Virus record (IMG/VR): IMGVR_UViG_3300029305_001665
DNA: 64,000 nt
Reading direction: 5' to 3' (one strand)
Source: a virus
Shown here: in pieces, positions 1-64,000 of the stretch
Position numbering within the stretch: the stretch's first letter is position 1
How the letters are laid out: each line of letters begins with the position of its first letter
Position numbers and translations under genes: made by a program
The notes under the pieces: model-generated
What the model was told of the DNA's origin: nothing
What the model saw: the letters and a program-made list of their open reading frames with translations, nothing else
Database searches by the model: none

Positions 1-557
1 CGCGGGCTAGACATACGTACTGCATCAGCGTAATCTTTAGTGTCACGTAAAATCTCGTATTCTTGTTTAGTGACGTCGTTTCTGATATATACAGAGTCGT
101 CTAGTTCGTCCTCAAAATAGCGTCCGACATCATCCCCAACAGTCCCTTTTAAATCAGTAATGATGTTTAAATCTTTGTCCGCTAGTACTCCGTCATTGAA
201 GTAAGTAAGAGTAACTAACTCGAAATCATCACTGAAATCGGCAGCGTCAACAACATAGGGCTTGCTAAGAACTTCTTCGGGCTCTTCAGTATTAGAATAA
301 TTGGTATAGCCGCTTTTGGCCAGCATAGCGGCATAATCTTTAATATTTTGTTCTGTGTTTTCTTTTTCAGGAGCAGGAAGTTCGGGCGTATTATTTTCTT
401 TTTTATCGCCATACAATTCCACGTATCTGGCTTTAACGTCTGCTATCTCCTGATCAGAGATTTGTTTATACTTATTTTTAAGTATTTGCCAGCTTACGAA
501 GGAACCGATAGCGGCCCCTAACGTAAACGACAATACTGTTCCTAACTTGCTATTCAA
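1..557 (-). CDS. hypothetical membrane-anchored protein, 3'-partial (runs off window start)
   Basis: Minus-strand frame opens with TTG at 557 behind a GGAGGATAGAAAGG RBS. N-terminal hydrophobic helix (LGTVLSFTLGAAIGSFVSW), then an acidic soluble part. No stop codon before position 1, so it is unterminated and absent from the ORF track. Confidence 0.4.
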   Translation of the reverse strand, partial: MNSKLGTVLSFTLGAAIGSFVSWQILKNKYKQISDQEIADVKARYVELYGDKKENNTPELPAPEKENTEQNIKDYAAMLAKSGYTNYSNTEEPEEVLSKPYVVDAADFSDDFELVTLTYFNDGVLADKDLNIITDLKGTVGDDVGRYFEDELDDSVYIRNDVTKQEYEILRDTKDYADAVRMSSP

Positions 558-795
558 CCTTTCTATCCTCCGTTCTTATGTTATTTAAATTTTCAGGTAT
601 AAATATCATACTACCAAGTACTATACAGTCCAAATATCCGAGATTCAACCAAGTTAGAACTGTAGCTGCACCTACCTCCAATTCTTCGGCAACTTCTCCG
701 ATAGTTTTGAATCCTGTTAGTTTACCATCTTTAAATATAGGTTCGTCTTCGAGATTATTATTCAGAATATGAATGATCAGTTCCCGACCTGTCAT
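550..795 (-). CDS. small HTH DNA-binding protein (excisionase/MerR-like helix-turn-helix)
   Basis: 81 aa. Segment TIGEVAEELEVGAATVLTWLNLGYL is a typical excisionase/MerR-type HTH. Confidence 0.45.
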   Translation of the reverse strand: MTGRELIIHILNNNLEDEPIFKDGKLTGFKTIGEVAEELEVGAATVLTWLNLGYLDCIVLGSMIFIPENLNNIRTEDRKVE

Positions 796-887
796 TATAA
801 AACTCCTTTCTAATCTTTAGAATCTATATAGTCCATCATGTCTTGGTAAGGGTCTCCGGTCCAAGAATATCCGGGACCGAGATCATT

Positions 888-1870
888 TCAAATCAAACGA
901 TGAGCCTCGCGCTCGATTCGTTCGATGTCGGTTAAGATATTACCGTCAATATTGAAATCGAGAATGATAGAACGTTCATAGCCGTTTACGAAATCCTTGT
1001 TAGATTCTCTAGTTATATCGAAAATGCCGAAATCAATATAGTTATCTCCACGAGGATTCTTCTCGTCGTAAACCCAACCATGTGATTGACCCAATGCTGT
1101 TTTAGGGAATCCTAGCATTTCGTATACGTCGTTAACCGTTACGTAATGTCGGTGCTTTAACAAATCATTAGCCCAATTTTGCTGTTGCAGTAAGAAGTAC
1201 TTATTCTGTTCCGGATCTTTGGTCCAACCAATACAGCCAATATCGTACAGTCTAGCGAAAATGCTGTAATCTTCGGGTTTAAAGTCTGCGGGGACCATAT
1301 TATCGACGGTTCTCTTTACTTTCTTTTCCTTGCCTTTTTCGTCGACAATAGTCTCTTCGATTTCTTTAGTCTTAAGATTATACTTTAATTCTCTATCGAG
1401 TTTTTCGCCGAAGCGTTCAACTACGCGGCCTCTGTATTGTTTGAATCCTTTATCCACAGCAGCATAAGCAGTAGCGAGAGCTATGTTACGTCCATGAAGT
1501 ATCTTATGAGAACCAAAGAAACATGCAAGCGATGCGGCTCCTAAAAGAACAGAGGGAGCATATTGTTTAGCAATGTCTAATGCCGTTCTAGTATAAACGA
1601 TTGTTAAATCCTTCTTAGCATCTTCTTGAGTATAGGTTTCTCCTGCTTCGGTAACACCGGTTTCGCTAGCAGTATGAATTTTTGCTATTTTTTCTTTGCT
1701 TTCTTTAGCTACTTCGTCTACTTTTAGAGTTGCTTTACAAGCTAATACAGCACTAGTTACAGTGCCGGCAGCGCCAAGACCCATTAGAATCTCGGGACTG
1801 TGCTTTTTAATTTGGAAGCCTACTTTGCAAGCGAAGTTAGCTAAATTATTTAAAAATTGACCATTTGCCA
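888..1870 (-). CDS. hypothetical protein, paralog A of the 3256..4020 gene
   Basis: True start is probably MANGQ at 1870; the track ORF extends further upstream. Shares PEILxGLGAAGxVxxAV, YxPxxLxGAASxACxxGS and YRxxVVExxGEK blocks with the 3256..4020 product. Confidence 0.5.
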
Positions 1871-1876
1871 TATTAG

Positions 1877-2037
1877 TTATTCTCCTTTTGTAATTAAATT
1901 TACTAAAAAATTTCCGACACCGATCATACCAGCAATACATAAGCCCATCGCTAATATTCCGCCCGGATGGGTATAATCGAATGCTGCTACGGCGTATTCT
2001 TTATTCTTATCCACAAAACCTACAAATTTTTGTTCCA
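1877..2037 (-). CDS. small hydrophobic membrane peptide (53 aa)
   Basis: ATG at 2037 after AAGGAGGTAA. Product MEQKFVGFVDKNKEYAVAAFDYTHPGGILAMGLCIAGMIGVGNFLVNLITKGE has one TM helix. Not in ORF track (<60 aa). Confidence 0.35.
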
Positions 2038-2048
2038 TAATTACCTCC

Positions 2049-2187
2049 TTAGAACAACCATAATAATAATTTAGTAGTTAAAGCGATTGCTGTGCCGCCT
2101 ATGCAGACCGCTATACAAGCGAGTAATATTGTACTTAGCACTGTGCCGATATAATAACCGACAACTTTATTTTTATCTTTATTCATA
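2049..2187 (-). CDS. small hydrophobic membrane peptide (46 aa)
   Basis: ATG at 2187 after an AAGGAGG RBS. Product MNKDKNKVVGYYIGTVLSTILLACIAVCIGGTAIALTTKLLLWLF. Confidence 0.35.
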
Positions 2188-2196
2188 AATACCTCC

Positions 2197-2811
2197 TTAA
2201 TCTAGTGGTGCGGCTTTTGGTAATTTTATAATATAGCCGCCCATTACTCTTTCTACTGACGCTGATGAAACATCATACCAGCCGTACTTATCGCTCGTAT
2301 ATGGAGCAGTCATGTCGGCCATATCATACAGGTCCATGACCGTTACATATCCATAGCGTTGAATCGAACCCCACATTTGGTCGAGTACAAGCTCGGCGTC
2401 AGCTCTATTTGCGAATACGATATTTTGGTAATCGAATCGCGAGCTAGCTGCTCTAGGCTGAGCTACCGTTTTTTGAGGAGCGAATCTGTCCGCATAATTT
2501 GTGTAATATGAAATATTAGATAGCGGGTTATGTTTTTGTAGATTATTCCTACCGCCACCAAATATCATAGTTGCGCCTTTAATAATAATGTCGAGAATCG
2601 TATCCTTTACAGCAGGAATTACAATGTCGTCACGCACATAGTTTTTAACGTTATGAGCGTCGTCAGAAATAAACTTGCTAGCAAGCTTGGATAGCTCGCC
2701 TTGCTTCTGTACACGAGCAGCACCTTTTACAACTTTTTGCGCACGTTCTTTCTGCTGCTGTTGCTCGCGTTTGTATTTGTGCGAATTTGGTTTAATATCA
2801 GGTATTTCCAT
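2197..2811 (-). CDS. hypothetical protein (204 aa)
   Basis: Intact ORF with RBS. No motif recognised. Confidence 0.5.
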   Translation of the reverse strand: MEIPDIKPNSHKYKREQQQQKERAQKVVKGAARVQKQGELSKLASKFISDDAHNVKNYVRDDIVIPAVKDTILDIIIKGATMIFGGGRNNLQKHNPLSNISYYTNYADRFAPQKTVAQPRAASSRFDYQNIVFANRADAELVLDQMWGSIQRYGYVTVMDLYDMADMTAPYTSDKYGWYDVSSASVERVMGGYIIKLPKAAPLD

Positions 2812-2908
2812 CTAGTTTTCTCCTTTCGGTAAATAAATCTAAGCAAACAGAAAAGAAGATACCTTGTTAAGATATCCTCTTTTTGTTTGAGTAAATTGTG
2901 ATAAAATT

Positions 2909-3193
2909 TTAGTCGCCATACTTCGTCTGATCGAAGCAATCATCGTGCGTGGCGTTAGTTTGCTCTCCGCTATTGGCCTGTTCCGGCTGGTTTTTGTTCC
3001 TGCGGTTTTTAATCCAAGCTCTAATCTTCTTGAAGCCTTTTACGGTTAGCTCGCCTGCTTTCCAGACGCCTAAGCCGAGAAGGGCTAATCCTCCAACTTT
3101 AGCTGCGGGACTTAAACCGTCGGTATTGGGTTCCACCATAACGGGACCTTCGGTGAGTTCAGTTGCTTCTACGGTTTCAATGATTTCGTTCAT
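2909..3193 (-). CDS. small membrane protein (94 aa)
   Basis: Central hydrophobic helix (VGGLALLGLGVW). Preceded by the conserved 44-nt element. Confidence 0.45.
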   Translation of the reverse strand: MNEIIETVEATELTEGPVMVEPNTDGLSPAAKVGGLALLGLGVWKAGELTVKGFKKIRAWIKNRRNKNQPEQANSGEQTNATHDDCFDQTKYGD

Positions 3194-3200
3194 TTAAAGT

Positions 3201-3244
3201 TTCTCCTTTAATTTTCTTTTAAGTTTCTCATATTAGGAAATGTA
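3201..3244 (-). promoter_or_regulatory. conserved 44-nt upstream element, copy 1 (identical to 4251..4294)
   Basis: aattttcttttaagtttctcatattaggaaatgtaaaatccgcg occurs identically twice. On the minus strand it reads CGCGGATTTTACATTTCCTAATATGAGAAA and lies just upstream of a small membrane-protein gene. Confidence 0.5.
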
Positions 3245-3255
3245 AAATCCGCGTG

Positions 3256-4020
3256 TTAGTATTTGTCATAACCATACTTAGGCGGATACCAGAATCCAAC
3301 TACAAGACACGGCGTTCTTCCGTCGTCGGCTAATTGAGTAGTAAAGTGCGGCTTGATTAGACTCCAATCGGCTCTCCAGCCTATGGTATAACCGATATCA
3401 GTGGGATACAAACCTAGTTCCGTATAAAAGTCGTTCAACGATATTTCTTCACCGTTATTCATTTTGCGGTTTAATACATTAGCGATGCTTTCTATTTCGA
3501 TCTTGCTCGAATAGAAGTAACGTCCGCAAGTATTGTCGTAACATAAAGTATCGCCTTTACCAGTCTGTATAATTTCACTACCACTAGGCGGGTTTTTGGT
3601 AACTTTTTCCCTCATTATAGCTTCGCGTACTTCCTGCTCCTTCTTTTCACCAACCGTTTCTACTACTTTTTCGCGATATTCTGCTATAGCAGTTTCGGAA
3701 AGCTTATAAGCTGCTGCTAATGCGCTATAACGTTTAGCGTGTACGGTGTTGGAGCCAAGAATACATGCGATAGACGCTGCTCCGGATAATGCTGCTGGCA
3801 CGTAATACTTCCAAGTGCATTTGATTGTTTCTTTCATAGGAAGTTTATCGGTGTGTAGTTCTCTCTTCTTCTCTTCAACTGCCTTTAAAGCTTTGGGCGT
3901 AGCTTTTGCCGAAAATACCGCAGTTACTACAACGCCGGCCGCTCCAAGTCCAGTTAAGATTTCAGGTGTGTGCTCGGATAGAAATCTTCGAGTTGCTTTG
4001 AATAAAGTGTGTTTGCTCAT
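3256..4020 (-). CDS. hypothetical protein, paralog B of the 888..1870 gene
   Basis: 254 aa. Shares conserved blocks with paralog A. N-terminal basic stretch followed by a Gly/Ala-rich helix. Confidence 0.5.
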   Translation of the reverse strand: MSKHTLFKATRRFLSEHTPEILTGLGAAGVVVTAVFSAKATPKALKAVEEKKRELHTDKLPMKETIKCTWKYYVPAALSGAASIACILGSNTVHAKRYSALAAAYKLSETAIAEYREKVVETVGEKKEQEVREAIMREKVTKNPPSGSEIIQTGKGDTLCYDNTCGRYFYSSKIEIESIANVLNRKMNNGEEISLNDFYTELGLYPTDIGYTIGWRADWSLIKPHFTTQLADDGRTPCLVVGFWYPPKYGYDKY

Positions 4021-4098
4021 TTGTTTCTCCTTTCAGTTTTTTAAATTAAAGAATAAGACCCACTGTTTATAGTGAGTCCCATCCTGTTGAGTTGCTTA

Positions 4099-4236
4099 TT
4101 AGTCTTTAGATAGTTTTTTTAAAACTTTCTTTACTACGTTGTCCTCCATTTGGGATTGCTTATTAGCTCTATCCTTGTTAGTACAGATAGTCGCTAATAC
4201 AGTAAGTCCAAGTGCCATTGCCGCTAGAAAAGACAT
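4099..4236 (-). CDS. small hydrophobic membrane peptide (46 aa)
   Basis: ATG at 4236 after GGAGGTAATTAAAT. Product MSFLAAMALGLTVLATICTNKDRANKQSQMEDNVVKKVLKKLSKD. Followed by a hairpin terminator. Confidence 0.3.
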   Translation of the reverse strand: MSFLAAMALGLTVLATICTNKDRANKQSQMEDNVVKKVLKKLSKD

Positions 4237-4250
4237 ATTTAATTACCTCC

Positions 4251-4294
4251 AATTTTCTTTTAAGTTTCTCATATTAGGAAATGTAAAATCCGCG
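4251..4294 (-). promoter_or_regulatory. conserved 44-nt upstream element, copy 2
   Basis: Exact duplicate of 3201..3244. Sits directly upstream of the 4099..4236 peptide gene. Confidence 0.5.
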
Positions 4295-4296
4295 GA

Positions 4297-4656
4297 TTAG
4301 ATATCTTTCCTGTCGAAACACGTCTCCCAACGTTCTTTTGGTAGTGGTTTTAATTTTAATGCCCACATTATTTGGCGTATCGTAACAGTAGGATATAATC
4401 CGTCCGTACATTCTCCAGCACGTTTATCGAAAAAGACCTTGAAACCAGGACTTAGATATAGTACGTCTGGAAGCCAAGGATCTAATTCGGTCCAGTATGT
4501 GACCTTATTAATAGGATCATAACGTTGTTGTATGACTGCTAGACCCAGATCGCCGATTGCGAATAACGTACACCGATCGTATACCACATGATCGCACTCG
4601 TAGGTTTCGCCATACATAGTCGAATAAATTTTAGGTCGTTCGTAGTGATATCGCAT
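4297..4656 (-). CDS. hypothetical protein (~119 aa)
   Basis: Track ORF starts at 4689, but that N-terminus is read through the terminator hairpin 4692..4713. A GAGGG RBS plus ATG at 4656 is the likelier start. Confidence 0.4.
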   Translation of the reverse strand: MRYHYERPKIYSTMYGETYECDHVVYDRCTLFAIGDLGLAVIQQRYDPINKVTYWTELDPWLPDVLYLSPGFKVFFDKRAGECTDGLYPTVTIRQIMWALKLKPLPKERWETCFDRKDI

Positions 4657-4681
4657 ATATGCCCTCGCAATCAAAAAGCAA

Positions 4682-4713
4682 AAGGGCATTCGCGTTTGCC
4701 CTTATACTTTAAA
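4682..4713 (-). terminator. rho-independent terminator
   Basis: AAGGGCA/TGCCCTT 7-bp stem followed by a T-run on the minus strand, after the 4702..4893 gene. Confidence 0.5.
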
Positions 4714-4893
4714 TCCTAGTGATTCCATAGGTAGTAATATAGAAATCGGTTCGTTGCTAATTCGTTTCACGCTAAGCGTTAGTTTGCATGTTTTCTTGTC
4801 GACTACCTCAACCTTTTCGAATTGGCGATGATATCGATTAGAAACATGTGCTTCTAGTTCTTTTTGTAATTTCTCTTTAGCTTTTTTCGTCAT
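4702..4893 (-). CDS. hypothetical protein (63 aa)
   Basis: ORF with upstream RBS. No recognisable motif. Confidence 0.3.
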   Translation of the reverse strand: MTKKAKEKLQKELEAHVSNRYHRQFEKVEVVDKKTCKLTLSVKRISNEPISILLPMESLGFKV

Positions 4894-5000
4894 TTTTTAA
4901 TCCTCCTTAACAGTTTCACTACTGTTCATAATAGGGAGGGTATTTTTCGCGAAAAGAAAGAGCCCTTGATAGAGCTCCGTCTTTTGGATTTGGTTATCGG

Positions 5001-5396
5001 TTACTTCTTGTGAAATAGGTTCTTAAAGAATTCTCGTCCAAATATTGTGGTTACGGTTCCTTCTTTTTCAAACTCCATAGTTTTGTAAGTTCCCCAGACA
5101 GTTAGTCCTGTGGTAACCAGTAGAGTAGTTCCTTGCAGAATATTAGATACCACTCGTCCTCGTTTTTCGCTTTTAAGCTGTTCACGTTTTAAAGCTAATT
5201 CTTGCGAACGTTGTGCTTCGGCTGTGACTTGCGAATTTGCTTGTTGTTTAAGCTTTTGGAGTTCGATGTATCGGTCTGTAAGTTTGGTTACTCCGTCAAT
5301 AGTTACCTTATACTCGTCTGTTCCGGCTTCCATGTCTTTTAGAAGTTTGACTTCTGAATTTATTTCGTCTTCCAACAATTTTGTATCTAAGCTCAT
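5001..5396 (-). CDS. coiled-coil protein with C-terminal TM helix (131 aa)
   Basis: N-terminal heptad-like charged sequence. C-terminal hydrophobic segment TTLLVTTGLTVWG. Confidence 0.4.
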   Translation of the reverse strand: MSLDTKLLEDEINSEVKLLKDMEAGTDEYKVTIDGVTKLTDRYIELQKLKQQANSQVTAEAQRSQELALKREQLKSEKRGRVVSNILQGTTLLVTTGLTVWGTYKTMEFEKEGTVTTIFGREFFKNLFHKK

Positions 5397-5448
5397 TTTG
5401 TTACCTCCTTATAATGAATTTTCGATACGTAGTCCATAATAGGACGTG

Positions 5449-5679
5449 TTACTTACGCGTTTCACTTGGAAACTCGGTGTCTACTTTTAGAACAATGTAG
5501 TTCTGTCTAGCTAGTGCGTCTAGGTCCATACTATTTAGTTCGAGTCTACAGATATCTTTTTCCGGATCGGTGCAGTCGATCTTAAAGACACCGTATAAGC
5601 GTCTAAACCAAATAAAATTCATCAGAGCAGTTCCAATGACGATTCCTAAACTAAAAGCTATTACTAAATATATTTCCAT
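5449..5679 (-). CDS. small membrane protein (76 aa)
   Basis: N-terminal TM helix (IYLVIAFSLGIVIGTALMNFIWF). Confidence 0.4.
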   Translation of the reverse strand: MEIYLVIAFSLGIVIGTALMNFIWFRRLYGVFKIDCTDPEKDICRLELNSMDLDALARQNYIVLKVDTEFPSETRK

Positions 5680-5785
5680 CGCATACCTCCTTTAAGTACG
5701 ATTTGTCACTCTACTAAAATATCATCTTTCAGCGTCACCTGCGTACGGCAAATGTATTCTAGAATAGAAAGATTTAATCTAAATT

Positions 5786-5810
5786 AAAAAGAAAGAGACT
5801 GTGTAGTCTC
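5786..5810 (-). terminator. rho-independent terminator
   Basis: GAGACT gtgt AGTCTC perfect stem followed by TTTCTTTTT on the minus strand, directly after the 5813..5970 gene. Confidence 0.5.
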
Positions 5811-5812
5811 AC

Positions 5813-5970
5813 TAGTCCCCTTCTTTTGAGTTTCTAATTCGTTTAATGATCCATATTATTATTAGCGTTGCTATTATAATATCGCCAAATGCTAACAGAA
5901 TAGACAGGCTATATATAGCCGCTATAATGAATAGCGTAACAGCGATAAATAAACAGACAGATAATATCAT
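5813..5970 (-). CDS. small hydrophobic membrane peptide (52 aa)
   Basis: ATG at 5970 after AAAGGAGAA. Product MILSVCLFIAVTLFIIAAIYSLSILLAFGDIIIATLIIIWIIKRIRNSKEGD. Confidence 0.35.
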
Positions 5971-5990
5971 ATAGAGTTCTCCTTTTATTA

Positions 5991-6020
5991 ATTTCTCATA
6001 TTAGAACATGAAAAAACCGC
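5991..6020 (-). promoter_or_regulatory. conserved upstream element, copy 3
   Basis: tctcatattagaacatgaaaaaaccgcgg, related to copies 1/2. About 20 nt upstream of the RBS of the 5813..5970 peptide gene. Confidence 0.4.
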
Positions 6021-6030
6021 GGCTAAAGCG

Positions 6031-6056
6031 AAAAGAAAGAGCCCTTGCCAGAGCTC
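6031..6056 (-). terminator. rho-independent terminator (possibly bidirectional)
   Basis: GAGC ccttgccaga GCTC hairpin flanked by T/A runs on both strands, at the 3' end of the 6055..6261 gene. Confidence 0.45.
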
Positions 6057-6261
6057 AGCCTTTTTTAGTATTTTTTTCTTTGATCCAATAATAAAATTTA
6101 AGCGCAAAAAATGCCGTCGATGAAGTCATAAATATACAACCTAATATACTGTAAGGTACTATCACCGCATAGTATACACCTGGTATGATGTTGACTATTA
6201 GTGTAGATACCAATACTAATATAAGTAATATATATGTAAGCTTCTCAAAAAACAGCTTCAT
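6055..6261 (-). CDS. small membrane protein (68 aa, two TM helices)
   Basis: Almost entirely hydrophobic product. Start is preceded by copy 4 of the conserved element. Confidence 0.4.
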   Translation of the reverse strand: MKLFFEKLTYILLILVLVSTLIVNIIPGVYYAVIVPYSILGCIFMTSSTAFFALKFYYWIKEKNTKKG

Positions 6262-6290
6262 ATTGTTACCTCCTTTTAATATTTCTTTTT

Positions 6291-6320
6291 ATCATAATAG
6301 AACATGAAAAAACCGCGGCT
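6291..6320 (-). promoter_or_regulatory. conserved upstream element, copy 4
   Basis: atcataatagaacatgaaaaaaccgcgg, upstream of the 6055..6261 gene. Confidence 0.4.
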
Positions 6321-6375
6321 AAAATGAAAAAGAACAGAGCCTGTGTTAGACCCTGTCCTTCTTGAATTAAATTAT

Positions 6376-6480
6376 TTTCTTAATTCACCAACAAGTTTAA
6401 TGATAAGTTCAACGATAAAGTATCCAGTTACGAGTTTTAATACCGTAGCAAGAATTCCTCCATTTTGATTATCCATAATT
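6376..6480 (-). CDS. mini hydrophobic peptide (34 aa)
   Basis: ATG at 6480 after GGAGGTAAGAAATT. Product MDNQNGGILATVLKLVTGYFIVELIIKLVGELRK. Confidence 0.25.
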
Positions 6481-6491
6481 TCTTACCTCCT

Positions 6492-6641
6492 TAAGATTCT
6501 AATGTTTCTTCATTTAAGGAGATGTTTACACCGCGTTCTTCGCGCTTGTCTAGATAATACTGAATTAACTTCTTAGTTCCGTAAGATGCTGCCAAAGAAA
6601 CCAATGCTGTAGTTGTTGAGATTAATAGTGATTTTTTCATA
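6492..6641 (-). CDS. small secreted/membrane peptide (49 aa)
   Basis: ATG at 6641 after GGAGGATGATATTT. Product MKKSLLISTTTALVSLAASYGTKKLIQYYLDKREERGVNISLNEETLES has a signal-peptide-like N-terminus. Confidence 0.3.
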
Positions 6642-6659
6642 AATATCATCCTCCAAATT

Positions 6660-7079
6660 TTATCCTCTTAATTTATTTAATAGCCAAAAGAATCGTCTAT
6701 ACCGATCATAGTACATGTCCTTACCACACGGTATACCCATCTTTGACTTTAAATACGAATATGATAGATTTTCAGTTACTGCTTTTAATATGTATTCAGA
6801 TAAATATCTGTCAGCTTCCATTGCGGCTTTCTCAACCAGATGCATTTTCTCAGCGTAATGAGTTTTCATTATTGCTCGCTTAGCAGTCGGATCGCCTGGA
6901 AGGTTGCTGGTTGAAACTCTCTCGATCATCGAAAGCGGCATCCCTTCGTCATCGAACTCAGCGTATGCTTGTTTCCAACTTGGGTACTGTAAACAAAAAT
7001 GTTTGAGTTCGTAATGTCGATGTTTATCAATACGATATTTGTTACGTATGGATAGTTCAGCTCGTAAATTCGTAGCCAT
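6660..7079 (-). CDS. hypothetical protein (~139 aa), possibly a small phage transcription regulator
   Basis: ORF begins TTG-ATG; the ATG at 7079 is the likely start. Size and position beside the switch are compatible with an ArpU/RinA-type regulator, but I see no confident motif. Confidence 0.3.
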   Translation of the reverse strand: MATNLRAELSIRNKYRIDKHRHYELKHFCLQYPSWKQAYAEFDDEGMPLSMIERVSTSNLPGDPTAKRAIMKTHYAEKMHLVEKAAMEADRYLSEYILKAVTENLSYSYLKSKMGIPCGKDMYYDRYRRFFWLLNKLRG

Positions 7080-7327
7080 CAATCTTCACCTCTTATGTAC
7101 TCTTCGTAAACTTCTATGTATTCTTCGATTCTTTTAATTTTTCTTTTAAGCGAATCAAGCTCTCTTTCTTGCAGTAGAATCAGCTCGACTAGTTCTGTGA
7201 TGATGTCGTCTTTTCTCATTTTCATCCTCCTTAAACTTAATTTGAATCTTAGCGTCGTGCTTCTGACTTAAAATTCGACTAAGTACCTCTTCTATTCTAG
7301 ATTTCATTTCTCGGCTCTCCTCACTCG

Positions 7328-7430
7328 GTGTCTAATTAAGACACTTTTACTTTACTACGCCCTAAAAGTGTATGTCAACACTAAAATTGATTTTTTAGAC
7401 ATAAAAGTTTATAATAAAGACACTCGAAGG
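7328..7430. promoter_or_regulatory. divergent promoter/operator region of the lysogeny switch
   Basis: Inverted repeat GTGTCTaattaAGACAC at 7329..7345 and a second IR GTGTatgtcaACAC. AGACA(T/C) half-sites are repeated. TTGATT-17-TATAAT lies upstream of the XRE gene, with a GGGAGG RBS before a TTG start. Confidence 0.45.
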
Positions 7431-7441
7431 GAGGTACACAG

Positions 7442-7777
7442 TTGGAAATAGGACAAAAAATTAAGAAAGCTAGATTAGAAAGGGGGCTTACACAGCAAGA
7501 ACTTGGAGATATAGTTGGCGTCCAGAAATCAGCCATAGCTAAATACGAAAATGGAAGAGTCGTAAATATAAAAAGAAGCACCTTACAGAAAATTGCAAGT
7601 GCTTTAAATATTAGACCATCAGAGCTCATCTTTACTGAGTCGCCAAGAGACGCCGCTGATCTTCATGTCAGGATAATTACAGATTTTGAGTTGATGGAAT
7701 CTATTAAGGATTATTATTTATTGAGTGAGGAGAACCAAAAAATGGTGCGAGACCTTATACGTAGCCTTAGAAAGTAA
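7442..7777 (+). CDS. XRE-family HTH transcriptional repressor (CI-like)
   Basis: N-terminal LTQQELGDIVGVQKSAIAKYENG is a canonical XRE HTH. Located at the switch, immediately upstream of the integrase. Confidence 0.8.
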   Translation: MEIGQKIKKARLERGLTQQELGDIVGVQKSAIAKYENGRVVNIKRSTLQKIASALNIRPSELIFTESPRDAADLHVRIITDFELMESIKDYYLLSEENQKMVRDLIRSLRK

Positions 7778-7984
7778 ATAACTTCTTAGCAAATTCGTAC
7801 AAGTATTCAATCTCGTCTTCAGTGAGTGTTTCTAATAGTTCGAGTAATTCTTGCTTCACGTGGTAATACGGCTCCTTTCAACCGGGGCAAGGTTTAGTTA
7901 GAACAAATGTTCTGAAAATATTATAAAAATTGTAAAATTGAAAATCAACGAGTAAATATTGGTAAAACTGGAGGAAATTACATC

Positions 7985-9349
7985 ATGAGCAGAATTATCA
8001 GAGTAGGTATTTATGGAAGGGTTAGTACGGAAGAGCAAGCACTTAGTGGTTATTCAATTGAAGCCCAAGTAGAAGCATTAGAGAAATACGCTAAAGAAAA
8101 CAATATGAAAGTCGTCGGGGTCTATCTGGACGAAGGGATATCTGGAGCAAAGCCGCCGTTAAAACGTCCTGATCTTAAACGTTTATTAGACGATGTGGAA
8201 GCTGGGAAGATTGATATGATATTATTCACCAAATTAGATCGTTGGTTCCGGTCCGTTAAAGAATATTTTAAAGTACAAGATGTTCTTGATAATAATAAAG
8301 TCGAATGGAAAGCTATTCAAGAAAACTACGATACTACTACAGCTAACGGTCAAATGGCTATTACGATTTTCTTGGCGGTCGCTCAGAATGAACGCGATAG
8401 AACAGCAGAGCGTATTAAAGTAGTGCTAGAACAAAAACGAAAAAATAAGATTGCATGTTTCGGAGGTAAAGCATTACCGTTTGGGTACAAGAAAGAAGAG
8501 GATGAAACCGGTATTAGTAGATTGGTGAAAGACCCAGAGACTCAAAAAGCAGTTCAAGAGTTTTGGGATATTTTGATCAAATCTAACAATCTCAACAAAG
8601 CTATCCGCCATATGGTTGATGTGTATGGTATAAATAAAGATTGGAAGTCTTGGAAACGAATGACCCAGAGTGACTTCTATTGCGGAATACATCGTGGTGT
8701 TCAGGACTTTTGTCCAGCGTACGTAACACCAGAAGATTTCCTTAAATTTCAAGAACGAGATACTATTAAAGGAACTCCTACTGGGGTACCATATTACTTC
8801 AGAGGGTTAATGCGATGCCATGAATGCGGACATAAATTATGTGGTGATTGTGACCGAAGATATGGTAGAATTAACAAATCATACCGTTGTGCTTGGAGAG
8901 GACGCGGTTGCGAAAATCATAAGGCGGTGACTGAAATTAAAACTGAGAAACAATTATTAGAACGTCTGGACGAGTTCATGAAAAATACTATTGCGGAAGT
9001 TGAAGTGGAAGCTAACCATCCTAAAAATAAATCTGACGTCGAGCGAGTGTTAAAGAATTTGAAAGAACGGTTAAGACGTTTGAACGTAACTTATATGGCT
9101 GGTAACAAAACTGACGAAGAATATTTCAAAGAAGATGCGGAGATTAAATTACTGATCGCCAAGGCCGAAAAAGAATATGCAGATACTAAGCCAAGGAATG
9201 TAGACCACCTTAAAGAATTGCTAGCTACTGATTTTAGAACAATGTACTCAACGTTAGAGCCCGAAGAGAAACAAGAGTTCTGGCAGGACCTTATCAAGGA
9301 GATAAAGCTTGATGGAAAGCGGGTTACGGACGTTATTTTTTATACGTGA
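7985..9349 (+). CDS. large serine recombinase (phage integrase)
   Basis: 454 aa. N-terminal resolvase catalytic domain (GIYGRVSTEEQ with catalytic Ser). Recombinase domain, Cys-rich zinc ribbon (CHECGHKLCGDC...C) and C-terminal coiled coil. Confidence 0.9.
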   Translation: MSRIIRVGIYGRVSTEEQALSGYSIEAQVEALEKYAKENNMKVVGVYLDEGISGAKPPLKRPDLKRLLDDVEAGKIDMILFTKLDRWFRSVKEYFKVQDVLDNNKVEWKAIQENYDTTTANGQMAITIFLAVAQNERDRTAERIKVVLEQKRKNKIACFGGKALPFGYKKEEDETGISRLVKDPETQKAVQEFWDILIKSNNLNKAIRHMVDVYGINKDWKSWKRMTQSDFYCGIHRGVQDFCPAYVTPEDFLKFQERDTIKGTPTGVPYYFRGLMRCHECGHKLCGDCDRRYGRINKSYRCAWRGRGCENHKAVTEIKTEKQLLERLDEFMKNTIAEVEVEANHPKNKSDVERVLKNLKERLRRLNVTYMAGNKTDEEYFKEDAEIKLLIAKAEKEYADTKPRNVDHLKELLATDFRTMYSTLEPEEKQEFWQDLIKEIKLDGKRVTDVIFYT

Positions 9350-9410
9350 TTTAACGGTGGAACCGGACATCATGGACTGAGATAGTCCATTTACACCCGA
9401 TTTTAGCAAA

Positions 9411-9447
9411 AAGAAGAGAGCCTGTAAATGGTTCTCCTCTTTTTTTG
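9411..9447 (+). terminator. terminator of the integrase transcript
   Basis: Imperfect hairpin agaagagagcc...ggttctcctct followed by TTTTTTT. Confidence 0.45.
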
Positions 9448-9448
9448 G

Positions 9449-9778
9449 TTAAATCAATCCTCTTATGTCGAATATACATAAATCAGGATGAATCTTTTCA
9501 ATCGTCCTAGCAAGTTCCTTGTACTGGCGTTTCGTGCATTGTACATTGAAAAACTTGTTTTCATATTCGTCTGTATCCTTTATGGCGTTCTCCTCAGAGT
9601 CTGCGAAACCCATTAATCCTTCACCTAATTTAGGTGTCTTATTATCGAGTTTTGCTCCTTTGATTGGAACACTTCCAGTAATCATACGAGATATTCCGTA
9701 AAGTTCTCCGAGCGTAAATGCGTCGGTGCCAAGTTTGTGCTTAACTTTAATAGTTACTTTAAAAAGTTCATTTTTCAT
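9449..9778 (-). CDS. hypothetical protein (109 aa)
   Basis: Intact ORF. Preceded by copy 5 of the conserved element and a terminator. Confidence 0.5.
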   Translation of the reverse strand: MKNELFKVTIKVKHKLGTDAFTLGELYGISRMITGSVPIKGAKLDNKTPKLGEGLMGFADSEENAIKDTDEYENKFFNVQCTKRQYKELARTIEKIHPDLCIFDIRGLI

Positions 9779-9810
9779 AATTGTATTTCTCCTATAATTT
9801 ATTGTTTTCC

Positions 9811-9836
9811 ATATTATAGGATGTTTATAACGCGAA
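9811..9836 (-). promoter_or_regulatory. conserved upstream element, copy 5 (diverged)
   Basis: ccatattataggatgtttataacgcg, related to the 3201/4251/5991/6291 copies. About 25 nt upstream of the 9449..9778 start. Confidence 0.35.
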
Positions 9837-9845
9837 CAAAAAAGA

Positions 9846-9872
9846 AGAGGGGTTGTATAATACGCGCCCTCT
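9846..9872 (-). terminator. rho-independent terminator
   Basis: AGAGGG/CCCTCT stem followed by TCTTCTTTTTTG on the minus strand, after the 9880..10260 gene. Confidence 0.5.
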
Positions 9873-9879
9873 TTCTCTA

Positions 9880-10260
9880 TTAACTTTCGAATATATTTTG
9901 TATGCCTTGATCCATTATGAAATCTTTTTCTTCATTTTGAATCTTATTGGCTAACTCTAATGCTGCGTGCATATCGCCATTACAGTGAGCATCGGGAATA
10001 CGTTGCACAGCCTTGGCAGTCGCTTCAGCTAATACATTCGTAGCCCGACTGGTTTGCATAATATAGAGCATTAGTTTTTCAACTTTCTTTTCACGCTCAA
10101 TACGTTGCTTTTCTGCTTCTTTACGTTCTTCCTCTCGTCTATATTCTTCTTCTCTACGTTTTTCATCTTTCAATTCAATCGAACGTTTAAAATACCAAAC
10201 GATGAAACCCATAACAGCGGACGGTATACCACCAGCAATGAGAAATTCTAATATTGTCAT
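9880..10260 (-). CDS. holin-like membrane protein (N-terminal TM, charged coiled coil)
   Basis: 126 aa. N-terminal TM helix (ILEFLIAGGIPSAVMGFIVWYF), then a highly charged R/E/K-rich helix. Sits at the end of the tail-fibre module, where BhlA/XhlA-type lysis accessory genes occur. Confidence 0.4.
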   Translation of the reverse strand: MTILEFLIAGGIPSAVMGFIVWYFKRSIELKDEKRREEEYRREEERKEAEKQRIEREKKVEKLMLYIMQTSRATNVLAEATAKAVQRIPDAHCNGDMHAALELANKIQNEEKDFIMDQGIQNIFES

Positions 10261-10284
10261 GTCGATTACTTCCTTTTAAACATT

Positions 10285-12243
10285 TTATACGCCGTACACA
10301 TAGCGTAAAACATACTTATTATTTGCGTATACGATACCGCTTGTGCCGGTGCCGGTTGCGGAATTATTCGCATGACCGGATATATACGTATCATTTATAT
10401 ATAGATATTTGTGACAAATTTGTCCAAAGTTGATATCCATCATGGTAAAAGCGTTGCCGTACCCTTTATGACTCGTGATGAATAATTTGGGAACGAAGAA
10501 GCTATTAAAATTGTTTTCTTCTGCTGCTCCAGTTGTAGAATTATACTTACTAAATACCAACACAATACCATTTGGCTGGAGACTAACGGCTTCGGCCAAA
10601 TTTATGGTATGATCAGCAGTCATATATCTAGTGCCTTCCCATAATATTTTTTGCTCGTGATAGACTTTACTAGATGCATCTGGAGTAAGGGTTGTTCGAT
10701 ACCAATCGTAATACGTCCAAACATTGTCCGAATTTCTAGTAATATCTCTTTCCCATACAGCGTTCGTGATGTTATACGGAACGAATCTTTGGCGTAAGTA
10801 GGACCACTGTTCACTACGAATTCCCTCACCGGTTGCCGACCACACTTCTAAACGTCCAGCTCTTGCTACGGGCATATTCGCTATGGTAGAAGCATTATCA
10901 TTTCGATAAACCGCATAGCAACCAGTTTCCATATAGTTATTAAAATCTGCATTAGCAGGAATTTCGGGAAGTCTACCCATACCCAAAGCGTTACCATATA
11001 CGGCGCTATTAAATTTACCTTCAAATTCAAATTCGGCGACGCCATCTAACTCGGCAGCTTTACCAAAGGCTACGCCTTTACCACCAGCTAAGAAGTCTAC
11101 AACAAATCTCATACTAGTTAAAGTACCAACCGCATAAGAACTACCACCACCGTCGGTAACAGTAATATGTATATCATAAGACGATTCCGTACTTAAAGCA
11201 TTCGAACCAATTACGTGAGAGACAGTACCGCTCGTTCCACTAGCAGTTACAGTAGAACTCGTCCATGTCGTATCCGAGGGCAATTTCCACTTGATCACTA
11301 TTGAACTTACGGTTTGATCGCATTCCCAGTCAAATACGACTAGGCCGTTCGTGCCGTCATCTGCTGCAGTTCCGCTAGAGTCGCTTCTAACAATAGACAC
11401 ATTGGATATCCTTGGTTTTATATAAGCTATTTCCCATACTGCGTATAGTGTTATTCCTGCATTGGCCGTATAACTTGCACCAGACGCGTAAGATACAGTA
11501 GTTGCAGATGCTGACGTACCCCAACCTTTGAAATTATAGTTAGCTCTAGTAGGTTTTGTACTTGATAGAGTGAGGGCTACGCCATATGTTTTAGTCTGAT
11601 TACCTGGTGCTCCTGAGCCGCCGTTTGCGTTATATTTAACGGTGTATGTGTTAGCCTTCCATACTGCATAAAGAGTTGCTGCAGCGTCTGTGGTGTAATT
11701 TGCTCCTGCTGCCCATGAAGCAGATGTTGCAGTTGATGACGTAGACCATCCTAAGAACGAGTAACCAGTCCTAGTAGGTTTTGTGCTGGAGAGCACGAGT
11801 GTTTGACCTTTCCATTTAGTCTGATTACTAGGTGCGCCTGAACCACCGTTTGCGTTATACTTAATCGTATAAGAAGTCCAAGCGGGGACAGTTACGTTGA
11901 ATGTTACGTTCTTGGTAGCAGAATCGCCGTTATCAGTATTAAAGTTTCTAAAAGTAACTGTAATAGATTTAGTGGCCGATCCGTTACCACTTATCGAATA
12001 TGTGCCTGTAAACGAGCCGCTACCACTACTTCTCTTCGTTCCATTAAATGCGCTTATCGTATGCGTAACGCCGCCAGAAGCAGCGGTCATACCATAATTG
12101 GTTTGTGCTCCGGAGTAATAAGTCTCCCAGGAAGCATTAATTACTACTTTGTATTGAGTAGCTGATGTTCTAGTCACGGTCCCCGCAGTTGCAGTGACAT
12201 CTAAAGCGACACCAAATGGCGTCCATTTTGAAACAGTTGCCAT
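10285..12243 (-). CDS. tail fibre / receptor-binding protein with two Listeria-Bacteroides (Flg_new-type) repeats
   Basis: 652 aa, Ser/Thr/Gly-rich. Two repeats YT(I/V)KYNANGGSGAP.NQTK...L.LSSTKPTR.GY.F.GW.TS...LYAVW fit the List_Bact repeat. Confidence 0.55.
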   Translation of the reverse strand: MATVSKWTPFGVALDVTATAGTVTRTSATQYKVVINASWETYYSGAQTNYGMTAASGGVTHTISAFNGTKRSSGSGSFTGTYSISGNGSATKSITVTFRNFNTDNGDSATKNVTFNVTVPAWTSYTIKYNANGGSGAPSNQTKWKGQTLVLSSTKPTRTGYSFLGWSTSSTATSASWAAGANYTTDAAATLYAVWKANTYTVKYNANGGSGAPGNQTKTYGVALTLSSTKPTRANYNFKGWGTSASATTVSYASGASYTANAGITLYAVWEIAYIKPRISNVSIVRSDSSGTAADDGTNGLVVFDWECDQTVSSIVIKWKLPSDTTWTSSTVTASGTSGTVSHVIGSNALSTESSYDIHITVTDGGGSSYAVGTLTSMRFVVDFLAGGKGVAFGKAAELDGVAEFEFEGKFNSAVYGNALGMGRLPEIPANADFNNYMETGCYAVYRNDNASTIANMPVARAGRLEVWSATGEGIRSEQWSYLRQRFVPYNITNAVWERDITRNSDNVWTYYDWYRTTLTPDASSKVYHEQKILWEGTRYMTADHTINLAEAVSLQPNGIVLVFSKYNSTTGAAEENNFNSFFVPKLFITSHKGYGNAFTMMDINFGQICHKYLYINDTYISGHANNSATGTGTSGIVYANNKYVLRYVYGV

Positions 12244-15200
12244 TAACTATTGCCTCCCTTCCATATAAGTCCTAAATTTCCGTTAGCTCTGGCTTTCCAA
12301 ACAAATCCGCCTTGTTGTAATTCTTCCTCTACGACCACTTTTTTTGAGTGGAACGATTGGTTAGTAAAATATGCTAGTACGACGGAACCTTCAGTAAACA
12401 TCATTCGCGTGTTCGTAATACGCAGCTTGAAGTCACTGTCTAATTCTCCTAATTCTATACAAGGCTCGTCTTCGTACGTAGTGATCTGTATGTATTCGCC
12501 AAGTATGCCTAAATCGTCTACTGCTTGCTGCAAAATCGAAACAGTATTGTCAACATCGCCAACATCATCCGATAGTGTGGATAAGTCTTCAGAAATACGA
12601 TTTACGGTATTTTGAATATTTTCCGTACTGAACACCCATCCCGTATCGGTTTGCGTCATGAGTGAAGTACCATTACCGTCCGTAACGAGCATGGATATAC
12701 TATGCGATAACTGCTCGATAAGACTTTCCGCAGTCGTAACTCGTGAGCTCAATTCGGCAGACGATGTCTGTAGTTTACTCGTCTCCTCGTTAGTCGTCAT
12801 ATCTTCGGGGGCTGGCGACCATCTAGTTGGTTTGTTACCTATCTCCAATTTAGCGTTTTTAATTGTTCCGCCTTTCGTATAACCTCGCAATTCAAGATAT
12901 GCTTTACTTACTGTAACTGTATATTGATCCGGGTTCGCATAGAATGATCGTAATATTGTGGGTCCTTCATTGGCAGACATGACACAATAGCCAGCGTAAT
13001 GTCCTTTGAAACTGACTACTTCATCTCCTACAGAAAATAAAGAATTACCCGTGCCGAACACATTTGATGTAGCACTTATTCCAGAGCTATGTGTGCCATA
13101 CCATGCCGTCATAGCTCCGGTTTCTGTATTTGTAAAGTTAAATGTGAAATATCCACCAGCTCTATTTAGAGTTTTATCAGGATTTTTATATATTTCAGAT
13201 ACATTAATATCGTAAGAGAACACTAAATATGAATTTTCGATACTTAATAGAAACGCTTTCGGATCATTAGTAATCTCTTCGCATAGCGTATACATCACAG
13301 TTTTTTCACTATATGCAAAATCTGTAGTATTATCAACGAGCAGTGTGTTGGATGTTCCGAGCAATAAATTTCTTCCACCTACTTCTAAATTCTTAACTTC
13401 TGTTCGAACTGTTGCAACGGTGGAGTTTATTCCCTCTGCTGTTTGATTAATTATACTGTTCATTTGTTCTGTGGTTGAATAATTATTAAACTTATCTTCC
13501 ACAACCGTAGTTCTATTAGCCACCGATGTAATGTCAGTTTCTGTTTGCGAAACTCTAGTTTCAATGGCTCTATATTCGTCTTTACCAGTTAAATCTTCAG
13601 GAGCTGGTGTCCAGTCCGTAGCCATATTTCCACGTTCTATTTTAACGTCTTTAAAATATAGTATAGTACCGGAAGGAATCCCTTCTGTACCATAAACAGC
13701 AACATCGACGAAACCATTATATGATCCATTATCATAGTAATTTTCCGGTATCGCAGTGAACGTGATTTTTTTAGGATTATTATCCACTGTGAAAGTAGTA
13801 TTTCCACGGTCGCATATATCCATATTAATTCGTACACTATCGCCGTTTGTATAAACTGTACTTGAAAATGTATAACTTTCCCCAGCAACACCGTTAAAAC
13901 CTAATCTGTGCGCACGAGCAATAATCATTGCGTTAGGCGCATCTGCAAGAATAGTAACCACAAAACCATTAATGGATTTATCGAACGTATTTCTGGCATA
14001 TGCGGTATTAGCTAAAGGCTCAATAACTACATTTTTATTAAATCCGAATAAATTTCTTCCGCCAATTTTGATATTGTCAACTTCTGTTTTTGTTGCGTAC
14101 GTTTCGCTAACAGTCGTCTGAAATCCGCTAAGACTCTGTTCGAGTTCTGAATACTTTGTTGATAATTCCGTAGTGGTTTCACCAATTTCGTTTTTAGCAG
14201 TATCTATATCCTGCTGCCAAATTTTAGTATTGATTGCTTCGGTATTGGCCGCTATTTGAGTTCCTTGAGATGTAACTGTTTCGGATAATCCGTCAACAGA
14301 TTCCGTAGTAGCCAAAGTAGTAAGCTTCGCCTCTAAAGTTTGACCCTCGTCATCCACTGTTATTTTGGTAGATTTAATAGTGTTAGTACTACCGTCGATT
14401 TCTTCAAATAAACTAACAATATCTAATTTACTAGCATGTATATTAGCGGTTTCGCTAACCATGTCGTTAACTATTATGTTATCGGGAATGCCGTTTTCGG
14501 TAATACCGTCTTCGCTAAATATAACATTCCCTTCCTTATCGCAAATGGTTACCGAGTAATTCCCAGCACCATCTTTACCGATCTGAACGCGAACCGTATC
14601 GCCTTCTTTAATTTGTAGACGATTGTCTGCTATTACGAAACTTCCGTCATTCGATTTGATATCGACTTTGTTGGTGTCTATCGAACCAGATTGGATTTTA
14701 CTAGCATCGATATTCTGTATTTGCGCCGATTTAATCTGAGCGTCTCCGACCTGAGATATTACGCTGTTGGAGAATTCGGATGTTATATTGTCGGTTGTTA
14801 TGACCTTACTAGTAATGGTTTCTATATCGCCAACCCTGGTCTTTAAATTTGTAATTTCGCCATTTACGGCTTCCAAATTCACAGCGCCAAGCTCTTCAAT
14901 CCTTCCTTCTGCTGCAGTCAAGCGTTCTTTTATATTTATGTTGTCGGAGTAAAGAACACCTACGTCTATCTCTATCGATTCCAGAGTACCGATTTGCGCA
15001 TACTTTAGGTCCGCTTCATCTGCTGTTAACTTTTTCGTTAACGTTTCTTCAGCAACTTTTAACTTTTTATTAACTGTTACGACATCCGTTTCCAATGTTT
15101 CTACGCGTCCATTCGTAGCCGTCAAGTCTTTTGTATCTACTTTATCGCTAAGAACAGTCCCCATTTCAACTACACTGTTAGTTAAATCGGTTACATTTTT

Positions 15201-15497
15201 ATGGATAACCGTTACGGTTGCTGCTCCTTGGCTTACAGACTGTCTGTCTAGGTTCGAAGTAATAATCGCGGCGTGATTTTTAATCGTCACTATTACTCTA
15301 TCGCCTTTAATAACCTCTACTGTTTCCGAGACAGGTAATTCCGTATATGCACCGGTTGCGCCATCTAGTTTTACATATACTTGCCCGGCTTCGATTTTAC
15401 TTACAGTTCCATATACAGTGCTCTCTTTTTTAACATTGGAGGTATCGTTTTTTGACATCTTTACAAATTTAGATATAACATCGTTTGACAAACTCAC
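12243..15497 (-). CDS. tail fibre / host-specificity protein with two carbohydrate-binding-like repeats
   Basis: 1084 aa. N-terminal coiled-coil-like region. Two ~150-aa repeats starting GGRNL and ending W(T/S)PAPED(L/M). Position is downstream of the tape measure and distal tail genes. Confidence 0.55.
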   Translation of the reverse strand: MSLSNDVISKFVKMSKNDTSNVKKESTVYGTVSKIEAGQVYVKLDGATGAYTELPVSETVEVIKGDRVIVTIKNHAAIITSNLDRQSVSQGAATVTVIHKNVTDLTNSVVEMGTVLSDKVDTKDLTATNGRVETLETDVVTVNKKLKVAEETLTKKLTADEADLKYAQIGTLESIEIDVGVLYSDNINIKERLTAAEGRIEELGAVNLEAVNGEITNLKTRVGDIETITSKVITTDNITSEFSNSVISQVGDAQIKSAQIQNIDASKIQSGSIDTNKVDIKSNDGSFVIADNRLQIKEGDTVRVQIGKDGAGNYSVTICDKEGNVIFSEDGITENGIPDNIIVNDMVSETANIHASKLDIVSLFEEIDGSTNTIKSTKITVDDEGQTLEAKLTTLATTESVDGLSETVTSQGTQIAANTEAINTKIWQQDIDTAKNEIGETTTELSTKYSELEQSLSGFQTTVSETYATKTEVDNIKIGGRNLFGFNKNVVIEPLANTAYARNTFDKSINGFVVTILADAPNAMIIARAHRLGFNGVAGESYTFSSTVYTNGDSVRINMDICDRGNTTFTVDNNPKKITFTAIPENYYDNGSYNGFVDVAVYGTEGIPSGTILYFKDVKIERGNMATDWTPAPEDLTGKDEYRAIETRVSQTETDITSVANRTTVVEDKFNNYSTTEQMNSIINQTAEGINSTVATVRTEVKNLEVGGRNLLLGTSNTLLVDNTTDFAYSEKTVMYTLCEEITNDPKAFLLSIENSYLVFSYDINVSEIYKNPDKTLNRAGGYFTFNFTNTETGAMTAWYGTHSSGISATSNVFGTGNSLFSVGDEVVSFKGHYAGYCVMSANEGPTILRSFYANPDQYTVTVSKAYLELRGYTKGGTIKNAKLEIGNKPTRWSPAPEDMTTNEETSKLQTSSAELSSRVTTAESLIEQLSHSISMLVTDGNGTSLMTQTDTGWVFSTENIQNTVNRISEDLSTLSDDVGDVDNTVSILQQAVDDLGILGEYIQITTYEDEPCIELGELDSDFKLRITNTRMMFTEGSVVLAYFTNQSFHSKKVVVEEELQQGGFVWKARANGNLGLIWKGGNS

Positions 15498-15503
15498 GAT
15501 TCG

Positions 15504-17135
15504 TTACCTCCATAATTTATTAGTGAACACCGCTTTCTCAGAAACCTGGCAGCCGGTCTTACATTTAATATTTTGATATATTACTTTAGCTTTTATATTT
15601 CTTAATCCAGCACGCTCGTAATTCAGCATTATACAATCCCCTAGTTTCACGGGGCAATAACCGTGAGTATAGGAAATAGTGTACTCTACTGATGAAAGCG
15701 CACTTAATAAATCCTCGGCGTACTTATCGACTACCGCTTGGGTAGCTTCGCCGTGAATATCCGGATTAACTGCTCTATGAATTATGCGCCTGCCTCTATT
15801 GATTATTGATGTCGGACTATTAGGGTCGTTATTTTCGATCACGGATATTATATTTTTATCTTTAGTCGAATATACAACCTCAACAACATTCGGGACGCCA
15901 TATAAATCATGATTAACCGATATCGAAGCGTCTAAAATAGAGCTGTTGTCGTCCGTGAATGTCCATTTAGGTTGCATGTATTTAGCGTCTAATTTGGGTA
16001 CGAAAGTTACTTGTCCCATTTCGTCAACTTCAAACTCGTATTGAGCTACACCAGTTTCGGTTATAGTAAAATAGTTGGTTATACCTTCGTCGTCAACATA
16101 ACTAAAATATTTATTATTTAAATCGCTCCCATTAATCGCGGTAACCTCTTTGCCAAATGGGTAATCCACTTCTTCTTTAGTAATAAAATAACTATCAATC
16201 TTGCAGCAATATTCCGTTTGATCGTTTTCGGTATATACGTACAAAGGATATTCGGTAAATTGACCAAGATTTTCTTTTACTTCATTAACAGTAATAGGGG
16301 CAACAATGTCGTTTGTTTTTTCATATGAACCGTCATTGTTTTCAATTACTTTATAAAAATCGTAAGAATAGTTTACTTTATAGCATTTCGTAGTTGTGGC
16401 TACACCGATAAGATCTTTTAACATTGTCATGTAAGTATCATCGGTATCTGCTATGAAATCGTAATATAAAGTAGTCGAAGGAGTAACCGGTTCGGACACA
16501 GGACATCTAACATTATCTTTGGTTAAGCTATACGCCATCCCCATAACATCTGCGCCCTTCTTAATAAAATATCCGAAAGGCGGCGACTTCTCTGTTAACT
16601 CTAGCAACGGACTATACGCGTCCATTGAAACAGTACGTACTTTTCCGTCAAAGCTAGACGAAGGGGTTTGCACCAGGAAAGTACCAAGCGCATGGCGTTC
16701 CTTAAATCCATTTTGAACTGTTATCAAATATACTCGGATATAGCATTCACCAACAGATTCGGTTACATCAAAAGTTGCGGAAACTTTGGTGTCTGAATCA
16801 TAGTCCCTAGTAATAGTACAGCTTTTAATGTTGTCTAATTTACGTTTGTCTCTCCATGTAGCTGATTCAACCCCGGTAGTTTTTTCAGAACAAAATAACA
16901 CATCTACCGAAGCATCGCCCTCGCCGTCTGTATAGTTGTAAATCGTTAAGCCGTCTTCCGTTGTGTCGATAATTTTAACGTCCTTGTCTTTTGGGTAGGG
17001 TATTTCGTTACCTTTTATATAACCATTATCTATAGTGTGAGTAATGGCATAATATATAGTGCGCTCGGTAATACCTACCGAATCAACTTCATAAAATTCG
17101 AAGTATTGTTGCATTGAGGCGGTCCAATCGACCAT
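15504..17135 (-). CDS. tail-tip / baseplate structural protein
   Basis: 543 aa. Third gene after the tape measure protein. No catalytic motif recognised. Confidence 0.45.
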   Translation of the reverse strand: MVDWTASMQQYFEFYEVDSVGITERTIYYAITHTIDNGYIKGNEIPYPKDKDVKIIDTTEDGLTIYNYTDGEGDASVDVLFCSEKTTGVESATWRDKRKLDNIKSCTITRDYDSDTKVSATFDVTESVGECYIRVYLITVQNGFKERHALGTFLVQTPSSSFDGKVRTVSMDAYSPLLELTEKSPPFGYFIKKGADVMGMAYSLTKDNVRCPVSEPVTPSTTLYYDFIADTDDTYMTMLKDLIGVATTTKCYKVNYSYDFYKVIENNDGSYEKTNDIVAPITVNEVKENLGQFTEYPLYVYTENDQTEYCCKIDSYFITKEEVDYPFGKEVTAINGSDLNNKYFSYVDDEGITNYFTITETGVAQYEFEVDEMGQVTFVPKLDAKYMQPKWTFTDDNSSILDASISVNHDLYGVPNVVEVVYSTKDKNIISVIENNDPNSPTSIINRGRRIIHRAVNPDIHGEATQAVVDKYAEDLLSALSSVEYTISYTHGYCPVKLGDCIMLNYERAGLRNIKAKVIYQNIKCKTGCQVSEKAVFTNKLWR

Positions 17136-17136
17136 A

Positions 17137-19794
17137 TTATTTACCTCCTTCTACCCTCGTGATGTTAAATGTTACTGGAACCGTTAAGTCCCTATGCTTT
17201 AACGGAAACGTCACTTGTACATTCGCCCAGTAACCCATTCCCGAAGGTTCTCTAACGTATACGTCGCCCATCCATTTTGAAAGGCGATGTAACTTATATA
17301 TGGTTTCAGTATCATCTTTACGGATTACTGCGTTCCACGTAGCGGATTCGCCGACATGGGTACCGTAATAACTGACAGGATTTTTACGTCCCGCATATTC
17401 CATAAACGCTACGTCCGGAGATATCTTCGGTTGCACGTCAACATTATACGGAAAATTAAGTACAGTTCCTTCGTAAGTAATATCTTCGTCTGTAGAGTCC
17501 TCATCGATTATGCCGCAGTCTTCTCCCCATTGAATAATAATCGATTTACATCCAACGGGGTATCCCGCTATATCGGCGTATAAAGTCAAGTCAGTTGCGG
17601 TATTAATAGCAACGACTCTATAACGAGCATAATCCAGCGCAGGATGCGGGTCGATTACCCACGTATTAGATAAGTTGTCGATATCGCCAGCTATTAATGT
17701 AAACGAGCCGTCGTATTCCCGTCTGTATACATATAGAGAAATATTTTCGACTAATTCGTCGTCTCTATCGGTACAATACGGCCGTATGCTAGCCGTATAT
17801 CCCTCAGTGTCTACCGAGATTTCAGCATCAACCGTATAATATTCCGGTTGGTCCCACGTTAAAACTGCCGTGAATGATTTGGATACCGTTAAACCAGAAT
17901 CCATAGCAACCGTGCAAGTAATAATGTAAGATGTATCGGAACTTAAGGTGGTTTCCCCAGCAGATATACTAATGTCAACTTTATTATCCGTGATAAAGCT
18001 ATCGTAATGTTTGGAATATATAACTTCCCCTTTTGCTATCCTAATCGTATCGCCAAAATTATTTACGACGCTGTGCGTACGGTTGGCTTTTATTTCTACA
18101 TGATAGCCAATTGCATTCTGCGCGTCTGGACCAGCAACAGCTTCGATATAAAGGGGTAATTCTTCAATATTGTAAGTAGTGTCGGCGGTTAACTCATCTC
18201 CAGCCCTATTTCGCAGTGTTAAAGTGGGATTCGTATATACTTCGAGAGTCCTAACTGCTGACCATTCACCGAACGATCCGGTCTCCTCTGCTGTTCTAAC
18301 GCGCCATCTAATGCGACAACCGTTTTCGCATACTATATCGTATTCGCTACGGTCGTTTTCGCTTAATTGACTCAGTATGCATAGAGTATAGGAATGTTGA
18401 GTATATTCTTCTACTTTATTATTTCTATCCATATGTACTATGGTAGGAATTATTTTTCTTACGAAACCGCTACCGCTTCCATCATCTACATACAAATCTA
18501 TCTGCGAATATTTTGGGTACTTTTGTTTATTATTGGTATTATTTCCACCGGTTTCGCTATTGGTTTCAATTTTTTGATTATGAATCCATTTTAAAGTAAT
18601 CAGTTCGTTAAGTTCGTATCTGGCTTTATCAGTAAAACTAGTCGGCGATAAAGGAGCGCCATCAACGTGCGTGCATGACGTCTCTGACCACTCCGATTTA
18701 TTACCGTTGTTTTGACCATTAGTGGCCATAATGCGAACATACCAATATCCTGTAGTGACACCGTCTCTCAATATAGCCGAACACGAAGTTATGCTCTGTA
18801 CGGTATATTCTTTTTTGACGCTATCTTCGCCAGCATTATCTGGATCATCGAAACATTTTAAATCGTTAGTGTATTCGACAATATAACCAGTCGCCGACGG
18901 AACTGCATCCCAGGCAATTTCAATAGAAGAATCATCCGCTCCTAATTGGCATTTCGTCATCGTAGGCGGCTTGGGAGCTATGGCTATTTTTTCGGAGTAT
19001 TGAGTCCACGCGCTTACTTTTTCTGCTTTGCATGCTCTAGCACGTATCTGATATACAGAGCCAAGCTCTACAGTGACCTGAGTGCTAACGTAGCTAGCTT
19101 TTTTAAGGTCTACCGCTACTTTAATTACGTTAGAAAGAGGAGCACCATCTTTAATCAAATTAAATTGAATCGAGGTTGCGTTAAGATCCTCAGTAATATT
19201 AGATAACGAAATTGTTATTTTTTTGGTATCAATACTGGTGTCGTATTCCCAGCCAATATCGCCAACAGAAGGAACCTTAGGCGGGTTTTTACTGAACGAA
19301 TAAGTCTGTCTAGTTGACCAGGCCGAATTCGTCCAGTGTGATACTTCCCTGCCTTTAGTGTTCTGGTATGTTTTAGAAATCGGCTTAACTCTGACGCGCA
19401 CACTAGTAGCTGCATCACTAGCTTGAAACTCGGCGCCATAATTAGAAACGCCGCTAGTAGCTTCTATAGTTTGCGTAGTGTAGTGCCAGTAGTTATTATA
19501 ATACTGCGACCATTCGACACTAAATTCTTTAGTATTGGGTTTTGACCACGACCAAGTTGCATATACATCTCTATCACCAGCATTAGTCTGTAAGCCTATT
19601 TTAAGACCACTAACTTTGGTGTTAGTCGCGGACACAGTGGTTTTATCGCCGCTTAGCTTGAGGACTTGCCCTACATATATCTTATCGGGGTCCGCAATAT
19701 TGTTTAATTTTACCAAGGTATTGACAGTTGTTTTATAATCTAACGCTATTTGGCTAAGCGTGTCTCCCCATTTTACGGTATATGTAGTAGCCAT
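17137..19794 (-). CDS. distal tail protein with N-terminal LysM domain
   Basis: 885 aa. N-terminal [43 protein letters not shown] is a LysM peptidoglycan-binding motif. Immediately downstream of the tape measure gene. Confidence 0.55.
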
Positions 19795-19796
19795 TA

Positions 19797-22700
19797 TTAA
19801 GTCCTCCTTGCCATATTTACTGCTCTTATGATTGTATTAAATGCTTCCTCAACTTCTTGGTCGCCAGTAAGACTTACGTTACCAATGCTATAGGAAGCGG
19901 TTTCCATTTGTTTTACATCTTTACGGAGTGCGTCTATAGCCGAAACTATATCTTCGTTTGCTCCATTTTGATTATATCTGCTCATTAACGCGCTGATATT
20001 GCCGACATTTGCCGACACACCGAGCGTGGTAGAATTGAACAGACCATTTATAACTCCTGCACCAGACTTAACGTCAGTTAAATCCAATACAGGTCGAATA
20101 GTAGGTTGCGAATCGATATCGTTAGTAATTATATCGCCGAGTTTATTTATAGTATTGCATAGTCCTTCTTTAGCTGAGTTGGCCATTTCAGAACTCATAC
20201 CATATGCTTTATCAACGTTTTCGGCTATACCATTAACGAAACCAATACCAAAGTAATCACCTATCTCAACACCAACCCGTGAGGGAGAATGTTCTTTAAG
20301 TTCCGCTTTGGCTGCTTCTGCTGCGGCTGCCGCCATCGACCTAGCTGCCTTGGTAGCAACTGATTGATTCAAACTAATACCATTCGCAAATCCTGATACT
20401 AGGTTTTTACCAGCAGTTTCGAACGAACTTTTCTTTTCACCTATAGCGTCAACGCAAGCATCGAGCGCTGTTTTGCATGCTTTAGTCGCAGACGATGTAT
20501 TACCTTCGATACCCTTAACAAATGCTTCAATCGCTTCTTTTCCGGCTTTCTTAAGATCATCTTTAATGTCCGTAGCCATTTGCTTAATTGCTTTAGTAAG
20601 CTCTTTAATTGCATTTGCCACTGACTTGATATTGCCAGCATTTATACTCGCTATCTCTTTTACTTCGTCCACCGCCTTAGAAGCCGCGGATATAGTATCG
20701 CCGCTAATTGCTTTTACAGCGTTGAAGTATTCCTTCAACTTCGTTCCGAACGATTTTAAATTAGTACCAAAGTTTATGATATTTTTAGAATCTTTCGGAG
20801 CAGTTTTAGCCATTTCAGCCAATGATTTAGCTGCGCTAGCTGCTGCTTTAACATTATCGGGGTTAATATCACCCACTTCTTTAGCGAATCCGGCTAACCC
20901 TTTACCCAAACCCGGAAGTTTGTCTGCGAATTTACTTACTGAGTTTTCGCCGCTAAACCAAGCTTTGATACCCCCTTCGGAGGGAATAACCTTAACCATT
21001 TTTGCTATCGATTCGCCTGCGATAGCCGCTGCGGTTACGTTATCTTTGTTTATATCCGTTACTTTTTCCGAGAAACCGGATAAACCTTCTCCTAACTTAG
21101 GTAATTCGCCGGCGTATTTCGAAACACTTTGCTCGCCCGAAATCCATTTTTTGAGACCACCTTCGGATGGGATTACTGCGACCATAGCCGCAATATCTTT
21201 AGCTGCTGCGGCTGCTGCGGTAACACTTTCCGGAGTAATACCAGCAGTTTTATCAGCGAAACCTTTTATTCCTTGACCAAGGGCACTTAAATCGGTACCA
21301 AATTTGGACACGCTAGATTCGCCCGAAATCCATTTTTTGAGACCACCTTCGTTAGGAATAACGCTAGTCATCTCGGCTAAAGTTTTGCATGCGGTTGAAG
21401 CGGCACTTACAGCTTCGCAATTGATGCCTGTAACAGCTTGGGCAAAACCTTTTATTCCTTGACCTAATGAAAGTATATCGGTACTAAACTTCGATAACGA
21501 GCTTTCGCCACTAAACCAAGCCTTAACACCGCCTTCCTTAGGAATAACGTTAGTCATTTCAGCTAATACCTTAGCTGCTTCGGCGGCTGCTATAACTGCT
21601 TCGACAGAAATGCCCGAAGTAGCATAAGCAAAGCCTTTAATACCATTACCCAAAGCGGGGAGTGAATCTGCGAAACTGGTTACACTGTTTTCACCAGTAA
21701 ACCAAGCAACGACACCACCTTCAGAAGGTATAACACTAGTTAATTCTGCTAATGCTTTACCTGCATTGACGGCCGCAGTTACTGCTACCGGATCAACTCC
21801 TGCTGATTCTATGGCAAAGTCTTTAATACCACGACCTAATCCAGCTAATTCGCTAGAGAAGGATGCGATATTATTTTCGCCAGTAAACCAAGCTACTACA
21901 CCACCTTGGTTAGGTATATTATTCGATAGCTCAACAATCGATTTTGCTGCACTTACAGCGGCGTCCATACTGCCGTCATCGACTAAACCAGATACCTCAG
22001 TAGCGAAACTCTTAATTCCCCTACCAAAACCGGCTAATTGTTCGCCAAATACGTCCATGGTGTTATCGCCAGAGAAGAACGCGATTAAACCGCCAGTATT
22101 CGGCAAGTTATTGGCAAGTTCCGAAAGCGACTTTGCAGCGGGTATTACATTTGCAATAGCTTCAGTGTCGACGTCCACAACAGTTTTTGAGAATTCAGCT
22201 AAGCCTCTACCAAAGGGTACGAGCATTTCGCCAAAATCACTTATGTCATTTTCGCCAGCAAGCCAGCCTACAAGACCGCCGCTATTCGGTAAATTATGGG
22301 CTAATTCTGATAAACATCTAGCCGCATTAGCGGATGCTTCTACGGCAGCGGTATCAATCCCTTTTACTATTTCGGAGTATTCCTTTATTTTCGGCGCAAA
22401 TGAAACAAGTTCGTCACCGAAAGAAGATATCGACGATTTACCAGTAAGCCAGCTAGCGATCGATTCCAAAATATTCGCACCGGTCAACGCTAAAATAACG
22501 CTAACTAAGTTCTTTGTGCTGGTCAGAACGGATTCGTCTACATTTTTTATTCCTTCTATGAATGCGGTCGCATTATTCATAAATCCGGACAGGTATTCGC
22601 CTATCTGCGGTAATGTCGATGCTGCTCCAGAAGCCACACCGCCAATGATTCCGCCTATGAACTTACCGATCGCAACACCAATGATGCGAAGGAATTCGCC

Positions 22701-25700
22701 GCCGCCTTCTACGAGTTCACCTAAATAAGGTATTTTATAAAGTAAACCGAATGCCGCTAATACTAAAGCTAATTCAGCGACGACAGCGCCCATATATAGA
22801 ACGCCTTGCATAGCTGCTTTACCTAAAATTTTCAAAGCAGCCAACATGACCATGAAACCGCTCAGTTTTAATACTACTGTTAATAGACTGTTCAGCGTTT
22901 CAGGATTAAAGTTAATTTTGCTAAATATCTCCGGTAATTTATCAATTATCGTTTGTATAATACCGGCGATTATATCTATTAAATAACCTACAATTTGAGG
23001 TATAAATTCTGCGATAGACGCTAATACTTCCGTGAGTACGACAAGTAATGTCTGTACAATTCTCGGAACATTATCTACTATTACTTCGCATAGCTCGACT
23101 ATAAGAACGCTTATAAGTTCTGCTAATTTTCCGACTGCGTTTATAAGCAGCTCTATTATAGAAACAATGAGGAGATCAAGTATTTTGATTATGCCGGCTA
23201 CTATTAGACCAGCAGAACCGATTATACCTGCAAGTACGCCAACTAAAGCTAACAAACCTGCAGCTATATACTTAAATCCCCAGCCCATTAGAGCCAACGA
23301 TACGCTTATACCGAGCGCCGCAGCGGCAAAGAGAGCCATTGCTCCAGCAATTGTTACTAGGGAAGGCGCTAATGCTTTAAGAGCCCATGCGGTTCCTATA
23401 AAAAGACCGAATGTTACAACTAATGTTCCTAATGCCGCTAATAACATTGGGAACGGAACTAACGCCAGTGCTATTAAAGCAGGTGTTAATATATTTAAGG
23501 CAGCGGCCATTATAACCATAGCCGTAGCAGCTAGTATCATGCTAGTTCCGCCTTTTTCTACACCTTGCGTCATCTTTACCATCACTATTAATGCGGCTGA
23601 AAATACGCCTAACACACCAAGAAGACCGCCTATACCTTGTAACATGGCTTGCCACGGCATTACACCCAATAGTAATAATGTGGGTAATACCATGTTTAGT
23701 ACGGCTATCATTATAGCTATAGCGCCAGCGCCTGCTAACATACGTTTTCCAGCATTATCGCCTAGCAAACCAAAAGCCACTTCAACGCCGCCTAAAGCGA
23801 TTAATATGAGAGCTAATCCGCCAATACCTTTCAATATAATTTTGAACGGGATAATACCAAGCATTAACAACATTGGCATTACCGTCCATAAGGTAGCAGC
23901 CATTATAGCTACTGCCCCAGCGCCTGCTAACATTGTCTTTCCTGATTTGCCGAGTCTGGATAAACCTATTTCGACGCCCATCATTGCCGCCAATATCATA
24001 GCTAAACCGCCAATACCTTTGAGTATGATCGGGAACGGAATGATACCTAACAATAATAATGTAGGTATTATCATGTTTATTGCGGAAGCCATTATAGCTA
24101 CTGCGCCAGAACCAGCAAGCATTGTCTTTCCGGACTGACCGAGTCTGGATAAACCTATTTCGACGCCCATCATTGCCGCTAAAAGTATAACAATACCGCC
24201 AACTGCTCTAGCCCATGCGTCCCATTCCATACTTCCGAGAACCTTAAGCGGAACTGAAAGAATCAATAGCGCAAACGCCATCGTAACCATGCCTTTGATT
24301 TGGTTAGTGTATTTTATAGACATTTTGTCGTTGCCTTGCTGCAGAGTCTCTTTACTAGCTATTTGGAACTTAGACAAAGCGATCATTACGCCGGTCATTG
24401 CAGCAAGTAATATCGTAGTTGCCGTCACGCCCTTAATTAGCGTATCAACATCCAAGTTGCCCATTCGTTGAATTACCCAGGTCATACCCAACAACGCAAC
24501 CATCATTGACACCATGGTGTTTATGCTTGCTATCGAATCTGTAACACCCTTTATGGCATTAACAAACCCGCCTTTGCCGTCTTTGACCATACTGGCTTTA
24601 CCTATTTTGCTCATCATAGCGAACATAAACAGTAACTCGCCAAATGCTAAAGTAATTGCGGCTAAGGATTTCTCTAATTTATCCGCCGGAATAAACGCTA
24701 ACGCAATTAATGCTAAAGTTAATATACCGATAGCATCTGCGATTTTCTTTAATGTGCCAGCGTTTATATTTTTCGATAATGCTCCAAAGTATTGGCTAAC
24801 ACTTTCGCAAACATTTTTAATTGTTTTAACGAGACCCGACCCACCAAGTAAATCTACAATTTTCTTTACTAGCATGCCAAGTCCGACTAGAATACCGCCG
24901 TCAAGCAATTTGCTAAGCATTTCGAATAAACCGCCTACGTCGCCTGACATAATAGCAGAACCGATACCTTTAAAGATATTGACGATGCCTTTAACTAGAC
25001 CTACCGCCATGCCTTTAATTCCGATCAATAAAGACGATATTATTTTAAAGAATTCGCTATTTTTAATAGCAGAACCAAGGTTCTTGAATGCCATTTTGAA
25101 TCTTTCGCCGAAATCCGTAGACGAGTCAGCAAGTTCTGCTAACTTAGTGCTTATACCGTCTAACAGTCCGGAAAATATTTCTAACGGACCGCATTCGAAG
25201 CCTTCGACTAATGATTGTACGAGAGTGCCTAGAATCGATAATATAAATTTAATAGTTTTACCAACTACTATGAATGCATTTTTGATAATTTTAGTTTCTT
25301 TTATGAAATCGGCCAATGAGGAAAGCATATCGCCAACTATTGCTAGTAAGCCTAACAGTCCATCAGCTAAACCGTTAGAATCTTCGGTAACTATTCCTAT
25401 AGCCGCGCCAAAGCCTTTAAATATTTCTACTACTATACTAAGTACGGAGAAAACGCCTTTGAAAACACGTTTTAGATTTTCCGCCGTTCCTTCTGATAGT
25501 ATTAAGCTTTGAGTAAAGTTTCTTATTCCCTCAGTGAAACTTTTAAGTCCTTCGGAAGTAAGCGGATTAAATATCTCACCCCAGGCTTCTTTAATTGGCG
25601 CTATGAACGAGCCTATTGCCTTAACGAGATTGCGGAAAGTTTCGATGATGTCATCTCTACCGCCCATTACTTTCCAGTTTTCAAGTAATTCGTTACGAGC

Positions 25701-26747
25701 GTCCGCAGCTTTTCCGATTAAACCACCCAACGTGTTGTTGAGTTCGGACATAAACTTTTTGGCTTCTTCGAAGTCACCGACAATAATTTCCCAAGTTTGA
25801 GCCCAACCAGATTGTGCTGCTTCTTTTAATGTATCGTATAATTGACTGAGGGTCTTAACTTCGGTCGCTGCTTGCGTAGCTTTTTTGCCAATTTCCGTAT
25901 TCGTATCGGAATACTTTTTTAAGGTTTTAGTAAGAACTTCAGATGTCATCCACTGTTCCTGTAACGAATCGTTAAACATCTTCGTCGCAGATATGGTTGT
26001 GCCCTTAAGGGTCTTATACATGCCGTTCGAAGTCTTAGTTAACTTACCTTCGGCTACGGCAGTCTCAAGTAACTGATTCTTGAAATCTACAGTCGCCATA
26101 TTAGCGTTTTCGATAGATTTCCAGTCAATTAATTTAACATAACCAGATGACATCGCTTGGGCAAAGTTATACATAGCCCTAGATGCTTCGTTAGCGTTTG
26201 CGCCTGAAATCGCAGCTACGTTAGCGACACCTTGGATAGCGGATACAGAATCGTCAAGACTAACGCCGGCGTTGGTGAATTTACCGATATTCGAAGTCAT
26301 ATCTTGGAACGAGTATATGGTCTTATCCGAATATTCGTTCAACTCTTGTAACTTCTGGTTAACCTTTTCCATGCTTTCGCCAGTACCAGCCATGATGGTT
26401 TGAATTGAGCCCATCTTAAGTTCGTACTCGCCGAAACCAGCTTTACTTGCAACGCCGCCAAATAACTCGCTAAATGTGCGAGGAAGAACTGTAACTAACG
26501 GATAAATTAACTTATTATTAATCCAATTAGCTATATCAAACTCACGAAGCCATTCAGCTCTGCGTCTTACGTCATCTAAATCCTCGCCTAATTTAGATAG
26601 TCCACCATTTTTGCTGGAGATGGAATTTAAACCGTCTAAATTTTTATTAAGTTTATCGACCGAATTCATGGTAGTGGTAACGTTTTTCTCGAACTGCCTG
26701 TTATCAAACTGCATCTCGACAACTTTACGGTCAATTACATTACTCAT
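19797..26747 (-). CDS. tail tape measure protein (2316 aa)
   Basis: Giant ORF after the tail chaperone genes. N-terminal coiled coil. Long central block of hydrophobic Gly/Ala/Ile/Leu-rich helices. About ten tandem ~57-aa repeats (W(F/I)SGE.S.S.F...L..LG.G(I/L).GFA......I.......AA..A...L.E......P.EGG). Confidence 0.85.
20800..22600. repeat. in-frame tandem ~171-bp coding repeats within the tape measure gene
   Basis: Repeated peptide unit seen about ten times. Produces long spurious plus-strand ORFs (20473..21276, 21766..22728). Confidence 0.6.
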
Positions 26748-27121
26748 ACTTTAGTTACCTCCTTCCATGCGTTATTTGCTATTTCATCAAAAATAGGCTG
26801 GACAACAGGATTAATATAATCTCGACCCTGTACCCAACCTCCTGTTCCTGTTCCGTGCCCATACTGCAGTATGATAGCAATCGGAATTCCATTTTGAACA
26901 TTTGAATTTAAAAAAGAGAGTGTTACTCTCCCTTCAGTGTGTTCTATCTGGTAATACCACGAAGCCGCAGTTTTACCAGTATCGACAGGGGTCGCAGACG
27001 CAAGGGCTGCAACGCCTTGTTTACCATATTTATCTAGTCCGCTCAAATGAGCTCTTCCTTTTACTCGTTCTAGATAACTGGTTAGTTTGGAGAAGTCGCC
27101 CTTTTGTCTGAACTTGATCAT
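26744..27121 (-). CDS. hypothetical protein (125 aa) preceding the tape measure gene
   Basis: Start of the tape measure gene overlaps its stop by 4 nt (translational coupling). Confidence 0.45.
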   Translation of the reverse strand: MIKFRQKGDFSKLTSYLERVKGRAHLSGLDKYGKQGVAALASATPVDTGKTAASWYYQIEHTEGRVTLSFLNSNVQNGIPIAIILQYGHGTGTGGWVQGRDYINPVVQPIFDEIANNAWKEVTKV

Positions 27122-27133
27122 GTGTCGTTCCCC

Positions 27134-27856
27134 TTAAATTTTTGTAGTGTATTTTAGCGAAATCCATCCTGTTCCGCTCTTTAATTTGCCCCAGCCTTCT
27201 TGTTCTTTCACTATAGTGAAGACTCCTTTTCCTGTGTATTCACCAGTCTTACTATATTTGGTCCCTGGTCCTTTTCGTATGTTTAAATCTTTGATATCTA
27301 CTTTTACTTTATATGGCACGCCAGTTAGTTTAGCGTTTACCTCCGATGCTATTTGGCCGTGACGCTTGTATAAGTAGTCTCCGGGGCAGGCTTTGTTAGC
27401 AAACCATCTATGAACCGTCATGTTCTGTTTTTCAGGTCTGCCTATTAGATTTCTGTTAGCTTTCCATTTAAGCTGTTCGATACCATTACGCTTACATATG
27501 TCTACTAATAACTCGATTAGAGCAGTATAAGCCGCTTTAGTAACTTTGTATGGGTGCTTGGCTTCAGACGCCACTTCTATGGTAATCGCTCGATGGTCAT
27601 TCGAACGACTGGAGGTGCACCATGATCTGTCTTTTTCCTCTACACCCATACCAATTGACCCATCATAACCGATGGCATAATTGCAAGAAGACCCATTCTT
27701 GGAATCGGCCTTAGTGAAATTACTCAAATTTAAAAGTTCCTTTGCTGTAAACTGACCGACAGCACAATGGATGCTGACCGTGTCAATTTTATGATTTCTA
27801 GGACTTGTCTTATTAGGACTAATCTTCGTATAACTCACCAAAGGACTGTTACTCAT
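27134..27856 (-). CDS. endolysin: N-acetylmuramoyl-L-alanine amidase (Amidase_2/PGRP) with C-terminal SH3b cell-wall-binding domain
   Basis: Amidase_2 signature blocks IDTVSIHCAVGQ, NYAIGYDGS, NDHRAITIEVAS and VHRWFANKACPG (Zn ligands His/His/Cys). C-terminal ~60 aa, YKVKVD...LNIRKGPGT.Y...GEY..G..F, is SH3b-like. Confidence 0.85.
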   Translation of the reverse strand: MSNSPLVSYTKISPNKTSPRNHKIDTVSIHCAVGQFTAKELLNLSNFTKADSKNGSSCNYAIGYDGSIGMGVEEKDRSWCTSSRSNDHRAITIEVASEAKHPYKVTKAAYTALIELLVDICKRNGIEQLKWKANRNLIGRPEKQNMTVHRWFANKACPGDYLYKRHGQIASEVNAKLTGVPYKVKVDIKDLNIRKGPGTKYSKTGEYTGKGVFTIVKEQEGWGKLKSGTGWISLKYTTKI

Positions 27857-27861
27857 TTAAA

Positions 27862-28176
27862 TCATCCTTTCTTGTTGTTTTTAACTTGTGCTATGACTTG
27901 AGTAACCTTATCGTAGCCGACCATAGAGCATAGCCAGCTTAATACCGCTAAGATAGCGATATATACAATAGAATGTGAAGTGAAACCCAGATTATTTAAT
28001 ACGACATATCCAACGCCAATACCTATAGCCAGAACGAATGATACTATGCCAGCTACGATATTAGAGTGGTACTTCACTTCAAGGTCGTTTAAGATTTTCT
28101 TAACTGCTTCGGTCATAAGACCAGCAAAGGTTGCCGTTACGAACAACCCTAGCATGAAGATTTCAAAGTTAATCAT
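27862..28176 (-). CDS. holin (three TM helices)
   Basis: About 104 aa with three hydrophobic helices and a basic C-terminus (KNNKKG). Directly upstream of the amidase. ATG at 28176 after AAGGGTGA is preferred over the GTG at 28185. Confidence 0.6.
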   Translation of the reverse strand: MINFEIFMLGLFVTATFAGLMTEAVKKILNDLEVKYHSNIVAGIVSFVLAIGIGVGYVVLNNLGFTSHSIVYIAILAVLSWLCSMVGYDKVTQVIAQVKNNKKG

Positions 28177-28181
28177 ATAAA

Positions 28182-28739
28182 TCACCCTTTTGAATTTAAT
28201 TGTTTTCTGCGAGCAGCATTTAACTCAGCGTAACGATTAGCAGTAGCTTGGCTATTTCCTTTCTTTTTCTTAGGAGGTTTGTTTTCAATATTACAAACTC
28301 GTATTAATGTAAGTAACCGATTTAAATGCCACTTTTCGTACTGAGGAGGTATATTCAGCGCTATCATCCAATAATAAATAAGCTCGGATGTTACAGTTTT
28401 GCGAGATCCCTTTTTGCCATCATTGTCATAAACTTTGGTAGCTGTCATAGGATTCTTAATGTATTCGTTAATCTCGGCAAAATTCTCATTGGTAAGATAG
28501 TTATATGTCTCGGGATCGACGTTTTGTGTAATTGTCATGCATTTAATATAATCAATGACTTCCTCAGTCGTTTTATCATTGTTAGTAAGAAATGCTTTAT
28601 GCCATTTCGATTCCCATTTTGAAAGTGAGACGAGGGAATGCTCCAGTTGCAACGTTTGTTCTTTTCTACTAACGAACTCTTCCTTCTTTTCATCCCATAA
28701 GTCTATGGCAGGTATGGTAATTCGAAGCATATCCCTCAT
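28182..28739 (-). CDS. hypothetical protein (185 aa), possible tail assembly chaperone partner
   Basis: Position between the gpG-like gene and the lysis cassette. Basic C-terminal tail. Confidence 0.35.
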   Translation of the reverse strand: MRDMLRITIPAIDLWDEKKEEFVSRKEQTLQLEHSLVSLSKWESKWHKAFLTNNDKTTEEVIDYIKCMTITQNVDPETYNYLTNENFAEINEYIKNPMTATKVYDNDGKKGSRKTVTSELIYYWMIALNIPPQYEKWHLNRLLTLIRVCNIENKPPKKKKGNSQATANRYAELNAARRKQLNSKG

Positions 28740-28759
28740 CCCCTTCTGTGTTTTCTAAT

Positions 28760-29149
28760 TTATTTCTGTTGTGAAGCAAGTTGTTTGCTCATATCGGCAG
28801 GAACGATGCCGTTAATGAATGCAGAAGCTGCATCAGCATTAGTAGAAAGTTCCATAAAGATAGTAGAGTATGCTTCAGTTTGCTCGAACTCAGCTCTAAC
28901 TTCGTCGTTCTTGATAAAGCGCCTACCGTCGGGACTCTTTACGCCGTAAGCTTTAAGTACGAGTTCTTTGAAAATTTTGATAATTGCGGGCATGTCTTGC
29001 GCACCTACGATTCTCTTGATCATTTCAGCGAGACCGCCAGTAGTGCCCATTTCCATTTCCATAATTTCAGCTTTAGTTAAATTGAAGTGGAAATCTTCAG
29101 TTCTTTCAACGCCGTTATAATCGGTATAAGTTACAGTTTTCTTTAACAT
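28760..29149 (-). CDS. putative tail assembly chaperone (gpG-like)
   Basis: 129 aa, acidic. Immediately downstream of the major tail protein gene, as in siphoviral synteny. Confidence 0.4.
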   Translation of the reverse strand: MLKKTVTYTDYNGVERTEDFHFNLTKAEIMEMEMGTTGGLAEMIKRIVGAQDMPAIIKIFKELVLKAYGVKSPDGRRFIKNDEVRAEFEQTEAYSTIFMELSTNADAASAFINGIVPADMSKQLASQQK

Positions 29150-29238
29150 AGTTTAAAATTCTCCTTTTCTTTTAAAATTAAATAGGAGACGCCAGCCTAC
29201 ACTGAGTACGTCTCCTTAAATGTTATTTGGTTAAGTTA

Positions 29239-29943
29239 TTAAGTAGCGTCAGGGAATAAAGCAAGAACTTCGTCAATGCTGGGAAGTTTAGCTGCTACTG
29301 CAGGGGTTGTTACAGTTTCTCCTTCCATAACTGCTGCGGTTCCGTAAAGTATATTTTCTAACTCTCCAAGTTTAGCAGCGTCTGCTTTAGTGCTATCAAT
29401 TACAAGATGAGCAGTAGCTTTGGAAAGAGCTGCGTTTTCAACAGGAGTAGTAGAGAAATCCCAAGACATGGTTTCGGGTTCGTTTTCTTCGCCAATGGTT
29501 TGGTTAGATTTTTCCGATACACCGGCAAGCGCGTTATAAACAATATGGATTTTGTATCCATACTTGGTACCTTCGGTGTCGTTGCCAATTAAACTGCGAT
29601 AAGTGAAACCGAAAGGTTTACGTACTTGTTGAGTTGCGAATACGCCGGGTTTAACCGCTACTTGTCCGAGGCATACAGCAAAGCTATCGGGATAAGTATA
29701 TGCTTCAATGCTACCGTTGAAATCTTCGTCAGACATGATTTCTAAGTATTTGTGGTTGTTGGCATATAAGGGAGTAGCTTCAGCACCTTCGGGAGATTCA
29801 GTAACATTAACTAAACCGTTCCAAGCTTCACCATCGCCATATGCGCCACTAGCGCCAGTCTTAGGATATACTACACCACGATCGACGCCGGTTTCATATA
29901 ACTTCTTAGTATCTTCATCCCATGCAAGTTTAAAATTTGCCAT
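29239..29943 (-). CDS. major tail protein
   Basis: 234 aa. Follows the connector genes and precedes the chaperone and tape measure genes. Strong RBS. Confidence 0.55.
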   Translation of the reverse strand: MANFKLAWDEDTKKLYETGVDRGVVYPKTGASGAYGDGEAWNGLVNVTESPEGAEATPLYANNHKYLEIMSDEDFNGSIEAYTYPDSFAVCLGQVAVKPGVFATQQVRKPFGFTYRSLIGNDTEGTKYGYKIHIVYNALAGVSEKSNQTIGEENEPETMSWDFSTTPVENAALSKATAHLVIDSTKADAAKLGELENILYGTAAVMEGETVTTPAVAAKLPSIDEVLALFPDAT

Positions 29944-29962
29944 AGTAGTTTTATCTCCTTAA

Positions 29963-30280
29963 TTAATAATATAAAGTAAATACAAAGTGATATAGATTTT
30001 CAGCGATATACGGACGATCAAATCTACACATCGGGAAATGCTTAATAATATCGTCATATATAGGGCTGTCTGGATCGTAATCGATCACAGTTACCTCGTA
30101 TTTTTTAGTAGAGGTATAAGTCATATTGTCTGCGTACGTTTGATCTATAGCAGCTAACTGATACCTAATACAAGGGTATTTCATTCTTACTGACTCAGGG
30201 GGATTGTAATACACGTTTCTAGTTCCGAGGATATTACAGAATTCCTCATGCAGTTTAAGCCTGCTTGCCATTGTATACAC
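29963..30280 (-). CDS. head-tail connector / tail completion protein
   Basis: 105 aa. Lies between the capsid and major tail genes. Confidence 0.4.
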   Translation of the reverse strand: MYTMASRLKLHEEFCNILGTRNVYYNPPESVRMKYPCIRYQLAAIDQTYADNMTYTSTKKYEVTVIDYDPDSPIYDDIIKHFPMCRFDRPYIAENLYHFVFTLYY

Positions 30281-30584
30281 CCCCTAAAGTAAGAATCAGT
30301 CTTGGATGCTTGGGTTCAACACTCGAAATCTTCCATTTAGCACCCATGATTTCGACGTATTTCATGGAGCTGTAATGGTTAAGTACGTATGAATCGGCTA
30401 TGATGCTGATTTGTCCGCTAAACTTCAAGTTATCATTGGTGCTCTCAGAATTTTCAGACATATTGCTCGGCATGCGGAGAATGTCCCCCACCGCAAAGTG
30501 CTCCACAATGTCCGGAGACCAAACGCCAGGACTGATTTCTTCTATCTCGGCAGCATAACCGATAGGTCCATAGAACTTAGCCAT
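30255..30584 (-). CDS. head-tail adaptor protein
   Basis: 109 aa. Lies between the capsid and tail genes. Overlaps its neighbour. Confidence 0.4.
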   Translation of the reverse strand: MAKFYGPIGYAAEIEEISPGVWSPDIVEHFAVGDILRMPSNMSENSESTNDNLKFSGQISIIADSYVLNHYSSMKYVEIMGAKWKISSVEPKHPRLILTLGGVYNGKQA

Positions 30585-30613
30585 AATTATTCACTCCATT
30601 TTGATTTTTTAGA

Positions 30614-32518
30614 TTAACCAGCAGTAGCTACAGGTTCTTCAAGTGCAATTGCAGAGAAGGGTTCGGTTAATGAACCTGAAAGTCTGGTTTCCAAGAGATA
30701 TTTATATTTGTTGAAGTCGATATCGAAATCTTCAAACTTGGTGAGTTGACCACCCTTAGCGCAACCGAAAGTATAGTCAGCAAGGTTAACGAAGAGACCA
30801 AGGAGTTTCTTGTTACCAGCTTCGGTTTCTCTGATTTGACCTTCGAGTTGTTCGATTTCTACGATTTCAGCAACGTTAAGAGCTGCAGTAAGGTCAGCCT
30901 TAGAATTGTAGATGCGTCTACCGTTTAAGTCACGAGCAAGGAGCATTACGTTTACAAGGTGAGGAGTGCAGTAAAGGGTGGGAAGACCAGTGCCTTTGAA
31001 CTTTTCTCTAGAATAGAGAGCTGCAGTGATGATAGCTTCAGAGTAAATGTAGTTTTCACCGAAGTTAGCACCAGTGTTGGTACCTTGAAGTTCTGCTTTT
31101 GCTTTAGCGATGTCTACGTCACAGTGCATGCAGTAGAAATCTTCATCGTGATAGATTGAACGAATGTTAGCTTCGTGAATCTTATCGGGATCAGTCTCTT
31201 CACGACCATCACCAATTAATGCTGCTAAAGCAAGGGTTTCATACATCTGGTCGTTCATGACTTTGAGTTGGAAAGCAGTTACGTCCCAATCGATATCGAT
31301 GATGTCGTCTCTGTGGAGTTCATCTTTGATATAAACAGTTTGAGGAGAGGTTTCTCTCTTCAAGAGTTTGATTTGGTTCATAATTTCTTTCTTGTCGCCT
31401 TTCTTTTGGTAACCTTTAGCGTTGAGATCAACTGCTCTAGCGTCAGCTTTACGGGTACGAATCTTAGAGAAAGGACTCTTATGGATCTTGTTGATTACCT
31501 TCATAACCCAACTTTGGTCAAAGTCTCTGATGATTTCAGGCGCACCAGGATTGATGAGATGGGGTTCAGGGAAGAGTAATGCAACAGTTTCAGCGTCAGA
31601 TTGGTCAAAAGCGTGAGCTAATTCTTCGTTGTCGCTGATGTACATTTGGATAGCAGACTTTAAGCTAGCAACACCGGGTTGTTTAGCAAGAGCGATAATC
31701 GCTTCTTTGTCAGCATGGGTAAGTACTGCTTCTTTCTTGGTAGCTTCGTTGTTATCGAATACATTGTGCTTCATGGTTTCGTTTCCTCCTTCGGAAGTAT
31801 CATTGTCCGTTTTTTTGTTTTTGTTTTCAGTGTCTTCTATTGCCTTCGCAACGAATGCGTGTAATAGATCTTTTTGTTCGTCGTTGAGAGTGTTATACAC
31901 ATCTTCGACGGTCTTTTCAGCGGCTTCATCAGCGTGTTGTACTTCTTCTGCCACTTCAGTGGGTTGTGTTTCTTCTACAACTTCAGGGTCAACCTGTTGG
32001 CTGTTTTCTTCACCTTCTTCAGCATGTTCGAGGTTGCTTTCGAGGTTAGGAATATCAAGGGGTTCCCCGTTGAATATGATTGCTTCTTCCTCTTCGTCAG
32101 CACCTTCGCCATGCTTAACAACGGTGTCGATAAGTGCACCAGGATTTGCTCCTGCTAAGACGAGGCTTACTTCACGGATTTTACCATGCGTAACGCCGCG
32201 CTTATTGTCATGCTTAAGCTGGTTAGCACAGATAGAAAGTGAACAAATATCGCCATGTAAAACAATTTTCTTGGCTTCTCGTCCGCTTTCGGTATCGTTG
32301 AACATACAGTATGCATACATTCCGCCGTCGCGACTATGTAACAATGCTTTACCTAAGATGTTATGCACATCGTTGTGTTGATGGTTCCACACAAGAGGAA
32401 CTATATCACCATCATGATGTTTAAACGCATCAGGTAAAATGGTACGGCCGTCAGAACATAATTTGTTGCTGCATGTCGCCCACCCAGCGAAATCGTAGTT
32501 GTTTACGCTAAGCTCCAT
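30614..32518 (-). CDS. prohead protease - major capsid protein fusion (HK97-like)
   Basis: 634 aa. The N-terminal ~150 aa resemble the HK97-family prohead protease, followed by an acidic linker and a ~380-aa capsid-like domain. Start overlaps the portal gene end. Confidence 0.65.
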   Translation of the reverse strand: MELSVNNYDFAGWATCSNKLCSDGRTILPDAFKHHDGDIVPLVWNHQHNDVHNILGKALLHSRDGGMYAYCMFNDTESGREAKKIVLHGDICSLSICANQLKHDNKRGVTHGKIREVSLVLAGANPGALIDTVVKHGEGADEEEEAIIFNGEPLDIPNLESNLEHAEEGEENSQQVDPEVVEETQPTEVAEEVQHADEAAEKTVEDVYNTLNDEQKDLLHAFVAKAIEDTENKNKKTDNDTSEGGNETMKHNVFDNNEATKKEAVLTHADKEAIIALAKQPGVASLKSAIQMYISDNEELAHAFDQSDAETVALLFPEPHLINPGAPEIIRDFDQSWVMKVINKIHKSPFSKIRTRKADARAVDLNAKGYQKKGDKKEIMNQIKLLKRETSPQTVYIKDELHRDDIIDIDWDVTAFQLKVMNDQMYETLALAALIGDGREETDPDKIHEANIRSIYHDEDFYCMHCDVDIAKAKAELQGTNTGANFGENYIYSEAIITAALYSREKFKGTGLPTLYCTPHLVNVMLLARDLNGRRIYNSKADLTAALNVAEIVEIEQLEGQIRETEAGNKKLLGLFVNLADYTFGCAKGGQLTKFEDFDIDFNKYKYLLETRLSGSLTEPFSAIALEEPVATAG

Positions 32519-33770
32519 TTTGATTTTCTCCTTCTAAAATTGGTTCTTCAGTCACCTCTTTAACTGGTGTAGGTGCCTCGCCTTCCGGATGGCTTATGTT
32601 ACTGTTGATAAGTTTGTCCGCCTTGGGATCGGTTGAAGGCTTTCTACCCATGATTTGCCTAATCTCATTCTTAGTTAAGATCTCATTTCTAGTTAACGTG
32701 TCTGCAGTTTTAGCAAGTTCAGAAGCAGGCATAAGAGCAAAGGGATCTCTGAAGTAGGAAATCGACTGGTTCTGTGACCGAGCAGTTTTGGTTAAAAATT
32801 TTCTTTTGAATTCGTTAACAATAGCCATTACCATAACTTTTACGGTGCGGTTAGTATAGTTAAGCATTGTTTTTTCGTCTGCGGTACCATCTAATATCGA
32901 CTGATGAAACGATAACTGGCTGTATAGCATGCTCGTTAGGTATTCAATCTGCTTCAATAGATTGTTCTCTACAGGTCGGTTCAATTGAGTGATACGCTCA
33001 GTACCGTCGGTATAAGCAATACCATACTTAGAACCGGACAATTGCACTTCTATATCTTTACGCCTTTTTTCGGCTTGTTCACGTCTTGCCTCTGATTTAA
33101 CAATGTATGGTAACTGGATGATTAAATCCAATTTACCCGAACCGCTTTGCTCATCTATTGCGTCCAACAATGTTAATTTCTTAACAAGTCGTTTCATAGT
33201 TGAGTTCGGTTCGTTCATGACCGCATAGAACGGGTTCTGGATGATAGCTACGCTCTCTTTAGGGAGTGTGACATCTTCATGCTTACCCGTGCGATCATTA
33301 TAAAGTTTTATTTTTACGTGACGAGGATACCATTGAATAATTTTGCCGGTTCGCATAGTCTTAATATCATACGATCCGGTTTTAGTGGGATCAACGTCAG
33401 TATCCACAGGGACCACCGCAACGACACCTTCATCAATCATTGACATAACAATATCTTGTATGAAGTCTTTATGCGTTTGGTCTATGTTAGCTTCAGTGTT
33501 CAAACAGTAATCTAATCCGCTCTTATAGTAGTCATTAAATCTACCTTCTTCGTCCAATACAACATGGCGAATATCCACATCTGCGACATCTAGAGCGATA
33601 CGGTTTGTAATAGCGGTTACAACAGTCTTTTCGTTACCACCGCTAAGTCGGACTCTGTCAGGTCGCGTGAAGTAACTTTGACCGAGGTCCATGGTATTAT
33701 AGTACATAGTGGGATCTCTGTTATTTACAAAGGCATTCCATCCATGTTTAATTCTGTCTAGTAATCCCAT
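32508..33770 (-). CDS. portal protein
   Basis: 420 aa. Immediately downstream of the terminase large subunit gene. Acidic C-terminal tail. Synteny-based call. Confidence 0.65.
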   Translation of the reverse strand: MGLLDRIKHGWNAFVNNRDPTMYYNTMDLGQSYFTRPDRVRLSGGNEKTVVTAITNRIALDVADVDIRHVVLDEEGRFNDYYKSGLDYCLNTEANIDQTHKDFIQDIVMSMIDEGVVAVVPVDTDVDPTKTGSYDIKTMRTGKIIQWYPRHVKIKLYNDRTGKHEDVTLPKESVAIIQNPFYAVMNEPNSTMKRLVKKLTLLDAIDEQSGSGKLDLIIQLPYIVKSEARREQAEKRRKDIEVQLSGSKYGIAYTDGTERITQLNRPVENNLLKQIEYLTSMLYSQLSFHQSILDGTADEKTMLNYTNRTVKVMVMAIVNEFKRKFLTKTARSQNQSISYFRDPFALMPASELAKTADTLTRNEILTKNEIRQIMGRKPSTDPKADKLINSNISHPEGEAPTPVKEVTEEPILEGENQNGA

Positions 33771-33784
33771 TTGGTGTTCTCCTT

Positions 33785-35530
33785 TTATTCAAAAGCATCT
33801 TTGTTAAGCTTATAAGCGATATACGCGTCCATCATTGCTGCAACAGCGTCGATTTTCTGGTCATAGCGCTTCTTGTATAATTTACGGTTTCCGTTGGTAT
33901 CTTCTATCGTGATACAGTTACCCATAGTAAAAGTCATTAGTGCTTCGTCGAAGAACAGCATTCTATCTTCTGCTAATTTCTTAAGTTCCCCTAAAGGAAC
34001 TGATTCTGTTCTAGAACCTTGAATGACTTTTTCAACTCCATAAGTACCATTCTCAGTTACCCAACGGTCGACGAAATCTTTGGCATTATACGGGTCATAT
34101 CCGAAGCAACGAACGTCGTATTGACTATTAATTATAAACGCATCTAAATCGTCGAATACTTCCATTGGGTCTAAAATAGTACCTTCTAAAACTATCAAAC
34201 TACCTTCTTTTATAAACTCTTCGTATTTCAAGCGCATTGCTCCGGGGAGTTTCATCATAGTTCTGGTTGTTATATAGTTTCTGGTCTTTACGCCGAATGC
34301 TCCATTTCCCAACGGGAATAAGAACGTAAATGCACAGAAGTCGTCACCTTGCGATAAGTCCGCGCCCAACGCGCATGGCATTTGCCAGAATTCTCTTTTT
34401 CTATGAGGCAACGTTTCTTCATAAGTGAAGTAGTACGTATAACCTTCTGCGGGTATACCGAAACGTTTAGCTAACGTATCATTCCTAACAGCAGGGTTAT
34501 TTTCCATTCTTTCTACTTCATCTTGGTACGTTTCGTAACTAACGGTCTTTCCTAAATTAGGATTTGCTTTAACCCACATTCTGGGGTCAGCTACTTCGTC
34601 GATTGAATCGAGTTTGTACCAAAAGATTGAAGTATGGATATCAGGATAGTCACCTTTAAGAATGCTAGCTAACTCCATTTTGATTGAATCGCCAGGTCCA
34701 TTACGTACAGTACCTTCTGAGCTAATAGCTAAGATGAGGAACTCCTCGTTCTTAGAAGCGCCTTGTTTTGCTGCACCGACGACATCTTCGGAGATGTCAC
34801 CAGACAACCATTCGTCCACTGATACAACTTTATCTTTACGACCTTGGTATTTATCAATAGTCATCGGGACGATTTCCAACAAAGAATTTGTCAGGAAATT
34901 CTGGATACCTTTTTTAGTACTTGCTAACTTCAAACGGTCAGCTTTTGAACCGGTGGTATTTTGTAATGATCCCTCGGTTAAGAACTTAAATAAAGGTCCT
35001 CTAGCCCTAGTTATTGATGTTTTTATCGGTCCTAATACTTCTTCTGCCTGTCTAGTTGTGGGTGCAGTAGTTGACTGTTGAGTAGTCGATGTGTCAATAT
35101 TAAGGAAGTAGCTATGTATGCATGACGCGTACATCGATTTGGCAGCGCCACGTCCTACTATTAAATATTGTCTATTGATTAGACGCTTCTTTATGGTTTT
35201 CTTGACATAGCGACCACCATGTCCATCTTTGCCAGGGACGTATACACTTCTGTCAACAAAGTAATACCAACCGAATATCTGCTCTGCCCAAAGTTTAAAC
35301 GAATCTAATAAGTGAAGATCGTCACCATTGGTTAATGTTAATTCGTTTTCACAATACGAAATAAACCCATCGATAGCTTGGTCGTCGTACCAAACACCTG
35401 GGTTTTTAATGAGTGCATCTATTCGGTTCATCTCCATAGAGATTTCACGGTTAACTGGTATTTCTCCTCTAAGTACGGCATCTCGAAACATGCCGTAATA
35501 CTTAGGGGTAGCTGTATTCGACAATGCCAT
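33785..35530 (-). CDS. terL: terminase large subunit
   Basis: 581 aa. Walker A-like LIVGRGAAKS and Walker B DEWL. C-terminal RNaseH-like nuclease acidic residues (GADLSQGDD, DQKIDAVAAMMDA). Confidence 0.9.
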   Translation of the reverse strand: MALSNTATPKYYGMFRDAVLRGEIPVNREISMEMNRIDALIKNPGVWYDDQAIDGFISYCENELTLTNGDDLHLLDSFKLWAEQIFGWYYFVDRSVYVPGKDGHGGRYVKKTIKKRLINRQYLIVGRGAAKSMYASCIHSYFLNIDTSTTQQSTTAPTTRQAEEVLGPIKTSITRARGPLFKFLTEGSLQNTTGSKADRLKLASTKKGIQNFLTNSLLEIVPMTIDKYQGRKDKVVSVDEWLSGDISEDVVGAAKQGASKNEEFLILAISSEGTVRNGPGDSIKMELASILKGDYPDIHTSIFWYKLDSIDEVADPRMWVKANPNLGKTVSYETYQDEVERMENNPAVRNDTLAKRFGIPAEGYTYYFTYEETLPHRKREFWQMPCALGADLSQGDDFCAFTFLFPLGNGAFGVKTRNYITTRTMMKLPGAMRLKYEEFIKEGSLIVLEGTILDPMEVFDDLDAFIINSQYDVRCFGYDPYNAKDFVDRWVTENGTYGVEKVIQGSRTESVPLGELKKLAEDRMLFFDEALMTFTMGNCITIEDTNGNRKLYKKRYDQKIDAVAAMMDAYIAYKLNKDAFE

Positions 35531-35543
35531 ATGTTATCACCGT

Positions 35544-36392
35544 TTATTTCTTTTTCTTTTTCTTTTCGGTTTCTTTTTTAGCTAATTTTACGCTGTTTCC
35601 GACGTATCGAGTGTTGAGCCAGCTACTTCCGCGATCGGAGCTATCTTTAACGTGATTATAAGGGTCTTCCATCGAGTACTCGCTAGATTCGGTCTTATAT
35701 TCGTAAGATGCTTCAGACTTGGTTTCTTTCTTAGGTTCTTCTTTCGGCTTTTCGTCAGATTTCTTCGGTTCTTCCTTCTTAGGTTTCTCTTCGGATTTCT
35801 TAGGCTCTTCTTTCGGCTTTTCGTCAGATTTCTTAGGCTCTTCTTTCGGCTTTTCGTCAGATTTCTTCGGTTCTTCCTCAGCCTCTTCCTCAGCCTTCTT
35901 TTCTTTCTTACCGAAAATCGCATCGTGCGCTTTCCTTGTCTTATCTAATGTCAGATCCTTTGCCTTACGCTTCTGCTCGGCCTTTTCCCTAAGTCCAAAT
36001 AAATTACCAAAGGGAGTCTTTTCATCGATTACGTCAGTAAGAGCATCTACGCCAGCATTGGCATAGTGATCCACGAATCTTTTAGCGGAGTTCTTACCGG
36101 TGTCGATCATTAGACCTTTAAACCATTCAGCTACTTTTTCTTTATTAGACATAGTAGCTTTTCTGTATCTTTCTTCCGCTTCTATACGAGACGTCACGTC
36201 GTTAATTTCCTTAGTGCTCATGGCTTTAAGGCTTTTGCGTTCTAACGTCTTCTTATAATCAGCATGTTCTTCGTCGTCATCGTTATCGGCTTTAGCTTGG
36301 GCACGTTTCTGGTTGAGCTCATACTGCTGCTTCTTTCTGTGACCCCATCGCATGCCGGGAACGCCATAATGGAGAAGTTCTTTATCATCCAT
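35544..36392 (-). CDS. Lys/Glu-rich tandem-repeat protein in the position where a terminase small subunit is expected
   Basis: 282 aa. C-terminal tandem repeats SDEKPKEEPKK, which are 33-bp DNA repeats around 35700..35890. No recognisable terminase-small-subunit HTH. Confidence 0.4.
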   Translation of the reverse strand: MDDKELLHYGVPGMRWGHRKKQQYELNQKRAQAKADNDDDEEHADYKKTLERKSLKAMSTKEINDVTSRIEAEERYRKATMSNKEKVAEWFKGLMIDTGKNSAKRFVDHYANAGVDALTDVIDEKTPFGNLFGLREKAEQKRKAKDLTLDKTRKAHDAIFGKKEKKAEEEAEEEPKKSDEKPKEEPKKSDEKPKEEPKKSEEKPKKEEPKKSDEKPKEEPKKETKSEASYEYKTESSEYSMEDPYNHVKDSSDRGSSWLNTRYVGNSVKLAKKETEKKKKKK

Positions 36393-36427
36393 TTTGAATT
36401 TCCTCCTTGATTAATAGTGTGATTATA

Positions 36428-37315
36428 TTAGCAGAAAATGTCCTGCCAAAACACAGGTTTATGAGTTGCTTTTAATCTATTATATGATGCAACAAATGCT
36501 GATTTAATACCATCAGTTAATTGATTTTCATGAGTGAAAAATTCTACGAATTTGTTAACATTAGCGTACTCAATATCAGTATTATATGAACCTGTATTAT
36601 ATAAGTTGCTACCTTCTTGTGTTCTCACAAAATGTAATTGAGTTGATGGGTCAAATAGATAATCGTGTTTATTAATATAAGTATTAAATTCTTCTTCTAA
36701 ATAATATGACTGTCTAATTCCACCATCTGATGCATTAATTGCTGCTAAAAACCCACGACAGCCGCAAGGCGCATCTCTCATCGCCTTACAAGCTTCTAAC
36801 GAACCTGCAAAGTTGTGTAAACGCGGTATTCTATCAATACATTCAGACGAACCGGTAATATTAATTAATGCGTTGATAGTTTTCGAGTAAGCTTCAGTCG
36901 CAGTTTCGGCAGTTGCAGAGGCGTAATTAATACCACTATACAATGCGTGAAAACCAAATTTTAACCAGCTACTATTCGCTTTAAATTCTGAACGCCAAGT
37001 AGTAGGAACCATATCAAGAGTGAAAGTTGGATTGCTCGATGCGTTCTGATAGAAGCAATAACAGCTAATAGTTACGCCAGTATCTTCATGAAATTTCTTT
37101 AGCCAAGCAAACATTGAATTGTCAAAAATCGACGCTGGTTTATTGTTTGTTAAATCTTCAAAAGCTAAATAAAAATCGTCTATTGAAAAATGACTATATT
37201 TGTTGTATTCGTCAGCAACAATCCAGTCTTCAATGTGATTGAAATGCTCAGCTTTTAACACTGTTCCCTCAGTAGTTTCTGTTTTATCTACAAATGTCTG
37301 ACGTTTATAAGCCAT
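36428..37315 (-). CDS. hypothetical protein (295 aa)
   Basis: Intact ORF with RBS. Confidence 0.45.
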   Translation of the reverse strand: MAYKRQTFVDKTETTEGTVLKAEHFNHIEDWIVADEYNKYSHFSIDDFYLAFEDLTNNKPASIFDNSMFAWLKKFHEDTGVTISCYCFYQNASSNPTFTLDMVPTTWRSEFKANSSWLKFGFHALYSGINYASATAETATEAYSKTINALINITGSSECIDRIPRLHNFAGSLEACKAMRDAPCGCRGFLAAINASDGGIRQSYYLEEEFNTYINKHDYLFDPSTQLHFVRTQEGSNLYNTGSYNTDIEYANVNKFVEFFTHENQLTDGIKSAFVASYNRLKATHKPVFWQDIFC

Positions 37316-37326
37316 ATACTACCACC

Positions 37327-38061
37327 TTATAATAATGTGAAATCAGCTAATGTTACAGTTGAGCTTGTAAAATTCGTATACATAAAGCCTGCGCATTTTT
37401 TCCAAGTTTCGTTCGCAACATACGTGCTGCAGTCAAAAGATGATTGAGTAACGCCGTTGACCGATAAAGTTGCGGTATTTCCACTCCATGTCACACTTAG
37501 AGTATCTCCTTGCGCGAATGTGCTTGTAGCGGCAGCATCAGTCGTTAATACTCCGCCGCCAAACGTTGTATAGTCATAACGTTGTAAGTTGGTGCCAATA
37601 TCAGCACCACGAGGACGAAACGCAAGTATGTTGCTATCGTATCTGCCGATGATAACCATACGTCCACCGTCGCTAGCAGATGCCGCGGGTGAAACAAAAC
37701 TAAAGTTTTGGTTAGTATTCTTCATAAATACGACAGCTTTATTATTAGTCGCTGTAACAGTAGGAACACCGTTTTCTTCTGTTACAGTGGCCAATCCGTC
37801 GGGCGAGTATACTTCCCATTCGGCTTCGCCTTCTTCTACTATATAAACAACCTCATTTGAATAATCGCTATCTTCATAACCATCTGCTTTTGCTTTAACA
37901 ACTAAAGTGTGTGAACCTGCTTCTAGATTTAATGCCGACACTTCAAAATTTATTTCACTTGAAGTTGTGAGTTCTGAATAAGTACCATCCGATGCTTTTT
38001 CATTGAGACTATACTGAGTCGCATTGGATACCGGATTTCCTTTTATATATGTTTTTGCCAT
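37327..38061 (-). CDS. Ig/FN3-like domain protein (244 aa)
   Basis: N-terminal beta-sandwich-like sequence (TLVVKAKADGYEDSDYSNEVVY). Confidence 0.4.
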   Translation of the reverse strand: MAKTYIKGNPVSNATQYSLNEKASDGTYSELTTSSEINFEVSALNLEAGSHTLVVKAKADGYEDSDYSNEVVYIVEEGEAEWEVYSPDGLATVTEENGVPTVTATNNKAVVFMKNTNQNFSFVSPAASASDGGRMVIIGRYDSNILAFRPRGADIGTNLQRYDYTTFGGGVLTTDAAATSTFAQGDTLSVTWSGNTATLSVNGVTQSSFDCSTYVANETWKKCAGFMYTNFTSSTVTLADFTLL

Positions 38062-38078
38062 TTTGATTTTTATCTCCT

Positions 38079-39227
38079 TTATTTATAAGTTACTTTAATT
38101 TCAATAGTTACTGTCTCGCCAACATATGACCCATATACCGTGCCAGAAACTTGATATATTCCTGAAGAGGTTTTAGAATACGAAAAATTATCGATGTTGT
38201 CGCCTATGGGTTCGAACGATTCGACCTCTCTATCAGTGTTAAACTGCGCCAATAACGCGCCCGTATAAAGTTGTGCAGCGCCAGGCACTTGAGTATCAAT
38301 CGTTACTGTATATGTTAATATTTCGCTACCTTCAAGTTCTTCAAGATATATTACAGGTGCTTCTAATTTCGGTAACGTGTCTTCTGTGGTTTCGAGATAA
38401 ATAACCGGAGTATCTAATTTAGTTACTATTGGTTCATCCGGTTCATCAGGAATTTCTTCCTCTATGGTTTCGAGGTAGATTTCAGGAGTATCTAATTTAG
38501 TTACTATTGGTTCATCGGGTTCATCAGGTTCGTCAGGTTCATCGGGAATTTCCTCCTCTATGGTTTCAAGGTAAATTACCGGTGTTTCCAATTTCAGAAC
38601 TTCAGGTTCATCTGGTTCATCAGGAATTTCTTCCTCTATGGTTTCAAGGTAAATTACCGGAGTTTCCAATTTCAGAACTTCAGGTTCATCTGGTTCTTCG
38701 TTAGATATAGTTTCGAGATAGATTTCAGGAGTATCTAATTTCAGAACTTCAGGTTCGCCCGGAGTTTCATCATATATATGTTCAAGGTAAATTACCGGTG
38801 TATCTAATTTTTCAAGCCCGGATATTTCGCTGTTACCCAGAACCGCACGGCCAAGTATAGCTCTACCTAGAATAGCACTAGAATTCGGTTGAACTTCTTC
38901 GTCAGTTTCAAGATAAATACTAGGCGTGTCTAGTTTTCTAAGTTCTACTTTCGCGAGCTCCAGTATCTTATCTGACAGGTCTAATACCGAGACATTAGCG
39001 TTAGTTTTTGATTTAACCCTATACGCATTAGCAATGTCGACCAATGTTTGGTGCTTTATTGCGTAAAACTCGTGCGTTGCTTCCTCGGCACTTCCCGTTA
39101 CTGTCCCGTCAATTAAAGTATTCGCCAAAGAGGATACTGGAATGTTCTCCGTTATACCGTATACTTGACGAATAGCATCGGCGATAGAAACAAGAGTTGA
39201 GCGCTGTATAAGGTAAATCGTAGACAT
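38079..39227 (-). CDS. acidic tandem-repeat protein
   Basis: 382 aa. Eight or more repeats of KLDTPVIYLETIEEEIPDEPDEP(E/I)V(L/T). Confidence 0.5.
   Translation of the reverse strand: MSTIYLIQRSTLVSIADAIRQVYGITENIPVSSLANTLIDGTVTGSAEEATHEFYAIKHQTLVDIANAYRVKSKTNANVSVLDLSDKILELAKVELRKLDTPSIYLETDEEVQPNSSAILGRAILGRAVLGNSEISGLEKLDTPVIYLEHIYDETPGEPEVLKLDTPEIYLETISNEEPDEPEVLKLETPVIYLETIEEEIPDEPDEPEVLKLETPVIYLETIEEEIPDEPDEPDEPDEPIVTKLDTPEIYLETIEEEIPDEPDEPIVTKLDTPVIYLETTEDTLPKLEAPVIYLEELEGSEILTYTVTIDTQVPGAAQLYTGALLAQFNTDREVESFEPIGDNIDNFSYSKTSSGIYQVSGTVYGSYVGETVTIEIKVTYK
38370..38830. repeat. imperfect tandem DNA repeats (~60-78 bp units) encoding the acidic peptide repeat
   Basis: Recurring ggtttcgaggta(g/a)at...tctaatttcagaacttcaggttcatc units. 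Confidence 0.6.
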
Positions 39228-39520
39228 TAGACGCTAACCTCCTCGGCATTATGTACTTCTATTGGCTCTAATTCGCCATTAGCATTTACTTTGTAGTAGT
39301 TGCCTTCTTCGTCAGATGCGACTTTAAGCGGCACATCGACGACAATAGTAGCTTTATATATTCCGTTATACTCTACATCAGGATACATATTGAATGTTCC
39401 GTTTTTGGTAATAGAGGTGGATTTTTCTTGTACTTTAAATTCTATTTCGCCAGTTCCCGCATGTCTATCCAATGCGGGCTTGGCTTCTTTTATAAATAAT
39501 TTTTCTAACCAATTGCTCAT
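39227..39520 (-). CDS. hypothetical protein (97 aa)
   Basis: Intact ORF with RBS. Its stop overlaps the next gene start. Confidence 0.45.
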   Translation of the reverse strand: MSNWLEKLFIKEAKPALDRHAGTGEIEFKVQEKSTSITKNGTFNMYPDVEYNGIYKATIVVDVPLKVASDEEGNYYKVNANGELEPIEVHNAEEVSV

Positions 39521-39523
39521 AAA

Positions 39524-41764
39524 TCACCTCTTAAATTTCCAGGGAACATAATCTTTTTTGCCGGTATAAAGAATATCGTGTTCTACAATATTATGAATGA
39601 TATGTTCTCTGAGAGTATCGTAGAATTGTACGGAGCCGTTCGCGTTTTGTGCTTCGCTTTGTTCTGCGATACGCAAACCGTAGAAAATTCTATCGGGAAC
39701 TTCGAGGTAGTCCTCTCTATTATTAAGAGATTTATCATGTTTAATAAATTTCATATCTTCAATATGATACATATTACTAAACCGATTGCCTACTAAAATA
39801 CCATTTGCGAAGAAACCGATATTATGTTCGGTCATCATATTAAAATATCTAACTGTTTTATCAGTCATAGGTTCGCAAGATACTACAATGGGCATACTAC
39901 CATCTTGTTTAAAGGTGTGTTCGCTTCCCATTTTGAAATTATTCGCATATATGAACTTTCCTTGCTCATAGTTAAAGAATCTATGGGAATTATGTTTTGC
40001 GCCAACAAGATCGATTTCAGTTCCGTCGCTAAGCACCGTATGCCAATATTTTGGCGAAACTCCCGGCGTCATAATCCAACACGGTTTTCTTGATTCTAAT
40101 TTACCTTCATCGAAGTTCCAAGTTAATAACTCATCATCGTAGGTAATTTCTTCGATAGGTTTAGTGCTACCGTCAGCAAGCGTAACCAGACTACCTTCTA
40201 CTATACATTCGTTGTATGCCGAACAAGATCCATCTGCGGTGACCTTTAATAAAGTCCAACCACTACCGGCGTCTTCCTCTGTTACACCAGAAGCATCTGA
40301 AATTATTACTCCGTAAGAGGAGGAATTGCCGACTAAATAAAGATATCCTGATGTACAGTCAACGGTGGTTGTACTAGAAATCGTTCCAAGAGAAGTTCCT
40401 GAAGCATCAGTTCCGTCATACACCGTAATTGAATTATATGTAGGGGTTATCGCAACCTTATATACAGTTCCAGTTTCACCTTCGTAGGTTCCCGTTACAC
40501 CTAAAATAACCACACCTTTTTTAATGTTTGCGGATAGTATATTAGGGTCTATCGCGGAAGTAACTCCTCTTATCGTTATTTTGTTAAATCCATCTACAGT
40601 AAAATTAGAAGAATCTATTGTATTATCCGATGTGCTGGGATCGACGTTAATTGCAGTTAAATTCATTTTATTAACAGTAACCGTCCCCAAACCGTCATAG
40701 CCTTCGTCAGCAGTTATTGTTTGGTCAGAAGTGGAAGGGCTTACCGTTTTGTCTTGTAATACCGGATCACCACTGGAAGGAACCGCTATAGTTGCGGTTA
40801 CTTTGCCAATGCCGTAATAACCTTCGGGAGTTTCTATAACATATTCTCCGTTTTCGGTTATTTCACCCGCATCGATATCTGTTAATTCGTGAACAGGCGG
40901 TTCGACATTTACCGTTACTTTACTCAGCCCATCGTAGCCTTCGTCTGCGGTATATTCTCCGTTGACCGTAGCGGTCTTTGTCTGTAAATTAGGATTAGGA
41001 TGCTGAACATGCACTATTACTTCTCCAAGACCGCAATAGCCGTTGTCTGGAGTAATTGTTACGTCCTCTTGTGTTATCGTTTCTTTATTTTGAAGTGAGG
41101 GTAGGATTAGTAAGGAATTGCGACACTGTTTATCTTCGGATGCTAACTCTACGCCATTTGTACTTGTTAAAGGTACTATATGCTCGAATAGCAATGCGAA
41201 GTATTCCGGATAAAATATCTCGGAAAATGAATTAGTAGAGACGCTTATCGGTTCATCGTGTTTTACTGCGCTGCAATAATGTCCAATCGTATCAAATTCT
41301 ACTTTATACCATCCTTCCTCAGTGTATGAAGTTCCTAAATCCTCGTTCACTTCGGGAAGATGCGCTGATGTAAAATACCAGTACGCATATTCAAAACCGT
41401 CACTCCTCACGGATAGCGTTGCTCTCGCTATACCGCTTTCTAATGCTCCTTGAGTGAAGTATATATAACCGTCAGAACGACCGTTAATCGTTAAATACCT
41501 TGCGACGCGTCTTTCGGCTTGTCCATCGTCATATTTAAATGTCGGTTTTTCGGGCATATTTGCCGATCGCAGATATCCATGAAAATAGTCAGTATAATCA
41601 AGCGCGCCGCCGTGGGTTGTATATTCGCCATTGTATACGGGTATATCGATAGTGACCGAATTTAACCCATACCAATGTTCGTCTGCCGTAACTACAGTGC
41701 CGTTTTCGGAAATTGTTTTATCCTGTAGTTTAGGCTCTATTAATAATTTTTTAAATGTTGCCAT
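39524..41764 (-). CDS. fibre-like repeat protein with C-terminal Hint (Hedgehog/intein-like, BIL-type) domain
   Basis: 746 aa. Internal (D/E)GYDGLG.VTV.V repeats. C-terminal block CIVEGSLVTLADGSTKPIEEI matches intein block A, Cys codon at 40205..40207. TPGVSPKYWHTVL is a TxxH-like block. FFANGILVGN is a degenerate C-terminal block with no downstream nucleophile. Confidence 0.55.
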   Translation of the reverse strand: MATFKKLLIEPKLQDKTISENGTVVTADEHWYGLNSVTIDIPVYNGEYTTHGGALDYTDYFHGYLRSANMPEKPTFKYDDGQAERRVARYLTINGRSDGYIYFTQGALESGIARATLSVRSDGFEYAYWYFTSAHLPEVNEDLGTSYTEEGWYKVEFDTIGHYCSAVKHDEPISVSTNSFSEIFYPEYFALLFEHIVPLTSTNGVELASEDKQCRNSLLILPSLQNKETITQEDVTITPDNGYCGLGEVIVHVQHPNPNLQTKTATVNGEYTADEGYDGLSKVTVNVEPPVHELTDIDAGEITENGEYVIETPEGYYGIGKVTATIAVPSSGDPVLQDKTVSPSTSDQTITADEGYDGLGTVTVNKMNLTAINVDPSTSDNTIDSSNFTVDGFNKITIRGVTSAIDPNILSANIKKGVVILGVTGTYEGETGTVYKVAITPTYNSITVYDGTDASGTSLGTISSTTTVDCTSGYLYLVGNSSSYGVIISDASGVTEEDAGSGWTLLKVTADGSCSAYNECIVEGSLVTLADGSTKPIEEITYDDELLTWNFDEGKLESRKPCWIMTPGVSPKYWHTVLSDGTEIDLVGAKHNSHRFFNYEQGKFIYANNFKMGSEHTFKQDGSMPIVVSCEPMTDKTVRYFNMMTEHNIGFFANGILVGNRFSNMYHIEDMKFIKHDKSLNNREDYLEVPDRIFYGLRIAEQSEAQNANGSVQFYDTLREHIIHNIVEHDILYTGKKDYVPWKFKR

Positions 41765-41765
41765 T

Positions 41766-43679
41766 TTATTCCTCCGTTATGCTCTCCGACGTACCCTGGA
41801 CTGCGTATACTATGTCATCTCCGGTAACTTTGATTACACGATAATTTTCATTATCTTCTATTTTTTCAGTATTTTCATATAGACTAATGAATGTGTACCA
41901 ATCATACGTATCGGTAGTAATTTTACGAGCCTGATCGAAATATATAGTATGATACTCTTCACCTTTATATGACGGTATTAATGCGTAATTCGAATCAGAA
42001 AGTATATTACCGCCTATAGTAGCTGAAAAACTACCTAAAGTTTCGTCCGGATTATCGTAAACTTTGAATTCTTTAGTTCCGGACTCTCCAATTACTAACA
42101 CTTTATATGAGTCGCTGGCAGGCTTTTGATCTTGCCCTGTTTCCGGTACGATGGTGATCTCTCCATCGCTTTCGACTAAAAATATAGCGCTGTCATTAGT
42201 CACATCCAAATAAGTAATATTTCCGGTTATATTTTGTATGTTTAACCAGCTATATTCATCCATAGGGTTTTCTAACTTAACGCATAAAAGTTTACTAGAA
42301 CAAGAAACCGTAGCAATATCTTGTCCATTATAACCTAAAGGACCTTGCAATAGATTTATTAGCTCCGAATGCAATATATCTTCGGTATCCATAGCATAGA
42401 CGCCTATTTCGCCCCATGTATCTTCGGGTACATTTATCGTTACGATATACTCGTTCGAGTCGGATACATTATCATCGTCGATTTTCATAATACCTGTTTC
42501 GACATGAATTGTTGCTTCGCCGTTAACGTTAAATTTAATAGCTGACGTACCGGTTGTTGACTCAGTCTCAATGTCTCCTGTACAATTAAAGTCGGAGAAA
42601 AATGGATGATAATCATCATTTCGGTCTTTCATTACTATATATAAGCATCCAGAAGTACATGTTACCTCAACGTTTGTTTTGTAATATGGATACTCTTCCA
42701 ATTTACCAACCAATGTTTCTTCTGATATACCATCTGGAGACGATGTATCGTAAACAAATATCGTTCCTTTGCGAGTATTTCCAGAAGTTATAGATACAGA
42801 ATGTTCGAACATTTCCGGATCTTCCGTCTCCTCTTCTTTTCGATTAGTAGTTGCGACGGCAGTTATACTGGCATCGCTATTAACTTTGAATAGTCGTCCG
42901 ATTCTACTCGATGAAATAAGAGTCATGTTCCCTGAAGTTACGTTTACTGTTTCCCATTCTACGGCATCGGTTACATCTAATTCGAAATATAAGTAGCCAG
43001 TTTTGCAAATTACGCCCGCTTTTGCGTAAACGGACTCTTTACCTCCGCCGAACACTGCGACGCAGTTTTCTTCTCTTGCCTGAAGATTATCATCGGTATC
43101 GTATACTCGGAATTTACCGGAGTTTATGTTCTCGGCGTCAATAATAACAACATATGCGGGGTCGTCACTTGGAACGATGATTTTCTCAGTCGAAACGTAG
43201 ACATCACCGTCAGTATTTACCTTTATTATTTTATAGTTAGACTCGTCTTCGATTAATTCTAGATCTCCGTTTCTAATGGATATGCTTTTAATTTCATTAT
43301 CGTACCCATCTTTGACTTTGATAAATAAATATCCTGATATACATTCGACAATATCCTTTGTTACTATATCTAATTTACCATTAGGAAGAAATGTTAACGG
43401 ATCTCTTAAAGCTCGCACTCCATCGCTATCATATATCTCAAATGGAGTACATGAAATGTTAGTTGTTATGGCGACCTCTGGTCTTAACATATAATATGTA
43501 TACTGAATGTATTTGTCGGTAGTCTGACCAATATAGTAATATACGCGTTCGAAATTTTTTTTGGTATATCTTTCTAATATTTCATCCATTTTATACGCGC
43601 TGTCTATTACTATCGGCACACCTTCAGGAGGCGAGACTAGACTTGCGAAAAAATATTTTTTGTCGTTAAAATAAATCAT
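41766..43679 (-). CDS. multi-domain repeat protein, paralog of the 43722..44525 gene
   Basis: 637 aa. Shares the N-terminus MIY(F/Y)NDKK with its neighbour. About six copies of a ~90-aa module ending in (V/I).C(T/K/I)(S/T)G(Y/F/C)L(Y/F). Confidence 0.5.
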   Translation of the reverse strand: MIYFNDKKYFFASLVSPPEGVPIVIDSAYKMDEILERYTKKNFERVYYYIGQTTDKYIQYTYYMLRPEVAITTNISCTPFEIYDSDGVRALRDPLTFLPNGKLDIVTKDIVECISGYLFIKVKDGYDNEIKSISIRNGDLELIEDESNYKIIKVNTDGDVYVSTEKIIVPSDDPAYVVIIDAENINSGKFRVYDTDDNLQAREENCVAVFGGGKESVYAKAGVICKTGYLYFELDVTDAVEWETVNVTSGNMTLISSSRIGRLFKVNSDASITAVATTNRKEEETEDPEMFEHSVSITSGNTRKGTIFVYDTSSPDGISEETLVGKLEEYPYYKTNVEVTCTSGCLYIVMKDRNDDYHPFFSDFNCTGDIETESTTGTSAIKFNVNGEATIHVETGIMKIDDDNVSDSNEYIVTINVPEDTWGEIGVYAMDTEDILHSELINLLQGPLGYNGQDIATVSCSSKLLCVKLENPMDEYSWLNIQNITGNITYLDVTNDSAIFLVESDGEITIVPETGQDQKPASDSYKVLVIGESGTKEFKVYDNPDETLGSFSATIGGNILSDSNYALIPSYKGEEYHTIYFDQARKITTDTYDWYTFISLYENTEKIEDNENYRVIKVTGDDIVYAVQGTSESITEE

Positions 43680-43721
43680 TAAAAAACCTCCTGAAGTACT
43701 CTAAACACATAATTATTATGT

Positions 43722-44525
43722 TTATCGTTCATAATGTGTATTTGTTTCGACGTGTATCGCACAGCCATCTGCAGTGATATAAAATATTAACCGATTATAT
43801 TCCGGTGTCATTCCGAAATGCACGTTTTCGCTGTAAGAATATTTAGAAAACCATAAATACTCTTCGTTAACGGGCAACGTGATACACAAAACATTTTTTG
43901 TGCACTGCAATGTTATTTCAGTAATATAATCTGGATAACTTTCCAGCGTTGCAACTAGATTTTCTTCATTATCTAATCCGTCATATATAAATATAGATCC
44001 AAAACGAGTATTTGCAGATGTTATCGTTACCGTAGGATATTTAGTATGCATAACAATCGAAACTGGACAATTAATTTTCGTGCACCAATAACGATTATTG
44101 ACGCCGCCGAATATAGAAATTATACTGTCTTGATCGGTCGCTATGTGCTCGCTAAAATATCCGGCTTCATCTTTTGCTATTTCGAAATACAAGAAACCGG
44201 ACGTACACGAAACGGTTATACTTTCTAGACCATTAACAGTGCCCAACAACGTTCCAGCATTTGAAGTTCCATCGTATATATTAAACGACGGAGTATCGGT
44301 GTCAAATTTAGAAATTGTTACATCCGGAAATAACTTATACCAACTGTTTTGCTCATATTGCTCGGTAGAAGGTCCGCAATAATGGTATATTTTATAATAG
44401 TTTTCTTTTTCAGTACCATTTAATAATGCTGTCATTTCAGCTTCGGTAAGAACCGGTTTAGTCATGCCCAGAACGTCTTTCGTATATTTTATTAGTGCGG
44501 TTTTTTTGTCGTTATAATAAATCAT
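43722..44525 (-). CDS. repeat-domain protein, short paralog of the 41766..43679 gene
   Basis: 267 aa. Two copies of the CTSGxLY-type module. Confidence 0.5.
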   Translation of the reverse strand: MIYYNDKKTALIKYTKDVLGMTKPVLTEAEMTALLNGTEKENYYKIYHYCGPSTEQYEQNSWYKLFPDVTISKFDTDTPSFNIYDGTSNAGTLLGTVNGLESITVSCTSGFLYFEIAKDEAGYFSEHIATDQDSIISIFGGVNNRYWCTKINCPVSIVMHTKYPTVTITSANTRFGSIFIYDGLDNEENLVATLESYPDYITEITLQCTKNVLCITLPVNEEYLWFSKYSYSENVHFGMTPEYNRLIFYITADGCAIHVETNTHYER

Positions 44526-44543
44526 GTAATACCGTCCTATATA

Positions 44544-47354
44544 TCATGTTTTTATCATACTATCAAATAAACAGTAATACATATCATAGTCACTTGGATC
44601 GCCTAAATATGCCGGTATGAATTCGAGATCTAAAGAGAAGTATTCGCCCACCTTATCGCGATCCGCTACGTTTCCTTTAATTCCGATATTCAAATTTACA
44701 CATTCTATTTCAAGGGTATGATTTTCATCGATCGGTTTTCCTTCGTTCAATACCCTTGTCGCAATTGTTATTGACAATACTTCGGAACTATTATATGCAC
44801 CACTTGAATCGCCCCGCACCATCTTTAATATTTTTACCCTATATTGCGTATCGGGGTACGGAACTACGTAATTATCTGTCGGATTTAGACGTAATGTCGT
44901 AGTCTTTTTTGTAAAACCGCTAAACCAAATAGGCTTTGTAGTAACAACTTTTCTAGAACCTGGTATTAGTGTTTGTTTAAACTCTTCTAATTCATACTGT
45001 CTGCTGATTCTTAGTAATTTCGCGATACCGTTATTTGGCACTGATAGTACTTTATATAATTCTTTTATTCTAGGATCCATAATGTAATCTCCCAGCGAGA
45101 CATTATCGACTATATGAGGATAGACTATTTCATTTAATGGTTTTTCAAACGCCTCATATGTTGGGGTAATTCCTTCTAGTTTATTAACCGGGGCGTCGCT
45201 AGCTCCCCAATATACAGTTAACGTAGCGGATTTAGATGGGGCGCCCATCTCGTAATAATACGATTTTACTTTAATATCGATTGACTTATCTACAATACCT
45301 AATGGATCGTAATCATATGTCGTTTCTTTATTACAAAATTTCACAACGTCATCGACATTATATTCACTTCCTTGAAAACCTTTAGAATATATAGAAGTAC
45401 ATATGTAACCATATAAAGTGTATACAAGTTTATTGAGATAATACTGACCTGATGGATGCAGTTCGCCGTACACTGCATCAACTCCTACTTGGCAACAAAT
45501 ATCTCTCATGATACCGTCGCCGTCATATTGATCAGGTCTTGTTAAATCGTTTTTCTTGTTTTTGAAACGGGTGTATGCATTCGATTTAGTGGAGAAACCT
45601 CTGAGTTCTACTGGTTTTGTCTCTCCATCCATGGTTACGAATACTGCTTTTGGCATGTAATTACTGGGTAATTGACTATACGTTGACGTCGTTAGAAATA
45701 TTTCAGCAGATCTATTGGCGAAAGAACTCTTATTTTTGTTTTTCATGTCCTTATATTCAGTTACATGCTGTATTATTGGCTCCGTGCCATTAGCATCATA
45801 GTAAAAACGTTTTGTCCAGTATCTTCCCGAATTGTCAGTATTCGAATCGTTGCTCGGTTGCGGTCTCGTAGATTCTGGGAATTTGATGTACGTATTGGAT
45901 CTTAGACCGTTATTGTCGTAAATATATAGTGGATTACCGTTGGCGTCATAATATTGATAACAGACCAGTTCATCTTTTATTGGCGAAACTTCTGGGAACT
46001 CAAAATCATAAGTAGTTACCATATAACTCGATGAATTATTGTTATACATCACATGCTGTTTATATTCGTCAACCACGATACCTTTCTCTAAGTAATCTAC
46101 CGTGTTCATGGTATTACTTAAATGTTCACGTGTCGTTTCTAATGATGTTTGTATATTCTCGTAGTTTTTATCAAGTTTTTCGATAGTTTCCGTAATGTAA
46201 TTCACGTCACTGTAATCGTCCGTAACAACACTAAGAATGTTCATATTATTAACGACGGCTTCGCCGTGTTTATTTTTTAAATCGTTGATTTCTTTCTCAT
46301 ATTGTTTACTTGTACCCGCGAACATCCATACGTCAGTTCCGTCAATTGTTTCTACATGATCATTCGGAGGATTTGGTAGTCTGAAATCTATTACGGGACT
46401 AGCCGGATTAGCGTTGTTAATATCAATGCTGGCAACCGGATTTTCTGCAGTCACATACTCTACTCTACCAACAGATAATTTAGGCGTTTCGCCGGTATCA
46501 CCCTTCTCGCCCTTTAGCGAAGAAATCGCTATTAAGTTTGTCCAGTTTTCGGGAGCATCTTCAGCATCACAGAGTTTCCATTGAATGTAGCCATCTGATG
46601 CTCTTAATTCGATATTATCGCCTTGTTCACCTTTTAGAGATAAGGACTCAACGACGGTACCGTCTATTTTATTTGTTATCTGGAGGATATTCTTCTCGCC
46701 GTAACCAGGATCGGTGGGATCTAAACTCAAATCTTCGACCCAGTCAAAGCTAGGAACAACTAATTTATTAAAACCTACGATATAATCGGGTGTTTCATCG
46801 GTTAATAAATCGTTATTGTTCATTCCTTTCATAACTTGAAGTACTTCGCAAATAGCGGTTGACCAGTTATAAAGAATTACACCATAAGTAGAAGGATCTT
46901 TGGGATCTGCGTTTGCACCAGCGTCAGTGCATATAAAATGAACTACGAATTCTATGTTACCAGCATATTGGGTAGCATTATTTGATATGTCCCATGAGAA
47001 ACGAAGCACTTCTTCGCCGTCATAATCTGTGGTATTGGGGTATACTTCAAGGTCCGTGACGTTGTATATATCTCTCCTCTTTTCGCTAGTAGTGGCTCCG
47101 GAATTGCGATAGTGAATTTGTACTATATTACACTCGCGCATGTCGTGGCCGTTAATATATCTTGGGATATCAAATACCATTTTAGTACTATTGGTTTCGT
47201 ACTGCATCAACGTATGTTTTTCAGTTTCTACAAATTCTTGCTCAGCTTTATCCCAAACAACGTGTATGATGCTTCTATCTTCGGGATTTATCGTGAAATC
47301 GAGTTCTTCGAATTTCATTATATCGACATTTTTAGTGTGTCCGTCTAAAGGCAT
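44544..47354 (-). CDS. large fibre-like protein with collagen-like Gly-X-Y triplets
   Basis: 936 aa. LKGEQGDNIE and LKGEKGDTGETPK collagen-like triplet runs, as often seen in phage fibres. Confidence 0.5.
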   Translation of the reverse strand: MPLDGHTKNVDIMKFEELDFTINPEDRSIIHVVWDKAEQEFVETEKHTLMQYETNSTKMVFDIPRYINGHDMRECNIVQIHYRNSGATTSEKRRDIYNVTDLEVYPNTTDYDGEEVLRFSWDISNNATQYAGNIEFVVHFICTDAGANADPKDPSTYGVILYNWSTAICEVLQVMKGMNNNDLLTDETPDYIVGFNKLVVPSFDWVEDLSLDPTDPGYGEKNILQITNKIDGTVVESLSLKGEQGDNIELRASDGYIQWKLCDAEDAPENWTNLIAISSLKGEKGDTGETPKLSVGRVEYVTAENPVASIDINNANPASPVIDFRLPNPPNDHVETIDGTDVWMFAGTSKQYEKEINDLKNKHGEAVVNNMNILSVVTDDYSDVNYITETIEKLDKNYENIQTSLETTREHLSNTMNTVDYLEKGIVVDEYKQHVMYNNNSSSYMVTTYDFEFPEVSPIKDELVCYQYYDANGNPLYIYDNNGLRSNTYIKFPESTRPQPSNDSNTDNSGRYWTKRFYYDANGTEPIIQHVTEYKDMKNKNKSSFANRSAEIFLTTSTYSQLPSNYMPKAVFVTMDGETKPVELRGFSTKSNAYTRFKNKKNDLTRPDQYDGDGIMRDICCQVGVDAVYGELHPSGQYYLNKLVYTLYGYICTSIYSKGFQGSEYNVDDVVKFCNKETTYDYDPLGIVDKSIDIKVKSYYYEMGAPSKSATLTVYWGASDAPVNKLEGITPTYEAFEKPLNEIVYPHIVDNVSLGDYIMDPRIKELYKVLSVPNNGIAKLLRISRQYELEEFKQTLIPGSRKVVTTKPIWFSGFTKKTTTLRLNPTDNYVVPYPDTQYRVKILKMVRGDSSGAYNSSEVLSITIATRVLNEGKPIDENHTLEIECVNLNIGIKGNVADRDKVGEYFSLDLEFIPAYLGDPSDYDMYYCLFDSMIKT

Positions 47355-47368
47355 TCTATCTATCCTCC

Positions 47369-47704
47369 TTAATTGCTTTCTGCGTTTATGTTTAATCTAA
47401 ATTCATACTCTTTAAGTTGGTCTTTTAACGCTTCGACCACAAATGAACTTGAAGGCGGATCAAATATTAATCTACATTTAATATAAATGTAAGTTTTAAC
47501 CGCCGTCATTTTACTATAACTTTCTTCGAGGAAGTCGGTCCAAGTCTCGCCCTCTCCAGTTACCATAAAACCTTCTTTGCCGACACCGATTTGGTTCAAC
47601 GCCATGATAGCAGAGTTAATTTCTATAATGATGTCTTCATCGAAATAGGTGTATTCTTGTACAGGACCGAGTTTCTTTTTAATTGATAAAAGTATTGACT
47701 CCAT
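47369..47704 (-). CDS. hypothetical protein (~111 aa)
   Basis: Internal ATG (MESILLS) with an AGGAGAAA RBS is preferred over the upstream in-frame start. Confidence 0.4.
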   Translation of the reverse strand: MESILLSIKKKLGPVQEYTYFDEDIIIEINSAIMALNQIGVGKEGFMVTGEGETWTDFLEESYSKMTAVKTYIYIKCRLIFDPPSSSFVVEALKDQLKEYEFRLNINAESN

Positions 47705-47717
47705 TTTGAATTTCTCC

Positions 47718-48146
47718 TTACTTCTTCCATGGACAGGTGTCGTTTTTAGTCCTCTCAACTGGATCTTTCACCAGTAAATCTTCTGTTCCATAATGTATAG
47801 CATTATGGGTATTATGAGATACGCAAATTAGATACTCAGGGTTGTAGACTAAATCGCTGTCGTTTTCGATATCTTCAAGGGTTATAGGGTTCATATGATG
47901 GACTATGATTTTGTCGTAGATTTCTCTATCTTTGATTCCAAGATCGCACCCGTTGTCCCTGATAATTACTTTACGTCTAGATTCTTGCCACTTTTTAGAT
48001 CGCTGGTATAGATATTGATTGATTGCTCTGTCCCAACCAAACGTGTCTTGACCAACGACACCTCTGAGTTGTAAGTATCTAAAACGTTCTTCGAAAGTTG
48101 GCAACCTGCGGAGTTCAGAGTATGTTCTAATATACATCGTCTTCAT
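47718..48146 (-). CDS. HNH endonuclease
   Basis: 142 aa. C-terminal VHHMNPITL...CVSHNTHNAIHYG matches the HNH motif (His-Asn-His with flanking Cys/His). Confidence 0.75.
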   Translation of the reverse strand: MKTMYIRTYSELRRLPTFEERFRYLQLRGVVGQDTFGWDRAINQYLYQRSKKWQESRRKVIIRDNGCDLGIKDREIYDKIIVHHMNPITLEDIENDSDLVYNPEYLICVSHNTHNAIHYGTEDLLVKDPVERTKNDTCPWKK

Positions 48147-48462
48147 CCTCAGTATTACCGCTGTATCTTTTCATAGCAGCAAGTGCATCTTTATAAAGCT
48201 CTTTAACCTCTTTCTGAGATTCTAATGCTTCTGTTTTAGCTCTGAGGAGTTTGTTCTCTTCTTCTAGTCGTTCCTTTTCTAGCTTAGCTGTGGTTGAACC
48301 TAGCTTAAGATAGTGAGTTATGACTTGTGAAGAGGCTGTACCCTCTCTTAATTGTTTCTCGGCCAAGTCTACCGCCAGAGAGATGAGCTGATTCTCTCTA
48401 GTTTCGGGATTTATGGCCGGTCTTTTGACTTGAACGGATTTCGAGTCTATTACTTTAGCCAT
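48127..48462 (-). CDS. small DNA-binding-like protein with coiled coil, candidate terminase small subunit or late regulator
   Basis: 111 aa. Sits just downstream of the GC-rich repeat region and just upstream of the HNH gene; HNH and terminase small-subunit genes are a common pairing. Sequence support is weak. Confidence 0.3.
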   Translation of the reverse strand: MAKVIDSKSVQVKRPAINPETRENQLISLAVDLAEKQLREGTASSQVITHYLKLGSTTAKLEKERLEEENKLLRAKTEALESQKEVKELYKDALAAMKRYSGNTEDEDDVY

Positions 48463-48738
48463 ACTCTCAGCCTCCTTTGTATGGTTTTAGTATTAGTTGT
48501 TAAGTAGTTTGTGACAGTACTTACTAAGATCCACATGACTTTCACATGATTTATTTACCGAAAGGAGAAAGAAAAGTCCTACACCACTAATTAGCCATGT
48601 GGACCTTGGTAAATACTGCCTTTCCGCCGGGGAAAATATAGAAAAGTTTTCTGAAAATATACCCCCGGGGAAAAATATAAGACCGGCGCGATGCTAGGAG
48701 GGGGTGTATTTTTGGCGACCCCCCCCTATGTTTAATGG
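48463..48738. promoter_or_regulatory. GC-rich repeat/palindrome region at the head of the late gene block (candidate cos/pac site or late promoter)
   Basis: In otherwise AT-rich DNA: ccgccggggaaaatatagaaaag and cccccggggaaaaatataagacc direct repeats, a palindromic CCCCGGGG, and a G8...C5 hairpin (ggagggggtg...gacccccccc). Confidence 0.35.
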
Positions 48739-49017
48739 TCACTCATCGTCGCCTTCATCTGTCATTTCTGCAGTATTCATGTAGATTTTCTTGTAAATAT
48801 GTAAAGGATCGTGATAAATTATTTCATCAATTGCTCTTTCTGTTTCGATTTTTACTTCTTCTTCAGTCATGTTATCTTTAATCTTTGCGATTCGATCTAA
48901 GTAACCACAAGAATTGTAACCTTTTTCAATGTCAAACAAGAACCAAGCTTTAAAGTCATCGAAAGGATTGAAAGGATTGTCAATTGTAGTTAACATACAT
49001 TGTTTTCTCATAATCAT
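48739..49017 (-). CDS. hypothetical protein (92 aa)
   Basis: Start overlaps the stop of the polymerase-like gene by 4 nt. Confidence 0.4.
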   Translation of the reverse strand: MIMRKQCMLTTIDNPFNPFDDFKAWFLFDIEKGYNSCGYLDRIAKIKDNMTEEEVKIETERAIDEIIYHDPLHIYKKIYMNTAEMTDEGDDE

Positions 49018-52000
49018 TTAACTCCTTTCAAGTATTTCGAAACAGTTGAAGGCGATTTGCCCATCTTTTTAGCAATCTCTTCTAAACTATAGTTAGAAGC
49101 AGCTAAAGCTTTCATTCTACTAATTTGATTCTGTGTAACAGTAGTAGTTGCTTTAGGGGTGGCCCTTTCTCTAAGCTTATCTATATCAGTGTTAGCTAGT
49201 ATAGCATTCAATGTACTGGCACCAATAGCACCGGCTTGAATAGCTTCCCATTCTCTATCACTAATGTCTATATTACGATCTTTTCTAGAAACGGAACCAA
49301 CTTCTGCTCTAGCATTCTGTAATACTTGTGTTTTACGCTTTGATAATTCTTTAGCTTTGATGTTGGGGTCATCTAACTTCATTAGAGCCCCTGCTGCATC
49401 CGCTTGGCGCTGAGCATAGCGTTCACGGGGGGCATTCTTTAACGCCTCGTTCAGACTAGCTTTAAGGGTGGCTATCTCGTTAGCATAAGTCTTCTTAGCT
49501 TCCTTATTTACTTGTATATCTTTCTCAAAGTAGAGTGTCTTTCTAGCTTCATTAGCTAGGGCCTTCATTTCATTGGCATAGTTAGCGTATGCTTTTTCTT
49601 TAACGTCACCTTTAGGTGAAAGTAAACTAAGGGCGTCATCGGTTTCCATCATGGCGGTACTCTTTTGAGTACGAGCCTTAGCTCTATAGAAGATTGTTCT
49701 GTCCTTATTTGAATAAGCGGGTTCTCCAGTTGCGGGGTCCGTAGTTAGAACGGGCGCATACTTACCAGTTTTGGGGTCCTTCTCTTCAAGTAGGGCATAC
49801 TTCTCTACAGCAGCGGGGTCTTTAGTATTATAAGATAGCTTCTTACCATTAGTAGTCCTAAGGGTCTGCATGCTTGTATTCTTATCATAGTGTCTATCTT
49901 CAGGATAGTATAAATCATCCGCTAGTTTATAAACATTAGCACCTTCAGGCTTAGTAGGATCATACCAATCAGTACCTTTGATGTTAATCTTAGGAGAACC
50001 TTGACGTTTAAGTACCGATACCTCACTCTTGGCTCTTGATAATAAAGTAGATGCTCCACCATACTTTATTTCACCGTTATCCATAACTTTAATTTGATAA
50101 GTAGCTCTTAACGATTTAATATCGTTATCTTTTTCGCTCTTTTTATAATCAAGTTTGTGTTTACCGGCATCTATAACAACCATTGAATGACGAACGGCTC
50201 TGGCTAATTCATCTTCAGAAGCACCATTCAAATTCATATCTGTAATTAGGTTAGAAATCTTACCCATTTCCATTTGAGTATTATCTTTACCTGTCTTTGG
50301 GTCCTTCATATAACGCATCCCTGGAACTTCAGGATACGCTAACTTAGGATCAAATCCTTCGAGATCTTTCAAAGGAGGTCTATGAACTATTTTAACTTTG
50401 CCAGTGGGATCGTGTGTAGGAATACACATTACAGTATCACCATCGAAGTCTGCTCCTGATAGCTGATCAGCAATCTTTTTATTAATACCAACAGCATCTA
50501 TGCTTTGTTTGCCAATCCATTTCGAACCCAATGCGTTCTTGTTATTAACAGTAAGTACTGGGATTTCGAATGTGCCAGCATGCGGATAACGAATTAAAGC
50601 TAATTTAGTACCATTTTCATATTGAGGCGCAAATACTTCGTTATCTTTCAATGTATTAATAGGAAGAATAACGTGATATTTTTGCCCAGGTAAAGCAGCA
50701 GCCTTTAAATGTACTGCAGCAGAGTCGCATTCATCAGCAAACTTAGCTAGGAAATACTTTTTAATAGTAGGATTCTCTAGAGCACATATTTCTTCAAATT
50801 CAGCTCTCTTATCAGTCTTGGCTAAATCTAATTGTTTGTTAATAAGGGCTAAACTTTGTTTACCTAAGAATTGTGAAGGTAAAGCATCTTGCCATTCGGA
50901 CCAATCACCTTCTGAAGACTTCTTATTGATAAGAGATAGCTGTTCTTTACCATTTTCGTCTGTATAATAGCTTTGACCTTCCGGCATAATAAGAGCACCA
51001 AACGGGTTGTCTGGATTCTTCTTATCTATTTCCTTAAGAACTTCCATCTTAGACTTAGTGCTCGGTTTATTGGTGTTAAATATAATATCGACACCTTCAG
51101 GCATTTCATCATCAGTATGAACAGCCATACCTTTTACATAGTGTGTGCCATCTACTAATATGCGAACTTGCGCATAGTGATCATTTCCTAAAGAAACATC
51201 TTTTACACCTCTTCTGATTTCGACAGTGCCATCTTTATCACCGCCAGTGAAACCATCGGGACCAACTTCATCGACATATCTTATTTTTATACGACTAGAG
51301 TCCATTGAAGCAGGATACTCAAACTTTTTAAATTTAGTTCCACCTTCTTTAGCTACATAATGTTCTTCGTTTAAAGGATGGATATCCGCACCAGGCTTAT
51401 ATACTTCTGCATATTCAGTACCAGGCGAACAAATGATTTTATTTGTGGTTTGGAATCCTGCATTAGTAGATTGTTCAACTCTTCTGTTATAAACAGGATA
51501 TCCTTCTCTTTGCAAAGCATGTAAAGCTAAATCAAGCCTTTCTTCGGAAATATGAAGTTCTTTATCAACGCCTTTGCCTACGTCAACCATTTTATTTTTG
51601 TCAACTTGGGTACGAATATGGTCAATAAGCGCTACACATTCTTTTATTTTTGCATCCGAATTCGGTTCGAGCCAACCCCTAACAGTAGATTCGCTTCTTC
51701 CCATTCGGCGGCCTATCTCAGTAGGTCCAAGACCGTCTTCGCTTAAAGATTTAGCTCTGTCGATTAAAAGACTGTCTCTTTCGTATTGTGCTAAAGCTTT
51801 TTCATTACGATATTGTTTCATAGTAATGCCGAATTCTCTTTTGATACTTTCTGCATTTTCTTTGAAACCTTGTTTCTTTAATTCTTCTACTCTGGCGAGG
51901 AAGTCTTCACCATGCTGATAGGGTGTATCACCTGAGCCCCAAGGATATCTTCCTGAACGGAATTTAACTCCATAGTGCATCAATATGTCTTCCGCTATTG

Positions 52001-52040
52001 GATTCATAATGTTAGCCCTCCTCGTTTTCGATTTTGTCAA
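49014..52040 (-). CDS. YonO-like single-subunit RNA polymerase (two double-psi beta-barrel domains), fused to N- and C-terminal HTH domains
   Basis: 1008 aa. Residues ~530 contain SGADFDGDTVMCIPTHD, which matches the universal beta-prime catalytic NADFDGD (approx. nt 50434..50448). Residues ~300-330, VDGTHYVKGMAVHTDDEMPEGVDIIFNTNKPSTKSKM, parallel the beta-subunit motif GNKGV.SKI.P.EDMPY...G.PVDIVLNPLGVPSRMN. An HTH lies at ~100-125 (LGPTEIGRRMGRSESTVRGWL) and another at the C-terminus (YSLEEIAKKMGKSPSTVSKYLKG). Confidence 0.55.
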   Translation of the reverse strand: MTKSKTRRANIMNPIAEDILMHYGVKFRSGRYPWGSGDTPYQHGEDFLARVEELKKQGFKENAESIKREFGITMKQYRNEKALAQYERDSLLIDRAKSLSEDGLGPTEIGRRMGRSESTVRGWLEPNSDAKIKECVALIDHIRTQVDKNKMVDVGKGVDKELHISEERLDLALHALQREGYPVYNRRVEQSTNAGFQTTNKIICSPGTEYAEVYKPGADIHPLNEEHYVAKEGGTKFKKFEYPASMDSSRIKIRYVDEVGPDGFTGGDKDGTVEIRRGVKDVSLGNDHYAQVRILVDGTHYVKGMAVHTDDEMPEGVDIIFNTNKPSTKSKMEVLKEIDKKNPDNPFGALIMPEGQSYYTDENGKEQLSLINKKSSEGDWSEWQDALPSQFLGKQSLALINKQLDLAKTDKRAEFEEICALENPTIKKYFLAKFADECDSAAVHLKAAALPGQKYHVILPINTLKDNEVFAPQYENGTKLALIRYPHAGTFEIPVLTVNNKNALGSKWIGKQSIDAVGINKKIADQLSGADFDGDTVMCIPTHDPTGKVKIVHRPPLKDLEGFDPKLAYPEVPGMRYMKDPKTGKDNTQMEMGKISNLITDMNLNGASEDELARAVRHSMVVIDAGKHKLDYKKSEKDNDIKSLRATYQIKVMDNGEIKYGGASTLLSRAKSEVSVLKRQGSPKINIKGTDWYDPTKPEGANVYKLADDLYYPEDRHYDKNTSMQTLRTTNGKKLSYNTKDPAAVEKYALLEEKDPKTGKYAPVLTTDPATGEPAYSNKDRTIFYRAKARTQKSTAMMETDDALSLLSPKGDVKEKAYANYANEMKALANEARKTLYFEKDIQVNKEAKKTYANEIATLKASLNEALKNAPRERYAQRQADAAGALMKLDDPNIKAKELSKRKTQVLQNARAEVGSVSRKDRNIDISDREWEAIQAGAIGASTLNAILANTDIDKLRERATPKATTTVTQNQISRMKALAASNYSLEEIAKKMGKSPSTVSKYLKGVK

Positions 52041-52587
52041 ATAGTCTGTCTAAGTATGTAACACGATCCATAATTGGCAATATATTTGCAGCGGTCGGTG
52101 TATGGTATATGACTTCATCGTTTTGATATATTCTAAGTTCAAAGTCTATATCGCCCGGCTTAATTTTATATTCCAAACAAAAGAAAGCAGCATATACTTC
52201 AAGCTGCTCCATACGTGCTGGTGTGGTACCAGTCTTTAAATCGTGTATTCTTAATATCATTCTTCCGGTAGCAGGATTTTTTCTAAAAGAAATGGCGTCT
52301 GCTGTACCAAAGAATCTGTGAGAAACAAACAGAACAACCTCTGTCTGCATTTTAAAACCTATAGCATCATTAACATATGAATACAAGGTCTTTTTAGATT
52401 TCGGTTGTTTTATTTTTAAATCAATAGTTTTCTTAGCCCATTCATGTAATTGAGTTCCTCTTTCAGTAGCTTTCATTTCGGTAAACACTTCTACTGCTTT
52501 TTCATCAGGATATCTCAACCAATGAGATTTGCTAGGACTGAATGGGGCATGAAGCCCTGCTAGTTTTGAGTGATCATTAAAGCGCAT
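52012..52587 (-). CDS. PD-(D/E)xK-superfamily nuclease (RecB/Cas4-like fold)
   Basis: 191 aa. FGTADAISF...ILRIHDLKTG fits the D...(D/E)xK-TG pattern of RecB-family nuclease motifs II-III. Confidence 0.45.
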   Translation of the reverse strand: MRFNDHSKLAGLHAPFSPSKSHWLRYPDEKAVEVFTEMKATERGTQLHEWAKKTIDLKIKQPKSKKTLYSYVNDAIGFKMQTEVVLFVSHRFFGTADAISFRKNPATGRMILRIHDLKTGTTPARMEQLEVYAAFFCLEYKIKPGDIDFELRIYQNDEVIYHTPTAANILPIMDRVTYLDRLFDKIENEEG

Positions 52588-52599
52588 GTATTATCACCT

Positions 52600-52890
52600 T
52601 TAAATTGTAAAATGTAAATATAATGCATCTAATACCGCATCTTTATTCTCGGGATAAATAAATGATGCAAACGACATTTGATCCATTAATTCAACATAAT
52701 ATGGTTGATTAGGCCGAGCAGGTGCAGTTGCGCTCTTTTTACCTTCAAGCGCGGCCCAGCGATTTCTGTACAAAATTAAAAGATCAGGTATTCCCTGATA
52801 CTCGTTAGGGTCCATATGTAATATAATGCAGCCAGGAAACATACTTTCTAACTCATTAACCAAATTTGTTTTAAATCTGTTTTCTAACAT
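52600..52890 (-). CDS. VRR-NUC domain nuclease
   Basis: 96 aa. GIPDLLILYRNRWAALEGKK matches the VRR-NUC PD...(E)xK core. Confidence 0.5.
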   Translation of the reverse strand: MLENRFKTNLVNELESMFPGCIILHMDPNEYQGIPDLLILYRNRWAALEGKKSATAPARPNQPYYVELMDQMSFASFIYPENKDAVLDALYLHFTI

Positions 52891-53035
52891 AGAAACCCTC
52901 CTTAAAATAGTAAAAACATGAGAGTATGCGCTAAAAACGCATTATTTTTCTCTCTCATAAAAGGGGATGTTTTTTCCGCGAATTTTTAAGCCAAAATAAA
53001 AAGAAAGAGAGCATGTATAGCTCCCGAATCTTTTT

Positions 53036-53341
53036 TTATTTAATAAACGGACTGATAAGAATATATTTCTCAGGAGGTAATATACTTTTACAACTCCACG
53101 ATTTCATATCATGAACATAGTCATACCAATTTCGCATATCTTTATATAGCACATCTATATCCACCCAATCTAAATTTAGTTGAGATAGTATATGCATATG
53201 GTAACGATATATTGCTTCTATTATTTTTTCGTAGTTTCTATTGGCGACTATATTTCGTATTCCAAATAATATAGCGTAAAGAAGTAAGACGCTCGATACA
53301 GCTATTATTAAATTTAAAAATATTGTTGCGAGTAATTCCAT
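53036..53341 (-). CDS. small membrane protein (101 aa)
   Basis: N-terminal TM helix (LLATIFLNLIIAVSSVLLLYAILFGI). Confidence 0.4.
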   Translation of the reverse strand: MELLATIFLNLIIAVSSVLLLYAILFGIRNIVANRNYEKIIEAIYRYHMHILSQLNLDWVDIDVLYKDMRNWYDYVHDMKSWSCKSILPPEKYILISPFIK

Positions 53342-53351
53342 AATTCCTCCT

Positions 53352-53762
53352 TTACTCTATATATAAATCATTTGGTGTGCATCCGAGCGCTTTTGCTAGT
53401 TTAGTAACAAAGCGAAAACCCGGCATATTTTTGCCAGTTAAATATCCGTTAAGAGTGCATCTATTGATGCCTAACTCTGCTGCTAGTTCTTCTTGGGTAT
53501 ATCCCTTACGATGTAATCTCCATTTAACTCGTCTAGCAAATTCTCTTTTCCAAATTTCGTCAGTAACATTTCCGCTATTGTAACTAACGATTCTGATACT
53601 TCTGTTTAAATCGTCATAGACCTTCACTGTTCCATCCGGATATTTAATTATCAGTTCGAATGGATTATAGTTCTCGTTGCACTCGAAATCCGTCCCTTCT
53701 ATATTCTCGGTAGGGAAATATAGAAAGAAATTATCGATTAAATTATCAAGTTGCTCACTCAT
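53352..53762 (-). CDS. XRE-family HTH regulator (C-terminal HTH)
   Basis: 136 aa. C-terminal YTQEELAAELGINRCTLNGYLTGKNMPGFRFVTKLAKALGCTPNDLY is an XRE HTH. Confidence 0.6.
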   Translation of the reverse strand: MSEQLDNLIDNFFLYFPTENIEGTDFECNENYNPFELIIKYPDGTVKVYDDLNRSIRIVSYNSGNVTDEIWKREFARRVKWRLHRKGYTQEELAAELGINRCTLNGYLTGKNMPGFRFVTKLAKALGCTPNDLYIE

Positions 53763-53940
53763 GTTTTTTTTTTCTCCTTTCTAATTAAAATTTGTGCGAT
53801 TTTTAGTCTTTGGTCAAAAACCCACTTTTTTTGGCTATTATTATTTATAAATCGTAAAATGTTGTATATTTGTAACATTTTTAATTTTTTCAATTAATTA
53901 AAGAAAATAAATGGGTTTTTGGGCAGAACGTCCTTAGCGA

Positions 53941-54175
53941 CCCTCGAAAGTCACTCAAATCACCTCAAAACACCCCAAAAAGGGCCTAAAATGACCGTTT
54001 TTAGCCACTTCAAGCCCATTTTTAAGCATTTTTCTCTGCCCGTTTTTTCTAAAATTTTTGGGCTTTTGCCCACTTTTTTTGTCCATAGCCCATTTTCAGT
54101 TTTTCTTGCCCGTTTTTTCTGCCCACTTTTTTCGGGCTTTTGCCCGTTTTTTCTAAACTTTTTGGGCAAGGATTT
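53941..54175. repeat. iteron-like direct repeat array in a 440-bp non-coding gap (candidate replication origin or regulator-binding array)
   Basis: TGCCCGTTTTTTCT occurs three times, GCCCACTTTTTT twice, GGGCTTTTGCCC twice and AAA(A/C)TTTTTGGGC twice, interleaved with T-tracts. Both ORFs drawn over it are low-complexity artefacts. Confidence 0.45.
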
Positions 54176-54202
54176 TAGTCGTCCGTAGCGCTAACTAGCA
54201 GT

Positions 54203-54607
54203 CTAACTCTCCGACTTATAATGGCAATCTAGGATATCATCGATGACTCCATGTACGTCCTTCAAGGCCATCTTTTCATCGGGAACATCAATCCAAAGTA
54301 CTGATTTCAAGGTTTTAGCGAAAGCTCTAACAGCATCGTTGGACGACTTCCCAGTCGCTACATAGTTGTTTAGTTCCAACTTATATTCCCCTTCAGACAT
54401 TACTCTAACTACGTTGTCGCCTTGAAAAGTGACTTCCCCGCACTCTTTTATAAATAACAGTGCTCGACCGTCTTTTAAGTAAATAAGTGGATTATCTTTA
54501 ACACTTTTTACAGTGTCAATTAAAGGTTCACATGCGTTCCAGGTGTACATATGCAAGAAATGTTCAGTGTTACTATTAGAACATAAAATAATATAATTTT
54601 TAACCAT
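54203..54607 (-). CDS. hypothetical protein (134 aa)
   Basis: Intact ORF with RBS. Confidence 0.4.
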   Translation of the reverse strand: MVKNYIILCSNSNTEHFLHMYTWNACEPLIDTVKSVKDNPLIYLKDGRALLFIKECGEVTFQGDNVVRVMSEGEYKLELNNYVATGKSSNDAVRAFAKTLKSVLWIDVPDEKMALKDVHGVIDDILDCHYKSES

Positions 54608-54830
54608 TCTTATTCTCTCCTTTCAAATATACATCGCCATTCCAGAAACGTTGGAAGAAGGTTCTAAATACCCACTGCAAGAATCGATTGCAAGTCAACT
54701 CTACTTCGCTATTAATAACGTCATATCTGACTTTAAAGCATTTGAACATTATATAGCCGTCTTCATAATAAATAAATTTTGGATTTTCTAACATTCTTAA
54801 ATACTCCTCATAAGTTGTTAGGTACGCCAT
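54600..54830 (-). CDS. hypothetical protein (76 aa)
   Basis: Intact ORF overlapping its neighbours. Confidence 0.35.
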   Translation of the reverse strand: MAYLTTYEEYLRMLENPKFIYYEDGYIMFKCFKVRYDVINSEVELTCNRFLQWVFRTFFQRFWNGDVYLKGENKNG

Positions 54831-55353
54831 TAACTACCTGCCTGACCGTTATAGGATCTAAAGAATCAAGATCGACATTATAATATCTAGAAAAAGAGCC
54901 ATAAGTAGCTTTACTAGCTTTTGCGTTCGCTAACCACTTGTTTTGTTCGATTATAGTTTGAGTTATAGCTATATTTTCAAGACCTTCGCCATTATTAACA
55001 GCCATCTCAACATATTCTTTTTGTGATATAAAATAGTTAGCTTCTCTCTGAGCGTTCAAAGGTAGAAATATAGAAAGCGGAATCAATGTCATCACAACAA
55101 TAGCCATCAATATACTAATACCCCAGCCAATACAATCTGCATCGTCCCATTTGTCATGTAACCGATCGTATTTCATATATTGATACTTTAATTTATCATC
55201 GTCGACACTTAACCATGTACTATGATATTCGTTATACGATTCCTTGTATCGTCTCAAATAATATCGTGCGAGTTTCTTAAATATGATTCCTAATATTAAA
55301 CCTACAATGCCCAATGCTAAACAACCAAAAGTAATATACCAAAGTCCGTACAT
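54808..55353 (-). CDS. membrane protein (181 aa, two TM helices)
   Basis: Hydrophobic segments near the N-terminus and mid-protein. Confidence 0.4.
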   Translation of the reverse strand: MYGLWYITFGCLALGIVGLILGIIFKKLARYYLRRYKESYNEYHSTWLSVDDDKLKYQYMKYDRLHDKWDDADCIGWGISILMAIVVMTLIPLSIFLPLNAQREANYFISQKEYVEMAVNNGEGLENIAITQTIIEQNKWLANAKASKATYGSFSRYYNVDLDSLDPITVRQVVNGVPNNL

Positions 55354-55362
55354 ATCAACCTC

Positions 55363-55572
55363 CTAAAATTTTAAATGAACGATATATGCTATAAGAAAGA
55401 ATATCGCATATATAGCTAGCACAAGCGCAAGGGGAATCCAAAGCGGTGACAATACCCACCACCAAGACCACTGAATTACGTTGAGAAGTTTTAAAACTAT
55501 AAATACAATGGTCAGCAATCCGCTAAAGCCGATTCCGCCATTTACAACCGTAGTATTTTTTTCTTTACTCAT
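55363..55572 (-). CDS. small membrane protein (69 aa)
   Basis: Two TM helices with Trp-rich loops. Confidence 0.4.
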   Translation of the reverse strand: MSKEKNTTVVNGGIGFSGLLTIVFIVLKLLNVIQWSWWWVLSPLWIPLALVLAIYAIFFLIAYIVHLKF

Positions 55573-56230
55573 AATTTACCTCCATGTATTTAATGAGTTC
55601 TTTCATTTTCTTTAAAGTAGTACACTCTTTTAACAAACTAAGAGGAACATATACTTCCTTGTCAGTATCGATAGCACCGTGTTTTTTAAAAGTGTTATAG
55701 TAGTTACCTTTATTACCGAGAACTTTCTTAGATATAGCCATAGCTAAACCCTTTTCTTTGTCAAAGTATTCATCGTTACCGGCTTTCACAACAGTTTTAG
55801 TACCATCCTTCCAGAAGACAATAGTAGCCGGATCGTTAAAGATTACTTTGTCGATTTGGACTAGGGGTTTTTCTGCGGGTTTATGTAAGTGTCCTATTAA
55901 ACTACAGTCGCGTAACAAATACGCATAAGCGTCTAACTGATCCAGGTATTTACCCGAGCATCTAGAAGATAAGAAGATTGAGTCGTATTTGAGCCCATCT
56001 CTAATAACAACCGAATCTATGTCTGTATATAACCAACCCCAACACTTATTATCTTCTTTTATTCTGAATCCGTAGTAACCATACTCACAGTCTATAGTAA
56101 CTACTTGTCCAGCGTACTTGTCCATCTCACCAAGAGAATTCCAATGTCCCGGACGTCCGCCATCGATCTTTTTAATTCTAACCTTATCTCCAGGTTCCAA
56201 TGCTTTAAATTCGTTTAATGTTATAGACAT
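55565..56230 (-). CDS. hypothetical protein (221 aa)
   Basis: Intact ORF with RBS. Confidence 0.45.
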   Translation of the reverse strand: MSITLNEFKALEPGDKVRIKKIDGGRPGHWNSLGEMDKYAGQVVTIDCEYGYYGFRIKEDNKCWGWLYTDIDSVVIRDGLKYDSIFLSSRCSGKYLDQLDAYAYLLRDCSLIGHLHKPAEKPLVQIDKVIFNDPATIVFWKDGTKTVVKAGNDEYFDKEKGLAMAISKKVLGNKGNYYNTFKKHGAIDTDKEVYVPLSLLKECTTLKKMKELIKYMEVNYE

Positions 56231-56247
56231 TTTCTTTCTCCTTTCGC

Positions 56248-56682
56248 TTAATCAATTTTATATATTTCAAAATCTACACTTTCAGAATAATAACCGTTAC
56301 TTTCTCCGTACCAACGCATAAAATCATAACCTTTATTAGTTCTAAATTTGTAGAATGTCCAAGTGTAGCTATCGGGTTCATATGTGTATTTTCCAATGGT
56401 GTAACCTTTTCCTGGAACGCCTTCTGAGCTTACCGCTTCAATTTCGCACCAGTCACAACCCGTGAAAACATCTTCTTCGTTAACAAGACCATCGGCGCAC
56501 TCTAATTGTACACATTCGCAACAATCTTGATCGTGATACATTTTGACAACGAATCCGTCTTTACAATAGAAAAAAATTTCGTCTGTATCTGGCTTATAGC
56601 CATCTATTTTTACAATACCAGACTTCAAATGTTCCTTAACGTCTTCTAAATCGCATTCATAATATCTTTTAACTAATACCAT
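56248..56682 (-). CDS. Cys-rich hypothetical protein (144 aa)
   Basis: CxxC pairs (CCECVQLEC and CDWC) suggest a metal-binding fold. Confidence 0.4.
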   Translation of the reverse strand: MVLVKRYYECDLEDVKEHLKSGIVKIDGYKPDTDEIFFYCKDGFVVKMYHDQDCCECVQLECADGLVNEEDVFTGCDWCEIEAVSSEGVPGKGYTIGKYTYEPDSYTWTFYKFRTNKGYDFMRWYGESNGYYSESVDFEIYKID

Positions 56683-56694
56683 ATTATTTTTCTC

Positions 56695-57354
56695 CTATTC
56701 AAAATCACAGACTTTTATTTTAGTAATAATGCGCTTACCGTCTCTAGAACATAGCTCTAAAGCAGGTCTAGCAACTACCCCTTCCATAGGAGCTCTACCG
56801 CTTAAAAACGAAACGGGTTTGCTCTTTACGTACTTTACTAATTCAGGAAGAATACCAGTTTTAACAATAGGAACCACTTCAAGATTAAGCGCCCCGGCAA
56901 TCTGTACTACATTCTTACGTTCTAAATAGAGCCCGTTATCCATAGAGCCAACCCAAATATCAAACAAAATAAAACCTACATCATCACGATATAGGTCTCC
57001 GACTTTCTGTATTCTAGTTCCGTATCCTTCGCCGAATAAGATAACTTCTTTTTCACCAAACATCTGCTCAAAGAGTTGTTCAGTTTCTGGGTTCTGGAAC
57101 ATTTCGTTAAGTTTAGCCAATAAGTGACTGGGAATTTCTGATTTTTCAGTTCTACCACCAAAGGTAATGGCATGACCATCCCAATATACTCTGATACCAG
57201 TGCCGTCTACTTTTTCAGTAGCAATCCATAAACAATATTGAAGATATTCTATAGTGGGATTGTTATAAACACCTTCCAATAACTTCTTCGTTCCGGTAGT
57301 TTCTCTTTGAAATATGTTTTCTATTTTATGATATTTTTTCATACACACCTCCAA
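56695..57354 (-). CDS. ATP-dependent RNA/DNA ligase-like nucleotidyltransferase (RNA ligase family)
   Basis: 219 aa. ATEKVDGTGIRV carries the KxDG adenylylation motif I. Downstream EGYG and KIKV resemble motifs IV/V. Confidence 0.5.
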   Translation of the reverse strand: MEVCMKKYHKIENIFQRETTGTKKLLEGVYNNPTIEYLQYCLWIATEKVDGTGIRVYWDGHAITFGGRTEKSEIPSHLLAKLNEMFQNPETEQLFEQMFGEKEVILFGEGYGTRIQKVGDLYRDDVGFILFDIWVGSMDNGLYLERKNVVQIAGALNLEVVPIVKTGILPELVKYVKSKPVSFLSGRAPMEGVVARPALELCSRDGKRIITKIKVCDFE

Positions 57355-57364
57355 TACTTAAATA

Positions 57365-57619
57365 TCATTTCGATAACGCTTCGGCTAAGAGCCTGATAAT
57401 GTCTTCTATATACTGGTCCGAATAATCCGAGTCACCACAGCCTCTAAGTTCTATGGCTTTTACATATGCTCTTGATATTAATTCGTCCTTATCGTTAACC
57501 TCGACGGTCTCGGTCTTAGCCTCCCAATTTACCCTGTCAGGAGTACCTATGCAACCAACGCAGGGTTCTCTTGCCGGCCCAACATCATAGTGTTTACACG
57601 TGTAACAATGTTTTTCCAT
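57365..57619 (-). CDS. small Cys-rich protein (84 aa)
   Basis: Start MEKHCYTCKHY after a GGAGGTG RBS is preferred over the upstream start, which overlaps the SPFH gene by 67 nt. Cys pairs are present. Confidence 0.35.
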   Translation of the reverse strand: MEKHCYTCKHYDVGPAREPCVGCIGTPDRVNWEAKTETVEVNDKDELISRAYVKAIELRGCGDSDYSDQYIEDIIRLLAEALSK

Positions 57620-57633
57620 AGTTTCACCTCCGA

Positions 57634-58689
57634 TTACGGCATGGGAACGACCACAGTGGCCGAACCCTCCGTAACAACGCTGGGAAGTTTGCCATCCCAT
57701 TTAGCTAAATATTCGAGATATTGTAAGTAGTCGGTGATGAGCTTAATTTCTTCAACCGTCTTACCTTCGAAGTCGATAGTGTATTCAATATAAGTTTCAT
57801 TGGTTTCTTCGTCCGTAACGACCTCTTCAATAATCTTGAAACCTAATGCTCTAGCTACTTCTATAGACTTTAATTGGGTCGCTAAAGCCTCTGCTCTGGC
57901 TATTTCGAGTTGAGCTTCAGCGTCAGCTTTTGCTGCCTCTAAACGCGCTTGAGCGGCTAATTTAGCTACCTCAAGTTCTTTCTCCGCGTTTACGATTGCG
58001 GTTTCTTTTTCATATTCAGCTTTAAGCTTTTCTTGTTCTGCGATCATTTTATTCTCTACGGTTTGTTCGAAAGCATCTGAGAAATCGATGTTAGTGAGAA
58101 CTACTGCGACAATATCAATATAGTATTCTTCTGTAACCGCACTCTTGATAGCTTCTTCAACTTGGGGAGATATAGAGGAGCGAGTTTCGATGATATTCAT
58201 AGCGGAATATGCGGATAAAGTGGATTTGGTTTTTTCTATAGCAATAGATTGTATTCTGCTAGCAAGAACTTCTAATGAGCCATAATGTTTAGATATGCTG
58301 AGAGCATCGTCTTGTTTGATTTGATATTGAACGCTCATCATTATGGTCATCGTTTGCGCGTCTTTAGAATACGCCATGGTTTGAATTTCCATAGTCTGTA
58401 CTTTGGCGTCATACTTCTCGTATTTTTCAGTCATCCAGAAATCAAAATGAAGTCCTGCTTCTCTGATTTCTTTAGCTTCGCCTAAATGTTTTACAACAGC
58501 TACTTCACCAGTCTCTACTTGGTGGAAGCTGAAAGGTATGACTGCGAAAGCGATGAGAAAACTTAAGCCAAGAACTACAAGTAAAGTTCCTGCGCCGTTC
58601 TTTTTGTCTTCGAATTCAAAGTAGCATCCAACAAAGCATACGATAGCGAGTATAAATAATATAATTGCGGTTATTATGATAATTCCCAT
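57634..58689 (-). CDS. SPFH/band-7 (prohibitin/stomatin/HflK-like) membrane protein
   Basis: 351 aa. N-terminal TM helices, then a typical SPFH core (ETGEVAVVKHLGEAKEIREAGLHF) and a long Ala/Glu/Lys coiled coil. Confidence 0.7.
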   Translation of the reverse strand: MGIIIITAIILFILAIVCFVGCYFEFEDKKNGAGTLLVVLGLSFLIAFAVIPFSFHQVETGEVAVVKHLGEAKEIREAGLHFDFWMTEKYEKYDAKVQTMEIQTMAYSKDAQTMTIMMSVQYQIKQDDALSISKHYGSLEVLASRIQSIAIEKTKSTLSAYSAMNIIETRSSISPQVEEAIKSAVTEEYYIDIVAVVLTNIDFSDAFEQTVENKMIAEQEKLKAEYEKETAIVNAEKELEVAKLAAQARLEAAKADAEAQLEIARAEALATQLKSIEVARALGFKIIEEVVTDEETNETYIEYTIDFEGKTVEEIKLITDYLQYLEYLAKWDGKLPSVVTEGSATVVVPMP

Positions 58690-58721
58690 AGTTTTTTTCT
58701 CCTTTCGGTCCGCCTAAGCGG

Positions 58722-59684
58722 TTATTTAAAGTTTTTATAATCGTCCTTAACGCTAGAATAGAATGGTATGAATGAAGGTTCGAATCTTTGAATTGTTCCG
58801 AACTGATCAACGCGCATAGTTACGATCCAGCCACCAAGTGATATGGATATACCTTTTCCTCTAGTAAAAGGCGTTTGTCCCTGGAAGCAACCGGTCTGTA
58901 GGCAGTGAACATTTCTATGGAAGAGATATTCAGCTTTATGATAATGACCGATTGCTAAAATGTTAGGCTTAGATTCTGGTTCCATAGCCTCTATCATTTT
59001 TTGAGATTTGTAACTCAATGCGTACGATGTGCCATCCCAGGGGTGTCTGAGCTCCAACGTACAGTTAGGTGTCAGGTTAACCACGGCGCAGTCTCTACCT
59101 AAATATTTCATGTCAGGTCTTTCTCTTGCTATAGCCTGACCAATGTCGTAGCCGACTTGCTTGTAGATGCTGGCGTCATGATTACCTGTGATAAAGTGAG
59201 TAGTAATTCCAGGTCTATACGGATAGTTTTTCACAACGTCGTCTCTCATATCATCGGCAGACACTGCATATAATTCGTACTCGTGTCCAGTCCTCATTTT
59301 TAACCCTTCGGTTAGGTCACCAGTGTGATAAACGTCCGTAATGCCCTCCGCTTCGCAAATATCATAAAAGCGGTGTAAATGGCTAATCTGGGCGTATTTA
59401 CTGCCCAATTGAGTGTCTCCCATAATAGCGAACTTTATAACTCGTGTGCCGTCCCAAAAGTTATCATAATGGCTAGGCTCGTAGTTCTGAAGTGCTACTC
59501 GTTTCTCTTGTTTTTCTGTTGAAAGAGCTTTAGCTGCTACGTCGTTGCGATGACGGTGAATATAAGATTTTACAGTTTGACGATTAAAAAGTGCGTCATA
59601 TTCTTTCGAGAGAATATTAGTAATTTCTTTGGGTTGCATCCCTTGGTTAGCTAACTCTAAAGCTCTTTCGTGCCAATGTTTCAT
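58722..59684 (-). CDS. calcineurin-like metallophosphoesterase with N-terminal HTH-like segment
   Basis: 320 aa. Phosphoesterase motifs GDTQ, GDLTE, GNHD and GHYH appear in order. Confidence 0.65.
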   Translation of the reverse strand: MKHWHERALELANQGMQPKEITNILSKEYDALFNRQTVKSYIHRHRNDVAAKALSTEKQEKRVALQNYEPSHYDNFWDGTRVIKFAIMGDTQLGSKYAQISHLHRFYDICEAEGITDVYHTGDLTEGLKMRTGHEYELYAVSADDMRDDVVKNYPYRPGITTHFITGNHDASIYKQVGYDIGQAIARERPDMKYLGRDCAVVNLTPNCTLELRHPWDGTSYALSYKSQKMIEAMEPESKPNILAIGHYHKAEYLFHRNVHCLQTGCFQGQTPFTRGKGISISLGGWIVTMRVDQFGTIQRFEPSFIPFYSSVKDDYKNFK

Positions 59685-59751
59685 TAAGGTTTAATCCTCC
59701 AAAATATAAATAGTCTTTTCTCCTTTCTATTTATTTTTTGTTATTTAGTTG

Positions 59752-59970
59752 TTATTTTTCTAAAGCTCTTGATATTTTTTCTTTAAGTTCTTCATAAGAT
59801 TCGATACAGTCAATAGTTTTACCGTCTTCGAAACCTACTAACTTATTCCAAAAAACTGCAATACGGTTTGCTTTTACCATCATTGCGCGACCTTCTTTAT
59901 CGTGAATTTCGATAAATTCTTTTAAAGTATTTTTCTTTACTGTTTCATGTGACGTATATAATGTTTTCAT
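59752..59970 (-). CDS. hypothetical protein (72 aa)
   Basis: Intact ORF with RBS. Confidence 0.4.
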   Translation of the reverse strand: MKTLYTSHETVKKNTLKEFIEIHDKEGRAMMVKANRIAVFWNKLVGFEDGKTIDCIESYEELKEKISRALEK

Positions 59971-59985
59971 ACTTCTCCTTTCTAT

Positions 59986-61200
59986 TTATTCTTTTTCGAT
60001 TATGTCGTCGAGTACTTTGCCCATTCTAGTTATCATAGGCACCACCAAAGCATTACCCATACAGAAATATCTAGGCTGATGATTCATGCCCGTATTTGTC
60101 CAATCGTCGTCAAATCCGTTCAGACGTTCGGCTTCTATAGGTGTAAGCACTCGTAATCGCAGTGTTTTAGGATCTTTAACCACATGCGATGAACGGTTAA
60201 TCATAGATTCGCTAGTTAGCATCGTACGTGCAGGTTTATCCCAAGGATCTGGAAAGTCTATAGCTCCTTCCGAAAACGTATATTCGAATCCGGTTTTGGA
60301 TACCCTTGGAATGCTTTTTGCTCCTTTTAAATAAATCCATCTTTCCATTTTATCTTCGGGAATATAATATCGCTCGTCCGTAACGCTCTCTAAAATAGAT
60401 CCGAGAGTTATATACGGCTCTCGCTTACTAAACACCATTGAAGTTGTTATTAGACCATCGCGCATTAAGCCAACGTTACCAAAATTGAAAGAGAAATCGT
60501 TGCTTATATTCAAAATGTCTGAGCTTATGGCATAGTCTGTAAAAGAAGTATTTTTATATATAGGAAAAGCTTTGGCCATGAAACCATCTTTCAAAATAAT
60601 ATCCATACTCCCGATATCAGTAGTACATTTTTTATAGTTAGTAGTGTTCTTATAAGCGAATATGAATGTTCTTCGTCGCCGTTGCGCTCCACCATATTCA
60701 GCAGCGTTGATTATTCTCCATTCGACAGTATAGTCTTGTTTATAGAAGCAGCTTAGTATAATACCGAAGTCACGTCCTTTTTGGTATGCTGGAGACTTTA
60801 TCAAACGGTCGACATTTTCTAAAAGAACAAATGGCGGTTTTTTCGTCGATATAGTATCGTAAATATCCCACCATAAAACGCCCTTCTTTCCTTCGATACC
60901 GTTGGATGATGATAATGTTTTTGCTACACTATAGTCTTGGCAAGGAAATCCCGCGACAAGAAGAGAATGGTCAGGTATGGTATGTTTGTTTATTGTGCTG
61001 ATGTCTTTGTTAGTGCTTGACTCGCCGTTAATATCAAGACAATCTCCGAAATGTTTGACATAACATTCATGCGCCCATTGCGCTTTAGTTAACGGCTCCC
61101 ATTGCGAGAACCATACTGTTTTCCATCCGGAATTCAATCTTTCAAAGCCTAATCGAAACCCTCCAACACCAGCAAATAACTCGCATATGGTCTTATTCAT
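59986..61200 (-). CDS. DNA (cytosine-5)-methyltransferase
   Basis: 404 aa. Motif I ELFAGVGGF, motif IV GFPCQDYS and motif VI LLENV are all present. Confidence 0.9.
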   Translation of the reverse strand: MNKTICELFAGVGGFRLGFERLNSGWKTVWFSQWEPLTKAQWAHECYVKHFGDCLDINGESSTNKDISTINKHTIPDHSLLVAGFPCQDYSVAKTLSSSNGIEGKKGVLWWDIYDTISTKKPPFVLLENVDRLIKSPAYQKGRDFGIILSCFYKQDYTVEWRIINAAEYGGAQRRRRTFIFAYKNTTNYKKCTTDIGSMDIILKDGFMAKAFPIYKNTSFTDYAISSDILNISNDFSFNFGNVGLMRDGLITTSMVFSKREPYITLGSILESVTDERYYIPEDKMERWIYLKGAKSIPRVSKTGFEYTFSEGAIDFPDPWDKPARTMLTSESMINRSSHVVKDPKTLRLRVLTPIEAERLNGFDDDWTNTGMNHQPRYFCMGNALVVPMITRMGKVLDDIIEKE

Positions 61201-61447
61201 CAGGCGCCCCTTTCAGAAAATCGTAAATAGTTAATTGAACGCTATGGTCGGCGTCCTTATCGTTCGTTTTAAGTTCGTACTTAGGTTTCTTGGCAGGCCC
61301 TTTTTCGAACCTGCCAGTTTCTAAGAAGCTATGATATATAGCTATAATTTGATCGTTAGGCATCTTATCGACTCGCTCTCGCCATTCTCTAGAAGGATAT
61401 ACATCAGATATGGCCGAACGCATGTATTCTACAGTTACACTGCTCAT
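61193..61447 (-). CDS. hypothetical protein (84 aa)
   Basis: Intact ORF translationally coupled to the methyltransferase gene. Confidence 0.4.
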   Translation of the reverse strand: MSSVTVEYMRSAISDVYPSREWRERVDKMPNDQIIAIYHSFLETGRFEKGPAKKPKYELKTNDKDADHSVQLTIYDFLKGAPDE

Positions 61448-61647
61448 TTAGTAGTTACCTCCAAAAGAAACTCTTTGCTTCGCAAACACCACCATTTAGG
61501 ACTGCGATATTCGAATATGAGCTCGTCCTTGCGGCTTGTAATTTTAATTTCGATAATATTCTTACCAGCAGGTTTCCATTGATAAATATCGCTTGCCCAT
61601 CCAGGAAATATTTCTTTGAACTTTTCCAAAATCTTATGATGGAACAT
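61444..61647 (-). CDS. hypothetical protein (67 aa)
   Basis: Intact ORF. Confidence 0.35.
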   Translation of the reverse strand: MFHHKILEKFKEIFPGWASDIYQWKPAGKNIIEIKITSRKDELIFEYRSPKWWCLRSKEFLLEVTTK

Positions 61648-62363
61648 TATTTGTTTTCACCGTCCTCGGGGTTGTAGTTTTCAAGAACTACGTATTCGTC
61701 ATGAGCAATAAAAAGAGAAGTAATGTTTTCGACATAAACGCCAGTACGTTTGCCGTAGTTTTTAGGCTCTCTAACTTTTAAAATGTCACCATTTTTATAC
61801 TTACCCAAAGTGAAATCGGCATCTACAATCTTAATCCATTCACCAACTTCGGCTTCACGCTTAACTTCCTTTACTTCGGGTTTCTTGGGAGGTTCATAGT
61901 TTTCCAATACAACGTATTCTTTTTCCCAAATAAAAGGCCAAGTGAATTTTGTTACGTTTACCATGGGCTTTGCACAACAAGTTCCCGTAGATTCCACTTG
62001 AAGAACATCACCGTTTTTGTATGCTCCAACGTTATCGCATGCTTCAACAATCTTAATATATTCACCAACTTTAGCAGGACGTTTAACTTCTTTTACTTCA
62101 GGTTTAGCTAAATCAACACCTATAATAAAACTACATTTTTCCATAGGATACGCTAAATTTATGAGAGCAGAAACGCCATCTCTGCGCTTAGGTTCGACTT
62201 TAAGTTCTATATTCCAGTCGTCTTCGTAGCTCGTTTTTATTTCATCAAAAGTACCTTCGGTCTTGAGATATCCCTTTAATTCTGCCGCGCTAACTAAATC
62301 ATATTTTTTCATGATTTTTTCGAGGGCTTCTTGCTTCAAAGTTAAAATAATTTTTGCTTCCAT
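61647..62363 (-). CDS. hypothetical protein with internal ~70-aa duplication
   Basis: PEVKEVKR.A.VGE(Y/W)IKIV...KNGD(V/I)L.V...EYVVLENY occurs twice. Confidence 0.45.
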   Translation of the reverse strand: MEAKIILTLKQEALEKIMKKYDLVSAAELKGYLKTEGTFDEIKTSYEDDWNIELKVEPKRRDGVSALINLAYPMEKCSFIIGVDLAKPEVKEVKRPAKVGEYIKIVEACDNVGAYKNGDVLQVESTGTCCAKPMVNVTKFTWPFIWEKEYVVLENYEPPKKPEVKEVKREAEVGEWIKIVDADFTLGKYKNGDILKVREPKNYGKRTGVYVENITSLFIAHDEYVVLENYNPEDGENK

Positions 62364-62388
62364 AGATTCTCCTTTCTATTTAAATTTT

Positions 62389-63066
62389 TTATTTTTCTTC
62401 ACCAGTTATTAATTCAGAATAAGGCAGGGTTTCGATCCATTTACAGAAGTTAACCCACTCGTCGAGTTTGTGATTTTTTCTGTCATGGTATATATTAGCC
62501 AGAACTTCGTAATTAAGCATTACTGTACGTTTCTGGTTGTAGCTGCTGGGCAAAAGTTGAATCAATTGCCACCAATATTTTTTCTTTTCGTGTTCGCCAT
62601 AAATATGTTTGAATCCGTCAAAACCTAAATATAAGTCTCGACATTCATTGAGTGTACCTATGGTTGTTTTTAACACATCAACACTATGAGGCAATAAATG
62701 ATCTGTCGAGAAATCGTCCAACGTAAACTTCTTAGCATGAATCTTGTGCATAGTTGAGCATGAGTTCGCAACCGTTCCCACCTTATAAGTGTCAAATTCC
62801 TTCCACCAATACAAAGGCGCTGTGATATCTACATATACAGTTATCATACGTAAGTATTTGCGGTGACTCGAACCAGCTTTTGCTAATCTTTTCATGAGAT
62901 CGAGATCGTTAGGACCGATTACAAATCTGTCAGGATATTCGGGGTAGTCCCAATAGCTATCGCTCTTATCCCAACTATTAAGGGGATTGCGCATACCTCT
63001 TATAGCCGACTCAAAGCCATATATTTCATGATATTCAATATCAATCATCTTCGTACTCCCTACCAC
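62389..63066 (-). CDS. hypothetical protein (225 aa)
   Basis: Intact ORF. Loose ThyX-like pattern considered and not accepted. Confidence 0.45.
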   Translation of the reverse strand: MVGSTKMIDIEYHEIYGFESAIRGMRNPLNSWDKSDSYWDYPEYPDRFVIGPNDLDLMKRLAKAGSSHRKYLRMITVYVDITAPLYWWKEFDTYKVGTVANSCSTMHKIHAKKFTLDDFSTDHLLPHSVDVLKTTIGTLNECRDLYLGFDGFKHIYGEHEKKKYWWQLIQLLPSSYNQKRTVMLNYEVLANIYHDRKNHKLDEWVNFCKWIETLPYSELITGEEK

Positions 63067-63388
63067 AGTCAGCGCAGGTAAAGACCTTATATAATAATCC
63101 GGTTTCTTCGTCCTCTAAGATATTAACAGCGCAAACGGTGTTGCCGCATACGGGACAGGGCGGAACATGCTTGCTGCGTCTAAGGGCTTGATTATGGTTG
63201 TTTTTATATTTTCTACTGTGTTCAATATATAGCTTCTTGAAGGATTCATTAACCTCAGCTTCGAATTCAACAGTGTAGAAAACATGCTCGCATTCAGTGC
63301 ATACCTTTTTGCGGTATTTTTCTTGGTTTTCGGGTACGTCAGCTACATCAATAACTTTGGCTTGAGCGCCGCATTTTGGACATTTCAT
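63041..63388 (-). CDS. zinc-ribbon protein (four CxxC pairs)
   Basis: CPKCG, CTEC, CPVCG and CADCG. Confidence 0.5.
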   Translation of the reverse strand: MKCPKCGAQAKVIDVADVPENQEKYRKKVCTECEHVFYTVEFEAEVNESFKKLYIEHSRKYKNNHNQALRRSKHVPPCPVCGNTVCAVNILEDEETGLLYKVFTCADCGREYEDD

Positions 63389-63402
63389 ACTTTTCTTTCT
63401 CC

Positions 63403-64000
<598 letters not shown>

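Follow-up and report, generated by a model that had tools for sequence, protein, structure and literature searches.

The question addressed here is what role is played by a sequence that recurs before small genes of a temperate gut siphovirus of ~71 kb, a relative of Faecalibacterium phage FP_oengus, and which enzyme, if any, reads it. A first-pass annotation of the 64,000-nt stretch analysed, hereafter the window, had described a repeated element upstream of small genes and suggested that it was a promoter class for a phage-specific, YonO-like polymerase or for an activator, or else a shared RNA leader.

The repeated element lies at gene boundaries

The motif search of the window found nine gapless copies of nnCGCG(G)-N6-ACAT-N4-TAWTATG-A, all on the coding (minus) strand and at gene boundaries. 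The skeleton CGCG-N7-C-N6-T-N3-ATG gave 9 matches, every one on the minus strand, against a chance expectation of 0.35 ± 0.54 (maximum 2 in 100 shuffles), and a PWM derived from the copies scored them at 31-45 bits, while the best other site on either strand reached 5-7 bits. The repeated element is real and far above chance, and this part of the earlier description held.

Copies are given as 32-nt windows in plus-strand numbering, with the invariant G of each. Copy c1 (3225-3256, G 3229), a hit of both pattern and PWM, is located upstream of a 94-aa ORF (2909-3193), and c2 (4266-4297, G 4270), which adjoins the stop codon of ORF 4297-4689, upstream of a 45-aa hydrophobic ORF (4099-4236). These two share a 44-nt identity, as had been claimed; the first interval had been placed at 3201-3244, off by 9 nt, and the identical pair is 3210-3253 and 4251-4294. 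Copy c7 (4923-4954, G 4927) comes after a terminator (4978-4959) and before ORFs 4702-4893 and 4297-4689; c8 (5431-5462, G 5435) overlaps the ORF 5449-5679 stop codon and is followed by ORF 5001-5396. After a terminator at 6056-6039, c3 (5993-6024, G 5997) precedes a 52-aa membrane ORF (5812-5970), and c4 (6289-6320, G 6293), following a hairpin and T-run at ~6350-6325, precedes a 68-aa membrane ORF (6055-6261). Copy c6 (6507-6538, G 6511) overlaps the 3' end of ORF 6491-6649 and is located before a 34-aa ORF (6372-6476), and c5 (9806-9837, G 9810) lies between a holin-like gene (9880-10260) and the att/recombinase region, before a soluble 109-aa ORF (9449-9778). Finally, c9 (52952-52983, G 52956), after a terminator at 53025-53007, heads an endonuclease-exonuclease-polymerase operon. 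The list of six copies in the first-pass annotation was incomplete, since those at 4923, 5431 and 52952 had been overlooked; c6, listed only as a possible copy at 6500-6540, is genuine.

Other claims held in part. A terminator-like hairpin precedes 5/9 copies rather than every copy, and the remaining four abut or overlap the preceding stop codon. The downstream genes, said to encode small membrane proteins, include four clearly hydrophobic products, two borderline and three soluble ones, the VRR-Nuc endonuclease among the latter. The distance to the ribosome-binding site, given as 20-40 nt, is variable: the Shine-Dalgarno (SD) sequence begins ~13-35 nt past the invariant G in the window, and as near as 0-6 nt in relatives. 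The spacing is indeed unlike that of a sigma-A -35/-10 pair, as had been noted: no -35-like hexamer was found 16-18 bp upstream of TAWTAT at the copies. The motif is almost absent from late genes, with none before structural genes. The motif, its statistics and its strand and position rules are thus shown.

The polymerase operon and the early region

The gene for a two-barrel RNA polymerase homologue of the QDE-1/YonO type (49014-52040, minus strand; 1008 aa; PHROG 4291) carries DFDGD at residues 531-535. QDE-1 was the best structural match, with a model of moderate quality (pLDDT 69, and <50 in the catalytic region), and YonO, a distant relative, could be aligned only across the DxDGD region. 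The protein has an N-terminal helix-turn-helix (HTH) module at 99-124 and a C-terminal, sigma-r4-like one at 973-1005, both kept in all lineages compared; a preprint (10.1101/842583) is cited in support of the polymerase and these modules. In tblastn searches, it was the only conserved core protein detected with DNA-binding domains. Upstream and co-oriented are genes for a VRR-Nuc-like endonuclease (52600-52890, minus) and a Cas4-like exonuclease (52012-52587, minus), and directly after the polymerase gene lies that of a 92-aa PHROG 4303 protein (48739-49017, minus), kept in all lineages examined and possibly an accessory factor. The 2316-aa tape-measure ORF proved to be without a DxDxD motif.

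The c9 leader contains an attenuator-like hairpin plus U-run (52905-52956, minus), recognised by sequence and fold, which begins at the inferred +1 of c9. Such an element was present in 45/65 unique polymerase-operon leaders vs 10/664 other copies, and the hairpin starts at +1 to +5 in 37/50 polymerase-operon leaders.

At the other end of the window, divergent sigma-A-like promoters of the lysogeny switch (7349-7415) read TTGACA-18-TAAAGT leftward and TTGATT-17-TATAAT rightward, differing in look from the motif and providing an internal contrast. Next to them, a gene for a 140-aa PHROG 11237 protein of unknown function, predicted all-helical (6660-7082, minus), precedes c6, the first copy downstream of it; in the gut clade, no larger gene ever lies between it and the first motif copy.

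Conservation across phages of two bacterial phyla

The motif architecture was found 5-27 times per genome in FP_oengus, metagenomic relatives (160 with the motif) and other polymerase-bearing phages. The gene strand carried all 784 matches in 80 related loci (784 vs 0), and in 80 polymerase loci 150 were on the coding strand vs 2 opposite. A c9-equivalent copy lies upstream of the polymerase operon in ~70/72 informative relatives. The same architecture was present in FP_oengus and MT835485, in Lactococcus phages P078 and 1706/CHPC971, and in the actinobacterial phages Gordonia Runhaar, Arthrobacter Gordon, Bifidobacterium BitterVaud1, Rhodococcus ReqiPoco6 and Microbacterium Count; this cross-lineage conservation is shown, with motif and polymerase jointly conserved in phages of two phyla. 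The gut clade keeps CGC, ACA and ATG but not the -10-like hexamer (T(A/T)TTAT, CTTTAT, TTTTAT), and the actinobacterial and lactococcal versions hold a perfect TATAAT.

The promoters of P078 are without CGC, and the N-terminal HTH helix of its polymerase reads SPGSVTNY; the other eight polymerases compared have (P/G/N/S)ES(S/T)VR at this helix, and a CGCG, CGCA or CACA element occurs at the position of CGC in seven of those eight phages, including Lactococcus 1706/CHPC971. The eighth, Streptomyces Scap1, yielded no motif. As it rests on the single P078 lineage, this covariation is only a hint. Moreover, co-occurrence cannot single out the polymerase, because all motif phages in the collection share other core genes, and DUF6353 shows the same distribution as the polymerase.

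These data bear on the idea that the element is a non-transcriptional DNA repeat at module boundaries, used in recombination or cassette exchange between small accessory genes. In its favour, the c1/c2 identity reaches beyond the conserved core, which suggests recent duplication or exchange, and highly variable small genes are flanked by the motif. Against it, the element is strictly oriented with transcription, is also found at the conserved polymerase operon, lies directly before tRNA genes at a fixed distance, and has kept base-specific conservation since the split of Actinobacteria and Firmicutes phages. We regard this reading as very improbable, although repeat and promoter roles are not mutually exclusive.

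Inference of the transcription start

Of 39 tRNA or tRNA-like genes downstream of a copy, 29 start 1-6 nt past the G, and the SD core begins within 6 nt of it in 138/561 copies. The frequencies within TATG were T 0.81, A 0.98, T 1.00 and G 0.92. These constraints are shown, and because tRNA 5' ends and ribosome-binding sites come so close to the G, the start was placed at this nucleotide or 1-2 nt from it. The placement is inferred from sequence comparison, with no 5'-end data. With a start at G, a sigma-70-type -10 hexamer and its discriminator cannot be accommodated.

Ordinary host sigma-A promoters, i.e., a TATAAT-like -10 box with conserved flanks, are for this and other reasons an unlikely explanation. 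Supporting them are the perfect TATAAT of the actinobacterial and lactococcal versions and the published reading of a motif in Gordonia cluster DJ phage Vardy, a 50-bp intergenic sequence with five copies containing TATAAT, as a sigma-70 -10 element (PMC9671010). Promoters with only a -10 element are, in addition, common in Actinobacteria. The Vardy motif is in all likelihood the same element as ours: its copies lie among small membrane-protein genes with terminators (PMC9671010), and the near-identical Runhaar has ctCGCA-N6-ACAC-N2-CC-TATAATG-AGAC nine times. It differs in that it was described in one cluster only, without a link to a polymerase homologue or to other lineages. Against sigma-A stand the missing -35 element at 16-18 bp and the gut-clade hexamers T(A/T)TTAT or CTTTAT, with the essential second-position A in only about half of the copies. 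The tRNA 5' ends and SD sequences are located 1-6 nt past the hexamer and would enclose a start 6-8 nt downstream of it; fixed CGC/ACA spacing across two phyla is unexpected for host-specific promoters; and the genuine sigma-A-like promoters of the lysogeny switch do not resemble the copies. Nevertheless, given the perfect TATAAT, some use of host sigma-A in the actinobacterial and lactococcal phages cannot be excluded.

Action at the RNA level, whether as a common 5' leader, a target for endonucleolytic cleavage after UAUG or a control of translation, was judged very unlikely. The motif is strand-specific and located before ribosome-binding sites, processing could equally yield tRNA 5' ends 1-6 nt past the G, and base pairing of a pyrimidine stretch (CC/CT) with SD sequences is conceivable. 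However, 5/9 copies follow a terminator, so that upstream transcripts mostly would not include them, and the distance to the SD, from 0 to >40 nt, does not suit a translational operator. Folding revealed no conserved or unusually stable structure (5' hairpins not enriched; c9 leader z = -1.0), and no Rfam family matched the element. RNases, moreover, do not typically recognise a 28-nt linear sequence. The earlier suggestion of a shared RNA leader is not supported, as the conserved block lies nearly all upstream of the inferred start.

A putative promoter class read by the phage polymerase

The reading that we favour as the most likely, with moderate confidence, is that the element is a dedicated promoter class read by the two-barrel polymerase of the phage, one of the options that the first-pass annotation had proposed. 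The support is comparative and inferential, with neither 5'-end nor biochemical or in vitro data, and promoter identity, the reading enzyme, HTH-domain function and timing are inferred only. The conserved block would span ~-26 to +4 relative to the inferred start, with TTCGCG at -26 to -21, an A/T-rich stretch at -20 to -15, ACA at -14 to -12, C-T at -7 and -6, TTAT at -4 to -1, and G at +1 followed by purines. In this model, the HTH modules would recognise the CGCG and ACA blocks upstream, and the catalytic core would melt the DNA and initiate at TAT|G, resembling the phiKZ non-virion RNAP. Such promoters would drive many short non-structural units (small membrane proteins, DUF6353 genes and, in relatives, tRNA-like genes) as well as the polymerase operon itself. 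Since copies often lie directly after terminators, re-initiation would be required.

Two further observations speak against this reading. First, in nearly all relatives the motif also heads the polymerase operon; this would fit a host-RNAP 'middle' promoter equally and implies that a bootstrap is needed, by injected enzyme, read-through or host transcription. The homologue in virulent Lactococcus phage 1706 (orf75) was deposited as 'structural protein', a label taken from the record whose experimental basis we have not read; on this label, an injected enzyme may start the programme after infection. Once induced, the temperate phage of the window may need its sigma-A switch promoter and the early PHROG 11237 protein. 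Second, YonO of SPbeta transcribes late genes (PMC5467207), whereas late genes here are without the motif.

Both points favour a possible rival, a middle-class promoter at which host RNA polymerase is redirected by a phage activator or sigma-like factor binding CGCG/ACA; the activator variant raised earlier is thus not excluded. In the gut clade, a candidate for this factor is the early PHROG 11237 protein, as activator or antiterminator, and the phage polymerase would be one product of the class, transcribing other (late) genes like YonO. The PHROG 11237 gene is flanked directly by the sigma-A switch promoter and the first motif copy; this copy lies no more than ~1.1 kb past the stop of the gene in 80/80 loci (mostly 0-400 nt), and the C-terminal part of the all-helical protein appears HTH-like by eye. 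Against this, no PHROG 11237 homologue was detected by tblastn in four motif- and polymerase-bearing lineages (Lactococcus, Gordonia, Arthrobacter and Bifidobacterium phages), and MT835477 has a distant homologue but neither polymerase nor motif array. In virulent relatives, tail or holin genes immediately precede the first copies and an upstream early gene is absent; the PHROG 11237 protein is itself without a sequence match in Pfam, NCBIfam or PDB, and its model is poor (pLDDT 60). The analogy would be T4, where MotA binds a box at -30 and MotA/AsiA middle promoters combine an upstream box displaced from -35 with a -10-like hexamer, activated by early proteins. The window motif shares the displaced box and the -10-like hexamer, but that class needs a sigma-70 -10 with a start ~7 nt downstream, which is unmet here: the inferred start leaves no space for it, and the key second-position A is missing from most gut-clade copies. 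No MotA or AsiA homologues were found.

Comparison with known phage polymerases

The favoured reading, a promoter class of the phage polymerase, can be compared with several systems. In phiKZ, late promoters are TATG with G at +1 (PMC4666361); as with the phiKZ/AR9 nvRNAP, ours would be a sigma-less two-barrel phage RNAP whose conserved sequence overlaps the start, with TATG ending at the initiating G. Those enzymes are multisubunit and without fused HTH, in contrast to a single-chain, QDE-1-like protein, and their 4-nt motif has no defined upstream elements, whereas fixed CGCG and ACA are added here, at a start that is inferred, not mapped. Another system is siphovirus P23-45, whose single-chain two-barrel RNAPs have their own motifs at -30 to +1, ~30 nt long and upstream of early and middle genes; among its relatives, motif presence follows polymerase presence, and one RNAP is delivered with the virion (PMC10770324), which may be compared with the structural label of the 1706 homologue. 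The polymerase families have no detectable sequence similarity and the motifs differ; P23-45 has no HTH fusions, and there is no tape-measure fusion here.

YonO of SPbeta, likewise a single-chain two-barrel RNAP, is encoded by a prophage and is essential to phage development; the sequence of its promoter P_YonO was left undefined (PMC5467207). A sequence similar to positions -7 to +5 of the motif, TCATTTATGAGGG, occurs in the amplicon used for primer-extension mapping of the YonO start, and again 157 nt upstream. This is only a lead; the published start coordinate could not be placed on the sequence. SPbeta differs in having one mapped promoter for a single late operon, as opposed to many copies before non-structural genes. 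Promoters of the T7 type are contiguous blocks of ~23-30 bp ending at +1, with a purine-rich initial transcribed sequence and many copies per genome on one strand. The window motif would share these features, although the polymerase folds (right-hand vs two-barrel) are unrelated, as are the sequences.

With this signal kept in phages whose bacterial hosts differ widely, direct tests of an uncharacterised polymerase family become possible.

Copies of the element in the window

All long ORFs of the window lie on the minus strand, except those of an Xre-type HTH repressor (7442-7777) and a large serine recombinase (7985-9349). Along the minus strand, replication and metabolism genes lead to an endonuclease, a Cas4-like exonuclease, the 1008-aa polymerase-like protein (49014-52040) and a 92-aa protein, followed by HNH, terminase, portal, capsid, a 2316-aa tape measure, tail genes and a holin-like gene, and then by an extra gene at 9449-9778. 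Past the recombinase and repressor, on the opposite strand, lies a divergent switch with canonical sigma-A-like promoters (7349-7415), and after it a run of small genes and DUF6353 genes. A 71.5-kb metagenomic contig represents the same phage, and Faecalibacterium phage FP_oengus is a cultured relative.

On the coding strand, the element reads nnCGCG(G)-N6-ACAT-N4-TAWTATG-A, and its copies align gaplessly. The invariant skeleton had nine matches in the window, all on the minus strand, against 0.35 ± 0.54 in shuffled sequence, and a position weight matrix (PWM) scored the nine copies at 31-45 bits and every other site at 7 bits or less. The first-pass annotation had described a recurring element ahead of small genes as a possible promoter class, an observation that is here confirmed and extended. 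Its copies held, apart from one coordinate slip (the identical 44-mers are at 3210-3253 and 4251-4294), and its list was incomplete, since a motif search of the whole window, in line with the full-genome search that it had proposed, added copies at 4923-4954, 5431-5462 (c8) and 52952-52983 (c9), the last standing at the head of the endonuclease-exonuclease-polymerase operon. Its statement that the copies come just after a terminator held in part, with a terminator-like hairpin before five copies and the preceding stop codon abutted by four; so did the statement that a small membrane-protein gene follows, as some downstream products are not membrane proteins.

Inside the motif-rich region, the membrane-protein ORF 5449-5679 (-) is without the motif; it is preceded by a terminator and by a weak sigma-A-like pair (TTTAGA-16-TAGAAT, 5783-5756). 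The DUF6353 gene 3256-4020 (-) also lacks the motif and has no recognisable promoter behind the terminator at 4085-4050, implying terminator read-through.

Other features were recorded in the window. The lysogeny switch (7308-7441) combines its divergent sigma-A-like promoters with repeated (T/A)AGACA(C/T) half-sites, probably operators, and the 100-nt spacer at 9350-9448, which separates the recombinase gene from ORF 9449-9778, contains a bidirectional terminator and presumably attP. A 276-nt gap after the polymerase and PHROG 4303 genes (48463-48738, minus strand) contains a G8...C5TCC hairpin around TCGCCAAAAATACA, which matches the upstream half of the motif without the TATG half, and two copies of TATATTTT(T)CCCCGG(G/C)GG; it is possibly a cos/pac site or late control region, because the cos ends of virulent relatives lie at that place. 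The 22-mer TTCTCCTTTCGGTAAATAAATC occurs once per strand, 45 kb apart, at 2818-2839 (+) and 48548-48569 (-), and at the former its complement is the RBS region of gene 2197-2811. Large structural ORFs carry in-frame tandem repeats (20826-22337, 23625-24180, 38359-38825, 35727-35911 and, listed with a GCCAGA-type hexanucleotide run at the right edge of the window, 63844-63999), with periods of 186/372 nt and 189 nt in the 2316-aa tape-measure ORF and of 69-96 nt and 33 nt in others.

Occurrence of the motif in related phages

Megablast of the region against phage genomes gave no match, so relatives were sought through proteins; for polymerase loci, a single-sequence locus search returned nothing and an alignment-based search succeeded. 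With the PWM refined on the first genomes, 14 strong copies and one weak match were found in FP_oengus and about 23 copies in scaffold MT835485, every one of them on the coding strand. In 80 IMG/VR loci picked via the PHROG 11237 protein (6660-7082, minus strand, in the window), 784 hits of at least 20 bits were found on the gene strand versus 0 on the opposite one, and 695 of the 784 fell downstream of the PHROG 11237 gene. The 80 loci picked via the polymerase gave 150 versus 2 hits by strand. The motif was present in 73 of these 80 metagenomic loci, with a copy about 100 nt ahead of the endonuclease gene in nearly all that had sufficient upstream sequence, and copies were almost absent beyond the polymerase gene, at the start of the late genes.

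Motif and polymerase were found together in 10 cultured-phage lineages or scaffolds from two phyla. Gordonia phage Runhaar has nine copies of ctCGCA-N6-ACAC-N2-CC-TATAATG-AGAC, and the same architecture was seen in Arthrobacter phage Gordon (10 copies), Bifidobacterium phage BitterVaud1 (6), Rhodococcus phage ReqiPoco6 (13) and Microbacterium phage Count (5). The form in Lactococcus phages 1706/CHPC971 is ttC(G/A)CA-tgttt-TACATA-N3-TATAGTAGAAAG (copies uncounted), and Lactococcus phage P078 has 10 copies of AATTTTAAGTTTTACATACCCTATAATGARAGG, in which CGC is absent. No motif array was found in scaffold MT835477, where the polymerase is absent, or in 45 kb of SPbeta, and Streptomyces phage Scap1 (61% GC) gave zero copies with the gut-trained PWM. 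Co-occurrence with a phage-encoded polymerase across relatives, independent of host, is thus satisfied, but other core genes co-occur too. The motif is a property of the whole phage lineage.

Co-occurrence tests on two scaffolds were abandoned because both seem to end within the genome: MT835485 (with motif and PHROG 11237 but without polymerase) is seemingly partial, without terminase, portal or tape-measure homologues, and MT835495 (polymerase and two motif copies, no PHROG 11237) starts just upstream of the polymerase operon. In Runhaar, several AAATCTTGCCAAA-like repeats occur in a 372-nt non-coding stretch (35295-35667) that precedes the genes for HNH, VRR-Nuc, Cas4 and polymerase, and a diverged motif copy (GGGTTATAACGGATAGG plus hairpin) lies immediately ahead of the VRR-Nuc gene.

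Inferred transcription start and the polymerase-operon leader

The logo of 664 unique copies showed T-26 T-25 C-24 G-23 C-22 G-21, an A/T-rich stretch from -20 to -15, A-14 C-13 A-12, then C-7 T-6, T-4 T-3 A-2 T-1 and G+1 with purines after it. ARAGORN predicted 39 tRNA or tRNA-like genes within 400 nt downstream of a copy, 29 of which start 1-6 nt after the G; in FP_oengus, the first base of such a gene is the base directly after the G. The Shine-Dalgarno core starts no more than 6 nt from the G in 138 of 561 copies, and the copies ahead of polymerase operons are followed by a hairpin, mostly starting at +1 to +5, and then a U-run. From these three independent constraints (tRNA 5' ends, Shine-Dalgarno positions and operon hairpins), transcription is inferred to start at the invariant G or within 1-2 nt of it; the inference is indirect, as there are no mapped 5' ends. 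The conserved block is contiguous (-26 to +4) and extends as far as the inferred start, and its many copies precede phage genes on one strand, as would be expected of a promoter for a phage RNA polymerase of the T7, phiKZ nvRNAP or P23-45 type. Promoters of phage polymerases likewise have a contiguous specific block ending at +1, and the one nearest in form is the late promoter of phiKZ, in which the G of TATG is +1 (PMC4666361).

The tRNA or tRNA-like genes lying 1-6 nt past the G in relatives include those at fetched loci L017 (11977), L037 (12094), L038 (12095 and 13722) and L003 (2935), with 25 further loci; their transcripts would be nearly leaderless because the genes start so close to the motif. 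Many tRNA-like genes adjoining the motif have irregular anticodon loops ('tRNA-???'), and several polymerase loci carry a tRNA-Met between the attenuator and the endonuclease gene.

In the window, the hairpin directly after the copy heading the polymerase operon (52905-52956, minus strand) has a 5' arm that starts at the inferred +1 to +5, and it is followed by a U-run. A hairpin with U-run was found in 45 of 65 unique polymerase-operon leaders (including loci L100-L179, fetched via the polymerase) versus 10 of 664 other copies. The leaders of the window and of P078 (L094 23618-23725; L094 and L095 28301-28414) have a common design, AUGAGAG...inner GCG hairpin...CUCUCAU-U(n). Judged from sequence alone, the structure may be terminator- or attenuator-like, or yield a short RNA.

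Other promoter and RNA classes

A sigma-70/sigma-A promoter would carry a -35 hexamer 16-18 bp upstream of the -10, and no conserved hexamer was found there; CGCG lies 14 bp and ACA 5 bp upstream of TAWTAT. Within the hexamer, T at position 6 is invariant, and position 2, critical for sigma-70, is A in about 52% of the 664 gut-clade copies and T in FP_oengus (CTTTAT). Perfect TATAAT occurs in the actinobacterial phages and P078, and TATAGT in Lactococcus 1706/CHPC971. Besides the sigma-A-like pairs of the switch (7349-7415), a promoter scan of 1-10500 returned a 9-of-12 sigma-A match at 5465-5436, which overlaps c8 and uses its TATTAT as -10; the other copies in this range were free of overlap. 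A sigma-70-type start was rejected because 6-8 nt past the hexamer it would land within tRNAs and ribosome-binding sites, although this test is indirect, resting on tRNA and Shine-Dalgarno positions and not on mapped 5' ends.

A T4 MotA-type middle promoter, which pairs an activator box near -30 with a sigma-70 -10 at the usual distance from the start, failed on start spacing, and no MotA/AsiA-like factor was hit among the early ORFs in Pfam, NCBIfam or PHROG. The sporulation sigma-E/K consensus is a -10 of CATAnnnTA with a -35 16-17 bp upstream. CAT-N4-TA does occur in the element, but none of the nine copies has A as its fourth base and nothing is conserved 16-17 bp upstream in them, CGCG sitting 7 bp upstream instead. 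By eye, neither SigB/F-type nor sigma-E/K spacings, nor a plus-strand antisense promoter of the kind used in type I toxin-antitoxin systems, were conserved among copies. Since the spacing and start-site tests fail, the motif does not fit a sigma-70, a MotA-type or a sporulation-sigma promoter.

The first-pass annotation had also offered a shared RNA leader and proposed folding it. This alternative was not supported as a known RNA family or conserved fold: Rfam gave zero hits at gathering thresholds over the whole window, 5'-terminal hairpins at the inferred +1 were not enriched (31 of 664 copies, no more than at other offsets), and the c9 leader folded with z = -1.0. We consider it very probable that the element is a promoter.

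The polymerase as proposed reader

The 1008-aa protein is a member of PHROG 4291 ('RNA-dependent RNA polymerase', E = 0) and shares 50% identity with FP_oengus gp55 and 35-43% with actinophage and lactococcal proteins. No variation was seen in its DFDGD loop across alignments of 7 and of 30 homologues, and a weak profile match to the AR9 nvRNAP beta' subunit falls at the DxDGD loop; an HHpred hit of the polymerase-like protein to the RdRP family has been reported (10.1101/842583). The AlphaFold model was moderate (pLDDT 69), with low confidence in the catalytic region, and the top six Foldseek matches in the PDB were all the two-barrel polymerase QDE-1 (E = 5e-4, prob 0.98), with a low TM-score (0.16). 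The alignment with SPbeta YonO is confined to the surroundings of the catalytic loop. The protein thus shows the hallmarks of a two-barrel polymerase, a DxDGD metal-binding loop and a double-psi beta-barrel core; its activity is inferred from these comparisons.

Among the proteins common to all lineages, only the polymerase has recognisable DNA-binding domains: one HTH at the N terminus and another, sigma-region-4-like, at the C terminus, with both kept in every lineage. There is also a hint of covariation: only in P078 do the promoters lack the CGC element, and only there does the N-terminal recognition helix differ (SPGSVTNY versus ES(S/T)VR elsewhere). Lactococcus 1706/CHPC971, from the same host genus, retain both the helix and the C(G/A)CA element. 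On balance, we lean towards the full statement that the element is a promoter read by the phage polymerase.

Timing and the PHROG 11237 protein

The main difficulty for this reading is that the motif heads the polymerase operon itself and is missing from the late genes, unlike YonO, which transcribes SPbeta late genes (PMC5467207). In phage P23-45, early and middle genes are transcribed by a single-subunit two-barrel polymerase, and a second, virion-borne polymerase starts the programme (PMC10770324). The homologue orf75 of Lactococcus phage 1706 (EU081845.1; 3083-6172 of L185) was deposited as 'structural protein', a label repeated in the ReqiPoco6 record (gp047); the RefSeq re-annotation of orf75 is RNA-dependent RNA polymerase. 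The enzyme is therefore possibly packaged in virions, a suggestion that rests on a deposited label, and together with the P23-45 precedent it softens the difficulty. An injected enzyme would explain why, in virulent relatives, motif promoters already stand at the earliest of the early genes. At prophage induction there would be no injected enzyme, which may be why the temperate clade has a sigma-A switch promoter and an extra early protein.

That protein, PHROG 11237, is the rival candidate; activator and antiterminator are both guesses at its role. In its favour, it lies just before the first motif copy in 80 of 80 gut-clade loci (L014-L093) and, in that clade, its gene is always the last of the larger ones that follow the switch promoter ahead of this copy. 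Against it, it is undetectable in the other motif-bearing lineages, MT835477 has a distant homologue with neither polymerase nor motif array, and its fold is not established. The protein is of 140 aa, all-helical, with more than 4000 homologues; its nature is unresolved because the structure model was poor (pLDDT 60) and no Pfam, NCBIfam or PDB sequence match was found. In the unrelated scaffold MT835477, the homologue (35962-36375) is 37% identical, and its gene directly precedes a 519-aa ORF within a tight operon.

Relation to known systems and significance

In the literature searched, no promoter was described for YonO-like enzymes or for this lineage, except in the announcement of Gordonia phage Vardy, where five copies were noticed and interpreted as sigma-70 promoters (PMC9671010). 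The YonO paper explicitly left the promoter undefined, and a preprint (10.1101/842583) described the cross-phylum lineage and its HTH-flanked polymerase-like protein without mentioning a promoter. The polymerase family, the lineage and one cluster-level sighting of the motif were thus already known. The searchable literature gave no account of a link between motif and polymerase, of the motif's conservation throughout the lineage, of a start inferred at the G or of a putative attenuator for the polymerase operon.

The SPbeta yonN-yonK spacer holds two copies of TCATTTATGA(A/G)GGT, one within the primer-extension amplicon that served to map the YonO start. On the minus strand of the fetched SPbeta locus (L097, ~15430-15460 and 15585-15610), (C/G)TCG(A/G)(C/A)TAAT(G/A)(T/G)TCATTTATGA(A/G)GGT occurs twice, 157 nt apart. 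The resemblance is a lead only, because the published YonO start, 2225998 of B. subtilis 168 (NC_000964.3), was not placed on the sequence.

A bolder reading is that HTH-flanked single-chain two-barrel polymerases are self-sufficient (no sigma), read a bipartite promoter (CGCG + ACA + TAT-G start) via their fused HTH modules, are virion-delivered in virulent members and have their own operon controlled by a promoter-proximal terminator hairpin. Taken jointly, we hold this only tentatively and would bet slightly against it.

How promoters are recognised by single-chain two-barrel polymerases (YonO, crAss gp66, QDE-1 relatives) is largely unknown, widespread though these enzymes are. The present family has at least 8000 homologues in the protein collection, a lower bound set by a scoring limit, and occurs in 250 phage records, mostly of cultured phages; among these are dairy Lactococcus phages and many SEA-PHAGES isolates from Arthrobacter, Gordonia and Streptomyces. 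A conserved candidate promoter with a predicted +1 makes the polymerase's targets and mode testable by simple in vitro and 5'-mapping work, and could help to annotate transcription units in hundreds of genomes. Whether enzyme and promoter could form a compact orthogonal expression system for Gram-positive bacteria is a question that they raise. The motif also offers a handle on how phages of one lineage can cross phyla without coming to depend on host sigma factors; if the bolder reading were true, this would be a portable, host-independent transcription system, kept as the lineage moved between Actinobacteria and Firmicutes.

What the first reader, a model, noticed from the sequence alone, without database searches (positions are those of the whole stretch)
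36428..47354. 11-kb block of repeat-rich fibre/adhesin-like genes upstream of the terminase, including a paralog pair with an unfamiliar ~90-aa module
Eight genes lie between the HNH gene and TerL. Among them are a collagen-triplet protein (936 aa), two paralogs sharing MIY(F/Y)NDKK and repeated (V/I)xC(T/K)SGxLY modules, the Hint-domain protein, an acidic tandem-repeat protein and an Ig-like protein. In siphovirus synteny, fibre genes follow the tape measure gene, and they do so here too (10285..19794). This upstream set is therefore a second, oddly placed repertoire. It could be a host-range cassette, a decoration or appendage set, or a lysogenic-conversion surface module.
Basis: partly seen in the sequence, partly recalled or inferred. 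Interest (0 to 1): 0.55.

Follow-up and report, generated by a model that had tools for sequence, protein, structure and literature searches.

The report
Swappable fibre-gene cassette before the terminase
A gut phage carries an 11-kb insert of eight fibre- or adhesin-like genes in an unusual place, just before its DNA-packaging gene, and the core of this insert has been swapped between almost identical phages, which suggests it helps decide which bacteria the phage sticks to.

Summary
The block is real: eight tightly packed minus-strand genes at 36428-47354. They lie between a head-tail adaptor gene (PF24829) and a DUF7211 gene plus TerL. So ten genes, not eight, separate HNH from TerL.

The phage belongs to the Lactococcus 1706 / Faecalibacterium Oengus / actinophage supercluster. 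In 66 relatives this slot is 0.3-3.8 kb and holds only DUF7211 paralogs. Here it is 11.8 kb.

A phage with a 97% identical backbone diverges sharply at g936 residue ~289, the collagen-like hinge. Similarity resumes inside g746.

Homologs of several parts lie in ordinary tail-fibre clusters of other phages. These parts are the g936 N-domain, the "GYDGL" repeats and the module-Hint unit.

The ~95-aa CTSGxLY module is a rare domain with no Pfam family: 32 hits among 1.84 billion representatives. Its predicted fold resembles the Ig-like domains of Gram-positive pilins and adhesins.

The Hint domain is confirmed by fold only (BIL/intein-like, invariant Cys520).

No block protein has a signal peptide, membrane segment or defence-system hit.

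Best reading: a virion-borne accessory fibre/adhesin (host-range) cassette. Where it attaches on the virion is unknown. "Collagen-triplet protein" is overstated, and lysogenic conversion is not supported.

The parts
47369..47704 (-). Head-tail adaptor / 'virion structural protein' gene (111 aa from the ATG). It is the conserved left border of the slot.
   Evidence: PF24829 Phage_connect_2 at E=8e-33 and phrog_4247 at E=3e-38. It is 100% identical in L014 and 47-55% identical in relatives. Called a head-to-tail connector in bioRxiv 10.1101/842583.
44544..47354 (-). g936, the first and largest fibre-like gene. Residues 1-288 form a conserved N-terminal domain. A distal part follows, which has been replaced in relatives.
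   Evidence: Against L014's 927-aa protein, residues 1-288 are 97.6% identical, 289-780 are 28.7% identical, and 781-936 show no similarity. N-domain homologs P0010, P0015, P0032 and P0033 are followed by true collagen. One lies at the end of a tail cluster that follows a tape-measure gene.
46485..46511 (-). Collagen-like hinge GEKGDTGET (g936 residues 282-290). It coincides with the left recombination breakpoint.
   Evidence: Regex scan. The 97.2% nucleotide identity with L014 ends at window 46489.
40920..46489 (-). Hypervariable core of the cassette: distal g936, g267, g637 and the N-terminal third of g746.
   Evidence: L014 matches the window at 97.2% only down to 46489. L114 comes from the same sample as L014; that both belong to one phage is assumed. 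L114 regains 81.8% identity at 41218-40979 and 92.8% from 40920 to 38681. Inside the core, proteins are 29-47% identical.
43722..44525 (-). g267: a shared N-terminal segment (MIYYNDKK..., about 65 aa) plus two CTSGxLY Ig-like modules (43740-44039 and 44046-44330).
   Evidence: The AlphaFold2 model gives the modules pLDDT 70-85. Foldseek matches tandem Ig-like domains of pilins and adhesins: PitA at 2e-5, B. anthracis TIE, and S. pyogenes T-antigens.
41766..43679 (-). g637: paralog of g267 with the same N-terminal segment and 4-5 modules (43188-43484, 42852-43154, 42492-42806, 42144-42452, plus a degenerate fifth).
   Evidence: The profile search reports 5 matched stretches.
39524..41764 (-). 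g746. It has 'GYDGL' repeats of about 40 aa (one at the N-terminus, four at 40475-41137), then one Ig-like module (40211-40465). A Hint/BIL-like domain follows (residues 520-660, 39785-40207; Cys520 codon at 40205-40207), then an 86-aa C-terminal tail (39527-39784).
   Evidence: Foldseek top hits are the BIL2 domain (6y75, 6tmm; E~1e-4, probability 1.0), mini-inteins, C. thermocellum BIL and the hedgehog autoprocessing domain.
39227..39520 (-). g97: a small protein holding one GYDGL-type repeat.
   Evidence: Weak similarity to GYDGL-repeat proteins of L002 and L111. Its stop overlaps the g382 start.
38079..39227 (-). g382: two N-terminal 'L..IADAIR' motifs, then about 8 acidic proline-rich tandem repeats (DNA 38359-38825), then a C-terminal domain.
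   Evidence: pI is 4.05. One contig (L006) encodes a 356-aa form and aligns with indels in the repeat region.
37327..38061 (-). g244: possible Ig-like N-terminal domain. The rest is unassigned.
   Evidence: Shr-like_HID at E=2.5e-4, 21.9 bits, just under the cutoff. No phage homolog by tblastn.
36428..37315 (-). g295: the last gene of the block. Its residues 39-263 form a domain shared with the distal half of a streptococcal phage 'neck protein'.
   Evidence: 35% identity, E=9e-36, to Streptococcus phage Mushu CDS0056. That protein's N-terminus matches phrog_19519 'neck protein'. Its gene lies after the tail-fibre genes and before the lysis genes.
35544..36392 (-). g282: lysine-rich DUF7211 protein. 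It is the conserved right border of the slot and is not part of the fibre set.
   Evidence: PF23847 at E=2.9e-8, and phrog_7021 and phrog_14126. Phage 1706 orf7, annotated 'structural protein', belongs to phrog_14126. DUF7211 paralogs fill the slot in relatives.

Best explanation
The block is a lineage-specific accessory fibre/adhesin cassette made late in infection and carried on the virion. It evolves by swapping modules and most likely tunes adsorption and host range.

Shown:
- The eight genes sit in one tight string between the head-tail adaptor gene and the DUF7211/TerL genes. In relatives this slot holds only DUF7211 proteins.
- The first 288 residues of g936 are conserved with the phage backbone. 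Everything from the collagen-like hinge into g746 has been replaced in a sister phage.
- The proteins are built from a shared kit: Ig-like CTSGxLY modules, GYDGL repeats, IADAIR motifs and acidic repeats. The kit also includes a domain shared with a streptococcal phage 'neck protein' and a Hint/BIL-like domain.

Inferred:
- g936 forms a trimeric fibre anchored by its N-domain at a conserved virion site, either the neck or the tail tip.
- g267 and g637 share an N-terminal segment and dock at a common site as bead-on-a-string stalks.
- g746 cleaves itself at Glu519|Cys520 through a thioester. This removes the Hint domain and tail, much as the Peptidase_S74 chaperone is removed from other phage fibres.
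- The remaining proteins add further adhesin or enzyme heads.
For: - Operon-like packing and ribosome-binding sites.
- No hydrophobic segment in any block protein (maximum 19-residue Kyte-Doolittle score 1.05 or less), and pI of 4.05-5.35.
- Slot survey: the adaptor-to-TerL gap is 317-3838 nt, median 703, in 66 prophage relatives, and none carries a block homolog. The gap here is 11,838 nt.
- The slot is small in 1706, MT835495, Gordonia Secretariat, L028 and L029. FP_oengus holds one unrelated tail-fibre-like gene there.
- Mosaicism: the L014 backbone is 97.2% identical in DNA, with adaptor 100% and RNA polymerase 99.3%. Identity breaks at g936 residue ~289 and returns within g746.
- L002 has a backbone 83-85% identical in protein, but its block proteins are 32-49% identical and it carries an LRR_5 protein.
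- Homologs sit in ordinary tail-fibre clusters: P0033, P0052 and P0054, P0035 next to an LRR_5 + Peptidase_S74 fibre, and Mushu CDS0056.
- Folds: Ig-like pilin/adhesin type for the module, Hint/BIL for g746.
- An invariant Cys at Hint position 1 and an invariant His-Arg pair.
- In phage 1706 both genes of this slot are annotated as virion structural.
Against: - No direct evidence places any of the eight proteins in virions.
- Seven of the eight have no significant Pfam, PHROG or NCBIfam assignment. The exception is a 55-residue PHROG match in g936 (phrog_19976, tail assembly protein, E=4e-6).
- The position is not the ordinary one for fibre genes, and a full tail-tip set already exists at 10285-19794.
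- Both structure models are of only moderate confidence (mean pLDDT 60 and 64; Hint part 50-67). TM-scores to pilins are low (0.2-0.33).
- Hint cleavage is inferred only.
- Linking L114 to the same phage as L014 rests on a shared sample.
- Contigs of this phage from several metagenomes are essentially identical in the block (0-5 mismatches apart from the g382 repeat region), so no ongoing variation was seen.
Confidence: 0.62

Rival explanations
1. The proteins are virion-borne but decorative. They would be head or collar fibres that bind mucus, glycans or debris, in the manner of T4 Hoc or the lactococcal collar-whisker structure, and would not determine host range.
For: - The block lies next to the head-tail adaptor gene and among head and packaging genes.
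- It has tandem Ig-like modules.
- The g295 domain is shared with a protein labelled 'neck protein'.
- A complete ordinary tail-tip set exists elsewhere in the window.
- The block is dispensable in 66 of 66 relatives.
Against: - The sharp replacement of distal parts between near-identical phages is most typical of receptor-binding proteins.
- The closest homologs sit in tail-fibre clusters, not head modules.
- No block protein matches the anchoring N-terminal part of the neck-protein family phrog_19519.
Confidence: 0.2
2. The proteins are made late but not built into virions. They could be soluble glycan-binding or glycan-modifying factors released at lysis, or assembly helpers.
For: - Nothing places them in virions.
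- g295 has conserved polar motifs (HxSIDD, FHA, FFTHE) that suggest an enzyme. This is by eye and untested.
- g382 is a highly acidic repeat protein that could act as a scaffold.
Against: - The g936 pattern of conserved N-domain and swapped distal part implies docking to a conserved partner.
- Homologs occupy structural fibre clusters.
- In phage 1706 both genes of this slot are annotated as structural.
Confidence: 0.1
3. The block is a lysogenic-conversion module whose proteins are displayed on the lysogen's surface.
For: - The phage is temperate: a serine recombinase lies at 7985-9349.
- The folds and partner domains are adhesin-like, including LRR_5 in L002.
Against: - No signal peptide, membrane helix or sorting motif.
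- No own promoter or terminator signal above shuffled background.
- The block is embedded co-directionally in the late packaging string.
Confidence: 0.03
4. g746 is a polymorphic-toxin-like effector: a fibre-like carrier, then a pre-toxin Hint domain, then a C-terminal toxin, with g97 as its immunity protein.
For: The domain order, repeats then Hint then a C-terminal tail, resembles polymorphic toxins. A small gene follows immediately.
Against: - The tail is only 86 aa. It is 86-98% identical in the close alleles P0034-P0036, not variable, and is reduced to about 50 aa in the Kelch-type relatives.
- It matches no toxin family and has no secretion signal.
- g97 is a GYDGL-repeat fragment.
Confidence: 0.04

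Closest known systems
The adaptor-to-TerL slot of Lactococcus phage 1706 (orf6 and orf7), FP_oengus (gp62-gp66) and the actinophage supercluster
   Same: The backbone order is the same: YonO-like RNA polymerase, small genes, phrog_4259 protein, HNH, PF24829 adaptor, slot, TerL, portal. Phage 1706 orf6 and orf7 are annotated as structural. FP_oengus gp64 in the slot matches tail-fibre PHROGs.
   Different: In those phages the slot holds DUF7211 proteins, or one unrelated fibre-like gene, in 0.4-2.9 kb. Here eight extra genes (11 kb) are inserted between the adaptor gene and the DUF7211 gene.
Phage fibres and spikes with a C-terminal self-cleaving chaperone (Peptidase_S74, e.g. K1F endosialidase and T5 pb1; from general knowledge)
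   Same: Both have a fibre-like body ending in a conserved self-processing domain that is shared across divergent receptor-binding parts. In L111 a Hint-ended protein and an LRR_5 + Peptidase_S74 fibre lie in the same cluster.
   Different: The terminal domain here has a Hint/BIL fold with a Cys1 nucleophile, not the S74 serine-lysine fold. Cleavage has not been shown.
Bacterial intein-like (BIL) domains and the hedgehog autoprocessing domain
   Same: These are the best structural matches (6y75 and 6tmm BIL2, 2lwy, 1at0, 6tyy). Cys1 is invariant, and no downstream splice nucleophile is conserved.
   Different: No Pfam Hint model matches. The domain sits at the C-terminus of phage fibre-like proteins, always just after the Ig-like module.
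Host-range cassettes that recombine at collagen-like motifs (variable region of Streptococcus thermophilus phage receptor-binding proteins; recalled from memory, not checked)
   Same: The breakpoint between the conserved anchor and the swapped distal part falls at a G-X-Y motif.
   Different: Here several genes are exchanged together, and the cassette is not downstream of the tape-measure gene.
Ig-like stalk domains of Gram-positive pilins and adhesins (PitA, Spy0128-type T-antigens, B. anthracis TIE, GBS52)
   Same: The predicted fold is similar, and the domains are arranged in tandem like beads on a string.
   Different: There is no sequence similarity, no sortase or secretion signals, and TM-scores are low. 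Internal isopeptide or ester bonds were not examined.
Collar-whisker / neck passage structure of lactococcal and streptococcal phages
   Same: It is a non-essential appendage set. The g295 domain is shared with a Mushu protein whose N-terminus belongs to the 'neck protein' PHROG.
   Different: No block protein has the N-terminal neck-protein region. The genes lie before TerL rather than after the baseplate genes.

Membership tests
Phage receptor-binding fibre / host-range cassette | Conserved virion-anchoring N-terminus with an exchangeable distal part | tested here: met
   g936 against its L014 homolog: 97.6% identity for residues 1-288, 28.7% for 289-780, none for 781-936. The DNA breakpoint is at 46489.
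Phage receptor-binding fibre / host-range cassette | Homologs located in recognised tail-fibre gene clusters | tested here: met
   L021, L024/L025, L111/L112 and Mushu.
Phage receptor-binding fibre / host-range cassette | Gene position downstream of the tape-measure, Dit and Tal genes | tested here: not met
   The block lies between the adaptor gene and TerL. The ordinary set is at 10285-19794.
Phage receptor-binding fibre / host-range cassette | Presence in the virion and a role in adsorption | not testable with these tools
   This needs proteomics, electron microscopy and adsorption assays.
Hint / intein-like autoprocessing domain | Hint fold | tested here: met
   Foldseek: BIL2 (6y75, 6tmm) at E~1e-4 and probability 1.0, plus mini-inteins and hedgehog. 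The model is of moderate quality, with pLDDT 50-67 in this part.
Hint / intein-like autoprocessing domain | Nucleophile (Cys, Ser or Thr) at position 1 | tested here: met
   Cys520 is invariant in 12 of 12 homologs.
Hint / intein-like autoprocessing domain | Block-B His that assists the N-S acyl shift | tested here: inconclusive
   An invariant His-Arg pair exists (position 170-171 of alignment A1). Its equivalence to block B was not established.
Hint / intein-like autoprocessing domain | Terminal Asn plus a downstream nucleophile (needed for splicing) | tested here: not met
   The domain ends ...ILVGN|R in g746 and ...ILTSC|K in the Kelch relatives. It is therefore not a splicing intein; at most it cleaves or transfers at its N-terminal side.
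Hint / intein-like autoprocessing domain | Match to curated Hint or intein sequence models | tested here: not met
   No Pfam hit at E<0.1. NCBIfam intein at E=0.19.
Collagen triple-helix protein | Long uninterrupted G-X-Y tract (Pfam Collagen) | tested here: not met
   g936 has only GEKGDTGET and no Pfam Collagen hit. Its homolog P0033 does have one (E=4.6e-42).
Gram-positive pilin/adhesin Ig-like domains | Secretion signal and sortase motif | tested here: not met
   No hydrophobic N-terminus or C-terminal anchor in any block protein.
Gram-positive pilin/adhesin Ig-like domains | Shared beta-sandwich fold | tested here: inconclusive
   Foldseek E of 2e-5 to 1e-3 and probability about 1, but TM-scores of 0.2-0.33.
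Neck passage structure / collar-whisker proteins | N-terminal neck-protein region (phrog_19519) | tested here: not met
   The PHROG scan of all block proteins gave no such hit. Only the distal domain of g295 is shared.
Diversity-generating retroelement target | Reverse transcriptase and a template/variable repeat pair | tested here: not met
   No such repeat pair in the window. No reverse transcriptase was found among the ORFs scanned, which were not all ORFs of the window.
Polymorphic toxin (pre-toxin Hint plus toxin tip) | Variable C-terminal toxin domain after the Hint domain | tested here: not met
   The 86-aa tail is 86-98% conserved in close alleles, is shortened to about 50 aa in Kelch relatives, and matches no toxin family.
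Anti-phage defence system | Match to PADLOC models | tested here: not met
   No hit for any of nine proteins.

The most novel reading that the evidence does not exclude
The Hint/BIL domain of g746 and its relatives may do more than fall off. Its Cys520 thioester could be resolved by a nucleophile on another virion protein. That would covalently join the C-terminus of the fibre, which ends in the Ig-like module, to the particle or to another fibre. The closest structural match, the Tetrahymena BIL2 domain, is recalled from memory to conjugate proteins in this way. The block would then encode a covalently assembled, multi-component adhesin array, possibly mounted at the neck next to the adaptor whose gene it follows.
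Probability: 0.1. Interest if true: 0.8.

Novelty: new variant of a known kind. Interest (0 to 1): 0.5.

Why it matters
- Gut Clostridia phages are mostly uncultured, and their host-recognition proteins are largely unannotated.
- This locus shows a defined genomic slot (adaptor gene to DUF7211/TerL) that can take up a whole multi-gene fibre kit.
- It gives clear recombination joints: a collagen-like hinge and the GYDGL repeats.
- It adds a new Ig-like module family with no Pfam family.
- It shows a recurring "Ig-like module + Hint/BIL" ending on fibre-like proteins of several unrelated phages. This may be a second type of self-processing fibre maturation alongside Peptidase_S74.
- If confirmed, these features would help annotate receptor-binding genes in gut viromes and would offer swap points for engineering host range.

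Tried and rejected
- Megablast of the block against 50,697 phage records gave no match.
- tblastn of g746, g244 and g382 against phage records gave no match. g936 gave only short fibre-like matches.
- Scans of the viral-contig collection with g936 and with the adaptor found nothing.
- Sequence searches of the PDB with g746, g936, g295 plus Mushu, the g936 N-domain profile and the adaptor profile gave only collagen or chance hits.
- NCBIfam and PADLOC gave nothing useful.
- A diversity-generating retroelement reading was rejected: there is no template/variable repeat pair, and same-phage contigs are essentially identical in the block (0-5 mismatches apart from the g382 repeat region).
- An independent transcription unit ('moron') was rejected: promoter-like sites are at shuffled background, 56 against 51±6.
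- Assembly chimera was rejected: the same arrangement recurs in ten contigs read from several samples, and more carry g637.
- A conserved gene pair of adaptor-like protein plus g936-like fibre was tested and rejected. The small gene before g936-N-domain homologs elsewhere (phrog_19695) is unrelated to the adaptor.
- A literature search for Hint-ended phage fibres found only ordinary inteins in terminases.

Full report
**What is there.** All genes in this part of the window are on the minus strand. Read in the direction of transcription, the order is:
- a 1008-aa YonO-like RNA polymerase (phrog_4291)
- a 92-aa protein
- a 111-aa phrog_4259 protein
- an HNH endonuclease
- a 111-aa head-tail adaptor / 'virion structural protein' (47369-47704; PF24829 E=8e-33, phrog_4247)
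- the eight genes of the finding: g936, g267, g637, g746, g97, g382, g244 and g295 (36428-47354)
- a lysine-rich DUF7211 protein (g282, 35544-36392)
- TerL, portal, and a protease-capsid fusion
- further on, a 2316-aa tape-measure protein followed by four tail-tip genes at 10285-19794

The eight genes are separated by -1 to 42 nt, and all but g267 have a clear GGAGG-type ribosome-binding site. Ten genes, not eight, lie between HNH and TerL.

- *Paralog pair.* It is real (E=1e-14).
- *The module.* It is a ~95-105-aa unit with invariant V, I, Y, C and L (alignment A2). It occurs twice in g267, four to five times in g637 and once in g746, directly before the Hint-like domain.
- *g382.* It has about eight acidic repeats (LKLDTPxIYLE followed by a PDEPE-type linker).
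- *'Collagen-triplet protein'.* This is overstated. g936 has a single GEKGDTGET run. Its homologs carry true collagen tracts at that position.
- *The Hint domain.* Pfam and NCBIfam do not see it.
  - A model of g746 residues 425-746 was built with 11 homologs. Mean pLDDT is 60: 76-90 for the module part and 50-67 for the Hint part.
  - Its best PDB matches are BIL2 domains, mini-inteins, a Clostridium BIL domain and the hedgehog autoprocessing domain (E~1e-4, probability 1.0).
  - Cys520 is invariant.
  - The terminal Asn and a +1 nucleophile are not conserved, so this is not a splicing intein.

**The module fold and rarity.**
- A model of g267 (modules at pLDDT 70-85, N-terminal 63 residues unreliable) matches tandem Ig-like domains of Gram-positive pilins and adhesins. 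These include PitA, B. anthracis TIE, S. pyogenes T-antigens, a Mobiluncus adhesin and GBS52. E-values run from 2e-5 to 1e-3, but TM-scores are low.
- Among predicted viral structures the matches are generic. They include gut-phage tail-collar-fibre, LRR and DUF6273 proteins.
- A profile of the seven window copies finds only 32 proteins at E of 0.001 or less among 1.84 billion cluster representatives.
- The module is therefore a rare family with no Pfam family and an ordinary adhesin-type fold.

**Which phage this is.** TerL, portal, capsid, tail and RNA polymerase proteins place the phage in a known supercluster. It links Lactococcus phage 1706, Faecalibacterium phage FP_oengus and the Gordonia, Arthrobacter and Streptomyces phages. 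That group has a conserved 'HNH, head-to-tail connector, TerL, portal, protease' region (bioRxiv 10.1101/842583). A serine recombinase at 7985-9349 indicates a temperate lifestyle. The window is identical to a 71.5-kb JGI metagenome contig. The same block recurs in ten contigs read from several samples, with 0-5 mismatches apart from the g382 repeat region.

**The slot.** Across the supercluster the stretch between the adaptor gene and TerL is short.

| Relative | What lies between the adaptor gene and TerL |
|---|---|
| Phage 1706 | orf7 only, a DUF7211-type 'structural protein' |
| MT835495 | two DUF7211-type proteins |
| Gordonia Secretariat | gp12 only |
| L028 | a gap of about 400 nt |
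| FP_oengus | four genes, one matching tail-fibre PHROGs but unrelated to the block |

I also surveyed 80 TerL relatives (64-81% identity) in bacterial genomes, mostly gut Clostridia. In the 66 loci where both genes were found, the gap is 317-3838 nt with a median of 703. It is filled by one to four DUF7211 paralogs, and none has a homolog of any block gene. The window's gap is 11,838 nt. The block is thus a lineage-specific insertion between the adaptor gene and the DUF7211 gene.

**Hypervariability.**
- Only two other metagenomic phages carry a related block.
- *L014.* Its DNA is 97.2% identical to the window from 55378 down to 46489 (adaptor 100%, RNA polymerase 99.3%). There similarity collapses.
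  - At protein level, g936 is 97.6% identical for residues 1-288, 28.7% for 289-780, and unrelated after that.
  - The break falls on the collagen-like hinge.
  - L014's g267 homolog is 47% identical.
- *L114.* This contig comes from the same sample; that it belongs to the same phage is assumed.
  - It carries a g637-like gene at 32% identity.
  - Nucleotide identity is 81.8% at window 41218-40979, inside the GYDGL repeats of g746. It is 92.8% from 40920 through g97 into g382.
- *L002.* Its backbone is 83-85% identical in protein. Its block proteins are 32-49% identical, the gene set differs, and it includes an LRR_5 protein ending in the module.
- Together these results define a swapped core of about 5.5 kb (about 40920-46489) whose joints lie in repetitive linker motifs.

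**Where the parts occur elsewhere.**
- The g936 N-domain is found on collagen-bearing proteins. One of these closes a tail cluster that follows a tape-measure gene (L021). Another, in MT835485, is followed by a reverse transcriptase.
- The GYDGL repeat region of g746 has more than 900 homologs. They are joined to LRR_5, DUF285, F5/8-C or Kelch domains.
- The unit 'module + Hint + tail' is kept intact on otherwise different proteins. These lie in tail-fibre clusters of unrelated phages, after XkdX and DUF6273 genes in L024 and L025. In L111 and L112 one such protein, 81% identical over g746 residues 370-746, lies near an LRR_5 + Peptidase_S74 fibre.
- g295 residues 39-263 match the distal half of a Streptococcus phage Mushu protein (35% identity, E=9e-36). 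That protein's N-terminus belongs to the 'neck protein' PHROG, and its gene follows the tail-fibre genes.

**What it most likely does.**
- None of the eight proteins has a hydrophobic segment, and all are acidic. Promoter-like sites are at background level. No defence model matches.
- Together with the mosaic pattern and the fibre-cluster homologs, the best reading is a late-expressed, virion-borne accessory fibre/adhesin cassette that adapts adsorption.
- The following steps are inferred, not shown:
  - g936 is anchored by its conserved N-domain.
  - g267 and g637 dock through their shared N-terminal segment.
  - g746 removes its Hint domain and tail by cleavage at Glu519|Cys520, by analogy with Peptidase_S74 fibres.
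- The attachment site is open. The neck is suggested by gene neighbourhood and the Mushu link. The tail tip is suggested by where the homologs lie.
- Rivals:
  - A purely decorative appendage cannot be excluded.
  - Released non-structural factors are possible but less likely.
  - Lysogenic conversion, polymorphic toxin, retroelement target and defence cargo each failed a defining test.

**Verdict.**
- The 'second fibre repertoire / host-range cassette' idea is the best-supported reading but remains unproven without virion data.
- The kind of system is known.
- The new elements are the slot, the module family and the Hint-ended fibres, so I rate it a new variant of a known kind and of moderate interest.

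Noticed in passing
window 35544-36392; also L028, L029, L032, L073, L107 and L018: Proteins that begin with (or, in some larger ones, contain internally) the ~25-aa DUF7211 motif (HYGV/ILGMKWGxRR...) occur as 1-4 paralogs on both sides of TerL in this phage group. Phage 1706 orf7, annotated as structural, belongs to a matching family. The motif could be a capsid-targeting or processing signal; this is untested.
   Followed up: partly
window 49014-52040 (-): A 1008-aa YonO/crAss-like single-subunit RNA polymerase homolog (phrog_4291, E=0) with HTH domains. It is a signature gene of the 1706 / Oengus / actinophage supercluster.
   Followed up: partly
window about 48681 (intergenic 48463-48738): Three independent metagenome contigs of this phage begin exactly at window 48681, and a fourth within one base. 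Relatives' contigs also start about 180-220 nt upstream of the phrog_4259 gene. This may be the physical genome end (cos site) served by the HNH-TerL pair.
   Followed up: partly
window 27134-27856 (-): An amidase/endolysin-type gene (phrog_7698, E=5e-52) sits inside the tail-assembly genes, between the major tail protein gene and the tape-measure gene. This is an unusual place for a lysin.
   Followed up: no
L013 (MT835485.1) 13510-18056: An 885-aa protein shares the g936 N-domain. It is preceded by a phrog_19695 protein and followed by a reverse transcriptase (phrog_1423). This is probably a diversity-generating retroelement that targets a g936-like fibre, and it lies next to replication genes.
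   Followed up: partly
L111 4930-6627 and L112 10001-11698 versus window 39527-40657: The C-terminal half of g746 (module, Hint and tail) is 81% identical to a fibre-cluster protein of an unrelated phage (YomU-type tube, Mtd_N, Kelch). That phage comes from the same sample series as L014, which suggests recent exchange of this ending between co-resident phages.
   Followed up: partly
window 3205-3259, 4246-4300, 5973-6027, 6269-6323: A ~55-nt intergenic element (…TTTCTCATATTAGGAAATGTAAAATCCGCG…) occurs four times. Two copies are 93% alike. It may be a repeated regulatory site in the early or lysogeny region.
   Followed up: no
window 63844-63999: A long GCCAGA/GCCACA-type repeat runs off the end of the window. 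On the minus strand it would encode a Ser/Gly-rich tract.
   Followed up: no
window 888-1940 and 3256-4020 (-): Two paralogous DUF6353 proteins (each E~8e-75) lie near the integrase end. Homologs are present in MT835485.
   Followed up: no
window 20944-24180 (within the tape-measure gene 19797-26747): The 2316-aa tape-measure gene contains several families of 186-192-nt (62-64-aa) internal repeats.
   Followed up: no
window 38359-38825; L006: One contig (L006) encodes a 356-aa form of g382 instead of 382 aa and aligns with indels in the repeat region. This is either true copy-number variation of the repeats or an assembly collapse.
   Followed up: partly

Follow-up and report, generated by a model that had tools for sequence, protein, structure and literature searches.

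We describe a protein cassette that is common to phages and exported bacterial surface proteins and is swapped among diverse cargo: a Hint (Hedgehog/intein) domain beginning with a near-invariant cysteine and followed by a conserved extension. The window, a stretch of 64,000 nucleotides of viral DNA (IMG/VR record IMGVR_UViG_3300029305_001665), carries it in a gene at 39524..41764; this gene and all features described below are on the minus strand, and the stop codon of the open reading frame is at 39524-39526. The 746-aa product (82.6 kDa) consists of cargo, Hint domain and tail. It is probably a precursor, in which the variable cargo of aa 1-519 is followed by a C-terminal self-processing cassette that cuts itself off the cargo. 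Given its repeats, context and relatives, the protein looks like a virion fibre or an adhesin, although the 746-aa sequence itself matches neither PHROG nor Pfam. The identical protein, with the same neighbour genes, occurs on 21 metagenomic contigs.

The Hint domain and its conserved residues

The Hint domain, delimited by the family profile and by structural matches, covers aa 520-660 (39785..40207). The minus-strand translation of 39785-40207 is CIVEGSLVTLADGSTKPIEE...FFANGILVGN, which exactly reproduces the sequence quoted in an earlier note on this DNA; the coordinates given there stand, with the strand to be added. The placement of the domain close to the C-terminal end of a phage protein with fibre- or adhesin-like repeats also proved right; 86 aa remain behind it.

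Single-sequence searches of Pfam, PHROGs and NCBIfam yielded no meaningful match for either the whole protein or its C-terminal 227 aa, and a PDB search by sequence alone returned chance-level matches (a dipeptidyl peptidase exclusion domain, E 0.1). By contrast, the profile of the family matches Hint chains in the PDB with E 1.9e-6, as well as 8w20, an "intein C-terminal splicing domain-containing protein", with E 2.7e-5. The closest solved structure is Tetrahymena BIL2, and the identity to solved bacterial intein-like (BIL) domains is 17-19%. This family-level and structural evidence overrules the absence of a Hint profile match for the single sequence, an outcome that the earlier note had counted against the domain, and we conclude that aa 520-660 adopts the horseshoe beta fold of Hint domains. 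Pfam Hint models overlook most family members: PF01079, the model with most matches among close homologs, is matched by five of 19 of these and by eight of 90 members of a wider sample, Hom_end_hint by four of 19 and 16 of 90, and PF07591 by one of 90. In 50,697 GenBank phage records, tblastn detected neither the full protein nor the family consensus; a search of the same records with the Hint domain and tail gave only weak matches, to true inteins in helicase genes of Vibrio phages.

Residue counts come from a 170-domain family alignment and an independent sample of 98 domains, about 260 domains together, and the tabulation rests on the best 150 of 11,077 cluster representatives. Cys520 (40205..40207), the first residue of the Hint domain (Cys1) and its predicted nucleophile, follows the predicted scissile bond Glu519/Cys520. 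Cys1 is present in 168 of 170 domains, the remaining two having gaps, and in all 88 aligned independent domains. Together with the match to PDB Hint chains, these counts bear out the suggested Hint-fold domain with an N-terminal nucleophilic cysteine. The histidine of block B (His594-Arg595, 39980..39985) is found in 164 of 170 domains and in 96 of 96 aligned independent ones, and the arginine after it in 153 of 170. Identity in both samples is about 30-70%, yet Cys1 and the block-B histidine are invariant wherever aligned. The "TxxH-like block" of the earlier note is half correct: the histidine is there, while the threonine at -3 is missing in both the query (HNSH) and the family (gap, G, D or N). 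Moreover, the block-F position, which is Asp in inteins, is an invariant Asn in the family (N642). Since the threonine is absent and the aspartate replaced, catalysis may differ in detail from that of inteins.

The domain ends with the block-G-like sequence FANGILVGN (aa 652-660, 39785..39811). Its last two residues are Gly-Asn instead of the His-Asn of inteins, and family members do not conserve the residues on which C-terminal cleavage or splicing depends. Position 659, the penultimate, is mainly Ser or Gly (S121/G39/H5 among 170 domains). The last, 660, may be C, N, S, T, L or M (C99/N23/S19/T10/L7 among 170; C34/N15/T14/L10/S5/M3 among the independent 98), and the closest relatives have D, C, S or Q there; the closest fragment homolog, P0002, ends with Gly-Asn like the query. 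At the +1 position R, K, G or P prevails (R127/K14/G7 of 170; R58/G13/K11/P7 of 98), and R661 in the query agrees with the earlier observation that no extein nucleophile follows the domain. On the other side of the domain, Pro precedes Cys1 in approximately 16-22% of members in the two samples.

A conserved extension and a variable cargo

Immediately behind the Hint domain lies an extension of 42 aa (aa 661-702, 39659..39784; R-F-S-N-M-Y-H-I-E-D-M-K-F-I-K...YGLRIAEQ). Its sequence is highly charged, and it is modelled as a beta hairpin with short helices (pLDDT 87-91), confidently packed onto the Hint domain. The most conserved positions among 170 domains are N664 (159), Y666 (158), I668 (155), M671 (150), E701 (125) and R698 (122), and independent loci have the same pattern. 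Judged from these alignments, the extension is conserved to the level of the predicted catalytic residues and is part of the module. The only structural match to it is another family member in BFVD (224 aligned columns), and a structure search of the PDB found no counterpart. The distal tail (aa 703-746, 39527..39658), with a His-rich helix (EHIIHNIVEHD), is restricted to a subset of the family; its columns are occupied in less than 50% of members, and its pLDDT is 52-77.

The cargo has three parts. The N-terminal region, aa 1-219 (41108..41764), is lineage-specific and lacks a signal peptide. It is covered by just ~4-30 of the 118 N-terminal homologs listed and is mostly unreliable in the full-length AF2 model, where the unreliable stretch spans aa ~40-330. 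The second part, aa 220-440 (40445..41107), is built of repeats of the type "...QT(I/V)T(A/P)D.GY.GL..VTV..." common to more than 1,100 proteins with other terminal domains (LRR_5, DUF285); all 118 listed cargo homologs cover aa ~260-400. Only one of these 118, the ortholog P0162, carries the Hint domain, and therefore the cassette is a swappable module rather than an insertion in a conserved host protein. The third part, aa 441-519 (40208..40444), is a beta domain of ~80 aa adjoining the predicted scissile bond and ending with ...SAYNE519. Its AF2 pLDDT is ~73-91, and its HMM matches 34 of 162 family proteins and the two upstream neighbour genes.

The family comprises at least 11,077 cluster representatives (clusters at 50% identity, E<=1e-3), and no model in Pfam, NCBIfam or PHROG captures it as such. 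In every match listed the module stands at the C-terminus; a median of 12 residues lies past the end of the profile, and 2-2239 aa of cargo precede the module. The cargo domains are highly variable and include unrelated surface-binding folds, such as Ig-like, Kelch, LRR and YadA repeats; their PHROG matches are to tail fibre, minor tail, virion structural and Hoc-like decoration families. A pilin-like or TAT signal stands at the start of some members. These include exported proteins encoded on bacterial chromosomes, and we have rejected a restriction of the family to phages and prophages. The phages in question are gut phages of unrelated lineages (siphovirus-like, crAss-like and jumbo-sized contigs), in which the module is found among virion, tail-fibre and tail-spike genes. 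The phage encoding the family member P0007 also has a tail protein with Peptidase_S74. Related loci were collected with a tighter family alignment (A2), and no conserved partner gene was found among them: no neighbour family is shared by more than ~10 of the ~95 loci at the BLAST level, at which distant families could escape.

Predicted self-processing and its alternatives

In the proposed reaction, Cys520, aided by the block-B His594, would attack the Glu519-Cys520 bond, so that an N-to-S acyl shift would yield a thioester. The thioester would then be resolved, most simply by hydrolysis, into a mature cargo of 56.2 kDa with a new C-terminus and a Hint-plus-tail fragment of 26.5 kDa. As the last residues of the domain are free to vary while Cys1 and the block-B histidine are kept, the conserved chemistry appears to be that of the N-terminal junction, and hence the released product would be the 519-aa N-terminal part. 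Hedgehog makes use of the first N-S acyl shift only, and from BILs without a +1 nucleophile one obtains chiefly the products of cleavage (PMC7664689, PMC4031507). The cassette would act autonomously, with no conserved partner gene, by the same logic as Hedgehog/Hog proteins or a cleavage-only BIL domain. In phages its role would parallel that of a removable C-terminal module of tail fibres, such as the unrelated Peptidase_S74 chaperones, and the cassette may also serve as an assembly chaperone, as the earlier note proposed. Some observations do not sit easily with this scheme. In some inteins a Pro at -1 is unfavourable for cleavage at the N-terminal junction, and its frequency in the family counts against cleavage at this junction. 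Besides, plain hydrolysis leaves the strong conservation of the 42-aa extension unexplained.

The extension would find a role if it recruited a specific nucleophile, in the way of the "adduct recognition region" of Hog proteins, so that the C-terminus of the cargo would be joined to a small molecule or to a lysine of a protein on the virion or host surface. We consider such ligation conceivable but not probable. The extension is conserved like the catalytic residues and modelled confidently against the Hint domain, and the layout of cargo, Hint and extension parallels HhN-Hint-SRR of Hedgehog (PMC12054796; PMC2362128). Tetrahymena BIL2, the closest structure, makes lysine isopeptide conjugates of an N-terminal ubiquitin-like cargo (PMC8616854). 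Unusually for phage fibres, the family proteins are conserved at their C-terminal end, and the commonest last residue, Cys (99/170), has the same spacing from a conserved Asn as Hedgehog C143, which forms a branched thioester. However, this "SC" alignment with Hedgehog is not significant, as 121 of 500 shuffles score equally, and the query has Asn, not Cys, as its last Hint residue. The charged extension is unlike a sterol- or lipid-binding region, and no conserved partner gene accompanies the cassette among ~95 loci. Since it is carried by unrelated phage lineages and by bacterial TAT- or pilin-type exported proteins, a common protein acceptor is unlikely. It is doubtful, too, that the cassette is a prokaryotic and viral counterpart of Hog or of the "dispensing platform" of BUBL BIL2, welding adhesin cargo to an acceptor such as a lysine on a protein of the virion or cell surface, or a molecule of the cell envelope.

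If nothing is processed at all, the Hint domain would be catalytically dead, retained at the distal fibre end for a role in structure, binding or oligomerisation. The missing TxxH threonine, block-F Asp and terminal His-Asn, the escape of most members from Pfam Hint models and the frequent Pro at -1 point this way; the retention of Cys at exactly position 1 and of the block-B histidine in all aligned members, at only ~30-70% identity, makes it quite improbable. We give still less credence to cyclisation of Asn660 freeing a functional tail of 86 aa (10.5 kDa), alone or together with N-terminal cleavage. The query and P0002 do finish the domain with Gly-Asn, some functional inteins lack the penultimate histidine (a Gly-Gln end has been cited; PMC3556154), and A-type BILs cut at the C-terminus via Asn (PMC4031507). 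Yet the last residue varies even in the closest relatives and may be L or M in the family, and the penultimate histidine occurs in just five of 170 domains. Moreover, the tail is conserved in its first half, which the model packs against the Hint domain instead of setting it apart as a product of its own, and the variable, cargo-like end of family proteins is the N-terminal one. With Asn660 as the last Hint residue, additional C-terminal cleavage is possible in the query, but release or maturation of the ~90-aa tail as the main function, suggested by the earlier note, finds no support, given a freely varying last residue and Ser or Gly in place of the penultimate histidine.

Release of a C-terminal toxin by a PT-HINT domain, or splicing by a true (mini-)intein, is extremely unlikely. 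Hint domains beside C-terminal toxins are known (PMC3239186), and the profile match to the 8w20 chain (E 2.7e-5) could be read in favour of an intein. But a short, conserved C-terminal region and a polymorphic N-terminus are the opposite of polymorphic toxins, no downstream (immunity) gene is conserved among the ~95 loci, and PF07591 is found in one of 90 members. Against an intein stand the lack of a +1 nucleophile, of a conserved Asn and of a homing endonuclease, and among the 118 listed cargo homologs no Hint-less allele joins the cargo to the tail. The earlier preference for an autoprocessing domain of the BIL or Hedgehog type over a true intein is therefore upheld by the arginine at +1, the unconserved His-Asn and the missing Hint-less allele.

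Known Hint domains are those of inteins, of Hedgehog and of a few bacterial BILs, and we did not find a removable C-terminal Hint domain on virion-surface proteins of phages described in the literature searched. If the cassette cleaves itself off, it determines where many predicted receptor-binding or adhesin proteins really end once mature, which bears on host-range prediction, virion proteomics and the engineering of receptor-binding proteins. Protein chemistry would also gain a new source of small Hint domains that cleave without splicing, and a prokaryotic family with the cargo-Hint-extension layout would enter the debate on the origin of Hedgehog autoprocessing. Welding to an acceptor, if true, would mean ATP-independent, enzyme-free covalent attachment of surface modules in phages and bacteria.

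Comparison with known systems

Unlike class 1 mini-inteins (DnaB, gp41-1), the family lacks the +1 nucleophile, a conserved terminal Asn, the penultimate histidine and insertion in a conserved host protein. Hint_2 (PF13403), PT-HINT (PF07591) and Vint (PF14623) are also Hint domains of secreted or repeat-rich bacterial proteins, some of them C-terminal.

Peptidase_S74 of phage fibres and spikes is likewise a C-terminal module that removes itself after assembly. The analogy is only functional, as fold and chemistry are unrelated (a Ser-Lys dyad versus a Cys thioester), and the cassette has neither a Pfam nor a structural match to Peptidase_S74. In addition, much of the family cargo (Kelch, LRR, Ig) needs no trimerisation.

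The C-terminal part of Hedgehog and Hog proteins (HhC, Hint plus SRR or ARR; PF01079) has the same order of cargo, Cys-first Hint and conserved C-terminal extension, as a match of architecture only. The chemistry of the family is similarly predicted to end at the acyl shift. The family consensus ...NGILTSC has the same spacing as ...NSVAASC around Hedgehog C143, with Cys in 99 of 170 and 34 of 98 domains and Asn660 in the query, although 121 of 500 shuffles align equally well. The family HMM aligns with Hedgehog over blocks A-B only, and neither this HMM nor the structure search showed the extension to be homologous to the SRR; the extension is charged and not like a sterol-binding region. Unlike Hedgehog, the family is prokaryotic or viral and lacks both Gly at -1 and the TxxH threonine.

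With BILs (Tetrahymena BUBL BIL2, 6tmm/6y75; Clostridium thermocellum BIL, 2lwy) the family shares Cys1, the block-B histidine and the absence of a +1 nucleophile. BILs, too, reside in the variable parts of proteins that are not conserved and often exported, and cleavage rather than splicing is expected of both. Like type A, the family has no +1 nucleophile, but it is without the His-Asn end that defines this type (PMC4031507). The N-terminal motifs of type B are present; type B is reported to have no similarity to intein block G (PMC4031507), whereas the family retains it (FANGIL) save for the last two residues. What sets the family apart from BILs is the position of the module at the extreme C-terminus and its conserved 42-aa extension.

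The Hint domain and the conserved stretch behind it

The minus-strand translation of window positions 39785-40207 reads CIVEGSLVTLADGSTKPIEEITYDD...NIGFFANGILVGN, confirming the sequence quoted in the earlier note. According to the translation and ORF coordinates, it corresponds to aa 520-660 of a 746-aa ORF (39524..41764, minus strand) and is followed by 86 residues. Taken alone, the protein had no Hint match in Pfam, PHROGs, or NCBIfam; the earlier note had said it would read such a result against a Hint domain, but this literal single-sequence outcome is overruled by homologs, profile, and structural model. The homolog search yielded 18 relatives, and precomputed annotation already gave PF01079 matches for two. 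In individual scans, five of the 19 sequences reached PF01079 Hint (best E-value 8.7e-8), four reached Hom_end_hint, and two Intein_splicing. The profile of the 19 sequences matched solved Hint chains across the full domain, the best match being BIL2, a bacterial intein-like (BIL) domain of Tetrahymena (6tmm/6y75, E-value 1.9e-6). The AlphaFold2 model of aa 489-746 had the mean pLDDT of 82, with values above 90 across the Hint domain. The relatives' PF01079 matches, the comparison of the family profile with PDB, and the model thus uphold the domain, and the assignment of the Hint fold is secure.

Residue conservation was analyzed in two samples, 170 domains from the best hits and 98 independent domains from fetched loci, in the numbering of the 746-aa protein. 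Cys520 (Cys1) is present in 168/170 domains (two gaps) and in 88/88 aligned ones of the independent sample, the block-B His594 in 164/170 and 96/96 aligned, Arg595 in 153/170 and 70 of 98, and Asn642, at the position of the intein block-F Asp, in 163/170 and 87 of 98. With Cys1 and the block-B His invariant, the residues that serve thioester formation at the N-terminal junction are strictly constrained. Only the His of the suggested TxxH-like block is retained, the Thr three residues before it being absent. The C-terminal block, described as degenerate, has a conserved F-A-N-G-I-L and hence is block-G-like, while the next two residues are not intein-like: the penultimate position 659 is S121/G39/H5 of 170 (S90/G5 of 98), and the last Hint residue, 660, is C99/N23/S19/T10/L7 of 170 (C34/N15/T14/L10/S5/M3 of 98). 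As had been noted, no extein nucleophile follows, position 661 (+1) being mostly R, K, or G in both samples (R127/K14/G7 of 170; R58/G13/K11/P7 of 98). What Asn cyclisation and trans-esterification to a +1 residue would require is therefore missing.

The stretch right after the Hint domain is strongly conserved as R-x-(N/S)-N-x-Y-P-I-x-D-M-K-(F/Y)-V-K-D ... Y-x-G-L-R-L-A-E-Q (of 170 domains, N664 in 159, Y666 in 158, I668 in 155, M671 in 150, R698 in 122, and E701 in 125), and the independent 98-domain sample repeats this pattern. AlphaFold2 models this extension as a beta hairpin and short helices (pLDDT 87-91), and no structure in the PDB comparison aligns to it. It is the main unexplained fact, and its conservation suggests a role beyond that of a passive linker. 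The last 44 residues form a His-rich helix present in a subset of the family only.

A C-terminal cassette on variable cargo

An exhaustive profile search over 1.84 billion cluster representatives found 11,077 family proteins at E <= 1e-3, 4,468 at E <= 1e-10, and 1,245 at E <= 1e-30. Among the best 150 of the 11,077 and the first 18 relatives, the profile match is C-terminal in every case, with a median of 12 residues beyond the profile end, while the region N-terminal to it varies from 2 to 2239 aa. Family protein P0019 has two complete tandem modules (Hint plus extension) at the C-terminus, and P0053 carries up to six Hint repeats, some matching NCBIfam intein N- and C-terminal models. Hom_end_hint was matched by 16 and PF01079 by eight of 90 members scanned at E<=1e-3. 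Neither PHROGs nor NCBIfam has a model for the module, and GenBank phage records contained no match to the query or family consensus. BFVD has two relatives, both with generic automatic names; its "Gaeavirus" protein (A0A3G5A239, Gaeavirus sp.) aligns over 224 columns comprising Hint and extension. Close cassette relatives are recorded in bins labelled giant-virus MAGs, namely at two loci on IMG/VR GVMAG contigs (L085 and L097) and in A0A3G5A239; these may be true giant-virus genes or phage or bacterial DNA binned wrongly.

The cargo, that is, the N-terminal 519 aa, has more than 1,100 homologs, the shared part being limited to the repeat region at aa ~220-440. Among the 118 homologs listed, the ortholog P0162 alone has a Hint domain, whereas LRR_5, DUF285, or other domains form the C-terminus of the rest. 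Other family members carry Listeria-Bacteroides repeats, Kelch propellers, He_PIG Ig domains, LRR_5, YadA head, or RCC1 as cargo, and cargo PHROG matches include tail fibre, minor tail, virion structural, and Hoc-like head decoration families. A true intein is ruled out, since no Hint-less allele among the cargo homologs joins cargo to tail. On a 110-kb contig, a 796-aa protein with a true intein (L001:2589-4979, plus strand; Intein_splicing and LAGLIDADG_3 matches) is encoded a few genes upstream of family member P0010, and therefore both Hint types coexist in one element.

Compared at BLAST level across ~95 loci, no family of neighbouring genes is shared by more than ~10, and no conserved partner gene emerged. 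In 38 IMG/VR loci, the neighbours are enriched in virion structural, tail-fibre, tail-spike, and minor-tail families and in phrog_19976. P0013 lies within a crAss-like structural block, P0007 directly follows a tape-measure gene and a Prophage_tail/Peptidase_S74 gene, and P0010 adjoins Mtd_N fibre-like genes and an amidase. Species-representative genomes contributed 57 loci, every one from an uncultured assembly and nearly all labelled MAGs; most are Clostridia, others including gut "Alphaproteobacteria", Erysipelotrichaceae, and Tenericutes. Their commonest neighbour Pfam families are mainly housekeeping (SecA, aminoacyl-tRNA synthetases, Hsp70/DnaJ, PGK, MreB), SecA being adjacent to a family member in four MAG loci. 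About ten members start with type-IV-pilin-like class III signal sequences, five (P0009, P0054, P0064, P0098, P0111) have twin-arginine (TAT) signals (SRRDALKLLGAAAGA...), and P0146 has a lipobox. The Clostridia MAG contig CALXXE010000022.1 encodes three consecutive paralogs (L005:96-6124, plus strand), ~60% identical and each ending in the cassette, and the two complete ones have a type-IV-pilin-like N-terminus (KGITLIALIVTIIVLIILAG). Hence, the cassette is used on exported bacterial proteins besides phage virion-surface proteins; the MAG loci with housekeeping neighbours and the members with export signals led us to reject a phage-only family. The protein in the window lacks a signal sequence and belongs with the phage carriers of the cassette.

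Genome setting of the target gene

The window is a tailed-phage genome of ~39% GC with almost every gene on the minus strand. PHROG matches identify the large terminase (33785-35530, minus strand), the portal (32508-33770), and tail proteins with a tail fibre (10285-19794); the only PHROG match of the 634-aa ORF at 30614-32518 is a head maturation protease family. The 2316-aa ORF at 19797-26747 is probably the tape measure, judging by its size and its place between the head and tail genes. The target gene is outside the tail-tip block, upstream of the terminase and inside the unannotated run 36428-47354, which is preceded by a Phage_connect_2 gene (47369-47758, E-value 8e-33) and contains a 936-aa protein that weakly matches a tail-assembly PHROG (phrog_19976). 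Twenty-one metagenomic contigs encode the identical 746-aa protein amid the same neighbouring genes.

Human faecal phage contigs are among the closest relatives of the terminase. It also shares ~74-75% identity across its whole length with Streptomyces phage terminases (RosaAsantewaa, HotFries, and others), which is unusually close for such different hosts. The gene immediately upstream of it (35544-36392, minus strand) has a DUF7211 N-terminal motif (GVPGMRWGHRK), a Lys/Glu-rich tract of EEPKKSDEKPK repeats, and a poly-Lys C-terminus.

Right before the Hint domain is a beta domain of ~80 aa (40208-40444, minus strand) with the motif ..VYD...C.SGYLY....(V/I)TGG....V..DG.I, found at the same place in 34/162 family proteins. 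It occurs in ~4-5 copies in the 637-aa upstream neighbour (41766-43679, minus strand) and in ~2 copies in the 267-aa gene at 43722-44525 (minus strand), and thus three consecutive genes have one common domain type. On the other side, a 97-aa gene (39227-39520, minus strand) starts 4 nt past the target's stop codon; judged by eye, the cargo repeat motif appears in it once (KSTSITKNGTFNMYPDVEYNGIYKATIVVDVP). The 382-aa protein at 38079-39227 (minus strand) is very acidic, with about eight tandem repeats KLDTP(V/E)IYLET(I/T)EEE(I)PDEPDEP, and had no family match. A 1008-aa protein (49014-52040, minus strand) with a C-terminal HTH-like region matches phrog_4291 (E-value 0, 1096 bits), labelled in PHROGs as RNA-dependent RNA polymerase, a label that seems out of place in the replication block of a dsDNA phage.

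Predicted processing and relation to known Hint systems

Established for the family are the Hint fold, the invariance of Cys1 and the block-B His, the lack of a +1 nucleophile, a last residue under no constraint, placement at the C-terminus after variable cargo, the conserved extension, and the lack of a conserved partner gene. BILs without a +1 nucleophile give mostly cleavage products (PMC7664689, PMC4031507). In the target, Cys520 would attack the Glu519-Cys520 bond, and the resulting thioester would be resolved, water being the simplest agent. The precursor of 82.6 kDa would thereby be split into a cargo of 56.2 kDa and a Hint-plus-tail fragment of 26.5 kDa; we consider this outcome probable. 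The leading rival, in which the thioester is handed to a specific nucleophile, we regard as unlikely; it has precedents in Hedgehog, whose cargo goes to cholesterol via a branched thioester on C143 (PMC12054796), and in the structurally closest BIL2, which forms Lys isopeptide conjugates (PMC8616854). The commonest last Hint residue of the family is Cys, with spacing equal to that of Hedgehog C143; however, this alignment is not significant (121/500 shuffles), and the target has Asn at that position. Release of the ~90-aa tail, proposed in the earlier note, is chemically possible for the target, whose Hint domain ends in Gly-Asn, but not as a conserved function of the family.

In the literature that could be searched, the matches for Hint in this context concerned phage enzymes with true inteins and toxins with PT-HINT (pre-toxin HINT); none described a phage fibre or adhesin protein that carries a Hint cassette. 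The chemistry is familiar. This large, uncurated, and uncharacterised family has consequences for what the mature form of many predicted phage receptor-binding proteins would be. The target is a member of the HINT superfamily. The preference for a BIL over a true intein stands as far as the latter is excluded: the cassette lacks features that define class 1 inteins, A-type BILs, and PT-HINT, and its intein-like block G makes for only a loose fit to B-type BILs. With Hog (Hedgehog-type C-terminal autoprocessing) proteins, although homology of the extension is not demonstrable, the cassette is alike in architecture.
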